DNA from: Tubulanus polymorphus
Taxonomy: Eukaryota > Animalia > Nemertea
NCBI RefSeq assembly: GCF_964204645.1
Contig: NC_134027.1
Coordinates: 19,616,560-19,680,559 of the forward strand
Direction of reading: 5' to 3'
DNA length: 64,000 nucleotides
Positions 1 through 64,000 of the stretch are shown here, piece after piece. Under the pieces are notes generated by a model. It did not search any database. It was not told the DNA's origin and saw only the letters and a program-made list of their open reading frames with translations. The position numbers and the translations under genes were made by a program. How positions within the stretch are numbered: the first letter of the stretch is position 1; every line of letters begins with the position of its first letter.

Positions 1-173
1 TGCTGATGTGGTTGGCAGTATAGCCTATGCTGTAAAAAGACTGCTATCATGTCCAATTGAGGTTACCAAGTATCGTATATTTAGAAGTAGATAAAGAGGA
101 CTGGCTCCAGATTCCCACGCTGTCCCACTTCACATTGTACGTAAAATTCGTAATTTTGTTTTTTTTTTTTCAG

Positions 174-404
174 ATGAAATGAGCGACTATTTTATTCAAC
201 TGAAAAAACTAATCGAAGAAACTTACGCAATGAATGGCAATAAGAAGGTAGTGATAATACCCCACAGTATGGGTAATATCGTTGCGCTGTACTTCCTGAA
301 CAAAATAGTCAATCAAGCATGGAAAGATAAATATGTCAAAACAATGATTACACTGGCTGGACCATGGGGTGGTGCTTCAAAATTAGTCAGATTAATGGCG
401 TCAG
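174..404 (+). CDS. PLA2G15: Internal exon of lysosomal phospholipase A2 / LCAT-family acyltransferase (catalytic Ser exon)
   Basis: Polypyrimidine tract + CAG acceptor (171-173) and GTTAGT donor at 405. Translation contains the lipase nucleophile elbow IPHSMG and WKDKYV...LAGPWGG, typical of PLA2G15/LCAT. The phase-1 end joins the 9653 exon to read ...ASG|DNLG. Confidence 0.9.
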
Positions 405-1134
405 GTTAGTAGAGTAGTTGTTAATATTTGTCTTAGGTGTTCATATGGTAGGCCTCTGAGATGATAGGTTGTAGAGCAGGGTGAGTGAGTGATTTAAGTG
501 TTTTTGACTATGGTTTCCAAGTCGTTATTTGATGTGAGTGAATGGTTTAGGTTCCAGGATAAGGTAAGGTAGTGTTCCAGGATAACGTAGTGTGGGTGAG
601 CAATGCTTGTGACTGGGGTGCTAGAAGTTTCCTTTATTTTTGGTTTACCTTTGTTAGCGATATGAAGTTGGCATTGAGCCAATTTCATGTAAAATCGCGG
701 TACGTTTTTAGCCCACTTGGGACTTAAGTCCCAGCGGGCTATTGCGTTCACTTTTCGTCCGTCCGTCCGTCCGTAGACGGAATCCAGTTATTTTGGGAAG
801 TTTTGAAGACGCTTCAAGGTAACGTCTTGATATTTGGGTTACACGTGTATCTACCCTAGAAACAACATCTTCAGCCCAAAAACTGGCCCTGTCAGAATCA
901 AGGTGGCTGACTGGCAGCCATTGTTGTTCGCCAAAATCAGCACTTTTTACACATTTTTGAACTTTTTGAGGGAAATTTTGAAGACGCTTCGATCAATTAC
1001 CTTGATCTTTCGGATATATATGAATCCCCCCAGGGCCCATCAACGAAACAAAAGTTGGGTCAGTCGGACTCAAGATGGCCGTCCTATGACCTTTTTAGTG
1101 CCCAAAAATGTTAATATTTACTTCGAATACATTC

Positions 1135-1251
1135 CCTGGGAAAATACACTATAGCCATATTGCTTTTGGCTAGGCAGATAACGCCCGAATCGACTTTTGG
1201 TAGGGGCGCCGTAACTTAGCGCCATCTGGCGAGACGCCACCATCTTTTTGC
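1135..1251 (+). repeat. DIRS left inverted terminal repeat
   Basis: Reverse complement of 6996-7112, with 2 mismatches seen. Confidence 0.92.
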
Positions 1252-1625
1252 TTGGCGCTTGTTCTCTAGAGAACGTGTTTCGGCAGTGCTCGTAAATCGG
1301 TTAAAATTCTTCGTGTTGGATCGGACATCCGTTCTAATTGATATAAGAAACAGACATAAGAGTGATTGATCTTGGAATAGAAGTCGAACTTCGGGTGAGA
1401 TCGTTTTTAATTTATGCGCATTTCAACATTTTGCCACCGGTTTTCTACTTCCGGTTTCGCGGGAGCGCCGTGCTGTTTTCTAAGCGGCTCCTCCCGCCTT
1501 ATATATTTAATAATTATCATTCAACGTAATTGATTTCCGTCTCATCATTCACGAAAATTAATTATCTGTACTAAAAATCGTATCAATAATTAACCCTTCA
1601 TTTTCAGCTTATTTTAGGGTTTAAC

Positions 1626-3133
1626 ATGTCGGATCACGACGTCTCCAGTTCCTCTAGGGGACCGAGATTTAAACGTTTGGGTAAGGTTGATACACCTTCT
1701 AAGACCCCAGCGTCCTCATCGGGCAAGGTTGATACACCTGAATGCCCGGATACTCGGAAACAGGGCAATGATCCGGGACGATTCGTGTCTAGGTCCAGGT
1801 CCCGATCGAGATTTAGTCGGTCCGACTCTTCGTCTCCTACTAGGCGTAGGCACCAGCGCTCTAATAAAAAACGACGTCGTTCACCGTCTGACCCCAGCTC
1901 TGGGTCAAGGTCTCGTTCTAGGTCCCGTTCTAGAGTAAGTCGAACCTATTCTCCGTCACCTACCAGGCGTAGGCACAAGCGTGCTCATAAGCAACAACGT
2001 CGTCGCTCACGTTCTAGATCACTGGCTGATAAGCCGTCTGACTCTAGTGACATCAAGAATATGCTAGCGATATTCTCGCAGGAGATCGCTTCCCTTAAGG
2101 AACAACTAAAAGGTAAGGAAACCCCGGGCCCCAAGCCTCCATCAGTGCCAACAGGGCTGTCCTGCAACCCAACAGATGGGTTGGTGTTGGATGAGGTCAA
2201 CGATTTTTCTGACGAGGAAAAATCTCATGATCCAGAAGAACCTGGTCTATCCAGGGACGGAGACATGCACAGATCGTGCTCTCCGTCACCATCCACAATG
2301 GAAGAGATGGGAGACATTCCATTCAAGGACTTAGTAAAGAAGTTTTCTCCCGGTACGGAGGTACCAAGGCCAAACCTAAAACAACCCAGCCTAGAGGGTC
2401 GGCCGCCAAAATCTTCGGTCCATCCGATGACACCGAAGAGTTAGTTTTAGCACCACATTCTGCATATAGAGAAGAATGGCGTGAGACTTTGTACACGACA
2501 CTGTGGGGTGGTAAGCGTACAGACAATACTTGGTCTTATCCTCCATTAGAGGCAGGCATGAAGGATTCAAAATTTTTCTCTCCGTTATATCCTCCCATAT
2601 CGGGGTACAAGACTTATTATTACGCCACATCAGGTGCTGATGATCCCGGATTCAAACCACACTTTGAGTTAGACTCCGATGGGTCAACCACGATAGGACT
2701 ACCCAAAAAACCACCGCCCTCCTACACTTTACCAAAACAAGCAATGGGAGCGTTGAACCAATTAGCTCGTAGCATTTGTCAAATCGCGTCTTTCCAAGAC
2801 ATTTCACTGGTTGCCATGCACGGCGAGTTAGAAAAAGTAAAGTCTCAACTAGTCCAGGATAATCCGGATCCAGGGACAATGTCCGAACACGTGGTGACCA
2901 TAGAGAGAATTCTACAGTCTATGGCCAAGGCGTTGTGTCACCAAGTACCTTTGGGTATAAGGATCCAGGCTAACCTAGCCTTGATCAATAGGTATAGCTT
3001 GTTGGCCGACTCCAAACTTCCAGACCCGGTGAAAGTAGCTCTATACAGAGCACCGCTGGGCAATTCCTCACGAGTTTTCTCTGGATGCTGCGCATCCGCC
3101 GATGCGGAGGCCACCAAGAGAATCTCAGGCTAA
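1626..3133 (+). pseudogene. DIRS ORF1 (gag-like), frameshifted near 2340
   Basis: RS-rich low-complexity N-terminus (1626-2444 frame). It continues in the 2276-3133 frame, which has the DIRS gag-like C-terminus (ANLALINR...LYRAPLG...VF). One added base near 2341 joins DLVK to EVFSR. Confidence 0.7.
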
Positions 3134-3430
3134 GGCCGGTAGGCAGTCATAGAAGACATCAAAAAAGCCTAGTTATTACCCCGGCAACTCTACCTACAGA
3201 AACTCACCGGCAAATCAGCCCGGATACAATCAATCTCAAGTCAACAGCAAATTAAGCTACAAAAAAGCGGGTTGGACAAGCTCCAAGGGAGCTCAAAGCG
3301 ACAACAATAACAATTTGAACTATGTCAGTTATTCTCAAAGTTCTTACAGTGACAATCCCCAAAGGGGTAGGGCTAGATTACGTAGGGGCTTCAATCGACC
3401 CTTTCGTGGCCGCGCCAACACAGTTACCCG

Positions 3431-6346
3431 TTGAAGATGGCTAGAAAAATTTGGCGACACTTGGGCTACAAAGATCGTTTCCAAAGGATACCGACTGAAA
3501 TTCGTTCACAAACCGCATCTATCTCATCAGCCGGTGGAATTGAGGCCGAAGTGGGGGCAGGAGTCCCACGTTATGCCAGCGATCAACGAGATGATTTTAA
3601 AAAGATCGCTGGAAGAAATCCCTCTAGGATCCCCGGGATGGTATTCAAGAATTTTCACCGTCCCAAAATCATCTGGGGGCTTAAGGACGGTAATAGATCT
3701 GTCAGCTCTAAATCGTTGTATCATAGCTCCAAAATTCAAGCTAACAACACCCAAGGAGGTGATTCAGGGGCTGGAGCCAGGCCAATGGGCAGCATCCATA
3801 GATCTGAGGGATGCATACCTACAAGTACCAATACACAGGAACTCAAGAGAGTATTTAAGAGTTCATTGGAGGGGAAGAACACACCAATTTCGGTCTCTGC
3901 CCTTCGGCCTGAGTTCAGCCCCTTGGGTCTACACCAAACTTGTCAAAAGGGTTCAGAAACACCTTCAGTCGAAGGGAGTTCGCATTTTCTGTTACCTGGA
4001 CGATTGGCTGGTTGTGGCAAATTCGAAAGCAGAGTGCAAGGAAGCCTTAGACAAGACACTGGCATTGATCCGTCAATTAGGTTTCATAGTGAATTTAGAG
4101 AAGTCCCAGTTGACCCCCTCTCAAAGGTTCACGTACCAAGGTATAGTCAGACCAGCACAGGCCAGAGTTCAGAAGCTGAGGGAGGCAGTTCTCGGTCTCC
4201 TGACGGGGGCGCCCAGATCGGCTCGGTCCTGGTCCCAGGTTTTGGGCCAGATGAGTTCCGTTGCACTCGTAGTTTCGCTCGGTCGTTTACACAGCCGTTC
4301 TCTTCAAAGATTCTGGAAGCAAGCTTGGAGATCGGTAGGGGAAGAGTGGGATACCTTATTGCCGGTACCACCGGTGAACCTAATCCCCGACCTCGAGTGG
4401 TGGACTCTCGCGCAGAACTTGACAAGAGGCACCTCCCTAGCGCCTTTGAAGGCCCCGATTCATCTATTCACGGATGCCAGCCATCAGGGCTGGGGAGCGC
4501 ATGTAGAAGGTTTTCAGAAAGCCGGGAACTGGTCTCGAGCAGAGGCTCATCTCCACATAAATCACCTGGAACTGTTAGCGGTTCAAAAGGCCTTCAAACA
4601 CTTCAAAAAGAGGTTAGGGGGTCATCATGTGTGGCTGTCAACGGACAACTCCACAGTAAAGGCTTATTTGCTCAACCAGGGGGGGACCAGGTCCCCAAAA
4701 TTATCCAACTTAGCAGCTCAGATTCTGACCTGGGTCCAGGCTCAAGGGATGATTCTTTCGGTTTCCCACCTGGCGGGCAGCCTGAATGTGGTGGCCGACG
4801 CTCTGTCTCGCCAAGACAAGCCAGTAGCCACCGAGTGGACATTGGCAGTCAGGGTAGCCAATCAAGTCCGGGCCCTGATGGGAAGTCCGAACGTGGACCT
4901 ATTTGCCACTCGCTTCAACACGAGGTGTCCGGTGTTTGTGTCCCCATTTCAAGACGACTTGGCGTGGGGGGTGGACGCTCTATCTCTGAGTTGGGACAAC
5001 CTGCTGGCTTATGCCTTTCCCCCCACTCCCCTACTCAATCGAGTGTTGGAGAAGATAGAGGGGGCAGTCAACTGTCAAGTGGTCTTAGTGGCTCCCTGTT
5101 GGCCGACTCAGACATGGTTCGTCAGACTCCTGCATCTACTGGTGGACTTCCCTCGCACTCTGCCCAATTACCCCGGGTTACTGTCCCAGGGACGGTTCAA
5201 GTTACACCCAAATCAATTCCAATTGAATCTACACGCCTGGCCATTGTCAAGCGACAGCTTTCAAATCAAGGAATTTCTTCGGGGGCAGCCAGATTTATCG
5301 TGGAATCCAAACATCCCTCTACCGGAGCATTGTACGATTCCAAATGGGAATGTTACTCCGATTGGTGTAATAGGAGAGCGGTGGATTCTCTCCACCCCTC
5401 TGTGTCAGAGTTAATAGATTTTTTCCTGTTCGGAGAGAAGAATAGACAGGTTATAACCATTAAAGGCTACAGATCAGCAATAGGGCATACTTTTCGTTCA
5501 GCGGGCGTTCCTGTAGTGACGGAGGATGTGAAAATAGCTCAATTAATATCAGGTTTTGGGGTTAAGAGACCCAAACAGGTTTCAGATATCCCGCCATGGG
5601 ACTTAACAGTGGTTCTTAGAGCACTTATGATCACTCCCTTCGAGCCTATCCGCAATACTACCCTGTCAGACTTATCTAAGAAAACGGTGTTCTTACTGTT
5701 CTTAGCGATGGCCGCGAGGCGTTCGGAGGTTCATGCTTTATCGATGCGTCCGGGTCATATTTCCTTTGGTCCACAAGATAGGTTTGTCATTTTACGGCCT
5801 GGTCTTAGTTTTATTGCCAAGAATCAAAAGGCTTCCGTAGCAGCCAGATCTTGGAAGATCGAGGCTTTGACGCATAGGGTATCTCACGATCTTCCTGATA
5901 CGTCGCTCTGTCCAGTAAGAGCTTTAAAGGAGTACCTAGAGAGGACACTTCCCCACAGACAAGATAGGGAGAGGCTCTTTATTCCTCTCCGACAAGGGGA
6001 TAAGAGAGATATCTCAAGGGACACAATCGCTAGATGGATTGTATCTTTAATTAAAGAAACTCTGCATTCTCAGGGGGCCCAGGCTCCGCTCGGGATACAT
6101 TCTCATCAGGTGAGGGCATTAGCCACATCCTGGTCATTATTCACGGGGGCTTCCTTGGAACAGGTTTGTCGGTCAGCCTTCTGGACGTCTCCTACCTTCT
6201 CGTCATTTTATTTGAAGGACGTCTCTGGACAGTTTGGCTCACTGTCCACGTTGGGTCCAATTGTTACTGCACAGCGAATAAGCGTACAAAAACCCAAAAA
6301 ACATTGGGCCCAGTTAGACCTTTTTAAACCCGGTCCTGGGGATTAA
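3431..6346 (+). CDS. DIRS tyrosine recombinase ORF (catalytic domain about 5200-6346, long N-terminal overlap with RT)
   Basis: YR catalytic residues AARRSE (R), AKN (K), HQVR (HxxR), SAFW and FSSFY (Y), plus the LCPVRAL motif. Confidence 0.9.
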   Translation: MKMARKIWRHLGYKDRFQRIPTEIRSQTASISSAGGIEAEVGAGVPRYASDQRDDFKKIAGRNPSRIPGMVFKNFHRPKIIWGLKDGNRSVSSKSLYHSSKIQANNTQGGDSGAGARPMGSIHRSEGCIPTSTNTQELKRVFKSSLEGKNTPISVSALRPEFSPLGLHQTCQKGSETPSVEGSSHFLLPGRLAGCGKFESRVQGSLRQDTGIDPSIRFHSEFREVPVDPLSKVHVPRYSQTSTGQSSEAEGGSSRSPDGGAQIGSVLVPGFGPDEFRCTRSFARSFTQPFSSKILEASLEIGRGRVGYLIAGTTGEPNPRPRVVDSRAELDKRHLPSAFEGPDSSIHGCQPSGLGSACRRFSESRELVSSRGSSPHKSPGTVSGSKGLQTLQKEVRGSSCVAVNGQLHSKGLFAQPGGDQVPKIIQLSSSDSDLGPGSRDDSFGFPPGGQPECGGRRSVSPRQASSHRVDIGSQGSQSSPGPDGKSERGPICHSLQHEVSGVCVPISRRLGVGGGRSISELGQPAGLCLSPHSPTQSSVGEDRGGSQLSSGLSGSLLADSDMVRQTPASTGGLPSHSAQLPRVTVPGTVQVTPKSIPIESTRLAIVKRQLSNQGISSGAARFIVESKHPSTGALYDSKWECYSDWCNRRAVDSLHPSVSELIDFFLFGEKNRQVITIKGYRSAIGHTFRSAGVPVVTEDVKIAQLISGFGVKRPKQVSDIPPWDLTVVLRALMITPFEPIRNTTLSDLSKKTVFLLFLAMAARRSEVHALSMRPGHISFGPQDRFVILRPGLSFIAKNQKASVAARSWKIEALTHRVSHDLPDTSLCPVRALKEYLERTLPHRQDRERLFIPLRQGDKRDISRDTIARWIVSLIKETLHSQGAQAPLGIHSHQVRALATSWSLFTGASLEQVCRSAFWTSPTFSSFYLKDVSGQFGSLSTLGPIVTAQRISVQKPKKHWAQLDLFKPGPGD
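3534..5414 (+). CDS. DIRS reverse transcriptase - RNase H - adenine methyltransferase-like ORF
   Basis: RT motifs IDLRDAYLQVPI, LPFGLSSAP, YLDD. RNase H motifs FTDAS, HINHLEL, TDNST, NVVADALSR. MT-like motifs DLFAT...YAFPP. The true start is probably upstream, and a small deletion is likely after FTYQGI. Confidence 0.92.
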   Translation: MELRPKWGQESHVMPAINEMILKRSLEEIPLGSPGWYSRIFTVPKSSGGLRTVIDLSALNRCIIAPKFKLTTPKEVIQGLEPGQWAASIDLRDAYLQVPIHRNSREYLRVHWRGRTHQFRSLPFGLSSAPWVYTKLVKRVQKHLQSKGVRIFCYLDDWLVVANSKAECKEALDKTLALIRQLGFIVNLEKSQLTPSQRFTYQGIVRPAQARVQKLREAVLGLLTGAPRSARSWSQVLGQMSSVALVVSLGRLHSRSLQRFWKQAWRSVGEEWDTLLPVPPVNLIPDLEWWTLAQNLTRGTSLAPLKAPIHLFTDASHQGWGAHVEGFQKAGNWSRAEAHLHINHLELLAVQKAFKHFKKRLGGHHVWLSTDNSTVKAYLLNQGGTRSPKLSNLAAQILTWVQAQGMILSVSHLAGSLNVVADALSRQDKPVATEWTLAVRVANQVRALMGSPNVDLFATRFNTRCPVFVSPFQDDLAWGVDALSLSWDNLLAYAFPPTPLLNRVLEKIEGAVNCQVVLVAPCWPTQTWFVRLLHLLVDFPRTLPNYPGLLSQGRFKLHPNQFQLNLHAWPLSSDSFQIKEFLRGQPDLSWNPNIPLPEHCTIPNGNVTPIGVIGERWILSTPLCQS

Positions 6347-6848
6347 AGGGTTTCTTCTGTATTCAGCTATAAGAAAGTTGATGTATATAAGTTGTGGGCA
6401 TCTTTTACAGGGCCTATGTTACCTTAAGACAGTTAGTGGTAAGGGTCCCTTTTGTTATAGGTATTAAGTTTAGACATGAATCATGATTTCATTTATATAG
6501 CCTGGGCAAGGCTGCGTCTAGAGTTTAAGTTTTTTGCCTACTGGTTTAGGTTAATATCGAGGTAATGGCAGTCAGTGCCTTACTAAGGTATCCGGGAGTC
6601 AGTTGACACCGGGTTGTTTGATTTCCTTTTTTCGACTCAAACGTAACAGGGTCATAATAGGCATGTTATTATCTACCAGTACAGTTAGGAACTGAAAAGG
6701 AGGCAGCACGGTAGCTCCCTGATTTTTGGTTTTCCACTGGCTCACCTGGGGTTTGTTGCGGTTTTCTGCAGAGAGTTTTACGGTGAGTGTAAGTGTAGAG
6801 AATTTAAATCGACTTTTGGTCGCCTCCCTCCTCCATTCTTTGGGATTC

Positions 6849-6948
6849 TGGCTATAGTGTATTTTCCCAGGGAATGTATTCGAAGTAAATATTACAATTT
6901 TGTTCAAAAATTGGTATTTACGAGGAATACTTACCTGGGAAAATACAC
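6849..6948. other. DIRS internal complementary region (ICR)
   Basis: The first half is the reverse complement of the left end (1112-1157) and the second half is the reverse complement of the right end (about 7098-7155), i.e. a copy of the circle junction. Confidence 0.92.
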
Positions 6949-6995
6949 GGGTATTCCCACCCAGCCGTCCCCCAGGCGATTGAGGGATTATTGGC

Positions 6996-7112
6996 GCAAA
7001 AAGATGATGGCGTCTCGCCAGATGGCGCTATGTTACGGCGCCCCTACCAAAAGTCGATTCGGGCGTTATCTGCCTAGCCAAAAGCAATATGGCTATAGTG
7101 TATTTTCCCAGG
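6996..7112 (-). repeat. DIRS right inverted terminal repeat
   Basis: Reverse complement of 1135-1251. Confidence 0.92.
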
Positions 7113-7347
7113 TAAGTATTCCTCGTAAATACCAATTTTTGAAAAAAATTGTAATTTTTGCCCGAATTCTGAGTCCTGTAGCTTCCTACTGGTTTACCAT
7201 TTCTCATTGCAATTTGTGATGGGTATTCTTTGGAAAGGGATGTTTTATACCTCAGACAGGTATTTTTCATCAGCCAATTATGACGCAATTGGCGGCCATC
7301 TTGGTGTTGACAGTACTCATTCGTAAGTGGGAAAAAGTTTTTCCACA

Positions 7348-7945
7348 TTATATTGATACCTAAGCGTATTTTGCTACCACAATCAATTAGAAAGTTGTAG
7401 CTCATAACGTGCTCTATGATTGTGGTGAGTTTCAAGGTAATTGGATTTCGTATATGGCCACCAGGGGGCGTTGAATAATACAATATCTTAGCATTTCTTT
7501 ATTATATTCGTACCTATGCATATTTTGTAACCACAATCAATTGGAAAGTTGTAGCTCATGACATCATCTATGATTGTTGTGAGTTTTAAGGACATTAGTT
7601 TTTCTATATGGTCACCAGGGGGCGTTGAATAGTAGAATAACTTAGTATTTCATTATTATATTGGTACCTAGGCATATTTTGTTACCATGATCAATTGCAA
7701 AGTTGTAGTTCATGACATGTTCTATGATTGTGGTGAGTTTCGAGGTCATTGGGTTTTGAATATGGTCACCAGGGGGCGTTGAATAGTAGAATGACTTAGT
7801 ATTTCCATATTAAATTGGTAACGAGGCATATTTTGTTATCACAATCAATTACAAAATCGTAGCTGCTGACATGTTCTATGATTTTGGTGAGTTTCAAGGT
7901 CGTTGGTTTTTGTAAATGGTCACCAGGGGGCATTGAATATTGAAA
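7348..7945 (+). repeat. 154-bp tandem repeat, about 4 copies, inside the HINE
   Basis: Anchor (C/T)CA(C/T)(A/G)ATCAATT at 7377, 7531, 7685 and 7839; each unit carries TGG(C/T)CACCAGGGGGC(G/A). Confidence 0.9.
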
Positions 7946-9652
7946 TTGTTAGATTGTTGAGCATTTGAAACCATTTCCCAAGTGGGCATGGTGTCCCTGG
8001 ACCCCTAGTTTTATATGAGCATTTGTTTCATTGGTTCTCAGGTTAAACGACGTATAATCGATTGAAGACATGACGAACCTCCGCCGATGTACATGGTCAA
8101 CTTTGTTAAAATTCTACGATAAACTGTTTTTGGCGGGAAAATTCTTAGCTCTCGCGTATAAAATTGCAATGACCTCGATTGGGGGGCGTTGTCTCTACGA
8201 GCAAATGTGATTGGCTGTTTATGGGATATGGGATATATATATGTTTTTGGGATGGGAATTCCGGCGCTACTAAAATAATTATGGTAAAGCCATAGAATGG
8301 CGAACGTTTCATTGGACTAGGTGCCGTATACGAGCAAATTTCAAATTTTAATTACCGGTGATTGATTTGATTGACACTGAAGTGCAAGCGAACATTCACT
8401 GACACAAGGCCTCCACGTGCGCGCGGAGTGCTATAATAGACTGTCTAATACGATCTAATACGCCGATTTCTTACTGCGCCGGTTTAGATTCCGCGGCCAT
8501 ACGTTGGAAGAAGTTTCCAAGACTAAATATTCAGCCACCCTCTGATATGTGACATCATATGAATTTTATTTGAATATTTTTTCATATTGTGAAAAATATT
8601 TCTTTGAAAATATAAAATAGTTTCCCTGCCGCGCCTACCTGTACCCTACAAAATGTATATTTTTGGTCTTATTTGACTACAAAATAATTCTTTGAGAAAG
8701 ATGAAATACAATATAGAACTTTGAAGTCACAAATTAAAAAGATTTTTCAAGCAATGCCCTTACCCCAAACAACCTCTAGCTTTCAAAGTAAACCACACTT
8801 TGCCCATGGGCAATTTATTTACCATATACCATAAGGGTACATAAAAATCCGTTATTTTAATATGTGTGGAAAAAAAAGCAGTGGTACTGTCAACCCCTTG
8901 TTGGGTTCAGAGCATAACAGAGGATGAAAAATGTTTGGATAATTCTTAGCCGAATTTAGTATTTAACTTCTAGCTCAAATTTGATGGCATTGAAAATCGA
9001 CATTTACTGTCTCTTGCTCACTGTATAGTCTCTAATTTTAAATGAATTTCGGATTTTCTGCTACTTCCATGGAAAACCTTATTATTGAAGCTTGCGCCGT
9101 GTTTTCAGTTATGTAGAATATGTAATAAATTGTTATTACTTGTGACTGAAAATACTAAGCAGCAAATTATAGGTATATGGCGAGATCTGGATATTTTAGT
9201 GGTATAATCCAGGATTTAAAACGATCTACTTACATACACAGATTTTTTACGGTACCGGTATGGTAGCTTCCGCAGCCATACATTGGACATTCATTATTTA
9301 GACACCCTTTGATTGGTGATATCATGAATGTTATTACAATTATTTTTCATATGGTGAAAAATATTTTTTTCCATATAAAGAATAGTTTTCCTTGGGCGTG
9401 GACATTAGATTTTGGACGTAAACCAGACTTTGCCCATGGGCTTTTATTTCATCTTAAAGTTAGTTCAAAAATTGAACTACCAGGGTGTTACATAACTAGG
9501 AAATTAGTTATTTGCATTGTTGATTAAGCATGCTTTCGTTCTGTGAAGGGTCAGAGTGCCAATGAGTTTGAATCCCTGGTGGGACGTAGGGCTGATAGAT
9601 GACCCCTTTATGTATGAATGTCTTACTTATGGGAGTCTTTTCCTTTTTGTAG

Positions 9653-10170
9653 GTGATAATTTGGGAGTTTTCGTGGTAAATCCTCTAGTAGCGCGTACCC
9701 AGCAGCGAACCATGTCTAGCACGGCGTGGATGTTACCGAGCACTAAATTCTGGAAGAAGGATGAAATTCTCGTTTTCACGCCGCATAGAAATTACACCGT
9801 ACACGACTACGAACAATTCTTCACAGATTTGAATTTCAAGACTGGCTGGGAAATGAGAAAAGACACGATGAATCTTATACATGATCTGACGCCACCTGGT
9901 GTCGAAGTTCACTGTATTCACGGCAACGGATTAAAAACCCCGGGCCAATTCCGTTATACAACAGGAATGTGGCCTGATAAACAGCCATACATGATTCCAG
10001 ATGACGGAGACGGTACTGTGAATATGAGAAGTTTGCTGGGTTGTTTACTATGGCGCGGAAAACAAAAATATCCTGTGTATCATCAAGTATTCCCAAATGC
10101 CGAACATATGAAAATGTTGAAAGTTCCAGCTATTATAGCTTATATCAAAAAAGTTTTGACCGGTTTATGA
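9653..10170 (+). CDS. PLA2G15: Last coding exon of lysosomal phospholipase A2 / LCAT-family gene
   Basis: TCCTTTTTGTAG acceptor (AG 9651-9652). Translation has PPGVEVHCIHG, DGDGTV (catalytic Asp) and AEH (catalytic His); stop TGA 10168-10170. Intron 405-9652 is in compatible phase. Confidence 0.9.
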
Positions 10171-12244
10171 TAATGATGATGGTGGTTATATTAAACTTGA
10201 ACCATAATATTTCTACAAATTGCGTGGTTGTCTCCAGAATTCTAAAGGAGGTCAAATTTCTCTTCAAAAGGGCTAAATCCACTAAATTTCTAATTGTATC
10301 TGGTGTATGAGTTTCGTATCTGTTTATAGCGATCCCTGGTTGGAGACTCAAGACTTAACAAATAAAATCACCCATTTTTTAACTCATCTTGGTTCTAATA
10401 TACCGTCAAATCTGCTTAATCTACATCGGCTACATTTGGATTTTGGCCAATATTCGCAGTTCCATTTGTTCACTAGTATACAAGAAAATTACTTTGGATC
10501 AGGATTTCCCCTAAACTGGAGGTATTTTGTTGGTCCCGAATGATCCGAATTAAGCGGATTCTACTGTATAACTATTGACCGGTTTATGTCAGTTTTGAAA
10601 CCAATGAAGGCCTGGTTCCTGAGTCGTGATTTCAGGTAGTAAAATCAAAATCAGCTAATCTGGGATGCTCAATATTTTCAATTTTCAGAATGTTGATACT
10701 TTTTAGGCCAAATATTTTTTCTTAATTCAATATTTGTCAACTTAAGTTCTACTATTCTTCTGTATGATTTGATTTTACCTAAAACTGGGCCGTGACTGGC
10801 TCTCGTGATTGATAATATATTTTTAAAATGTGACATATTGTTCCATATTTTAACCAGGTCAACCATTCGATATATGTATGTATTCATGTGATTCCACCAG
10901 TGATATTTGTGTACAGATGTCGGCACCTCATGACTAAACTTTCTGCACTGATGGCAAACTAAGACAAGATTTTATGGTGCTTCCTTAAGTCTGCATTATA
11001 TGTTTTGGGCCATTTTCTAGACTTACTTTATGTTGGATATTCTAAATGGGATTTTCACTAAAGTTGGACAAATATTCTAAAAAGATCTAACTTAAGAAGT
11101 CTTTAACTGTTGTAGATTCTGTTTATCTTACCTCAGACTCACTTGAGTCCGATAAATATAAGCCCTTTTTTGATTACTTGGAGCACAGATTTTTTCAAGA
11201 AAAAATGGGAGGCTGAAGGGGAAAAATTAAAAAATAAAAAACATTCTTTTTTATGATAAGCATTTTGAAATGGAAGTGAACAGGAAAAAATACAAATAGA
11301 ACCCTTTTTTTAATTGATTATTTTACGCATAAAACCTTAGAAAGCCTGCAAAAAATACATGAAAGAGGAGTCAAAGTTGTGATGAATTCGATTCAAATGA
11401 TGGTTAATGCAAATCGTTGAAAATTTAGATAAACATAACTTAATGCATTTCACTATATTGTAAAACGAGATTAACAAAAGGAATAAAAAGATTTTTTGGG
11501 GCAAATTATGATTAAGGCACAAAGGAGGACTAAGAAAAAATTATTCTTTTTAATTTGATGATTTTTGCAGAATCCCTGGAACCGGATCCATGCTCCAAGT
11601 AATGAAATTCTTTCTATGCGAGACAATGTTAAATAGCAACAATCAGTTTTTTAGCCAGGTGCTTATCTGCAAGTTCATTCAGGTTGGGTAAGCAGAATCT
11701 TCCATCCGATGTTATTCCGGCAGGTCTCTTATCTTAAAAACAGAGTATGGGTATTAAAGTTACGCTCGTGGTAAAGATCTTTAACCTATCTTTAAATATT
11801 TTCACTCAATAATTTTTATACAAGTATTAGTTTAATCGTTAAAGATCCCTTTTCTGTAATCCCAGATAAGCCTATATTTACGAACTGAAGGGATATCAAA
11901 GTCATCCTAGTGTAAAAGTTTTAAACCTTGTGGGTAAATAAGTGAGAATTGAATGACATATCTTCTTACGTTAAAACGATTGTTTAAAAACCCAGTCTTT
12001 TAATTTGTTATGCCAGCAGGGAACTTGATATTTCCAGCCTGGTACTAGTCTTAAACCTTGTGTTCATGTTATTTCTGCCTGTAGATCGCATCACAGAACT
12101 TAACTGAAACTTGAAATTTTGGACAGCAAAATTTTTCTTTTGTCCGAATTTTTAAAGTTTTATGTCAAAAATTTAGTTCACCTTTATAACATTATTAGAA
12201 ACAATTTTAAGCAGGTATGATTTGTCAACGTTTGTATAAATGTA

Positions 12245-12837
12245 CAGTAGACTCCGGTTAAACCAGTACAGTTGGATTTTTCAATTTTGTCTACTGAATT
12301 AGGTTGTTACTGGTTTGTAGGACTACGAAAATCATTGGATAAGAATAGGGAATTATTGAGTATAGCATTACCGGTAACTTATTCACACAATCAGACTAGC
12401 GAACCACCAAGGGTTTGCTTCCTTATTCGTTTCATATACCTGACACAAGTCCTTCAATAGACTTGACACTTTGCATTTCTCTTTTTAATTCCGCAACACT
12501 TTCCTCATTCTCAGTACACTCATTATGGTCATTTATGGTCATGAGTGTGCAGTAGTTGTAGAACATAGGGCCTAATATGAATTGCCAACAGCTATAGAAG
12601 ATCGACAGTACAGTATACAGTGTAATACAGGTGAAGAGCCATTATGGTTTACCAGTTTTGGCGCAGAATGGACAGAAATGAAATCAAAAGTTTATTGGAT
12701 AATGCAGATAATCAAATAGTGCCATACCAGGCGATATTTATGTATTGAAAAACAGTAGCAATGGAAATCTTATTTTTATTTTACGTATTGAAATGATAAC
12801 CTGACAGACCAGTACCATGTTTAGGCGGAGTCTACTG
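12245..12837. mobile_element. Tc1/mariner (pogo/Tigger-like) MITE
   Basis: TIRs CAGTAGACTCCG ... CGGAGTCTACTG flanked by TA on both sides. Confidence 0.75.
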
Positions 12838-14137
12838 TAATTACTGTAAATTTGTCTACCATGATATCAATTTCTTGATTTTGGTCGATGGTTGATTTTC
12901 CACGTTCTTTTATTTTTGAAGAATCTAAATCTAAAATTCAATTCTAGTACTATTTTATTCAGATTTTGTTTGTATTGAATTTTCATGAATTTTTATCTGT
13001 TAAAATCAGTTTTTATCTAAAGAAAATGAGTCTGTACTGGACTCATTTTCTATAGATAAGCAAATCTGATATTTATTCTGGTAATCTAAAATTGCACTAG
13101 AATTTGGCTTCAATTCATGTTGATTAAAGGCAGTTGGTAACCAGCTGTTATCTCAGATAAGCAAAAGATATGATTCAGATAGTAGTTATCATTTTACAGA
13201 TTGTCTCCATAGGATTGGGTTAAATTTGGCCTTGGTGTTTTATCTTGGCATAGGTCGGCCTTGCAACAATCGTGTTTTGAAAAGCCATTGACCTCCGTGC
13301 TCTTATGAATGCATTACGTATTGCACATGTTCTATTTTCTGCAACAGCATTGACTGATCGAGACTGGTTGTTAAACCATTAGCACTCAGCAATTGCACTA
13401 TGTGGTGTTAATTACTCCTCAGAAAATGCAAGGTAAAATCTAAGTTCATCACGATACTGAATAGCTCATTTGCTGTTAGTTTCCACGCATTACTAGTTAG
13501 TGTTATTTTGTAGTTAATAGTAAAGGCTTTCATGTACCAGGTAATGTAAGATCTGATGAGGTGGGCCACCAAAATCGTGTCCTTTCGGCCCCCCGAAATT
13601 CATCCAACCTTGGATTTGTATCGAGCGCTCAGACGTGTCATATTCAAACTCGAAATACTTGAGAAATTGAAATAGATGGATGTTGATTTCTGTTTGGTAT
13701 TTCGAGGACTTAGATGTTTAGTTTATCGTAAGCTATTGGTTCGAATCCCACTATAATCGTTTTCGTGCAGCATACGAAAAAAGTGCCAGGCGGATTCGTG
13801 CGGCTTTAGGAGTAATGGGCAGAGCGGATGCGGGCGGCTTGAGTGCAAATGGGTTAACTATCACTCATTGTGACCAGTTTCAACCTATGTCCGCCTTTAC
13901 GGCTGGTTGGTGCGGGGACAAAAAGCTATTTCATGCAATGACTTTTGCTATTCTGTAGACAACAACAACTTTGAGCTTTTCAAATTTGAAATATTTATTG
14001 TACAGCAATCAGCAAGATCAAGTATAGTTCCTGCTTAAAACTTTTATAGAATGCTGAATTTGGAATGTAATACGAACTTCATTTACCAGAATAAGTTGTA
14101 ATGATAGCAATCATCTTTTAAAATCGTCTAATATTCT

Positions 14138-14247
14138 GGGCCCGTTTTTACAGACCGGTATCACCTTTAACCCAGGGGCTAACTCAATTGAAAATGAATT
14201 AAGTTAGCCCCTGGGTTAAAGGTAATACCAGTCTGTAATACTAGCCC
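14138..14247. mobile_element. Short palindromic MITE (PIF/Harbinger-like GGGC ends)
   Basis: About 110-bp near-perfect inverted repeat: TACAGACCGGTATCACCTTTAACCCAGGGGCTAACT vs AGTTAGCCCCTGGGTTAAAGGTAATACCAGTCTGTA. Confidence 0.65.
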
Positions 14248-17200
14248 CATATGATTTACAGGTGAAATCATCATTCAGAATTTATGAACAGTTTCTAGTT
14301 CTTAGTGCAATCTTGATGGGAATTAATCATTGTATTTGATGGGAATTAATCATTGTATTATTTCAGATTTTGTATACTATGAACCACAAATAATCTGTAC
14401 TACTGTACTGTAAGAATTGACAGGGAAATGGTACTGGAGTTTGTACAAAGCTGACTTGTACTGATTGATTGGTTGATTGATTGATTGATTGATTGATTAA
14501 TTTATTTTCACTAAAAGATTGATTTTTTTTAACGGAAGTGTTATGGTATTTAAACACTGGTTAACGTTAGTCAACCCAAATTCCTTTTTGTTTGTCTTAC
14601 ATATTCTGACCATTTAATATATGAACTGTAATGCATAGTTTTAATATCATTTCTCATCTCATTTATTGGTTGTTTTATGTTGTGTAGTTTTTCTTGATTT
14701 GTTTTATGCAATTGTCAGAGAGGAGCCGGGGTACTTCGTGCTCATTTGCCATCTATCAGTTTTTAGCAAACAAATGTCAGCAATACGACTGACTGTATTA
14801 ACTGTTTGTCTATATTTACATGTACATAAGCTTGCTATTGCTATGCAAATCCATATCTAACTTCCATGTGTACTGAAAATTGACTTTAAAACCGGTACCA
14901 AACTGGTATATTAGCTTCATAAAACTTGTACATAAAAAAGGCCTTCTTTCATAATTTTTGACACGATTTTATCTGTGTAGATTGAATTTCTCTGGAATCG
15001 TTTGCAGTCATCGGTTAAGAATATTACTTGGTTTGATTTGAATGCATTGCATGTATATAATTGAATCCAGAGAAAAATTTAATTGTATGATGTCATCAAT
15101 CTAAAATATCCTTGCTCTTTGGACTGAATTCAACAGTTGCTGCTTTTGTAGTATCCGCAGTAAGACAAGTTGTACTTGATTAATGTCAAGTTGACTACTT
15201 TATTCATGTTAAGTTCAATCTCTATAATTGATGAATTCGATTGGGATGCTTTTGGCAGTGGAACCCGCTCAATTCGAATTCATTTGGGACTAATGAAATT
15301 GATCCGGTTTGTAAGAAATTCGAATGAGTCGTCATATTTACATACATATGTACTGGGGTATATTGGGAATGTAAATGATATCTGGATTAGATCAAAATCT
15401 GGATTAAACTGATCCGAATTAAGCGAGTTTGACTGTACGTCGAATTCTGTTGTTTGTTTTAATATGAAAGTTTTAAGATTTTAGTATTTATGAATGGTAC
15501 GACGGTGTGCAGTTAGATTGTGCTTGTCCTCTACTATTTTAATTCCAACTTTACGTATTTATATTAAAGAAAGAAGCAGAACATTTATTTTTATTTTATA
15601 CTCATATATCATTTGTAAACAAGAATATATTATGCTTTGTGACTAATTCGGCAAAGATTTGCTTTGATTATGGATATAGGAGGAATTGTCGTGATTTTGT
15701 TGTAAATATTCAAATATAAATACATTATATAGAAACTCAGAGAGTTATTTTTAAGCCAACTTTAAGTGTAGCCCATCTGGGTCATAGCTCCCCACTGGCT
15801 CCACTCGCTTGTGAGTTTCTCAATCCATCTGCAGACGGGAATCAAGGTTTTTGGTGGAAATTTCAGCACGTTTTGATGTATTGTCATAATTTATTCATGT
15901 TTTGTATACCCTTTACACATCAGCAACGATCGAGAAAATCAAGATGACCAATCGGCGGTCATAACGTTCGCCAAAATCTCTGGTTTTTTTGGACACCTTG
16001 CTTAACAATCAGTTTTACACTTACCGTATAATATTCGAGACAACTGAGCTAACTTGAGATTGTTTATTGATATAAGCAACAGAGGCGAGTTTATCGGCAT
16101 TCAGCAAGGGTTTTCTGGGAAAACGCAGAAAATCCTAATGACACCATCAAAAGAGGGATGATGAAACGTTGTCTATGTAAAAAATCTTAAAGACATACTA
16201 AAGTTTCCAATTGCTGCAATTATTTTTCTTTCGGGAAGACACAATCTGTTTTGTACTATCACGGTCAACCTTAAAATAGATGCGATACATGTACAATAAT
16301 TATTTGCGTACCGTAATTACTGTAACCTACGAGCAATCATCTCAAGATGAGTGCTGTAACATAGGAAAAGCCCTAAGTCTGCGTGCTTAACGCTGGTCTT
16401 TGCTCCAGACTAATACCTAAATTTGCGGAACTGTATCCCCGTCATATTGGTACGTGCAGTTATTCATGCCTTACTATGTAATCATTTCATATTCATTTTA
16501 TACTGACGGAGGGTGATAGAAACTACCCGAAAAATCTAGTTAAAAAAACTTTTTGGTCAACATATAGTTGTGGGGCGTTTTGATATTAGGTATATACAAT
16601 GTACCACGAATAATGTGATTTCAAGCGATTCAGCATTACTTTGTATTTTGGTGGCAATTTTTGTAAACAAATTGGAATGGAAATCCCTGAATAAAGTTGC
16701 TGATTAACTACATTTCTTTCAAACGGAATTCGTCCTGTGCAAACGCCAGCAGATTGTCGGGAACGAGCGTGAAAAATTGCAGGATTTGTACATGAAAGAA
16801 ACTGGAAAATCGTTGCAGTATTCATGGAAGTAAGTTAGTATGCAATGTGGTTACACAAATGGATGTTTTATTCCACTAACGAACGAGCAATCAACAAATA
16901 AAAAAATCTATGTATCTGTCATTGTCTTTTAGGCAGAGCTTATGGTTCTGGAGTACAGTTTAGTGGGGTCGGTTACTCAGTTGTGGATTTTTTTTATTTG
17001 AGACCTAACGACTCTAAATCTGAGCCGTTCCCTTGCCAGATCTTCCGTTCTATTATACTTGTAGGCTTGGGCTACGTGAGCTGATAGAAGATTCAAGAAG
17101 TTAAACATCTAGCTTATATTTTACAAACATCCCTGTATATTGCATTCATAAAGAATTAGATAAATCACTCCCACAGCCAACATAATGTCAAATTATCATC

Positions 17201-17402
17201 TTTTATGCTCATATTTATAAGTGATAATTCTTGACAGGTAGTGATTATATATCTTTATTAATTCATTACTGAGACAAAACAGAACTGCACGAAAAGTCCA
17301 TTTGCAAATTGAAATAAATACTAAAACTGTGAGGCCTACTGAGTGGCCGAGTAGTTCATAGGAATCTTCAGTAGTTCTTGTGAATCGGATATTTGATTAG
17401 TC

Positions 17403-17429
17403 CATGGACGTATAAACTATACGTCCATG
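17403..17429. mobile_element. 27-bp palindrome with flanking direct repeat; probable DNA-transposon excision footprint
   Basis: CATGGACGTATA-AAC-TATACGTCCATG flanked on both sides by ATTAGTC. Confidence 0.6.
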
Positions 17430-17465
17430 ATTAGTCTAAATGGGTGTGTAGGCTAATTCTTTTTA

Positions 17466-17800
17466 GGGGTAACAGAAATACCCCCGGTAAATATCCCCCA
17501 GTAAAAATCCCCCAAATTCTATTTCGTAAGAAAATTCAACAACACATTTCAATATTATTATGTTGAAAAACTTCGATAGATTTAGAAAAGTTCAAATTCT
17601 TCGTCGTGTTTGCTTACAGTATTAACCTTGGATAATCTGTGACTTTATCAAGCTACATGCATAAAAATGATATACATATAAATAATTGCCGGGTTTTTTT
17701 TATCTCAGTTTATACTCTAGTTTGATAGAAAACTAAATTTGGGGGATTTTTAGCAGGAGGATATCTACCTTGTGGGATTTTAACCGGGACGACTATTACC
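17466..17800. mobile_element. Degenerate foldback-type MITE with tandemly repeated arms
   Basis: Left arm has AAATACCCCCGGT / AAATATCCCCCAGT / AAAAATCCCCC units; right arm has the inverted GGGGGATTTTT / GGAGGATATCTACC / GGGATTTTAACCGGG units. Confidence 0.45.
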
Positions 17801-18794
17801 TTCCTTCTTAGACTGACGTAGTTCTCATTCGTTGACATTGGTTACCGTACATTGCAGGAACGTGTTTGAATGAATTCGAATCCGCACCTCTTTAGAAGTA
17901 ATTTAGAACAGTTCTGATGCGTTTAGATCAACGCTATAGATAGCTATCAACAGTATTTATATCCACAAATTTCATATTGCAGGCCTATAACATTTGTGAC
18001 CCCTAACCACACATGTAAACCACAATACTGGCTGAAATCTTCTCCGTTTAATAGGATATTCATACCTGGGTTGGTATTTCCTAATGAAATGTTTTAACTA
18101 TGGAATGAAAGTTTCAAAAGACAAAGGAAATAGTTTACACCTTAGATAATCTGTCCATGATGGGAAACCGTCAAAAGAAAGGTTCAACCTACGTATCCGG
18201 GATGGTCTTACGGTTTTCCTATATATGTCCTATTCCCCACTGTATGTCCACCCATACACGTATCTAAAAAGTTTAGTCCATGGTCCGCTCGATTCAAGTT
18301 CTTTCGGCGAAGATTGAATTGATTGTGTGTAGTATCAATTTCATTTACACACGCTGGCTAAATGAGACCTTGGATTGTCTGTGTCTTCATTTGTCCATGT
18401 CAGCTGTTAGACTGGAGGCAAACTACTAAGAGTGAGCCATGCTAAATTTCCAATAAATAGACGATTATTTTACAAATCTCGAAATTCTGGGAAAATCACA
18501 TTTTTTCGTATGTACCTAATAAACCGAGTGATGGAGGCGACGCAGTAGACAATATACTCGCATTAACTGATTAGCATACAGCTCAGTAGAACCTGTGTGA
18601 TAATAATGATTCAAACTAACTATTCATATCAACCCCCATTCATTTTTAATCATGCCTTGGCTAGCGTAATGACACAGAGTTTTAGACTGACACATTGGCA
18701 ATACATGCAGCCATAAGCTATTGAGTTTTGATTACCGTAAATGGTTTGAGGTTTATCCATGCGCGTCTCTGCATTACTGCAGACTAGATCTCAT

Positions 18795-19317
<523 letters not shown>

Positions 19318-19384
19318 CGTTTTAAAAACCCAAAACGTCACGAGCGGCTTTCTCGTCGAAGTACGGTTCAGACATACGCTCGTC

Positions 19385-19387
<3 letters not shown>

Positions 19388-19472
<85 letters not shown>
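19388..19472. repeat. (TA)n microsatellite
   Basis: Direct observation. Confidence 0.97.
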
Positions 19473-19473
<1 letters not shown>

Positions 19474-20887
19474 GTTTCATTACCTACTTAGATTACCGGT
19501 ATTAGTATTACCAATATATCAGTTATATGGGGATTTTTATGACTTTTTATACCTGACCAGTCTAGTAAGAGGAAATATGTTTTTGGAAAAAAAAACATTT
19601 TCTATAAGTTTTAGAGAAACTATATTTATTTTAAGGAGAATATATATGTTTTTGTAATTTCTGCATAGACTCAACATGCGAAAACCTACGCCTCATTTGT
19701 TTCCGTGAGAAATATGATACACAACTCAAAAATCAATCTTATATACCAATGGTCGGTCTGATAGGAAGTTTACCCTTTTGGCCATTGCTTTTGTACGTAT
19801 ATAAAATCCAATCTTAGGGAACATTTGATCTCGAAATTGTATCCTTACAGCAGAATTTCATTTCAGCAATGTAGATTTGGATAAATATAAACCCATTTCG
19901 TGAAAGTAAGGAAATTGACATGATTTGATCGAAGCAAAAAATAATGTTAACGCCCCCAAATTGAACAGGATCTTCATGGTTGAAGGAATATGTTGTTTTT
20001 GATTTGGAAATGATATTAGTACTCGTTATAGTCGGGAGTTAATTAATTTAATTGTCTTAACTGTCCAAATGATACGAATGTAATTTGATAAGGGAGTGTA
20101 AAAGAAAGCTTGTAGAAGTTAATTAATTATATTGGAAGTGGGTGGGGTCGTGAAATCAAGAAAAGAAGCAAACGTTTGCGATTGAAATTAAATTCATTAG
20201 AATTCTCGACGAAAAGATTTAAATTCCACTTATAGAGGGGATTGGCTTTTCCCTTAGATTCTTATAGCCAAACAAACAAATAAATTATAAGACCGATTTT
20301 AAACCTTGGAAGATTATAATATATGAGTATCGGATTAGACCTGTCGTTATGAAAAACTCTCTCCTTCAAACAATGAGCTGCTCTTTGTAGTGAGGTCATC
20401 AGTAATCATATATTCTAAAATCATCAACCTTCATCTGCGCATGCACCAGTTTCCCGTGTTACCGATAAATCGGTTATACATCTTTTACAAAGTCGATACA
20501 CCTGAGATCATTGTCCGTAATTAATAGTGAATCTTCTAGTTTTTATCTCCATTTCAATGGGCAACACCTGCGCTTTATTGCAATTCATGTGGTTTCTGGC
20601 AACTGATTGCGGTTTTCTATTTTCATACATTGAACCGCAGTCGCTCCTTATGTCTGAGACTTTGCCACTGCAACCATTTTTGGCAATTGTCACTCCAGTT
20701 GTCGACTGATGCGTTATTTAGTTGTCACTTTATCAGTGTGCTGATTAGTATATTTCTAGGCGGTTAACGGGAAGCTATTTCATTAGTAATTGATACAAGC
20801 CGATTTTCCGACGAAGCCACGACGCGAATTCTAGAGTAAGCCAGCATCAACGGACGCGTATTGTGTGGTTTTAACGAGTCTGCTTCG

Positions 20888-20932
20888 CACGTGGGCGGCT
20901 GCGTCATCTCGCTATGATTTAAACATACGTCA
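20888..20932 (+). promoter_or_regulatory. Candidate promoter of the EGF-like peptide gene
   Basis: Clustered E-box CACGTG (20888), GC box GGGCGG, CRE-like TGCGTCA (20900) and TACGTCA (20926), and TTTAAA, in a locally CpG-rich stretch about 400 bp upstream of the ATG. Confidence 0.35.
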
Positions 20933-21299
20933 CGTTCAAAACCATCCAAACTTTTACCTTATTCTACTGTCAGAACTTTCATTCCATCGGAATTAACGCA
21001 GCCGACTTCACCGGAGCGAAGTTTGTGAGATAAAGAAACAACACGCATATACGTTGAAAATATCCTCTCGATTTTTGTGACCGAACTTGTGAGCGAAAAA
21101 CAATCACCGAAGCGTGTAGTTAGGAGCTGCAACGGAAGCTACAACTTAGTCGACATCCGTGTTTGTTTATTCTAGCATCCTTGAAGTAATACGGGAAAAA
21201 CCATTGTGATATTTTTTCGGTATAATTCTAGATGTTTGATAAACGAGTTCATATAAGCGGCAGTGTTCGACCTGTGGCGGGACGATTCGCAAATCTGCT

Positions 21300-21590
21300 A
21301 TGAGACCAAATAAATATATTGGTATGTTGGTGCTCTTGGTGGTATTTCTAGTACCAGACCACCTGGCAATTCCAGCTACAATGCTTTGTACTGGTACCTG
21401 CCTTAACGGAGGAGTTCTCATACAGCCCAGGGACATATTCGGATACTGTAGATGCAGGTGCCCTCGATATTTCAAAGGACTCAGTTGTGAATATTTCACG
21501 GGCAAGAAAAGGACATTGACGATCAGACAAAAATTACGAATATCCCTGAAACGGACCCGATCACGATTTCATTTGTCTAGAAGCAGATGA
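21300..21590 (+). CDS. Small secreted EGF-like peptide precursor (96 aa)
   Basis: Hydrophobic signal peptide (IGMLVLLVVFLV); 6-Cys EGF-like unit CTGTCLNGG...CRCRCPRYFKGLSCE; GKKR processing/amidation site; basic tail. A G|GTGAGA splice donor follows the stop codon. Confidence 0.8.
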   Translation: MRPNKYIGMLVLLVVFLVPDHLAIPATMLCTGTCLNGGVLIQPRDIFGYCRCRCPRYFKGLSCEYFTGKKRTLTIRQKLRISLKRTRSRFHLSRSR

Positions 21591-24500
21591 GGTGAGATTC
21601 ATGAAAATCATATAATATTTTATCAAAATGAAAATTCTCGAAACATGGTGAGGTACCAAAATTGCCAATTTGGCATCAATGGTTATACTCCAGATACGCA
21701 ACAGAAAATAACTGGTTGCATGTTAAAACTGAACAACGAAGTGTAATCAGTCATAGTAATTGTTCGATGCTCATTACGCCTTAAGTTGACTGATTTCGTG
21801 CTTTGATTTGCTTGAAATTCGCTCATGTTTACATAGGCCTACTCTGGACTGATAATTTTGAAATTATATCGTTACCGGGTATAATATTTAGAACCTGGTC
21901 AGAATAGAGTACCGGGTAAGTCTCGGCCGGTGAATGGTTCCTGTCGCTCATGGTAAGCCGGCTAAATGGTCTAAAGTAATGTGATGATTCATTGATGAAT
22001 ATGGTTCCGGGTACGATATATTATTTCCTTTTATGTCAAGAACGAGTAATTTACAGAATGAAGTTTCCTTCAGGTACGATAATACGATGCCCATGAAACT
22101 TTGATCCGTTATTTAGTCGTCCAGTGAAACGTTCAGTGACCGTGAGTCGTTCCTATTAAATACTTTATTTATTTATTAGTTACTATTAATTCTATCGCCC
22201 GACGAGAAGGCATATATAATATATGTGCAAATTCATACTTATATACGATATCTGCATTATTTAGTTGGTTGGTGATAAAAAGATTTGTTGGCTGAGAAAA
22301 CGAAAATATTTGTAGGCAAAAGCAATTGGTCCTATTCTAAATTTTAGTCTAAGAAATCGGTTTCGAAGATTATGAAGAAAATGACAACCTTCTTGGCGAC
22401 GATACCTCTCAAATTAAAAATTGACCTTTCTCCATTGGTTTCCAGTGTACTCTGGTAGTATTAAATCATCGACTCATATCGTTATTAAACAAGAACTGGA
22501 GTGACCATGCTCTCGAAAAATTGCAAGGCTGAATCTGCGAATTTTTTTGGGACGAAATATAAAGCTTTCCGCTATAATAAGCCCCGGTAGTAAGCAGATA
22601 ATACGCATAGACGCGAGGCTCTATTCAAGCTTGACATCAGTACTATTCTGATTCGAGCCATATGTATATCTTTTGATAGAAAAATTCTGGGCGATTTCGA
22701 CATTTCTCATCCCAATTCTCATTTCATTTTTATCAAGTAGACCGACCCAAATGTATACTACCGTGATATGAATCTGTCATCTGATATCCTAATACATAGG
22801 AATCATGACAGCGTCACTAATGAATTAAAAAGGTATACCGTATGTAGGATATAATGAACGGGTCTCTAAAGTAAAACAGAAGTGTGACCAGTGTATCGGA
22901 TCTTGAAATTGTATATCCTTGACATTCAAATAAACTAAAACTAAGCTTATGAAGAGAAACAACATTTTCTTTATTCAAAATTAAACGTAATGCCCGTTAA
23001 AACTAAATGATACGCTCTTCAAAGCACAATATTTGACGAGCCAAATCCGATCGTACATTATAGATACCATATTTATTCGACGCGGCAAAATCGCTACATA
23101 TAAATATACATATGTCACTGTCAAAATAACAACTGCATAACTTCATATTTGCCTATCATTGTTTATAATCTTTAAGAAGAACGTGATAATCTAACCAGTC
23201 AAAACTAGATGATAATGATATGCTCGTCACTTATCTCTTTATGTCTTCAAAAATCTCTAAATTTGACCACACTGTATATCTGTACTTCGATTTCCGATCT
23301 CAAAATCAAACCCCCTGTTTCGTTCCAAGCAGGTGTGGTAGTTCTGTAAGGGACACCAATCAATTCAAAATATATCCGACAAAATCTACCAATTAGGTTA
23401 ATAACAGGGTCAATCCCCACTTCAAGATAGAAACAAATATCATATTTGACGTGTAAAACCGGATCATGTATATACTGTCAAAACTAAGTGGCCATCGTAG
23501 AAAATTCAAAATCAAGATTTCACACTTTCTTTTCACGCAACAAACTATCGTATCTTACAAATAAAACTATAATGATTTACCAGTCATAACTTAAAAAATA
23601 AAATTCACACAAAATGTACCCATCAAAACTGCATGTGTTCGTCAAACCGTCATATTTGATCGGAGGGGGGTCAGGGCAACTATATTTTATATGCGAGCAC
23701 TGGAGTTGCTAAGCCCGTAGGGGGGGGGGGTGTCTAAACACTTAGAAGATCTGGTATCATTTTAGTGACCTTTCGGGGCATCTGAGGACGTGTTTCTATG
23801 GCAACGGTGAAACTTTAATTAATGTATTCATAAAAACGTATTAGAAGACGGGGCTAGAAGAAAGGACACGGGTAGGGCGGGGCGAAATATATTTGAATAA
23901 AGTATGTATAGATGATTGATGAAAAGTTTTAACAAAAACAAAATTCTAATTGCGACTATCTTAACATGCAGTTAACATACTTTTTTACGCTGTAACGTTT
24001 GTTCCTGGAACCTGTTTAGATCACGTACAGGTATATCATATCCTAAAAGACCCCTGTGGACCCTGTAGGGCCGCAAAAGTCCCAAAATACGATTTCGTCA
24101 ATTCGTCAAGCTAACTTCGCCTAATAATTGACGAATATCATCACCCTAAACTTAAAACTCTTAATTGATATGGAGATAACAAAGTTTCTGCAGAAAGGCA
24201 AGCCGAAACTCAAATAAATGATTGTACATGTGTTTTCCTTATTCATTTCTTTCCCTCTCGTGGGGGCCTCCAAATGTGTTCAGACTGTCTTGTGTCAATC
24301 ATTGATCCTAGTCCTCCGATGAAGAAAATCCTACGCAACCAATTCAAGTTCCAAACGAAAAATATCCTCTCTCCTATATAGTAAAACTACTCATCCGGAT
24401 TTTTGCAAGATGATACACTGTAAAAAGTATTTCCGTAAGTAAAGGGCTTGAAGCCGTAATTTGACGTTGCAGCAGTGTTTCCGGAAATAAATCCGTAGAT

Positions 24501-27500
24501 TAAAACTGATTCCCGTTTAAAAACGGCATGGCTGGTCGTCTTTTCATGATGGCTTGAGAACCGTTTTTCCGTCATTATACGGTACACTTTGCGGGCCATA
24601 CCAGAAACAGATCCGTTTTATAACGGTAGAGATCCGTGTATAGACGTTGGTAAATCCACTCCAAAAGGGTGTGAAATCCTCAATTATGTGATTTTGACCC
24701 CTGTATGTTCATCCTTCTAGGATTCAAACCCACTACTCTAAATAGTTCCTGAAACTTGGCTCACGTCCCGGGGACATGCCAATTACCACCGAACATGTAT
24801 ACAGCGCAGGCAAACATTAAAAAACATTAGAAAATCTATGATAATGGAAATATATTTTCCAGGTGTTTCTACCCATTTAATAAAATACATAAGATCACAT
24901 TTCTCAGTTGCACAATATCTTAATTTAACATTTTGCACAAGTTACTTGTCTCAAGGGTTGGTAAAAAATCTATTTTTTGAACGAGAAAAAAAAATCATTT
25001 GATTACTTTACAAATGATTTTTTGATAGAGAAAAATTGGCTCTTCACAAATTAATCTTTTAAAACAATTATATATGGAAGAAAATGAATTAAAGCTTTGG
25101 ATACATTGATGGGAAACTTAGCACTCCATTATTCAGCTTAAAGCATAAATCAGCACCGACAGTCCATCTGTATCTACTGTTTCATTCAACATCAAATTCA
25201 TTCTTCGAGATGCAATTATTCAGAAACACTTCATTTGATCAAAATGAAGCAGATTAATTTCCTTCATACATGTACACTGTATCAAGTTTTATGGTCTCAT
25301 GTATGCCTTGAAAAATTAGGCTGATAACATAGAAAATATTCAAAGCATTTGGTGCAATAGTACAACTAAATATAAATGATAGATTTGGTAAATAGATGTT
25401 TACTAAGTGGCAAAATACCAAGAATGAAATATATGATTTTATGATAGTTTAGAACCACCATTCTACTAACTTAATGGGCTGAAGGTATTTCATCAGATGA
25501 TGCGCAAGCTAGGCTGCCTTGGATTTAGTTCATCCTCCTAGATCGGAGCATTTGGACAGGTTTTTTTTTACTTATGGATAGTATTTCAAAACCGAAGTGT
25601 CGGTACACGCATCCTCGCCTGCCAGGGGTCCTGTATCGCTCCCGAACCCGCTTCCACCAGCCCCCTCACATCATAACGCGCGATTTCATTACTGGCGCTT
25701 TTGCGCATGATGTCATGTATCAACTTGCGAAATACGTTTTTGTTCGCTAAAACGTTCGCTTATTGGTCCATTTAACTGGATATCCAACAAAAGCCTCATG
25801 TCATTTGATATAAGCGTTGTGATTGGTACGACCGGTTAATTGACGGCCTTCTCCGTTCTCAGACGTTTATAAGCCGCACCTTTACGGGAGAACGGAAATT
25901 TACCGTTTTACTTTTTACAGCTATCGACTAGAACTTACACAAGTTGCTCTAGCTCAATGGTACATGTTTCACATTTCTTCTTTCTACACATTTATTCATT
26001 CAATTTGATTAATCATTCTATGATCGAAACACTCCAATACAAACATCCAAACGAGATCTGATACTGTGACAGAAAACACCATCGGCAGTCGCACACAATC
26101 CTACTTAAGAAAAATTGTATCCACCTTTAAAGTATCCGCCCTGCGAAAGCGGCCTTGTTAAATATCGCATCGTAATATGACCACTGACCTCTCTATATGA
26201 TATCGTCATACTCTATTTCGAAACCGGCGGCATTTATGTATACATGTATATGATACTGATGTTTTTATTGATTTTAGCGACAGAAAAGCTTGAGATATTC
26301 GGAAAGTATATAGTATCATCATTTTGCAATTTCAGATACCTCTTTAAAAGGTCATTCTAATGAGGTATCTGAAATTTTTAAATTCAAAAATTCAAATTCT
26401 AAAAAAAATAGTTAGAGTAAGCGGACACAATTTGCAGGGATGGATATTGTAGGCCTCTTTTAACCGTTTTCTCCGTATCACGGGGTTTCATAATTTCCAA
26501 AAGACATTATGAGATACAGAAACGCACATGTCATGATTATGAATATATATCTTTTCTTCTTAATGTGTCATATTCTCACAAACATGAATGTGGGTGATTC
26601 ATCTAGTTATGTATAAAAATTCTGCATGCCGCTCAGTGGCCGATTTGGGTAAAATTAGCCTTGAATTTCGTTTTTGTTTGCGTCCATAATACGACATTTG
26701 ATTCTAGGCGCATTTCAATTTCCGCGTGTAATCTCAAACTTACACGTTAGCAAACGACGATATCTTTTTTAATTGGATGATCATGACAATATTTCTGTCA
26801 CGGGTGTGGCCCATGTGGTTGCTGTTGCTTTCGCCTTCTTAAGAACTTAAAAACTAGTACAAACCCCTATTGTTCGTTACTCTGACAAGAAAAACGTCGA
26901 CCATTCGTGACTTGTCATATGACGCGACTCTTATTCCAATGTTGATACTTAGAATTCATATACTATATTCGCGACGTTTAATGAAATGATTTTGAGAGAT
27001 GGATTTAGTAACGACAAATGATTTTAACTCATATTTAGTACCCAGGGGCTCAGAAAAGTGTAGCTTTAAGACAGTCCTAAGACCAACCCGTAACCAATCT
27101 AACAACTAACGAAAAAATAAACACTTCTGGGCTTTGTTTCGACTCTGCAACTAGGCCCGATGCTCTAGCCGTTTATACAAGCTGGTATAATTAACGTCCG
27201 TTGATAGAACATTATGGAGGATGTATGAATATAGAAAGTCGGTGGATATCTAGATCTTAAGATTGGTTTGACGTTTATTCACTGCGGCGGTACATGTTTC
27301 TAGTTAATTCCCCAGTGATTTTATTAATTTCTGAATAGAATTTTTATGCGGTGGTAAAATAATGATTTTGTTTCAATATATTCCAGCATTTCGGTGAAAA
27401 TTTCCAGTTTTATTTCCGTTTCAAAGAATGAGAATGCATATGTTGCTAATTTCATTTAGTCATATCGTCAGTGTTTTTATGAATTTCTGAAAAATTAAAA

Positions 27501-28289
27501 AAATTTACCAAACCCTGGCTAAATATGTTTGAATGAGTTAGATGTTTGCTTATAAGTAAGTTGTTGGTGGAGTAATTTGAGAATGAGAATCATTATCTGT
27601 TATTTGATGTTCAATTAACACCAATCTAATTAGTTTTTAGTTGATTTAATTATTTAAGACTAACTTAAGTTTTATGGAGATTTCGAACTTATGTCACAAC
27701 GTGACCAACTGGGCCATGGAATCCCGTTAGTAAAGGTACTTGGATCCAGTTCATGGTACTAGTTGTTTCAACTTTTCTATGAGCTGACTCATATTGAGCT
27801 ATTCATTTGATCCGAATGAACGGATAAGTAGGTGATAAGAGTATATAGAGGTAAACTGTTGCCGATATTACTCCATCGTATAACGTGTTACGTATTCAGA
27901 AAGGCACACACCTGTTAAACACCCACGAGACTGCTAGTGGCGAAACCAATAATTTCATTAATATAAAGCAAAATACTTGAAACAACCGTTAAGAGATGTC
28001 CCACGGGTGAGTGTAATCATATCATGTTTCACTCTGGCATGCTCGTTCCCTCACTACATCATCTGCTTCGATTTGTAAGAGATCTTGATGTCCGTCGATG
28101 ATAAACTGAACGCGCCGAAGTTAACTCAGTGACATGCAAGACCTGGGCTACCTCGCTGGTCAAATCAAGTTCAACAACATACCACACCAACTCTGTTCTC
28201 TATGTCATACCAAAGTCCTTTCTGCAACCTGACGATTAATGTATATAAGGTGTAAATGTAATTGAAATTAAATGTACCGTAGGTGCATG

Positions 28290-28644
<355 letters not shown>

Positions 28645-31600
28645 GCAGTACACATTGGTCAACAAATGACATAAAGTCGACCCGGATTTGAGCTTATAGA
28701 CGCAAGCATTGTCCAAAAGCGAGGGGTTTCGACCCGAGTCTGAACTGTAGATGTTGTGTTTATCTTCCATTGTGAGATGGTCACAGCCAATCGACGAATG
28801 CACTCTACTACGTTTTCACGATGAACGTGCAACGTAGGAAGTCGAAGACAGAAAAACCTATAAATAAATAAAGAAGCCTTTACTTTCTAATGACTATTTT
28901 CTAATGATGGTTCTAAGGGAAAAATGGGTTTTTGACTTGAAAAGTCGATAAAATTCATATTCAATTGAGTGCAACGTGACAAGTATAAAATGTAGTCTTC
29001 AGGGCCTAGTTCCACAGTTCTAGATTTAAAACGAAACATTTGATTTAACGTGACGTTAGATGGAAAAGTTGTTCATAAAGTGCCGTTTATCAGCCACAAT
29101 AGTATCAACCCAACGGACTCGGGTATTTCCCATCATCACACAGCAGTATACTATAGGCTTAGGGCCAAAATACAATCCCGATAACATTGTTTGGCTTCAG
29201 GATTTTGGACACTTTTCAACCATTTAATTTAAACAGATCTTTTAAGATTTAAACCGCCCGAAACTATATCCATCTATAATGAAATGTTCAATTGCAGTTT
29301 TATTCCCATCTTTGAGTGGCACATAAAAGTGGATTTTCAATAAACTGCAACATCTTTGTCAACAACACATCGAGCTTCAATCAAATTTGATTTTCCTCGT
29401 GTAACTTTTTATGATCGTGCAAATGAACTGAATCCCTTATTGGCTGGATTTAATTTTTGATCGTGGCAAACTTTTTAAACGTTATTCAGGATTCTTACTT
29501 ATCGGAGCTACGTATGACTGTTCGCACCGGTAATAGCGCGATTCATTGATATATCGGAGAAAAACAAAATAATATCAAAACAGGGATCTGTACGTTGGTT
29601 ATTGTTTCAACAGAGATATTTTGATTATTCAGATAGATCCAATGAATTGGAAGCAGTGTGAAGCAATATATATTCATGAATTTCAATCCTTCAAATTTCG
29701 ACAATCACTGTGTATTGACAAGGGCCTACAGTTACGTAACAATAAGATGTACCTCAAGAGTTGGAACGTACATCATATAAAGTTCATTTGACACATTAAA
29801 ATAACAGAAAAGCTTTGCAGTGAATAATAGTATACAATATATTACTTTACACTGGCGTTCATGGACAACACCCATATGGTACTGGCCTATCCCCCTGGCA
29901 AGCAGCTAGAATAATTGCTCTATAGCTAATTGAAATCACCGATAAAAGGCCTACTATTTCGACATGGGTAGTTCATTGGCCAACTCTATCATTGATAATG
30001 CAGAGATACGTGTATAACATGCGTTTCACATGGTTGATTTTGTGCTCTCGGGGAAGCCGAGATGAACAGTTTTCAATTTTAATGGCTGAATATTTTTTGT
30101 TAACTTTACAACCCACTGATGTAAATTAACAACATATATAATATAGAGTACGTAGGTTTTACTGGTGTCGTATATAATTCATGAAATTCTACTGACGCAT
30201 TCAACTGAGTTCACTTCATGAGTATGAAACTATAACTGAAACTAATCACGATGAAAAATCTATAAATAAACTCAATTTATAAAACGACAGATGTGAACCG
30301 CAAGTTCAGCAAACCGAGCTCTTCATTTCAAAACGTTCATTAAATGTATCTTATATCTGTCTAACGTATCATTCCCGAAACACAATGTACTTATTGTATA
30401 TAATCCATTCATTCAATTGCGTTGAGGGCAAATTCAATCGACACAAAGGAACTACTCCTTCAGACCCCAATCATCAGATCCCAACCGAGAACACCGGGAA
30501 ATCAAATAATCGCAAAACAGTTTTACGAAAAGATAAAAGTTTAATGTTTCAATTTTGATTCCGTCGCATTTAAGCTACTGGATAAAAGGAGTTAGGGGTA
30601 AAAGCAGTAGCTAAGTCTAATTTGAAAAATATATTAACTTCGGATGGCCAAGTGCTAGATATATATATTTCAAGGACCGAGCTTTTTCCTTAATTTTGAT
30701 ACGTTTTAAAGAGCAACGCAACGCCATGCCAGTTTTCGAACTAATTGGAATTCAAATACGTACGTGTATGTGAAACATAAGCTTTACAAGCAGGCTCATA
30801 GTTTTTAGTTATTCCCGTTTACTACACTTATCTATTTAACGTACGCATGATAGGTTCTAGTATTTTCGTGTTATTCTGATTTCGATCTAATTTGATGGAT
30901 ATGCGCTAGACGGAAACCTCGCAGTATACACAGCTACAGTGGAAATAATATAATATTATTGGCATCGACATTCGTTTCAATTAGCTACAATCACTACTCT
31001 TTCTACTGTCACTTAAAATCTGCATTTATACCTCAGAAAATCTAGATTATACTCGACGTACACTGACTCAGTGGTGCCTCGGTTTGCTGTATAGTAGCCA
31101 TCTTTATATGATTATTGTACCTACGTACACAAGATTAGGTTTTTCTGATATAAGAACACATGATGAAAATCTTTTCACGTAAAATCTTATCGTTATCTTA
31201 TCCAAATGCTCGAATCCGTGTGCAAGGCAAGATATGGTATGGAATTTCAATTAATATATACCTTAATCTAACTCCTTTTTCTTGTTCGGTTATAACTGGT
31301 AAGGAAAAAACCTGATCATCAAAAAGTATTTAACAAAAATATCATTTTCGCACTGAATATCGTCTGCCGGAAACTAGTCGACCTTGACATGGCCGGGAAA
31401 TTATACTCGCGGTATTTTCTACTACACAGTTATTTCAGTAATTCTGATATGTGATAAGCGCAATGATTTATTTATGATGGATGATAAGTAATAAACAATG
31501 ATAATAGCGGGTAATTAGATTAAGCTTTGTTTTGACCACGTGGTCTGAATGTTTATAGATTGTTAACTGTTAAAAATATTCAAATACTTGTCCTAGAATT

Positions 31601-33849
31601 TAGGGTATCTGATCCTAGTAACAAAATACGAGTGCCTTGAAAAACATGTTAGTTAAATATTTCCCAAGAACTCACAGTATTTCCTTTTCATCGAGCATAA
31701 TCATTTCGACCAAAACTGTCACACGAGCGTTTTTCGCACGGGCCAAATTTGGCCCGACCAAAAATGTCGGACCAGACCCGAGCCAGTAGCACGGGACAAA
31801 TGATTGCGTTTGTTAGGCTAATTATCTCATTCGTTGATACATGTATCAAAGTACTTAATAAGAGCACTATGACTGTGAATATGTGAATATTCTCTATTAT
31901 TTCGTGTTTACTATGCCTTCCGTTCTCTTTCTCTCGTCCGAATTTTACATAATCCAAATTATTTATTCTAAAACGGCAAGTTTTGATGTTTTATTTTTTT
32001 CAATTCTTCGCAGAAATAAGGTGAAACGAATAACAAATTTATTTTCTTTCGTTTGCCTCGGTAGAATTCTCGATAATTGTCAATTCTCCAAATTCAACTT
32101 TGAAACACGCGAGTACTTCCGTCGAGTTGAAAACATCTTATTGAATTGAACATCCATGATAGATGATAGAATTAGGAATTTATAATTTCCCTAGTGCTTG
32201 AATGGGTAGGCGATTTGTCCTCAGTTGGGTTTCGAATTACTGCGCTTATTTTACATAAATAATGTAAAAGATCGCGTTTAGTTTGTGATTTGCAAGTTTT
32301 TTATCGCGACAACCAAATCTAATCATGATTTCATTAATCCTGGGATTATCTTACTCTCGATTCATCCTACGAGTTCAATGAAAATCTTGAGTAATACGAG
32401 GTCTACGTTCGGCTAAGCTGTGTTCTTATCCACTGGGCATTAAACCCACGAAAAAAAAAACTATTGCTATAAGCTGAAAGAAATAAATAGCACCGCGTCT
32501 GGTTGGAATTATTCATTAATTCAGTTTAAAAATTTGTAGGCTACGTATATTTCATATTTCATGTCAACAAACTGGCAGACGTGTGGTTTTTGAATGGTTA
32601 ACGTTAAAGCTAACATTTCTCTGATTCAATCATTTTAATGATCCACTAGTTTCTAAAGAGCTGGTTAAAGCTAAACGTCGGATAAATGTACCACAGTGGC
32701 AATGAAAACTGCCATTGGCATTTATCTGATGGTTACCTTTAACCATACCTTTTATGCATGTCCCTCCAATTTTGTCATTGAGTCTACCATAATGCATAGT
32801 CAACCTCTACTTGTTCATGCATCATGCAACACAAATTTAATTAAAGAATCTATAACATATATGACCCCTCCAAAATAACATCCTGGCCTTTTCATAATTT
32901 GTCACTCAAAAATGTTGTCAGGAGCGGATCCAGGGTCCACATAAGAAATTTGGCCCAAGTTTCGCTGCAATTTCGTTGTTCACATACACATGATTTTTTA
33001 GATCTTCTAGGATTGGTTAAACAGCTCATGTCACATCATCGATTTTGTCCAAATTAAGTTACTTTGGCACAGACGAGAACAAACAGCCCTCTCTGGAACA
33101 GATGAAGCCATCTGCCACATCAGGACAAAGGGGGCTGGGTTCGGTAAAAATAGAATGGTCACTACCAAAATAGCATTCATTCATTCAGCATTCATTTACT
33201 ATTTTCACTCACTCTGAGAGAGGCATTGGTCGTCATCCTACTCATCGGACGGAGCACAGCGAAAGATTTTCAGACAATAAATTATAGGAACACAGAAGAA
33301 GTTTTGTCGAAATCCATTCCCGAGGAAGGAACCACAGATTTCGATCTCGAGGAAAAGGACAACGTTTCATCAGTTGTTCAATCTTGATTAAAAATGATCG
33401 TTCTTCAGAAAATATTCAGTCCGGAACAACCCAGTGTGTCCGGGTCTGTCGGCGATCAAATCGGTTATAAAATCGCCGGCGACTGAGTTGACCGACGAAA
33501 TCACCCAGTGTGTCTGAGGGTTTACATCCACAATTATTGGTCATTTTTTGACCTCCAAGGATGCCGACCGCCCTAAAAATCGATGCCAACAGTGGAGAAT
33601 GATTTTTTTATGTGTAAACTGTACGCTCGACAAAAAGAGATGCAAGAGATACAATGATTACGTAGCTGGGTTGATTACTAGTAAGACTACAAAGCAGGCA
33701 CTTGTTATATGTCTAAGTGTGCGGAACTAGCTGATAAGTTTAGAAATGAAATAATAGTATTGAGGATCGACTGATGGTGTATTCACACGACTCCGAGAGG
33801 GCTTGCTGTGTCCAACACGAGTTGTTGATAGGTAAAACAAAAATAAATA

Positions 33850-34050
33850 CTGTCAAACCTGATATACCGCCAACATCGGTGCAAAACAATGTTTAAAGGA
33901 ATTAATTATTAATGCTTTAAATTATGAAAGACAGAATAAATAACAGCTGTTTTAAAGTTTCATGTGTTTGTCGCACCCATAACCTACCGCCACTCGCTAT
34001 AACGGCAAAACCGTTCTGCTCCGATGTGGGCGTTATATCGGGGTTGACTG
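33850..34050. mobile_element. Degenerate Tc1/mariner-type MITE
   Basis: Imperfect ~38-bp TIRs: CTGTCAAACCTGATATACCGCCAACATCGG vs reverse complement CAGTCAACCCCGATATAACGCCCACATCGG; TA on the left. Confidence 0.55.
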
Positions 34051-36362
34051 CATTTATTGTTTCTTCTATAGATTATTGGCTACGTAAGCCTACTTATTCT
34101 AAAAAGGCGTAATTCAAAATTTTCGAAGGCAGTGAATCGGAGGTGTTTTAAAATGCATTTGTATTGAGCTGTACTACAGAAAATGTGTTGGCGGTGGCGG
34201 AAAGCGGGGGGTGGGGGGACATTACTTCGGGGTTTTTTCAACAGATTTCAAGTCAAATGTTCCGTACATTGAGAAAACCGAGTGGTGGCGGTATATGGGA
34301 GGGGGTAGATCGGGGGTTGTCTGTATGTCGTGTTTGTTTGCACATGTACATAAAATTTCGGCCTCAGACAGTCCTACGGAGTTTGCATCGCAAAGAGATG
34401 TGTAAACAAGTAAACTAACTTGAGAGTTTATTGAGGCCGTGAAAAATAACACACACAAAATGCCTGTGATATGTACGTGAGGAAATAGCCTACTATAATT
34501 AATTGACTATGGATTTAATCCATAGTCTGGGTGTTAAAGGGAAATATGGGGGAGGCAGCAGAGAGCGCCGCTACCAAATTTGGCACGTGTCTATAAAGAG
34601 TTGTTCACACGTATGTAAATCACTCACTCGATACTAGACCATGCCGAGGAAGCGAAGTGAGTCATTTCCTCATCTATAGATATACTGCAATTTACACGCA
34701 TAATAATCTGACCTGTGCTAAAATTTGGCTCTCGGGTTTGCTCCGACGTTTTTGGCCCATTTGGCACACGTGATCGGTTGGCCCGTGGGCCTCATTTAAT
34801 GACGTACAAATATAGATTTTGATTCCACATTTGGATTGACAGGCCGTTGGCTTATGTTTTTCCACAGTATATTGGCTTAAGTTATTATTCCAGGAGTATG
34901 TCTCCCCTCAAGCTTTGTGCTAAAGATCTATTTTGTCGTAATTCCATTTGATAGGCACAAGTCTAAATAGCTTAGTTTATTTCTTCAAAAGAAGCCGAAA
35001 CTATGAAAATACATCAATCATGTATTATTTAGTATCAGAGAATACTGGACCCACTTTCAGCGATTTCGGTCAACTTTTCCAGTATACACATGTACAAGTA
35101 GATAAGATTTGCTATAAACCTAAGTATGGCTGGTTGTGTAATTGACACTCTTGGTTGTGCATTGTTTTTTTTCACGAAAAGGATATCAGCTTGAAGTTTT
35201 TTTTGTATGTATGTTTATTGAATTTTTTTTATTGTTATACTTACAATTTAGTTTTTACACCTTCATTTACCTTTCGGTGTTTACATCTAGGCCTATGCCA
35301 AAATTTACAGGGGTTTTACCTCAAGCTTGAATTGGCAACATGATGAAGTTATATATTCACGATGTCAGTAACGATCATATTTGGAATCCGGAACCTGGCA
35401 GTTGTTACCGGTATTCCTAAGTTACTCGATTCGAAGTTATATCGAATACATATTTTCATGTAGGCCTACAGCATACTAATGAAAAGTCAGCTTTGTTCTT
35501 GTTGTTGGATTTGTCGATCATGGGTATATCCAAAAATCCAAGAATCACCGGCAAATATCTGCATTTCATTTCCTTTAAGATGGTGTATAAATTAAGTTCG
35601 TCGAGCAAGGGACTGCAGAACTGTGATATTCAATCTTAATTTATGTTTTGAAAATGAGCGCAAATTATCGCAACAATGGGAAGGACCTCGCGGGACCGCC
35701 ACAAAATGGCGGCTAGAAAATGGAAACTTCTTTAATAAAGAATGGATCACTGAATATCAGATTAAACCGAGTTACGCAAGACATAAGATTTACACCTCTT
35801 TCCAGGAACAAATCGTGACATTTGTAAACTTATTTAGAATCTTGTATACCCTTTCACCTGGACACAACATAACACAGGCTACAAGATTTTGAACGAGTTA
35901 CCAAAATGTCGCAATTTGTTACTGGGTGGTGGTGGTAGGCTATCAAATCAATATCTTGCGTAAATTAGTCTATACATAGGGAATTGCATATCTATGAAAA
36001 TACAATTTTTTACACACGAAACGACTATTCTTTGACATTGCTCGCACTTACCTATAGCTCAGTTGTATTGTAAAAACCGACAGCTAATTTACAGGTTACA
36101 TTTTCCAATCACTTATTTTTGGGACACGTGTTAGGCAGTTTGCTTGAATAGGGCCCCGTTAATATATGTTCAACAAAAAATTGGTTTTCCAAATTTTTCA
36201 GCGTTGAATCCTTTTAAAAAATTCATGCAGTGGTAACAAATTGCATCGTAAGGATTTCAAATCAAGTCACTTTGTAATAACATTTAAAGGTTGCCCGGAG
36301 TAATTCAATTTTCTAATATCTAACGTGGAGAAGACTTTGATGTTTCTTTTCTTATTTTGCAG

Positions 36363-36830
36363 GATAATTCCGGGCGGTGATGCTGCACCTTGACGCTGTT
36401 ACACGCATCACTCATTCACTGCCTAATGTGAACATCAACTGTTCGACTGCCGAACAATACTAAACCCGTGAGAGCAACCAGCGCCATCACAGGTCCTCAC
36501 CGCATACCTTGATTACCTGGTTTGAATACAACGGTCAACTCTGACGACGTCGCAACAGACGAACTTCACTGTGATTTTCACTTCCTAACAACGACGAAGA
36601 CATTAAGTCTCAAACTATGCTAAAACACACGACGAATACTTTTTTCCGAAAAAAAAGAATTCAGTTGAAAATCGCGTTTATCAGTTTATTCTGTCAAATG
36701 TGAAGTGATTTTCTACTAATAACTAGGTTAACGAGGTATCAAGCAAACCGCCTGGTGTGCTGTCCAGTCCGGAATAATCTGCGTTGTACGTAATTTATCT
36801 GAATGAATAAATGAATATATATTATTTCAT
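36363..36830 (+). other. Candidate non-coding terminal (3' UTR) exon, possibly of the EGF-like peptide gene
   Basis: Strong acceptor TTTCTTTTCTTATTTTGCAG (AG 36361-36362), upstream CTAAC branch-like site, and AATAAA at 36806-36811. Confidence 0.4.
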
Positions 36831-36989
36831 TTATCCTTTTTCCTGCTGCCACGATAAATTGTATATAAAAAGACGAAGTCCTAGTCCATAAAGGAGCATC
36901 CCGAAATTTCAAAGGTTCCGTCAATTAGAATAACCGTCTAATTGGTTTAACCCCACCCCCTTTGATTAGACACATGCCAAATTTGGAAC

Positions 36990-37284
36990 TGTTGATTTTC
37001 TAGTGAGAGACCACAGACAAAGATAAGATATTTTCACGAGTGTATTTCGATCACAACTTTTAATTGAAAAATGAATTAGCAAAATTACAACTGGAAAACC
37101 TATAAAAACCTATAAAACCTCGGAAGACTGCCATCTACATAACACCAACGAACATATATAGGAAACAACAATTGAAGAATACAAAGGAGATCAAAGCTTA
37201 CAATATTCACAATGAACACAATGAAATAGTGAAATAGGAATTTGAAAACCAGTGATGCTAGACAAACCTCGAAAATACGTAACA
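36990..37284 (-). repeat. Putative 3' LTR of the Gypsy element
   Basis: Starts TGTTA immediately after the PPT and contains ATTAAA. The end at TCAACA (36990) is a best guess because no second LTR is present for comparison. Confidence 0.55.
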
Positions 37285-37876
37285 CCCCCCTTCTTAAAGA
37301 AGTGATCATAAAGAAGTAGTTATTTACAATTACCATTATCAATTTGCGCTCTAGACAACGCATCCGCCACAACATTATTACAACCACGTACATGTAATAT
37401 ATGGAGATCATACTCCTGTAAGGTTAAACACCATCTCATCAACCTTTTGTTCTTATTCTTCATACTATTTACAAAAGTTAACGGATTGTGATCAGTATAG
37501 ACAACCACCGGAAAAAGACACATAGTAGTATATACATTAAAATGTTCTAAAGCAAGTATCAAGGCTAAACATTCCTTCTCAATAGTTGAGTAATTTTGCT
37601 GTGAAACATCACATTTTTTTTAGAAGGAACAAATTGGATGGTCTATACCACAATCGTCAGCTTGAATTAATACAGCACCTGCACCAATGTCACAGGCGTC
37701 GATCATTAGAATTGCCTACCAAAATCCGGCGCAATAAGCACTGGTTTACTACTCAATCTGTTTACGTTCAAGAATGCCTCATCGCGCTGATGGGTCCACT
37801 CAAATTTAACATTCTTCTTCAACAAATCAGGCAATACCGATGTGACCTTGGCAAAGTTCACACAGAATTATCTATA

Positions 37877-38613
37877 GCCGCGTTCACGTAACAACTAGTA
37901 AGACCGGTCTAAATGGGTCCGTCCCTGGTCCGGTCCAAATTTATACCGGACCAAATTTTGGTGAGCGTTCACACGGCGTTTTGAAACGCGGTGATAAAAT
38001 CGCTTGTCACCGGGCCCACAAGATGTCGCCATCTGCTAAATAATTAATTGCGCCTTGGATGAAGTCATGCTTCCAGATTCGAAGTATAGCGGGACATTCT
38101 TCATTTGACCTATTCGATCCTCTGTCAGGTTTAGACATTTTTGCGAATTCGATTTTATTCTATCACGCTGAAGTGTCGTTTAAACACGGTTCAAAGCACG
38201 GTAGTAAAACGGATGATGATCGCGATATACGAATACGAATTACGCTCCAAACATTTCCATAGTAAAGGGAAGAAAAACAGTTCTTAAGAATAATAAACGG
38301 TAATAAAAGCATTTAAAACTTAATAAACTGGACTCACCCTCTGGCGCAGAGGTCGCGACATCTATACCGCAGTGATTCAGAATTACGATTTAGACCGGAC
38401 CTGGTACCAGTTTCTGTCCACACACACATATTTAGACCGGTCCAAAATTTGGTCCGGACCTGGTTCGCTCTTTTAGACCGTGCCAGATTAGACCGGTCTA
38501 AACTAGACCGGTCTAATTTGGAACTGTATTTTTGCCCGTGTGAACGCTTGGTCCGGTCTAAATTGGACCGGATCAAATTCAGACCGGTCTCAATTTCGTC
38601 GTGTGAACGCGCC
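37877..38613. mobile_element. MITE (Harbinger-like) inserted in the Gypsy pol gene
   Basis: TIRs G(C/G)CGCGTTCAC with TA-rich flanks and many internal AGACCGGTCT/GGACCGG sub-repeats; it interrupts the GMAGYYR-FC motif. Confidence 0.75.
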
Positions 38614-41600
38614 TATTAATAACCTGCCATACCCAGAAATCACATTAAAGATCGACGATCGTGGGGGGGGGGGGCGGTATATTAACAATAGCTTCAATTT
38701 TTGCATCAACGGGTTTGACTTGCCCATGGCCTACAACGTGACCCAGATATATACATTAGCTTGACCGAAATCACTTTTAACTAGATTTACCGTTAAGTTA
38801 GCCTCAGTTAATCACTCAAATAAGCATCGATACAAGTGTTCATTCCACGTATCAGAAAATACAATTATGTCATCAATATATACAACAACACATATAAGAC
38901 CTTTTATGACTTGATTCATCAGCCGTTGAAACATGGCATTCTACATTGGAATAAACCATGAGGAGTACAAAAGGCGGATATTTCCCGAATACGCTGAGAA
39001 AGAGGAACCTGCCAATAACCTTTTGTAAGGTCAAATTTACTGATGTATTTGGCTCTACCGATTCTATCTATCAAATCGTCAATTCTTGGAATTGGGTAAG
39101 AATCAGATTTGGTAACTGAATTAACCTTACGATAGTCCGTACAGAACCGCCACTTGCCATTCTGTTTCGGAACTAAAATACAGGGTGAACTTCAATCACT
39201 CGTGCTAGGCTCGGCAATACCCGTCTTTAACATAGCGATAACCTCCTCTTTCATAATTTCAGATTTAACAGGATTCACACTATATGGATGCTTCTTCATT
39301 GGTTTAGCCTCACTAACATCCACATCGTGACAAGCGAGCGTAGTCATGCCCGGAGTATCTGTAAACAGATGTTGAAATTCATTTAACAATTGTTTTAAAT
39401 CAGATTTCTCACGAGGCTCCAAGTGATCTAATTTGGCATTAATATTATCCATCACTTTCGAATTTTCAAATAGAAAATCTACATCATTACTCTTACTGCC
39501 ACTACCATTTGAAACCGATCTCCTACAAAACGGTAACGTTTTATCAACTGCACTACCGACATCATCCGCATCCAGTAAATTATAAGAATGGACAGTATAT
39601 ATACACATATTTACACTACTAAAGCAGAGTCTTGGTTTTTTTCTAAAAAAACGTTTCATCATATAACATGACAACCTGACTATCTTTCCTATGGTCAGGA
39701 GTCGCTATCAAATAATTTCCATCATTTAATTTTTCGAGTACAATGTAAGGACCTCGAAATTTCGCCTGAAGGCTCGCCCCCTTAAAAGGAAACAATATAA
39801 GAACTTTGTCCCCAGGTCTAAATATTCGTTTCCAAGCCTTTTTATCATTCCATGTTTTCATAGTCGTTTGAGAGTCTTTCAAATATCTACGGTACTCTCC
39901 CACGTATTGAATAATCTATTTCTAAAACTAGAAACCTACTTTAATAAATTACAGTAATTCTGTTTTTCATCATTATCAAGTAGAAATCTTTCTTTAAGCA
40001 ATTTAAGCGGACCGCGCACTTCATGCCCAAAAACTATTTCGAAGAGACTAAAACCTTGAGACTCTTGGACCGCATCTCTAACGGCAAACAAAAGAAACGG
40101 CACCCCTTCATCCTAATCTTTTTGATTTTCTTCACAGTAAACTGTAAGCATTGTCTTCAACGTTTGATGAAACCTCTAAAGCGCCCCCTTAGATTAAGGA
40201 TGATATGCACTCGAAGTACTTTGTTCAGCACATAGTTGATACATGACCTGTTGGAATACTCCAGATACAAAATTTGATCCCTGATCAGACTGTATAGTTT
40301 TTGGAAACCCGTATGACGTAAATAATTTTGTGAGTGCTTTCAGTATCGTAGGAGCATTAATTGTACGCAGAGGAATTGCCTCTGGGTAGCGAGTGATTTG
40401 CACATGATCGTCAACAAATACTCATTACCAGATCGAGTTTTTGGTAGCTTACCAACACATAACAGTCACAGATAACGTCCGAAAATCGTCCATTAAATGC
40501 AGTACAGGTATCAACGGATATTTGGGTAGCGCCTGATTAGGCTTACCACATTTTTGGCAATTTTTGCATGAGGCACAGAAATTTCTCAAATCTTTTATTA
40601 TGCCCGGCCAAAAGAAATGTTGCAATACTTTGTTATACGTTTTTGTCACCCCAAGGTGACCTTCTAATGGTTTTTCGTGAGCCAAACGCAAAATATCATC
40701 ACGATAAACTGATGGAATGACAATCTGATAATTAACTTTCCAATCAGTTGCAGGAACATCAGGCGGGCAAAATTTGCGCATTAGCACACCTGAATAAAAA
40801 AAATAACCACAATGGCTATCAGCAAGATCCTCTTTTGAGGCTTAAGCAATAGAAATTAGCTTCACCAAATCCCTATCACTTTTTTGAAACCTAAAGTTCG
40901 AACGTGACACAACATCAAAATCAGAAACAAGAAGAGAATCAAATATCTTCGATAAAAACGTGTCACTTACAGAAACAGAATTCTCTGAATTTTCATCATC
41001 AATAGACCTTCAGTCATTAGATTCTAAATTTTCAAATCCGCCGCTAGTCTATACATAGACCTAGTTACCACACATGACGTAAAAAACCGGGAACTGCCTG
41101 GTCTAATAACTCAGTCTCAAAACTAAGAACAGGGTTCTTAGAAACAAAAGGATTTACCCTAACATTACCACCGGCCAAATCATTTCCAAGTAACAGAGAG
41201 ATACCCTGAACTGACAACGACGGACACACGCCCAACTCAAACCAGCCAGACATTAAATCACAATCGAAATATAGTTTATGAATTGGTACATCGAGAATCT
41301 CAGACCCAACACCCCTAAGAAGTACGTTTTTACCGATATAAGTGTTCTCAGACAAAGGTATGGTTGCTAAAATTATGGATTGTGGCGCACCAGTATCGCG
41401 TATATCTTGACACTCACCTTTGAATTATCTTCACTGAACGATACTTCGCCATCGCTTATAAACGGTTCAAACGACTTCTTGTATGTAATTGATGACGAAA
41501 TTGCTGATTCATCTGACAGTACTGGAGTAAGGCGATCGACCCAGTAGATTCCCGTTTTCTCTTTGTCTGTAATTTGAAGCACGAATACATTAAATGTCCA

Positions 41601-42241
41601 GATTTTTTACAATAAAATTATTGCAAACAACGGGTGAATTTTGCCCTTTTAGCTGATAACTAGAACCTTGACTACGAACAGTATCAAAAGATTTAACCTC
41701 TTTAAAGACCTAATGGGTTAAGGAATAGTCATCAGCAGCTGTAGCTGCTTCATTTAAATCGTAAATCTTTTGTTCATCCAAATAGGTTTTGACTTCCACT
41801 GGTACGCACTGTTCAAATTCTTCCATAAGCATTAAATGTCGCAATTTGTCAAAATCGCTTTTAACTAATTTAGAATCACACCAGCGAGTGAACAAGGTTT
41901 CTTTTTCCCTAGCAAATTCTAAATATGTTTCATTTTCAACCTTTTTACGATTTCCTGAACCGTTGCCGTTAGGCTTCTGGAACTAATTCATAGGCTTTAA
42001 GAATACAAGATTTCACAATTTCATAATCATATGACTTTTCAGATGTAAGCGACGAATACAATTCTTGAGCCTTCCAAGTAAGAACACTCTGGAGTAGCAA
42101 AGTCCAGTTTTCCTGCGGCCAATTTAGATTAAGCGCGACTTTTTTTCAAAATGCGAAACTTATCTATTCACGAAGACGAATTTCCATCTCTCTAGGTTGT
42201 AGCTCATGTTGCTCTCGTTCACGATCCATACACAACAATAT

Positions 42242-42376
<135 letters not shown>

Positions 42377-43571
42377 ATTCAGTTTTATTTTTTATGAGCT
42401 CGACCTTTCGACCTCTGGTATGAAAAGATGAAAAGACACTTACCCTACTACTTCAGTATAAATCTGATCGTTTAACTTTGTGTTCATCAATGTTCATCAA
42501 GTTTTGAACTTATGAGGTATTTCTTTGTGCGAGTGGTATAGATTTCCCCCAGCGCGCTGAAAACCAAAAAGTTGTGCTGCGGAAGAACTGGAGACGCAAC
42601 GTATAAGGTAACTAGATCGTGCATAGCCAGGAAACTTCAAGGACAGTCAGAAAAATGGCACGCATAGAGATCCATCGAGGATTCTAGTAATTCAAAACTC
42701 TAATCGGCATAATATAACACATACCTTTAATTTGCTACTGGCATCACATGATACAGACATATAATTTATTAGGAAAGAAGCAAATCATAGAGTGCAAACG
42801 AGCAGTTGACGTGACATACACAATGAAATTTGGATCAGGTTTTTAGCGGTTCTTAAACTAGAATTTTCACTCAAACAGGTCGTATTTTGTATTAAAGAAC
42901 ACAAGAAAGACATATTTAATCAAAACCCCAAAGTGCGTGGCTACCCATGTTTTGGATTCTGATGGTCGCCATTTTGATTTTAATAATTCTCGCGTAATTT
43001 TTCCGTCCAACAGTGGTTCCCGATGCCACATAGTTGAGTCGGCTTTGATATTCTCATTCCAATTCGTGTGTCAATGGTAACCTTAGTTTCTCTCCCAAAA
43101 ATAGTGCAATAGTGTATGTCGTTCTTGTTGGTATATATACTGTGACAAGTCATACGTGCAGTTATTCCTTGAAAATGGTTTTGACGAAAAATCGAATATA
43201 TCGGGTTTTCAATAGATTTTAATAGTTTCGATATTTGAAAAACTTTTTCGATCTCGTGATTGTGGGATTTATATTTTGCTCGTCTCTCGCGATTCATTGC
43301 GTAGTTTTACCGCGTTAAGATAGACAATACAATTCATGATCATTTCCACTTACTGCGTGTACCTTATTTGATAAATTATGACCGATTATTTGCTTCATAA
43401 AGCTGTATTGCTCAGTGACATTAGCGACACCGCGTATAACTCCGACATTACACATTTTCACAGAAAGTTTCTGCTCGATCGGTCCTTTTTCAGGTGAGGA
43501 TTTCCTGAGGATCTAAGAAATAAAAACCACTTGCCTGGGGGGGGGGGAGGGGCAAGTATATCTGAAATTCT

Positions 43572-46363
43572 ACGAATAACACAGGCTATCAGCCAATAGA
43601 TTTGTGTAAGAACCATTCACTAATTATTCTCAATGGCAGATGTGGCAATGATCAGACAGGTAATTATACTAGGAACACTGGTGTCATCGATTATTTTGTG
43701 TGTGATTTAGAACTGTTTGGTTATGTTCAGGACTTTGAAATAATGCCTTTTGACCCATTATTATCTGATGGACATAATTCTATTAATCTGTACGTGTATT
43801 CGAACTCTAGGGACACCATTGCAAGCGATAATGAAAGGGGTAATGAACACGCGAACTTTGACACTTCCATTAGGTGGGACAGTACTAGATCAAATCAATT
43901 TTTCCTGAATGAAGAATCAAAATTACGAGATAATGATTTAGATAAGTTACTTTTGGATGGGTTGCCGGATCTAGGAAATCAATCGCCAGGTAACATTAAT
44001 GGACTTACTGATTGATTTGTATCTTCTTTATTATCAAGTGCTGATGAGTGTAATTTCATGTACCATAGACAAAGTAGGAAAAGTAATAACTGCAAAAAAC
44101 CGGTTCGCAACAGATGGTTTGACAGGGACTGTAGAGATGCACAGAAGAAATATAATTATATGAAAAAAAGATATAGGGCTTGCCCTACCCCTTCCAATTT
44201 TGAATCCTTTAAGAACTCATCTAAAAATTATAAAAAGGTCATACGAGAAAATAAGAAAAAACAAAAAGATGAATTTATTAAGGAATTGAGAGAATGCGAA
44301 ATCAATAACCCAAAAAACGAATGAGCTGTTGGGAGTTACTCAGTACCAGTTTTTAGTTGATATATTACAAAAATTATTCAATTTAGTTCTTTAAACAGGA
44401 TGTTCCAGAGATGTGGTCTATAGGCGTCATCAAACCCATTTTCAAAAAGAATGGCGATCCCTCTAATCCCGATAATTATAGAGGTATTACCTTAGTTAGC
44501 TGTTTTGGTAAGTTATTTACAAGTATCCTAAATCAAAGATTGTCAACATTCCTAGATACGAATGACATTATAAGTGAAGCCCAGGCTGGCTTTAGATCGA
44601 AATATTCCACCATTGATCATATTTACACGCTAAAAACAATCGTAGAGCTGTATCTTTGTCACATTTTTGCGCCTTTGTTGATTTTAAGAAAGCTTTCGAC
44701 TCGATTTGTAGGGTAACGTTATGGCGAAAATTAATTGCTTACAGTGTTAATTTAAACTTTTCCAATGTGGTCAAAAATATGTATAATTCCATAAAATCAT
44801 GTGTTAAATTTAATGGTTGCACGTCACAATACTTTGCAGCTGATAGAGGCTTAGGACAAGGCGAAAATCTCTCGCCTATCCTCTTTTCGTTATTCTTAAA
44901 CGACATTGAAGAATTTTTCATGGATCGTGGAAAACCGACTTTATCATTTATTGAAAAACTAAATTTGAATCGTGACCAGGATATTGATACTTTACTGAAT
45001 TTATTCATAATACTATACGCGGATGATACAGTTATTCTTGCTGAGGATGAGAAATCTCTTCAGCTACACTTAGATACCCTATTTGAATATTGTGCCGCTA
45101 ATGGTCTCACTGTTAACCCAGAGAAAACTAAAGTACTTGTATTTGCGTGAAGTAAATCCCGGATAAAAACGATTTCGAAATTTATGTTTGGTGATCAAGA
45201 GTTAGAATTAGTTGAAGATTATGTTTATCTCGGAGTAAAATTTAATTGGAATGGTAACTTTGCTAAGGCAAAAAAGTATCTTTACGATAAAGCTATGAGA
45301 GCTATGTTTTCTATCGTTCAAAAAGGCAGACGTTTGAAATTGCCCATAGATGTTATGTTTAAATTATTTGATATGTGTGTTGCTCCAATAGCCATGTATG
45401 GGTGTGAGATCTGGGGATACGAAAATCTTGATTTATTAGAAAATATTCAGTGCTTCTTCTGTAAAATCTTAATGAAAGTGACGAAATATTCTCACAACTT
45501 ACAAGTTTTATCAGAGCTAGGGCATTATCCTTTGAATATAGATGTTAGACGCAGGATGATTAACTTTTGGGTTAAAACAGTATCTGTATCAAAAACAGTA
45601 TCAAACCAAACGTAATTCAATACTTAATAAAATATTTTTCAATTTCTTTCTTTCTTTCTTTCTAAGGGATAAATTTAAGAGCCCTTGGTTATCATATATA
45701 AAGAAAACCTTTGATGACTGGTTTGTCCTTTATTTGGACGCAGCAATTCATGACTAACACTAAATCTTTTTCAAAACGAATAAAACAGATACTCCGTGCC
45801 AGCACCTTCAAGAAACCGTATCTGCCATAAATACTAATCCGATATACACTAACTTTAGGCAATATAGAAATGATATTAGGTTAGAGAAGTATAGGATCGA
45901 ACTTGGTGATGACTTAGGAACTAGTTTATTTGAATTTAGGGTCGGGTCCTATATTTTACCTGTGAACAAATTTTCAAACCTTCATTTAGACAGAGCCGAT
46001 AGAATATGCCCCACTTGTAATACTTTAGGTGACGAATCCCATTTTCTGTTTGACTGTACCTTCCTTAACGAACCCCGCAAAAACTATTTGAATTTGATTA
46101 CCTTTAATACCCTTGATATTCTGAAAAAAACCAACGGTCAACTTAGCCAAATTCATTAAGACGATGTATATAGATCCCTCCAATAGTATATATATAGTAT
46201 TGTAAATAATTGATGTATATATATTTTGTTTCGTTTTCATTCTCTAAATTTTAATCACTTCAGTGTTGTTTTGTAAATATTTGTATATACATGTGTAATA
46301 GTTTTCCTCCATATACCATGGAAATGTTTGGAGTGTAAATGAATCGTAATCTTAATCGTAATC
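43572..46363 (+). mobile_element. 5'-truncated non-LTR retrotransposon (CR1/L2 group) ORF2 pseudogene, left copy
   Basis: End of APE endonuclease (IDY, SDGHN); RT motifs NYRGITL, QAGFR, DFKKAFDS, QGENLSPILF, LYADD, YLGV; C-terminal CPTC...HFLFDC; (TAATCG/T) tandem tail. Several frameshifts. Confidence 0.9.
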
Positions 46364-46569
46364 GGTTGCCGCGCTTCAATTTCTTCTATTCAATTACGAA
46401 TCAACTTTTGCTCATTGCAATGGGATCACCGGGATATGCCATGGCGGGCCGGCCCGGGCGCTCTAAAGAACACGAGTAGGCCGGTGGTTGATTTAAAGAA
46501 TCCTACACCACTACAAGTCCAAGAGCTTTTATCGAACGAACTCTAGATATGCGGTAACTACAAAGATAA

Positions 46570-46690
46570 GGCGTGGTGCTGTTGCATTCACTATCAGTGC
46601 TGGGACGTGGGTTCGAGTCCTGGCTGCTTACAGTGTGCGGGCAACATTTCAATGGCCGTCCCGTCGTGAGGTTAAAAATAGATAATCCAA
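46570..46690 (+). mobile_element. tRNA-derived SINE-like fragment (mirror copy about 49215-49335)
   Basis: Pol III B-box GGTTCGAGTCC (46610-46620) with a degenerate upstream A-box; no full cloverleaf. Confidence 0.45.
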
Positions 46691-49541
46691 TAGGGTTAGT
46701 CTTAAGGCTGGCTTATGTCGACCAGCAACGCGACGTCTACCGACTCCTACCGACGCAACTGAGAGCAACCGCGATCGCAGCCCAGCTTATGTCGACTGCG
46801 CTCCGATTCGCAGCAACTGAGGCCGACTAGTGGGATATGAGATCCTCCCAGTTGCTTCCCTGCTTATGTCGGTTGCGATTACTAGCAACTGCAACCGGCT
46901 CAAATGGTCACGTGATAAGCACTTTGAGAATAAATTTTAATAAATTTTAGGAAATATATTTCTATTAGAAAAGCTATTTCTTTAAGACTTTGATCTTTCT
47001 GATTCTGTTTTGAATACAACGTGCTAGCGACATCTATAAAGATGGCCACTCACACCATAATTCTACCAATTTTGTTTCTAGATCTTCGGTCCAGTCCTCT
47101 GCCGTGCTGAAGGTTTGGTTCCGTCGCGTCGCAGATGAGCTTATGTCGGCTGCGATCGAAAGCAACTGCCCGCCTACCGTAGGCTGGAGAAGAACCACAG
47201 GGGCTTGTAAACTGGATTGGATTTTACTTCCGGGTTGTTGACAATCTCGCGAGAATGGCGCTAAATTTAAACTGCAAATAGATTCAAAATATCACAGAAA
47301 TACCTTGTGTTGATGTTATTTATTTATCCACTATAGAGTTCCGATAAACAATTGGCTGTTAAGGATCAGTATCAGCGGGTGCGACGCTTTACTATGGCGC
47401 TTATACGAAATTGAATCTGATTCGGTTTAGCTAAATCGAAATCCGATTCGATGTCGGAAACCGAAAGGATTAGTAAATCGAATTGTTTTTCGTAAATGAG
47501 TCGAATCGATTGATCAATTCAAAGGTCGCGATTCGAAAGAAAATGGGCGTCAATGGTGACCGAATTATTGATAGACGACGATTTTCGATTAATGTCTCTA
47601 GCCCGCGGTCGAAGAGTACGCCATGTTGGATTTAGCTGACTATATAAATCGCCACTAACTTGCTCGCCGAGCAAGTTAGTCGATTTAATGAATCAATTTG
47701 CTAAACCGTTTCCATAAACGCTTTGATTTACAAAATCGGCTTCACTAAACCGTGTGCCGTAAAACACAGGGGTTTGGCGATGGGCTTGGATTTTATTTCC
47801 GGGTTGTTGATAATCTCGCGAGAATGGCGCTAAATATGAACTGCGAATAAATTTAAAATATCACGGAAATACCTTGTGTTTATATTGTTTATTTATCCGC
47901 TATAAAGTTTCGATAAACAATTGGTCGTATTGTTATTTTATATAGTAGCGTGACGACCGTCTGATAATGATTCTTAACGACCAATTGTTTATCGAAACTT
48001 TATAGCGGATAAATAAACAATATAAACACAAGGTATTTCCGTGATATTTTAAATTTATTCGCAGTTCATATTTAGCGCCATTCTCGCGAGATTATCAACA
48101 ACCCGGAAATAAAATCCAAGCCCATCGCCAAACCCCTGTGTTTTACGGCACACGGTTTAGTGAAGCCGATTTTGTAAATCAAAGCGTTTATGGAAACGGT
48201 TTAGCAAATTGATTCATTAAATCGACTAACTTGCTTGGCGAGCAAGTTAGTGGCGATTTATATAGTCAGCTAAATCCAACATGGCGTACTCTTCGACCGC
48301 GGGCTAGAGACATTAATCGAAAATCGTCGTCTATCAATAATTCGGTCACCATTGACGCCCATTTTCTTTCGAATCGCGACCTTTGAATTGATCAATCGAT
48401 TCGACTCATTTACGAAAAACAATTCGATTTACTAATCCTTTCGGTTTCCGACATCGAATCGGATTTCGATTTAGCTAAACCGAATCAGATTCAATTTCGT
48501 ATAAGCGCCATAGTAAAGCGTCGCACCCGCTGATACTGATCCTTAACAGCCAATTGTTTATCGGAACTCTATAGTGGATAAATAAATAACATCAACACAA
48601 GGTATTTCTGTGATATTTTGAATCTATTTGCAGTTTAAATTTAGCGCCATTCTCGCGAGATTGTCAACAACCCGGAAGTAAAATCCAATCCAGTTTACAA
48701 GCCCCTGTGGTTCTTCTCCAGCCTACGGTAGGCGGGCAGTTGCTTTCGATCGCAGCCGACATAAGCTCATCTGCGACGCGACGGAACCAAACCTTCAGCA
48801 CGGCAGAGGACTGGACCGAAGATCTAGAAACAAAATTGGTAGAATTATGGTGTGAGTGGCCATCTTTATAGATGTCGCTAGCACGTTGTATTCAAAACAG
48901 AATCAGAAAGATCAAAGTCTTAAAGAAATAGCTTTTCTAATAGAAATATATTTCCTAAAATTTATTAAAATTTATTCTCAAAGTGCTTATCACGTGACCA
49001 TTTGAGCCGGTTGCAGTTGCTAGTAATCGCAACCGACATAAGCAGGGAAGCAACTGGGAGGATCTCATATCCCACTAGTCGGCCTCAGTTGCTGCGAATC
49101 GGAGCGCAGTCGACATAAGCTGGGCTGCGATCGCGGTTGCTCTCAGTTGCGTCGGTAGGAGTCGGTAGACGTCGCGTTGCTGGTCGACATAAGCCAGCCT
49201 TAAGACTAACCCTATTGGATTATCTATTTTTAACCTCACGACGGGACGGCCATTGAAATGTTGCCCGCACACTGTAAGCAGCCAGGACTCGAACCCACGT
49301 CCCAGCACTGATAGTGAATGCAACAGCACCACGCCTTATCTTTGTAGTTACCGCATATCTAGAGTTCGTTCGATAAAAGCTCTTGGACTTGTAGTGGTGT
49401 AGGATTCTTTAAATCAACCACCGGCCTACTCGTGTTCTTTAGAGCGCCCGGGCCGGCCCGCCATGGCATATCCCGGTGATTCCATTGCAATGAGCAAAAG
49501 TTGATTCGTAATTGAATAGAAGAAATTGAAGCGCGGCAACC

Positions 49542-52500
49542 GATTACGATTAAGATTACGATTCATTTACACTCCAAACATTTCCATGGTATATAGAGGA
49601 AAACTATTACACATGTATATACAAATATTTACAAAACAACACTGAAGTGATTAAAATTTAGAGAATGAAAACGAAACAAAATATATATACATCAATTATT
49701 TACAATACTATATATATACTATTGGAGGGATCTATATACATCGTCTTAATGAATTTGGCTAAGTTGACCGTTGGTTTTTTCAGAATATCAAGGGTATTAA
49801 AGGTAATCAAATTCAAATAGTTTTTGCGGGGTTCGTTAAGGAAGGTACAGTCAAACAGAAAATGGGATTCGTCACCTAAAGTATTACAAGTGGGGCATAT
49901 TCTATCGGCTCTGTCTAAATGAAGGTTTGAAAATTTGTTCACAGGTAAAATATAGGACCCGACCCTAAATTCAAATAAACTAGTTCCTAAGTCATCACCA
50001 AGTTCTATCCTATACTTCTCTAACCTAATATCATTTCTATATTGCCTAAAGTTAGTGTATATCGGATTAGTATTTATGGCAGATACGGTTTCTTGAAGGT
50101 GCTGGCACGGAGTATCTGTTTTATTCGTTTTGAAAAAGATTTAGTGTTAGTCATGAATTGCTGCGTCCAAATAAAGGACAAACCAGTCATCAAAGGTTTT
50201 CTTTATATATGATAACCAAGGGCTCTTAAATTTATCCCTTAGAAAGAAAGAAAGAAAGAAATTGAAAAATATTTTATTAAGTATTGAATTACGTTTGGTT
50301 TGCTTTCCAGATACTGTTTTAACCCAAAAGTTAATCATCCTGCGTCTAACATCTATATTCAAAGGATAATGCCCTAGCTCTGATAAAACTTGTAAGTTGT
50401 GAGAATATTTCGTCACTTTCATTAAGATTTTACAGAAGAAGCACTGAATATTTTCTAATAAATCAAGATTTTCGTATCCCCAGATCTCACACCCATACAT
50501 GGCTATTGGAGCAACACACATATCAAATAATTTAAACATAACATCTATGGGCAATTTCAAACGTCTGCCTTTTTGAACGATAGAAAACATAGCTCTCATA
50601 GCTTTATCGTAAAGATACTTTTTTGCCTTAGCAAAGTTACCATTCCAATTAAATTTTACTCCGAGATAAACATAATCTTCAACTAATTCTAACTCTTGAT
50701 CACCAAACATAAATTTCGAAATCGTTTTTATCCGGGATTTACTTCACGCAAATACAAGTACTTTAGTTTTCTCTGGGTTAACAGTGAGACCATTAGCGGC
50801 ACAATATTCAAATAGGGTATCTAAGTGTAGCTGAAGAGATTTCTCATCCTCAGCAAGAATAACTGTACCATCCGCGTATTGTATTATGAATAAATTCAGT
50901 AAAGTATCAATATCCTGGTCACGATTAAAATTTAGTTTTTCAATAAATGATAAAGTCGGTTTTCCACGATCCATGAAAAATTCTTCAATGTCGTTTAAAA
51001 ATAACGAAAAGAGGATAGGCGAGAGATTTTCGCCTTGTCCTAAGCCTCTATCAGCTGCAAAGTATTGTGACGTGCAACCATTAAATTTAACACATGATTT
51101 TATGGAATTATACATATTTTTGACCACATTGGAAAAGTTTAAATTAACACTGTAAGCAATTAATTTTCGCCATAACGTTACCCTACAAATCGAGTCGAAA
51201 GCTTTCTTAAAATCAAAAAAGGCGCAAAAATGTGACAAAGATACAGCTCTACGATTGTTTTTAGCGTGTAAATATGATCAATGGTGGAATATTTCGATCT
51301 AAAGCCAGCCTGGGCTTCACTTATAATGTCATTCGTATCTAGGAATGTTGACAATCTTTGATTTAGGATACTTGTAAATAACTTACCAAGACAGCTAACT
51401 AAGGTAATACCTCTATAATTATCGGGATTAGAGGGATCGCCATTCTTTTTGAAAATGGGTTTGATGACGCCTATAGACCACATCTCTGGAACATCCTGTT
51501 TAAAGAACTAAATTGAATAATTTTTGTAATATATCAACTAAAAACTGGTACTGAGTAACTCCCAACAGCTCATTCGTTTTTTGGGTTATTGATTTCGCAT
51601 TCTCTCAATTCCTTAATAAATTCATCTTTTTGTTTTTTCTTATTTTCTCGTATGACCTTTTTATAATTTTTAGATGAGTTCTTAAAGGATTCAAAATTGG
51701 AAGGGGTAGGGCAAGCCCTATATCTTTTTTTCATATAATTATATTTCTTCTGTGCATCTCTACAGTCCCTGTCAAACCATCTGTTGCGAACCGGTTTTTT
51801 GCAGTTATTACTTTTCCTACTTTGTCTATGGTACATGAAATTACACTCATCAGCACTTGATAATAAAGAAGATACAAATCAATCAGTAAGTCCATTAATG
51901 TTACCTGGCGATTGATTTCCTAGATCCGGCAACCCATCCAAAAGTAACTTATCTAAATCATTATCTCGTAATTTTGATTCTTCATTCAGGAAAAATTGAT
52001 TTGATCTAGTACTGTCCCACCTAATGGAAGTGTCAAAGTTCGCGTGTTCATTACCCCTTTTATTATCGCTTGCAATGGTGTCCCTAGAGTTCGAATACAC
52101 GTACAGATTAATAGAATTATGTCCATCAGATAATAATGGGTCAAAAGGCATTATTTCAAAGTCCTGAACATAACCAAACAGTTCTAAATCACACACAAAA
52201 TAATCGATGACACCAGTGTTCCTAGTATAATTACCTGTCTGATCATTGCCACATCTGCCATTGAGAATAATTAGTGAATGGTTCTTACACAAATCTATTG
52301 GCTGATAGCCTGTGTTATTCGTTCTTTTGTCCTGATTATTTCTAGTAGTGGGAACGCCTAAATTAATCAACGAATCAAAAATATGGTCTACGTGATCATC
52401 TTGAATTATCTGATTATCAGGTTCCAAAAAGTCTGGCATACAAGCGGTGTGAGCATTAAAGTCACCAGAAATTAACACATTGAAATCATACTCAACTTTC

Positions 52501-52567
52501 AATTGTAATAACTCTATTTCAATTTCACTGATAGCTATTTCTGAATAATAGTAATTAGAAGATGGCG
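49542..52567 (-). mobile_element. Same LINE, right copy, extending about 245 bp further 5'
   Basis: Mirror of the left copy plus the endonuclease motif SGDFNAH. Confidence 0.9.
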
Positions 52568-52596
52568 TTTTCATACCAGAGGTCGAGAGGTCGAGA

Positions 52597-52860
52597 CACC
52601 ACTCATCACGGCTAGGCTCTAGTGAGAACGGACGATTGCTCTGTGATACACATATACAGTGAGTGCGCGTAACAACAACTGCGCGTGGATAGATAGATAC
52701 AGTGAGTCGCTACTGAGAACGGTTATTAACGAGTGTGCTATTACTGTAGTACAGTGATTGCGTGTCAACTGTGCCCGGATAAATAGATGCTGTGAGGCTT
52801 GGGTGAGAACGGTTAATAGCGCGCTTGTTATATACAAGGGGAAGTAATCCCCACTCATCA
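52597..52860. repeat. Putative terminal region (TIR) of the Polinton-like element with ~45/90-bp degenerate tandem repeats
   Basis: GAGAACGG recurs at 52624, 52715 and 52805 and (CA/CT)GTGA(G/T) roughly every 45 bp; GC content is higher than in the element body. Confidence 0.55.
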
Positions 52861-52886
52861 CCACAAGTAATTTGTTTTCCTTATAA

Positions 52887-53186
52887 ATGGGAGATAGAAA
52901 AGCATTCTTAGCAACAATAAATAACAGAATAAAACCAGCAAAAAAACAATTTGAAATAAAAAAGTTAGTTGATGTTACAAAAGAAATTGAACATAAAATA
53001 TTGAAATTAGAAAAGATAAAAACTAAATATGGAGAGAAAGTATCAGCTAATTTAAGCTACTGCAATGTTAGTACATCGCGAGAATTTAAAGTATTTTTAC
53101 CTGATAAATGGGTTTCATTGAGTACAGAGGAATTAAAAGATTTAGAAGGAATTAAAATAATCTATCATGGAAAAAATGAAGAATGA
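52887..53186 (+). CDS. Small Polinton-like virus protein, possibly OB-fold ssDNA-binding
   Basis: 99-aa ORF with a TAAATG start; the TKYG...V...L...VFLP pattern recalls small Maverick proteins. The fold is inferred. Confidence 0.55.
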   Translation: MGDRKAFLATINNRIKPAKKQFEIKKLVDVTKEIEHKILKLEKIKTKYGEKVSANLSYCNVSTSREFKVFLPDKWVSLSTEELKDLEGIKIIYHGKNEE

Positions 53187-53299
53187 TTTAGAAATTGTTG
53201 ATTAAATTAAAAAAAATAAATTAATAAAAATAATGAATATCTAGAATCCGAAATGACTTATCTGGACAATTTAATTGCTCCGCATAGATAGACAAAAGT

Positions 53300-53708
53300 A
53301 GTGAGATATTCAATTAATTGAAAAAAATTATTTTTTTGCTTTTTTCTAAAATATTAATCCATTTTTTTTATTATCAATTTTGGAATTTCAGAAGTATTTT
53401 CATTTTTTATAGCAGTTGTTTCAGAATTATTAATATCGTGAATTTTATTTGATTTCTTATACCAATTACACCCAATCAAAATGAATACAATTACAAATCC
53501 AACTGTAAAATATAGACATTTATCAAATATTCTATCATTAGAAGGAGTAGAAATAACACTATTTTCACCATTTTTATTAACATTTTTATTACTTATTTTT
53601 TCTTTTACAGCTTTTTAATATTCTTGTGATTTAATTCCTAATTGCCGAAACCATTCAATTTGTTTCTGTTGATCTCGGTTTTTTCTTCACTTCTTCCACC
53701 TTGTTCAT
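53300..53708 (-). pseudogene. Viral single-pass membrane protein, frameshifted
   Basis: TAAATG start at 53708 (MNKVEEVKKKPRS), a frameshift, then QKQIEWFRQLG... and a hydrophobic segment LYFTVGFVIVFILIG. The 3' end is approximate. Confidence 0.5.
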
Positions 53709-54246
53709 TTATTGTAGCAAGATTTTTACTTTCAATATTTGAAAATGTTATAACTCCAGTAGATAATAGTGTCATAAATCCACCTAATTGAAACGATAAA
53801 TATCGAATCCACCTATTTAATTCAGTCATAACTAAATAATCATTTTTTAAATCGGAATATAATCTTTTTTCATCTTGAATTGGCAGCATATAATCACATA
53901 ATTTACTATAACTTTTTACTACATTTTCTGATATCGCGTCATTAATTCTAGCTATTCTCGCAGTTTCATGAATCTTAAATAATCTAATAATTTCATCTGA
54001 TTTCATTGTATCTAATTCATTATAAGTTAAATTTTTACTGATAAAATTTTTACATTTTCCAGATGCTATTAATATTTCTAATTGATGTTTACAATAAAGA
54101 TAATATTCATAATTATTATTTGTTGTAACATTATTTAAAGCACCATCATCTGGAGTTAATTTTGTTTCTGTTATTCCTAAATCATCTAAAGTTTTTTCAA
54201 TTGGAACATCACCATTTTTAGATTTTATTTTCTTTTCACCTCCCAT
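53638..54246 (-). CDS. Hypothetical viral protein (202 aa)
   Basis: Intact ORF with a TAAATG start and a hydrophobic segment near the C-terminus. Confidence 0.7.
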   Translation of the reverse strand: MGGEKKIKSKNGDVPIEKTLDDLGITETKLTPDDGALNNVTTNNNYEYYLYCKHQLEILIASGKCKNFISKNLTYNELDTMKSDEIIRLFKIHETARIARINDAISENVVKSYSKLCDYMLPIQDEKRLYSDLKNDYLVMTELNRWIRYLSFQLGGFMTLLSTGVITFSNIESKNLATINEQGGRSEEKTEINRNKLNGFGN

Positions 54247-54278
54247 TTATATAACAAAAAAATTAGTTGTGATGTTGC

Positions 54279-54550
54279 AACTAGAATTTAACTAGAATGT
54301 AACTAAAAATCAACTAGATTAACAAGCTTGTTGAAATATTGTTGTTTTTATTTATTTCTTGTTGAATCTAGTTGATTTTTGTTTTAAATACCAATAACTA
54401 GAATTCAACTAGAATGTAACTAAAAATATACTAGATTAACAAGCTAGTTAAAATATTGTTGTTTTTATTTATTTTTTTGTTCCAACTACCAATAACTAGA
54501 ATTCAACTAGAATGTAACTAAATATGTAATAGATTAACAAGCTAGTTGAA
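54279..54550. repeat. Intergenic repeat array built from AACTAG units, 3 copies
   Basis: AACTAGAATT(T/C)AACTAGAATGTAACTAAA...TAGATTAACAAGCT at 54279, 54396 and 54494. Confidence 0.85.
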
Positions 54551-54551
54551 T

Positions 54552-55115
54552 TTAAATAAATTCATATTTAAATGGGTGTTGTAATCTAAATAGTAATTTT
54601 GATCTTTTAATATTTTTCAACTTATCCATATATTCATTATGTAAATCATGTGGAATAATATCATTTTCCTCAAGTGCATTTTTCATCGATTTTCTATCTT
54701 TTTTGTAGAATAAAACTAGAAATCTAATGTTTTCTCTAAAGACTTTAACAATTGAATTATATTTTTGATTTAAAACCCATGTTGTTATCCCAAAATGTCT
54801 CCCAGAGAAAGCCAGATAACATAACTAATGTATTTGATCCTTTATAAATATCTATTGCTATTTCAATACAATTATCTAAATTTTCTTTTACTGTTTTAGG
54901 ATCTAATATAATAGATTCATTATTTCTAGTAATATTTCTGTCATAAGTTTGATTAAATTCATATGTTGGACAAAATAATACTATATTATCAAAATAGTTT
55001 TTATAAAAAACAGTTTCTAATAAATTTAATATAAAATAAAATAAGTTTTTCCACAATTTGTTACACCAGAAATTAACATATTATGAGGCTCAAATATAAA
55101 TAATTCCTTATTCAT
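54552..55115 (-). pseudogene. A32/FtsK-HerA-family genome packaging ATPase, disrupted
   Basis: Start at 55115 gives MNKELFIFEPHNMLISGVTNCGKT (Walker A). A frameshift leads into ...IVLFCPT..., the Walker B region is missing, and a third frame gives FSGRHFGITTWVLNQKY (GRH arginine-finger motif). Confidence 0.85.
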
Positions 55116-56240
55116 TTATATATTTGTAATTTTACTTGATAATATCCATTCATTGAATTTATCTGGCCATCCAACCCATTTTACGAAAGAATATTTTTTT
55201 GTTTTAATAGTTTTTGTTTTTAATACTTTTTCAATTTTATATTCTCGTCCTAGATTTTCAGTAGTTAAACTTAATTCTTCTTCATAAAAGTAGCCATCAA
55301 CTTCTTCACCATCTAAATCTTCTAATTTATAGACATATGGTTTTGTTGTTATTACCTTTTTTATTTTATATATTTCCCTAGTAAAATTTCGATCGTATCC
55401 TTTGTCAAATATCTTTTTATACTTAGAAATTCTAACATTTTGACCAACTTTAAATTTAGGTTCACCAAAATCATCTACAAGAAATGCTCCATATAAATTA
55501 TTCCAAACAATTTCAGCATTTTCAGGTTTTCTAGCATTAATAGGTTTCATTCCAATAGAAGAATGATAAGAATTATTATATCCTTCTATCAATTTTGGTA
55601 AAACATCAATCCATTTAAAAGTATTATTTGCTGTAAAATATTTCCACATTCTTGTTCTTAATGTTCTATTAAATCGTTCAACAACTGCTGCTATTTTATC
55701 CGATTTTGTTGAAAAATATTTAATATTATGATTATCTAAGAGTTCATGAACAAGTGAATTATCAAATTCTTTTCCATAATCAAATTGTATTTTTTCTGGT
55801 TTTATTTTATCATCCGAAAGAAATTTTCGTAAAACATTTGATGTTTGTACAGCATCTTTTCTATAAAGTGGGAAGCTCCATACATAACGACTAAAAATAT
55901 CAATTATATTCAATAACCACCAATAATCATCATTATCTTTCTTAACATTTTTCATATCAATTAAATCTCCTTGCCACTGTTGATCTACATAACTTACCAT
56001 AGTTTTACGAGTTTTATATTTTCTAACAATTTTTTTATGTGTTGTGTATGTTGGTTGTTCTAACATAAATTCATTTATATCTTTATATTTAACTAAATTT
56101 TGTGGGATTATCTTATCTAATTTATCTTGTTTTACTTGACGCCATATATTTTTAGTGGAAGAATAAGCAACCGAACTCTCAGGGTTGTAATATAAATTTC
56201 TTAAATATTGTTCTTTAGTATTAGGAGTTTTTTTTACCAT
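55116..56240 (-). CDS. Polinton-type retroviral-like (rve) integrase with C-terminal chromodomain
   Basis: DDE residues in WQGDLID, IQFDYGKEF and VVERFNRTL; YNNSYHSSIGMKP; chromodomain YKIEKVL...VKWVGWPDKFNEWI. Confidence 0.93.
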   Translation of the reverse strand: MVKKTPNTKEQYLRNLYYNPESSVAYSSTKNIWRQVKQDKLDKIIPQNLVKYKDINEFMLEQPTYTTHKKIVRKYKTRKTMVSYVDQQWQGDLIDMKNVKKDNDDYWWLLNIIDIFSRYVWSFPLYRKDAVQTSNVLRKFLSDDKIKPEKIQFDYGKEFDNSLVHELLDNHNIKYFSTKSDKIAAVVERFNRTLRTRMWKYFTANNTFKWIDVLPKLIEGYNNSYHSSIGMKPINARKPENAEIVWNNLYGAFLVDDFGEPKFKVGQNVRISKYKKIFDKGYDRNFTREIYKIKKVITTKPYVYKLEDLDGEEVDGYFYEEELSLTTENLGREYKIEKVLKTKTIKTKKYSFVKWVGWPDKFNEWILSSKITNI

Positions 56241-56274
56241 CCATTTATATATCCTTAATTTTAACTTTATATTT

Positions 56275-57522
56275 CTAATATTGAATACTATCTAATTGTG
56301 AATTTACAATATTTAATTGTGCGTCAGATATAATATAAATGCGCATTTTAAAATTTAAGCTTCCTTTTTTCTTTTTCATGAATAATTGTATTCCATCTTT
56401 AGTGTTCTGTAGTTTTTTCCCAGAACCATGTAATGAATTATCCTCTGTTGTTCTAAAATCTAACCATAATGCATATTTATTGCCGGTATAATAATCAATT
56501 TGATTAATATTACAATTTTCAGATGATTTTACTTTTTCATTCATAAAGTGTTTTCTAATTTCAGGCCATTGATCAATCATTCTCATTCCTTGACAAAATA
56601 TTTTATTTGCTATTCCTTCGATAGTTATTTCTACTTTTGTTATTTCAGGATTATAATAATTATCAACATTTATTGCACCATTAGTATATGTTGCAATGGT
56701 AAAAAATATTAATATACCTTTAATAGATCTTCTTGGGAAGTTAATATTCTCATTAATTATTTCATCATTTGCATTAATAGTTACAGTTTTAAATTTATCA
56801 ATATAATCATATAATAATGAAAATCCTTGATTGTATTGAGTTTGAATTGTGCTAGCAATATTTTCATTAGTTACTGTGTTATATTCTAAACATATATTCG
56901 ATAATTTATAACCCATATCTTTAACAACGCTAGATAATACAATTTCATTTACAGGAGCAAATGTTATCTCAAATATAATATCTTCTTGAATTACATATTT
57001 ATATAAAGGTGCGTTATTATTTATCAATTCAAAGTCTAATGGAATTTTATATTTGCTTCCATAAATCTTTTTAATCAAATTATCTGTGGCACGAGTTACT
57101 ATTGCGTCATTAGCTCCTGATCTTAATTTATTATGGTTTTCCGATTGAATGCCTTGAAATATCATATTATTTCCATTTTCTTTAGTTAACCATAAATCTT
57201 TATAATGCATAAATAAATTATAATCATCTAATGAGAAAATTGTTTCTGGACCAATCTTTATAGTTAATTTTTTAATCAAATATCTCCCAACATTATCGAC
57301 AACATAATTATTATCATGACCAGTTACTTTTATATCAGCTGATAAATAAATACTATTTGGAACATAAAAAGTATTTTGTGTTAATCTAGGAATTCTAACA
57401 TATAAAGTTTCATCGGGATTAATATTTGAAGGATTATGTGTAATTATATGATGTGATCTTTCTGCTTTAATAGCATTAGATATTCTAGAAATCTTAGAAG
57501 GACTTATATAACTCCCACTCAT
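56275..57522 (-). CDS. Putative double jelly-roll major capsid protein
   Basis: Intact 415-aa beta-rich ORF next to the integrase and ATPase. Patterns NPS.I.P...LYVRIP, VDNVGRYLIKKLTIKIG, YNPEITKVEITIEG and YALWLDFRT resemble Polinton-like virus MCPs. Confidence 0.78.
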   Translation of the reverse strand: MSGSYISPSKISRISNAIKAERSHHIITHNPSNINPDETLYVRIPRLTQNTFYVPNSIYLSADIKVTGHDNNYVVDNVGRYLIKKLTIKIGPETIFSLDDYNLFMHYKDLWLTKENGNNMIFQGIQSENHNKLRSGANDAIVTRATDNLIKKIYGSKYKIPLDFELINNNAPLYKYVIQEDIIFEITFAPVNEIVLSSVVKDMGYKLSNICLEYNTVTNENIASTIQTQYNQGFSLLYDYIDKFKTVTINANDEIINENINFPRRSIKGILIFFTIATYTNGAINVDNYYNPEITKVEITIEGIANKIFCQGMRMIDQWPEIRKHFMNEKVKSSENCNINQIDYYTGNKYALWLDFRTTEDNSLHGSGKKLQNTKDGIQLFMKKKKGSLNFKMRIYIISDAQLNIVNSQLDSIQY

Positions 57523-57558
57523 TTATTTAACAAAAATTATCTATTTTTGATATCATGT

Positions 57559-59017
57559 TTACTTGATATTTTTTGATATCATATTTACTAACCCAAAAAT
57601 AATAGGACTTACAACTGTAATTAAAAATAAAATAATATGTTCAGCAGCAAAGTTAAGAATATTCCCAGCAGATTTCAATATAAAACCAACAATTGATACA
57701 ATAATTCCTGGTAAAGTTGCAGCAGATTTTTTAGATAGTTCCCATAAATATTTTGCTTATTTTTTCAAACCATCTTTAACTTTATCTTGTATAGAATTAT
57801 TATCATTCGGGGGTTTATCCGGTTTATTTGGAGTAGGAGTAGATTTTAAAGCATTTGATATTGCTAAACCAATTGTTGTAAATAACATAGTTACAGCTGT
57901 TAGAATTGAAAGAATTGTTAGTCCTTCTAATTTAAATAATAACTTTATTCTATCTTTCAATGATATTTCAGAATTTGGTTTTATCAACAAATCTTTAAAA
58001 ATAACTTTTAATCTATTTATATTATAATCATATGATTTTAACAATAATTTAATTTCTTCTTTTTGTAATTCTATGTTATATTCTAAATCATCTTTTTCTT
58101 TTTCTAAACGTAATTCTTTTTTCCTATATTCTATTTCATCAATTACTTGATGATCTAAATCAGACTTTAATTGTTCTATTTCTTTATTTTTTATCAGTTA
58201 ATTCTTATTCTAAAGTTCTAATCTTATTCTTATTCTAAAGTTTAAAATCTCTTATACTTTTATCATGCGCAATTTTATCAGATGCAAGCCTTATACTTTT
58301 AATTTCTCTAATTGCTTCAACAGAAAATATATTATTTAAATCTTCTAATTGTTGATCTGTTGCATCAATTAATCCATTCGGTAAAAGTTTTTCAATTGGA
58401 ACTTTATTTGATTTAAGTTTACTAGTTTTGGAAGTTATATTCTGTTCAGAAGTTGTTTCTGTTTCTGATTTCTTTTTGATTATTTCAAATAATTCATTAA
58501 TTCTTATTTTAAATACGTCTATATTATCAGTTAATTCTTGTTTTATAACATCAGTTATTACGTTACTATTACTAATTCTTTTAATTCTATCTGGTTCTAA
58601 TTTTTCTAAAGTTGATTCTGATAATATTTTGTTTTCACGTTTATAAGTGATATCAATATAATAATCACCTTTCAAATGATAATACCATTTACCATTATCT
58701 AAAAATTTTAATGGATATGCTAAAGGTCCAACGTCTTCATCATTTATGTTAAGTTTAGAATTTTCAATTATACATTCTAATTTAGGTATTTTGTTTAAAT
58801 TATCTAAATCTTGTTTTACTTAATCTGGGTCTAAATTTTCCGGATTTAATTGTGATTCTGCATTTTTAATATAATCAGGGATATTTAAATTATTATTATA
58901 TTCTGGCTCATTACCATCATTAAAACTTGTTTCACTAAAATCAGGTTGTTGTTCATCAGTTATCCCAGGTTCATCTAAAGGATCCATTCCAATATCTTCT
59001 CCACCTTCTACATCCAT
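57559..59017 (-). pseudogene. Large viral coiled-coil protein with C-terminal membrane segments, fragmented
   Basis: TAAATG start at 59017; consecutive fragments (58820-59017, 58235-58675, 57757-58044) end in hydrophobic helices (LTILSILTAVTMLFTTIGLAI; LPGIIVSIVGFIL). Confidence 0.6.
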
Positions 59018-59033
59018 TTATATAATAAAAAAA

Positions 59034-60344
59034 TTAAAATTTAAAATATAATATTCCTCCTATAACAATTCCTATACAAGTTAAAGCTAATTTAGTATTT
59101 TCATGGAATTTATTATCATTAGCAGTTTTAATTATATCATGTTGAATATTATCAGTTTTTATATTTTCTGATGTATTGTAATCTTTTATTTTAGAATCAT
59201 TATGCAATTTAATATTTTTAGTTTTAGTTTCTGTTGATTGAATATGTTTTTTATTTTTTTCACCTTCCATTAATTTTGGAGCAGTAATAATCTTTTTATT
59301 TATATCATTTAATCCAATTGAATTATTTATTGTTGCAGTTTTAATTAGATTATTATAACCAATTATATTTCCCATCTTTAATACTAAATCATTAGAAATA
59401 ATAAATAGATTAGGGCCTATACAATAATTTAATCTAATATGTGATTTATCTAAATAATTTTGATATCTTACAATGTTTTCTGGAATCGATCTATTTTTAT
59501 CATTATGAATGGAATCTTCAAATAATACTTTAAATTGTTTCTGCGCATCAAATGAAGTACTATTATTTCCAACTATTGGTGATCTTGTTTCAACTTGCGC
59601 ACCTAAAATACATATCAAATAAGTTCTAATTGATTGATTTATTCTTTGTATACCAGGTTTTGTAAATCCTTCACTATAAGATTCAATAAAATTAATCCAT
59701 CCATTATTATTATCAATTCTATAATTATGATAAGCTCCAATTCTATGCATATAATCAATTCTTTTTATTTCATACTGTTCACCAACGCCATGTAATCTAC
59801 CATGCGCTCTAAAATCGGAATTAATATTTATATTAAATTCATTACATATTTCATAAAACTTAGATAGATTAAAATTATTATCAAATTCTTTAAAATATTT
59901 CGATCCAGGTAAAGGGCATTCTAATTCATTTAATATTATTCTGATTTGAAAATATGTGTGAAATCTAAATATTGTATGAATGAATTTTAAATCAGAATAT
60001 TTCAAATTTTTATCTAAGTTATTCAAGTGTTCATGCCAACTTACACCACAACCAGTTGTTGCACAATGAAAAGCAAAATTTAATTGATTCTGCCAATATT
60101 TCATATTAGATTTTACTTTATATATATTATATTCATCTCGAGTAAAAGTAACTTCATATGTATTAAATATATTTTCCATTTTAGAAATAAAATAGTTTGT
60201 TTCAGTAACATAAATTTCTAAATTAATCAATGAAGGTAAAACTAAATTTTTATATATTATCATGTTACTAAAATCTATTGCTGGAGTATTATATTTATAA
60301 TATTCATGTGATTTATTATATTGGAAAGCTTTTGGAAACCCCAT
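59034..60344 (-). CDS. Hypothetical viral protein (436 aa) with C-terminal membrane anchor
   Basis: Intact ORF with a TAAATG start; globular core WQNQLNFAFHCATTGCGVS; terminal hydrophobic helix LALTCIGIVIGGILYF. Confidence 0.8.
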   Translation of the reverse strand: MGFPKAFQYNKSHEYYKYNTPAIDFSNMIIYKNLVLPSLINLEIYVTETNYFISKMENIFNTYEVTFTRDEYNIYKVKSNMKYWQNQLNFAFHCATTGCGVSWHEHLNNLDKNLKYSDLKFIHTIFRFHTYFQIRIILNELECPLPGSKYFKEFDNNFNLSKFYEICNEFNININSDFRAHGRLHGVGEQYEIKRIDYMHRIGAYHNYRIDNNNGWINFIESYSEGFTKPGIQRINQSIRTYLICILGAQVETRSPIVGNNSTSFDAQKQFKVLFEDSIHNDKNRSIPENIVRYQNYLDKSHIRLNYCIGPNLFIISNDLVLKMGNIIGYNNLIKTATINNSIGLNDINKKIITAPKLMEGEKNKKHIQSTETKTKNIKLHNDSKIKDYNTSENIKTDNIQHDIIKTANDNKFHENTKLALTCIGIVIGGILYFKF

Positions 60345-60360
60345 TTATATAATAAGAAAA

Positions 60361-60795
60361 TTAATAATTAACTAATTCTTTTAATAATTTATCTTGTTCT
60401 TCAACTGTTATATGACCATTTAAACTTATTATATAATCTAGTGTATTCTTTAATTTATTAATTTCTTTTATATTAGTTTTAATTTTTTCTTTATTACTTT
60501 TTATATTTAATTTTGAACTTATACCAGTTAAAACACTTGAACTTAATCCTAATACACCAATTGATATAGCTAAAGGTGTTAATGGACTGAATATTGCTAG
60601 AAATGTTATTACAGAATTAATTGTAACCGAACCACTAATAATAAGATAATATATAATTTTACTTTTTAAATATTTTTTCTTTTTTATCTTTAAGTCACTT
60701 TCAAATTCTAATATTTGTTTTTCTAAATATATTTTTAATTTAGTTTTATTTATATCATAAGGAATAATATCAATACTATCAACTTTATCTTCCAT
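60361..60795 (-). CDS. Viral two-helix membrane protein (144 aa)
   Basis: Intact ORF with a TAAATG start; two hydrophobic segments flanked by coiled coil. Confidence 0.75.
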   Translation of the reverse strand: MEDKVDSIDIIPYDINKTKLKIYLEKQILEFESDLKIKKKKYLKSKIIYYLIISGSVTINSVITFLAIFSPLTPLAISIGVLGLSSSVLTGISSKLNIKSNKEKIKTNIKEINKLKNTLDYIISLNGHITVEEQDKLLKELVNY

Positions 60796-60814
60796 TTATT
60801 TAGAAAAAAAATTA

Positions 60815-61232
60815 CTAATTAGTAAATTTATATGCTACAAATATAACAATAACTGTTCCGCCTAAAATCCAAATTATTTCATATTTCTGTTGTTCTTTAC
60901 TTGGGGTATAATAATCTGATATTGTAGGTTTATGTAGATGTAATTTTTCTTGTTACTGCGTTATTTAAACTCATTGCATCATCAACTGATTGAAAATCTC
61001 TATGTGAAATCTTCTGATCATATAATTCCTTGTTAATATAATCCATATAGTTTTGTCTCTTTTCTCTGTATTCTTCTGCTGCTTTATTATATTTCTCTAA
61101 TGCTAAGTTATGTCTTTTTTGTTCTGTAAATGATCAATTTTTATCAATATGCTTAAATAAATAACCACCACCAGTAAATGCTAAAGCGTTTACAATTGCC
61201 GATCCTATAATAGTTATAACTGCAGAAGCCAT
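60815..61232 (-). pseudogene. Small viral membrane protein, frameshifted
   Basis: TAAATG start; MASAVITIIGSAIVNALAFTGGGYLF, then a frameshift to EQKRHNLALEKY... and a hydrophobic C-terminus. Confidence 0.6.
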
Positions 61233-61256
61233 TTATTTAGTAAAATAATTATGCAT

Positions 61257-61478
61257 TTATATAGGAGGAATATATTTTTGTTTTTCCAAATAATCAATAG
61301 TTAAATTAGATAAAGTAACTGCTAATGTTAATTTTAAAATATCATTTATATCAAATCTATCAACATTAACACTTCCCATTTTAAATACTTTTTTTAATAC
61401 CAATGAATAACCAACAGTTCCAACTGAAAGTAATGCTCCATTATATAATCCAGTTATTATCCACTTATTATCACTCCT
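61257..61478 (-). pseudogene. Small viral hydrophobic protein (73 aa) with start codon mutated to AGG
   Basis: 74 codons including the stop, beginning in a TAAAGG context where TAAATG is expected; reads SDNKWIITGLYNGALLSVGTVGYSLVL...YIPPI*. Confidence 0.55.
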
Positions 61479-61481
61479 TTA

Positions 61482-61835
61482 TTAATCAAAAAAATTACTA
61501 TCTTCAAAATATTTAGTTATCTTATTTATGATAAATTCAACATTTATTTCATTACTAGTTTCATTTGTATGTATTTCAATTATTATTTTTTTAATATCAT
61601 CGATGATAAAATCTTCATCTAATTCATAAAATCTTAATGACTCTCTAATTAAATTAGTAATCTTTTCTACATTGAAAGTGTCTTTATCTATTGTTTTTTC
61701 ATACTTAAATGTTGTTTCATTAGAAAATGCAATATTTTTGATTTGGGTAATTACATCATTAATGTTAAATTTCATTTCTTTCTCACGTTTAAAATCAAAT
61801 CTCAAACATATACTCGGTCCAACAGTTATATTCAT
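61482..61835 (-). CDS. Hypothetical viral protein (117 aa)
   Basis: Intact ORF with a TAAATG start. Confidence 0.65.
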   Translation of the reverse strand: MNITVGPSICLRFDFKREKEMKFNINDVITQIKNIAFSNETTFKYEKTIDKDTFNVEKITNLIRESLRFYELDEDFIIDDIKKIIIEIHTNETSNEINVEFIINKITKYFEDSNFFD

Positions 61836-61851
61836 TTATATAATGAAAAAA

Positions 61852-62636
61852 TTACTCTTTACATCTTATAACTAATTCATAAATTACGGGAAAGTTATTC
61901 AAATCAATTAAATATCCATTATGATTTCTAATTTCTAATCTAAAATTATTAAAATGCGGAATACAAGGTTTAAAATCACATTCAGCTAAATTATAATTTA
62001 TTTGCGTTCCAAATTGTTGAACGTTCTTCAATGGTAAAATATTTAATATACTAGAATTATAAATTGTATCTTTAGTTGCTTCAAATGTTTTTGTAGGATT
62101 AATTAAATTGCAATAAATATAAAAATGTGTGTAAGGTATTAAGTTTGATCTACCATATGTGTTATCGACAATAAGTTTATCTGGAGGAATTCCTAACAGT
62201 TTAGCAAAAGGTTTTTTAACACGTAAGCATGTCTTCTTGTAAATGAAGCAGGATTCATATTTTCATCATCAAACTTTACTTTAATTTTATTAGAGCTCTC
62301 ACTTTTTATGAATTTAATATTAAATTTAGAATCACTACCTAATATAATCCGAGCTTTTCTATTAATTTCTTGAGATAATGTTTCTAAATTATATAATCCT
62401 GGTGTTAGATAAAATTGATTCCATTCATGTTTAATTTTATCAAAAATAAAAAGGCTTCTATGTTCATCAGTTTTATCTGATATATTATAAAAAGAGTTAC
62501 ATAAACTTATATTAACTAATTTCAAATCAACACAATTCTTAAATTCTCTATCTAATTGAACTAGTAAATAATGTGATTTATAATTTGTAAGTCTTCTAGA
62601 ATCAACATATATTCTGTATTCTTTTAATTCACCCAT
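61852..62636 (-). pseudogene. Putative minor capsid (penton, single jelly-roll) protein, frameshifted
   Basis: N-terminal IYVDS...LDREFKN...NSFYNI...PGLYN; downstream frames give FYIYCNLI and IDLNNFPVIYEL, patterns typical of Polinton/PLV pentons. Confidence 0.68.
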
Positions 62637-62693
62637 TATTTATAACACAAAAAAACTACTCTCATCACCACTAGTAATTTTTTTCCCTAATAA

Positions 62694-63119
62694 ATGGATG
62701 AGAAGATACCATGCGAAATTTGTGGTGAACTTCTAAGAAAAAGTAATATGGCTCGACATATGAAAAAACATGATGAAAATTATAAACCCCCTAAAATAAA
62801 CTGCCCAAAATGTAATAAATTATTCTCAAGAAATTATGTTAAAAAACATTCAGAGAAGTGTAAAATAAATGGCGCAACGGCTAATGTTGATTGTAACGAA
62901 AGTAATAGTAATTCTGTTGAAGTTGAACCTGAAATTATTTGGAAAAGACCTTTCTTAAACTATGATAAGGATAATATAAAAGATCATTTCCGTGAGCCTT
63001 GTCGAATAAAATATAGCCCTGAAAATATAGAAGATTGGGAGAATCATCAATTTCGTAAAATACATATAGATAAAATTTCTAATAAATTTGAAACTGAATT
63101 CAATGAAAGAAAAAATTAA
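62694..63119 (+). CDS. Viral C2H2 zinc-finger protein, probably frameshifted and continuing to about 63300
   Basis: CEICGELLRKSNMARHMKKH and CPKCNKLFSRNYVKKH; a further CKYC...H...KH finger lies in another frame at about 63220-63290; TAAATG start. Confidence 0.7.
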   Translation: MDEKIPCEICGELLRKSNMARHMKKHDENYKPPKINCPKCNKLFSRNYVKKHSEKCKINGATANVDCNESNSNSVEVEPEIIWKRPFLNYDKDNIKDHFREPCRIKYSPENIEDWENHQFRKIHIDKISNKFETEFNERKN

Positions 63120-64000
63120 ATATTAGAAAAAATAAAATATGAGAAAACGTTACCAGATAATAAAGAAACAGTTGAAAAGTTAGAAAAACAATATAATGAA
63201 TTAACAAGAAAAACATATTATTGTAAATATTGTAAATTGATTATTACAACAAGTAATTCAAATCTACATAATAGAACAATAAAACATAAGAAAACGTAAG
63301 AAAATACCAGGAGCTTAATGAAGATCTATTACCAATAAATTATAAACAAAAATGCCCACAATGTAATTATGCGACCTTAAGACAAGAAGGTACTGTGTTA
63401 TTTTGTAATGAATGTGGATGGCAAAAGAATTTATGGGGTGATGAAAAAACTAGAAATATTCTTATAGATCCAAAATTAAATTATCTAGATTTTTAAGGTA
63501 TTTTCTACGGAAGATCATACACCAGAATATATGCAATGGCTTGAAAAAATGAAAATAATAGAAAATAAAAATGGTGAATAACTAAAAAAGATATTTTAAA
63601 AACAATTATTCCATCAACATTTAACACAAAACAAAAGAAAATGTATTTATATTTATTATTTAATGATTATTATGAAAAACCTAAATCAACAGAAGAAGAT
63701 ATGGAAAATATAAAAAAAACATTCAAACAAATATTAATGTATCATTTGGAAAATAAAATAACAGATTCAATTAATTATGAATTCTTTTTAAATACGATTG
63801 TAAATTATTTAAACATCGATATTATAATTCCATTTGACGAATTAACAAACAAAAAGAAACAAAGAGAGCGAGATGAAATGTGGAATAATATAGAACTTTA
63901 TCTAAATGAGAAAAATGAAATGGAAGAGCCTAAACAAATTATACAAGAACAATTAAATGAAAAAGAAGAAACCAATAGTGATTTCGAGTTTGATGATATT

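What the first reader, a model, noticed from the sequence alone, without database searches (positions are those of the whole stretch)
52860..62700. Endogenous Polinton-like virus whose genes start in a poxvirus late-promoter context (T-run + TAAATG)
Seen in sequence: the start codon is embedded in TAAATG at 52887(+), 53708, 54246, 55115, 56244, 57522, 59017, 60344, 60795, 61232, 61835 (all minus) and 62694(+). A variant TAAATAATG sits at 62636 and a mutated TAAAGG at 61478. Most have a T-run a few bases upstream (e.g. TTTTTTTTCTAAATAAATGG at 60795, TTTTTTCATTATATAAATGA at 61835). Established: poxvirus late promoters consist of a T/A-run, a short spacer and TAAAT(G), and virophages such as mavirus share late promoters with their giant-virus host. 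Inference: this element is an integrating satellite or hyperparasite transcribed by the machinery of a pox-like cytoplasmic virus infecting this animal lineage, and it may act as an inducible antiviral provirus.
Basis: partly seen in the sequence, partly recalled or inferred. Interest (0 to 1): 0.88.

Follow-up and report, generated by a model that had tools for sequence, protein, structure and literature searches.

The report
Animal Polinton with poxvirus-style late promoters
A broken virus-like transposon (Polinton) in an invertebrate genome starts nearly all its genes inside one signal that matches the poxvirus late promoter and carries a gene predicted to encode a poxvirus-type late transcription factor, so its family was likely transcribed by a co-infecting large DNA virus that has not yet been identified.

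Summary
Observation confirmed. All 12 listed TAAATG sites and both variants are present. TAAATG precedes 12 of 14 listed starts against 23 of 398 other ATGs (p=1.6e-12). A matrix trained only on three relatives ranks element starts as the top 12 of 127,902 window positions. The signal is bipartite: TAAWW, T-run, about 6 nt, TAAATG, matching published vaccinia late-promoter geometry. It is not stop-start coupling (2 of 39). Close relatives share it; distant relatives lack that register.

New: the right-hand gene (62694 onward, broken) is VLTF3-like by language-model and fold search, though Pfam misses it.

Caveats: no helper virus or RNA was found. An uncultured iridovirus-related giant virus also starts 11 of 17 genes at TAAATG, so 'pox' is not specific. 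The element's own VLTF3-like factor with host Pol II is a serious rival (0.3). This copy has 7 of 14 genes disrupted, so it cannot itself be an inducible defence.

Ten literature searches found no report of this promoter in Polintons; the scan's earlier notes hold none for this DNA. Verdict: new variant of a known kind.

The parts
52550..52609 (+). Left terminus of the element, beginning 5'-AGTAAT; inserted into a LINE-type retrotransposon
   Evidence: contigs match inward from about 52550 with unrelated flanks (13, 4 and 6 contigs in X1-X3, agreement 0.46-0.63); LINE contigs continue with other letters past 52550. That Polinton ends begin AG/AGTAGT is recalled.
52610..52851 (.). About 242-bp GC-richer secondary insertion flanked by a 10-bp direct repeat (52600-52609, 52852-52861); absent from other copies
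   Evidence: D9, D20; joints 52608/52609 to 52851; loose ends at 52609
52865..53186 (+). TAAATG promoter and intact 99-aa gene of unknown function
   Evidence: 73% identical to L003:125-466
53357..53708 (-). Frameshifted gene (130-aa homolog in L003); its TAAATG lies inside the 3' end of the upstream ORF
53638..54246 (-). 202-aa conserved gene of unknown function, TAAATG start; homolog also in distant L007
54279..54575 (.). Three imperfect repeats about 100-117 bp apart, non-coding
   Evidence: D4
54555..55115 (-). A32-like packaging ATPase, broken into three pieces; the TAA of its TAAATG is also the integrase stop
   Evidence: 64-89% identity to the L003 ATPase; L003 protein hits Pox_A32 at E 4.6e-11
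55116..56244 (-). rve integrase with C-terminal chromodomain (ORF from 56240); the TAAATG ATG at 56244 is out of frame with it
   Evidence: rve E 1.9e-10, Chromo E 0.002
56275..57522 (-). Intact double jelly-roll major capsid protein, 415 aa, TAAATG start
   Evidence: AF2 pLDDT 88.6; Foldseek hits are NCLDV, PBCV-1 and SGIV capsids; 921 homologs
57559..59017 (-). Broken coiled-coil protein with hydrophobic C-terminus (485-aa homolog in L003), TAAATG start
59034..60344 (-). Intact 436-aa protein with a hydrophobic C-terminal tail, unknown function, conserved in distant L005 and L006
60361..60795 (-). Intact 144-aa SLATT-like two-helix membrane protein (below family cut-offs)
60821..61232 (-). 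Broken small protein with hydrophobic N-terminus (139-aa homolog in L003), TAAATG start
61257..61478 (-). Small membrane-protein gene (75-aa homolog, 89% identity) that lacks its start codon; promoter core retained
   Evidence: rank 11 in the promoter scan
61482..61835 (-). Intact 117-aa gene of unknown function, TAAATG start
61852..62636 (-). Frameshifted gene, likely the minor capsid protein (penton); variant start TAAATAATG
   Evidence: the L003 homolog's Atlas model matches DUF5901 and NCLDV/Preplasmiviricota clusters, TM 0.73-0.82. Penton identity is inferred.
62637..62693 (.). 57-bp divergent intergenic region holding two back-to-back promoter cores
62694..64000 (+). Broken multi-zinc-finger gene with a predicted VLTF3-like (poxvirus A2L-like) domain at about 63290-63916; TAAATG start; runs off the window
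   Evidence: Intact homolog P0235, 39-53% identity; Atlas 27 of 30 hits Pox_VLTF3 at 0.93; Foldseek on homolog P0236, top hit cowpox VLTF3, E 7.6e-5; no Pfam hit

Best explanation
This is a broken copy of an AT-rich Polinton-type provirus in an animal genome whose genes nearly all start inside one fixed-spacing signal (TAAWW, T-run, about 6 nt, TAAATG), and intact members were likely transcribed by the RNA polymerase of a co-infecting large DNA virus, aided by their own predicted VLTF3-like late factor. Shown: the gene set, the motif and its spacing, conservation across four elements with 71-77% capsid identity, and the degradation of this copy. Inferred: the motif is a promoter with initiation inside the AAA; slippage would add a 5' poly(A) leader, which would replace the unfavourable T at -3. 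Inferred: the element encodes no RNA polymerase in the part seen, so it would borrow one in a virus factory, as mavirus does. The VLTF3-like protein would steer or compete for the helper's late machinery. The best-matching helper is a poxvirus (about half of this explanation's weight); an iridovirus-related virus is the main alternative. No helper was identified.
For: Motif statistics. In 42 starts from W, L001, L003 and L004: -3 T 39, -2 A 41, -1 A 41, -4 A 39; T at -14/-13/-12 in 33/31/35; A at -18 in 37; +4 purine in 41. Spacer from T-run to TAAAT is 5-9 nt in 26 of 29, mode 6. PMC5294985 gives 5-7 bp for vaccinia late promoters, and PMC11980589 gives a conserved T 10 nt before TAAAT, which is position -13 here. 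The upstream core alone separates start from non-start TAAATG (12 vs 23 sites, p=1e-6). Divergent ATGs lie only 57, 72 and 19 bp apart, leaving little room for Pol II promoters with leaders. Sense-strand AATAAA is not purged from ORFs: 25 vs 22.4 expected (W), 54 vs 54.0 (L003), 24 vs 25.5 (L004), 16 vs 19.6 (L001). Variable accessory genes (dNK, HNH-like) carry the motif too. The VLTF3-like gene itself has the same promoter (rank 5), so it cannot simply start the cascade. Precedent: mavirus and Sputnik use helper late promoters, integrated PLVs are reactivated by giant viruses, and PLVs occur in entomopoxvirus occlusion bodies.
Against: No helper sequence was linked to the host or the element. 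IMG/VR scans with MCP, MCP alignment, ATPase, VLTF3-like and sister-clade MCP found no relative. The dNK's nearest viral locus is a 49% GC giant virus without the motif. VLTF3 occurs in mriyaviruses that lack RNA polymerase and are thought to be nuclear (PMC11253617), so VLTF3 does not imply a helper. TAAATG starts also occur in a Pimascovirales-like giant virus (11 of 17, p=2e-12). Splice-donor-like hexamers are below expectation in L003 (10 vs 16.6, P=0.007; 1 of 30 tests, not repeated in the other elements), a weak hint of nuclear processing. Coral polintovirus genes are expressed in ordinary host samples (PMC11131425). The 42 starts include orthologues and are not independent. The VLTF3 call rests on a low-confidence model (pLDDT 56.8) and on homologs, with no Pfam hit.
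Confidence: 0.55

Rival explanations
1. Autonomous nuclear virus: the element's own VLTF3-like factor recruits host RNA polymerase II to the TAAATG promoters, so no helper is needed. The promoter and the factor would have been acquired together from an NCLDV ancestor.
For: The element carries a VLTF3-like gene, probably also in the sister clade (P0237 and MCP P0024 share a contig length of 12,994; inferred). Mriyaviruses keep VLTF2/3 without RNA polymerase. The element integrates in the nucleus, where a cytoplasmic poxvirus polymerase would have poor access.
Against: The VLTF3-like gene has the same late-type promoter as the rest. There is one sense AATAAA per about 190 nt of coding DNA in L003, with no purging. 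T at -3 with the start fused to the initiator needs a leader-adding step known for poxvirus polymerase (PMC5595341). No VLTF2 or TBP gene was seen in the visible part.
Confidence: 0.3
2. The motif is a post-transcriptional signal (translation context, stop-start coupling, or the poly(A) signal of the upstream gene), not a promoter.
For: About half of the sites contain AATAAA. Genes are tightly packed. Distant relative L006 has TAAA|ATG at 3 of 4 starts vs 0 of 133 other ATGs, which could be a Kozak-like AAAATG.
Against: TAA is the upstream stop in only 2 of 39 sites. Position -3 is T, against the purine rule (recalled). The motif also precedes terminal and divergent genes that have no upstream gene on the same strand (52887, 62694, L001 5548/5568). 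A fixed-register core 10-19 nt upstream is conserved. A TATA box abutting the ATG would place a Pol II start inside the ORF.
Confidence: 0.1
3. The motif is a by-product of extreme AT content or a functionless relic.
For: The element is 21-26% GC, and 24 of 36 TAAATG in it are not listed starts.
Against: p=1.6e-12 against ATGs of the same element. It is kept in four diverged elements and on accessory genes, and a matrix from relatives alone finds the window's starts as its top 12 hits.
Confidence: 0.03

Closest known systems
Maverick/Polinton (Polintoviricetes, 'adintoviruses') of animals
   Same: Integrated, multicopy, DJR MCP, A32 ATPase, rve integrase with chromodomain, likely penton, small membrane proteins. 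A VLTF3 homolog in a subgroup of polintoviruses is already reported (PMC11131425).
   Different: A uniform poxvirus-late-type promoter on nearly all genes and 20-25% GC. No protease or pPolB was seen in the visible 11.4 kb (element incomplete). The word 'promoter' does not occur in the adintovirus or coral polintovirus papers.
Entomopoxvirus-associated PLVs (AHEV_PLV1/2, CBEV_PLV1, Ca_PLV1; PMC11296320)
   Same: Small Polinton-like viruses proposed to parasitise poxviruses.
   Different: Those have a protease and either a tyrosine recombinase or no known integrase; this has rve. That paper has no occurrence of 'promoter', 'transcription' or 'VLTF' in its text, and none of 'promoter' or 'VLTF' in its supplement. 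Their capsids were not compared here.
Mavirus/EMALE provirophages, Gezel-14T and Tetraselmis PLVs
   Same: Integrated small DNA viruses whose promoters match a helper giant virus.
   Different: Protist hosts and mimivirus-family helpers, with other motifs (AAAATTGA, TCTA) and experimentally shown dependence. Here the host is an animal and no helper is known.
Poxvirus late promoter and VLTF3 (A2L)
   Same: T-run, 5-7 nt, TAAAT(G/A) overlapping the start codon; zinc ribbon plus helical late-factor domain.
   Different: Used here for essentially all genes with no early class visible. The factor is fused to extra zinc fingers and has diverged beyond Pfam detection.
Uncultured Pimascovirales-like giant virus G004 (L011, L017-L019, L021, L037-L040)
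   Same: TAA|ATG at 11 of 17 starts; encodes RNA polymerase and VLTF3.
   Different: Weaker T-run core (median core score -1.7 vs 5.7; T-run 4 of 11). Its VLTF3 shows no significant pairwise match to the element's. No evidence links it to this host.

Membership tests
Maverick/Polinton (Polintoviricetes) | Double jelly-roll major capsid protein | tested here: met
Maverick/Polinton (Polintoviricetes) | rve integrase | tested here: met
Maverick/Polinton (Polintoviricetes) | A32-like packaging ATPase | tested here: met
   Broken in the window; intact L003 homolog hits Pox_A32
Maverick/Polinton (Polintoviricetes) | Minor capsid protein | tested here: inconclusive
   L003 homolog matches DUF5901 and viral clusters by structure; jelly-roll fold not checked directly
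Maverick/Polinton (Polintoviricetes) | [quoted passage not shown] | not testable with these tools
   The element runs off the window and no genome is held. A polymerase-like fragment in distant L007 is recognised by eye only; no Pfam hit.
Maverick/Polinton (Polintoviricetes) | Adenovirus-type cysteine protease (uniform in group 1) | tested here: inconclusive
   None among window or L003 ORFs, but both are incomplete
Maverick/Polinton (Polintoviricetes) | Terminal inverted repeats and target-site duplication | tested here: inconclusive
   Left end at about 52550 with many different flanks; right end lies outside the window
Poxvirus late promoter | TAAAT(G/A) overlapping the start codon | tested here: met
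   39 of 42 starts
Poxvirus late promoter | T-rich core 5-7 nt upstream, conserved T 10 nt before TAAAT | tested here: met
   Spacer mode 6; T at -13 in 31 of 42; definitions
Poxvirus late promoter | [quoted passage not shown] | not testable with these tools
   No RNA holder listed
Poxvirus late promoter | Needs viral RNA polymerase and late factors | not testable with these tools
   Bench test needed
VLTF3 (Pox_VLTF3, PF04947) | Profile match to PF04947 | tested here: not met
   No hit at E up to 10 for P0235, P0236, P0237 or the window piece
VLTF3 (Pox_VLTF3, PF04947) | C4 zinc ribbon plus VLTF3-type helical domain by remote or structural similarity | tested here: met
   Atlas 27 of 30 hits at 0.93, 198-201 shared features; Foldseek 6 of the top 10 named VLTF3, low-confidence model
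Provirophage lifestyle (mavirus-like) | Promoter shared with an identified helper virus | tested here: inconclusive
   The motif matches poxviruses and partly G004; no helper tied to this host
Provirophage lifestyle (mavirus-like) | Reactivation by, and inhibition of, the helper | not testable with these tools
   This copy is broken
Entomopoxvirus-associated PLVs | Tyrosine recombinase or no known integrase, rather than rve | tested here: not met
   rve integrase present; their gene content
Entomopoxvirus-associated PLVs | MCP of the AHEV_PLV1/CBEV_PLV1 or AHEV_PLV2/Ca_PLV1 lineage | not tested

The most novel reading that the evidence does not exclude
A clade of animal Polintons are integrating virophages of an undiscovered poxvirus of aquatic invertebrates: every gene runs off the helper's late machinery, the element brings its own VLTF3 to capture that machinery, and its many genomic copies form an inducible antiviral reserve in an animal.
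Probability: 0.22. Interest if true: 0.92.

Novelty: new variant of a known kind. Interest (0 to 1): 0.72.

Why it matters
[quoted passage not shown] This clade gives a defined 22-nt promoter and a candidate cognate factor, so the question becomes a simple reporter and 5'-end experiment. Either outcome is informative. One is a provirophage in animals that predicts an unknown large DNA virus of invertebrates. The other is a small virus that drives host Pol II with a poxvirus-type late factor, which would help explain what VLTF3 does in viruses without their own polymerase.

Tried and rejected
No genome is held, so the right end, TIR pair and replication gene could not be read. No RNA holder was listed, and the one guessed-RNA run laid no contigs; neither bears on expression. 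IMG/VR scans with MCP, MCP alignment, ATPase, P0235 and sister-clade MCP P0016 gave no relative. The dNK led only to unrelated kinases at 28-38% identity beyond three close homologs. The extended-promoter scan gave 27 loci; 22 show no TAA|ATG enrichment and look like chance, and 5 belong to one giant-virus population. VLTF3 searches in the three contaminated MAGs behind L005-L007 were empty and uninformative. The PDB-wide structural search of the VLTF3-like model gave only generic helices, Z under 7. Rfam found nothing in 43000-64000. The MCP tree is the quick version with SH-aLRT only, 74 rows; hits under 340 aa, three duplicates of loci and most of the near-identical 427-aa group were left out. 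It contains no named reference, so group 1 vs group 2 was not assigned. PMC5499653, cited elsewhere for VLTF3 in Polintons, has no occurrence of the term. The Atlas could not be run on the 436-aa protein. L002 was dropped from the motif matrix as a near-duplicate of L001. Rejected: host TATA box (it abuts the ATG), stop-start coupling (2 of 39), poly(A) signal (TATAAA variants, terminal and divergent genes), chance.


Full report
SETTING. The window is animal DNA. It has an intron-split LCAT/PLA2G15 gene whose best named match is the bivalve Tegillarca at 59%, plus retrotransposons and microsatellites. The host group is not resolved beyond 'probably an invertebrate'. GC falls from about 36% to 21-26% at 53 kb and stays there to the window end. 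No whole genome is held.

OBSERVATION. TAAATG precedes 12 of 14 listed starts and 23 of 398 other ATGs in the element (p=1.6e-12). That list was not blind, so I also took the first ATG of every ORF of 100 aa or more: 6 of 9 in the window, 7 of 7 in L001, 3 of 3 in L002 (a near-duplicate of L001), 14 of 15 in L003 and 5 of 6 in L004, against backgrounds of 3-7%. The three distant relatives L005-L007 (33-38% capsid identity) score 0 of 12. A weight matrix trained on 28 starts of L001, L003 and L004 only ranks element starts at positions 1-12 and 15 of 127,902 window positions, including the gene that has lost its ATG; the likely penton variant ranks 61 or 128 depending on register.

SHAPE OF THE SIGNAL. 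Over 42 starts from four elements (orthologues included, so not independent) the counts are: A at -18 in 37; T at -14, -13, -12 in 33, 31, 35; A at -4 in 39; T at -3 in 39; A at -2 and -1 in 41; purine at +4 in 41. A T-run precedes 29 of 39 TAAATG starts but 17 of 64 other TAAATG, and the spacer is 5-9 nt in 26 of 29 with mode 6. Published vaccinia late promoters have a T-containing core 5-7 bp before TAAAT(G/A) (PMC5294985, passages and sections 6 and 9 read) and a conserved T ten bases before TAAAT (PMC11980589, passages), which is -13 here. Even the deep-branching salmon gill poxvirus keeps TAAATG at many conserved genes (PMC4542343, passages). The TAA is the upstream stop codon in only 2 of 39 sites. 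Divergent start codons lie 57 bp apart in the window, 72 in L003 and 19 in L001.

WHAT THE ELEMENT IS. It has a DJR capsid protein, an rve integrase with chromodomain, an A32 ATPase, a likely penton and several small membrane proteins, syntenic with L003 apart from inversion of the structural block. The left end lies near 52550, inside a LINE; contigs from the same organism label carry that end with many different flanks. From 2,382 to 11,238 contigs at 85-100% identity were laid on the region in three runs (two samples, one study, possibly the source), so it is a multicopy family. In a quick MCP tree the window groups with L001, L003, L004 and three further proteins (SH-aLRT 100), and this clade has the most AT-biased amino acids (FYMINK 0.41-0.46 vs 0.26-0.40). 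Seven of 14 genes in this copy are disrupted (ATPase, likely penton, VLTF3-like, the 485-, 139-, 130- and 75-aa homologs), and the integrase's TAAATG is out of frame. This copy is not viable on its own.

NEW COMPONENT. The rightward gene from 62694 is one broken long gene whose intact homolog P0235 (697 aa) has several zinc fingers, a C4 zinc ribbon and a helical domain. I first noticed the likeness to poxvirus A2L/VLTF3 by eye (recalled). Pfam does not detect it. The Atlas feature search on P0235 residues 325-530 returned Pox_VLTF3 clusters for 27 of 30 hits at 0.93. Foldseek on a low-confidence model of homolog P0236 (pLDDT 56.8) gave cowpox VLTF3 first (E 7.6e-5), 6 of the top 10 named VLTF3, and two entomopoxvirus late factors lower down. 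The E-values are too close to point to a poxvirus donor. A2L is a vaccinia late transcription factor. VLTF3 in some polintoviruses is already in print (PMC11131425, passages; PMC8502044, passages and section 10; preprint 10.64898/2026.06.19.733378, parts 1-3 of 5), but none of the passages I read links it to a promoter.

MECHANISM. The fixed register, the T at -3 and the very short divergent spacers point to initiation at the start codon itself. In vaccinia this gives a slippage-made poly(A) leader that forms the whole 5' UTR (PMC5595341, passages). Coding strands keep AATAAA at the rate expected from synonymous shuffles in all four elements, while distant L006 is mildly depleted (3 vs 6.7, P=0.04); this fits transcripts that avoid nuclear 3' processing, though the test has modest power. 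The VLTF3-like gene has the same promoter as the rest, so something else must start the cascade. I therefore favour a helper polymerase (0.55), by analogy with mavirus, Sputnik, Gezel-14T and Tetraselmis PLVs (preprints 10.1101/2022.07.28.501842 and 10.1101/2025.10.09.676808, passages).

AGAINST. Mriyaviruses keep VLTF3 with no polymerase and are thought to be nuclear (PMC11253617, passages), so an autonomous VLTF3-plus-Pol II model is live (0.3). How a cytoplasmic polymerase would reach a nuclear provirus is unexplained. Splice-donor-like hexamers are low in L003 only (1 of 30 tests). Distant L006 has its own start context, TAAA|ATG at 3 of 4 starts vs 0 of 133, so a TAAA initiator may be older than this clade and only the register is new. 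A scan of IMG/VR with the extended motif found no poxvirus but one giant-virus population (5 of 27 loci) with RNA polymerase and VLTF3. Its capsid N-terminus matches PDB 7yjl (recalled as a marseillevirus) and grouper iridovirus 6ojn. It starts 11 of 17 genes at TAA|ATG, and five related loci are also enriched, but its T-run core is weaker. TAAATG alone is therefore not poxvirus-specific; the full bipartite shape fits poxviruses better.

LITERATURE. Ten full-text searches listed no paper describing TAAATG or poxvirus-type promoters in Polintons. The closest, Barth et al. 2024 (PMC11296320; parts 1-3 of 8 read, plus term searches of text and supplement), proposes poxvirus hyperparasites from co-isolation but does not analyse promoters. 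Also seen as passages, without a bearing result: 10.64898/2026.10.13.758929, 10.1101/2024.03.23.586382, PMC12945077, PMC5499653. The library lacks most subscription journals, and bioRxiv supplements were closed, so a prior mention there cannot be excluded. The scan's earlier notes hold nothing for this DNA; one unchecked note describes a different Polinton with its own TBP.

VERDICT. The feature is real and stronger than first described: a clade-wide, poxvirus-late-type promoter on nearly all genes of an animal Polinton, with a predicted VLTF3-like factor. Helper dependence is likely but unproven, the helper's identity is open, and an antiviral role is untested. New variant of a known kind; interest 0.72.

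Noticed in passing
window 43572-52322: Nearly perfect inverted duplication with arms of about 4.4 kb around a 48-nt centre at about 47950, containing two copies of a LINE fragment; a real palindrome or an assembly fold-back.
   Followed up: no
window 52610-52851: Small GC-richer insertion with internal 90-bp repeats and a 10-bp flanking duplication inside the Polinton end; many other copies lack it.
   Followed up: partly
window 52854-52905 and 62661-62712: The terminal promoter region recurs internally, 79% identical over 52 nt, before the VLTF3-like gene (D12); the structural block between the two is inverted relative to L003.
   Followed up: partly
window 1590-6346: Retrotransposon with reverse transcriptase and RNase H, DIRS-like by eye, lying between exons of the host LCAT/PLA2G15 gene.
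   Followed up: no
L003:10343-10981; L001:5568-6080; L001:2461-3684; L004:2287-3117: Variable accessory genes (deoxynucleoside kinase, HNH-like, two unknown) all carry the TAAATG start; the two unknown ones have an A-rich rather than T-rich core.
   Followed up: partly
L011, L017-L019, L021, L036-L043, L045, L046 (G004 and relatives): An uncultured iridovirus/marseillevirus-related giant-virus group that starts many genes at TAA|ATG (11 of 17 in L039); not seen described in the papers read.
   Followed up: partly
P0044 cluster; L005-L007: Relatives of this capsid are deposited as 'Bartonella' hypothetical proteins on contigs under 1.7 kb and inside three prokaryote MAGs; probably co-assembled eukaryotic or viral DNA.
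   Followed up: no
window 54279-54575: Three imperfect non-coding repeats of about 100 bp between the ATPase and the 202-aa gene; L004 has a tandem repeat tract at the equivalent place. Possibly an origin or regulatory array.
   Followed up: no
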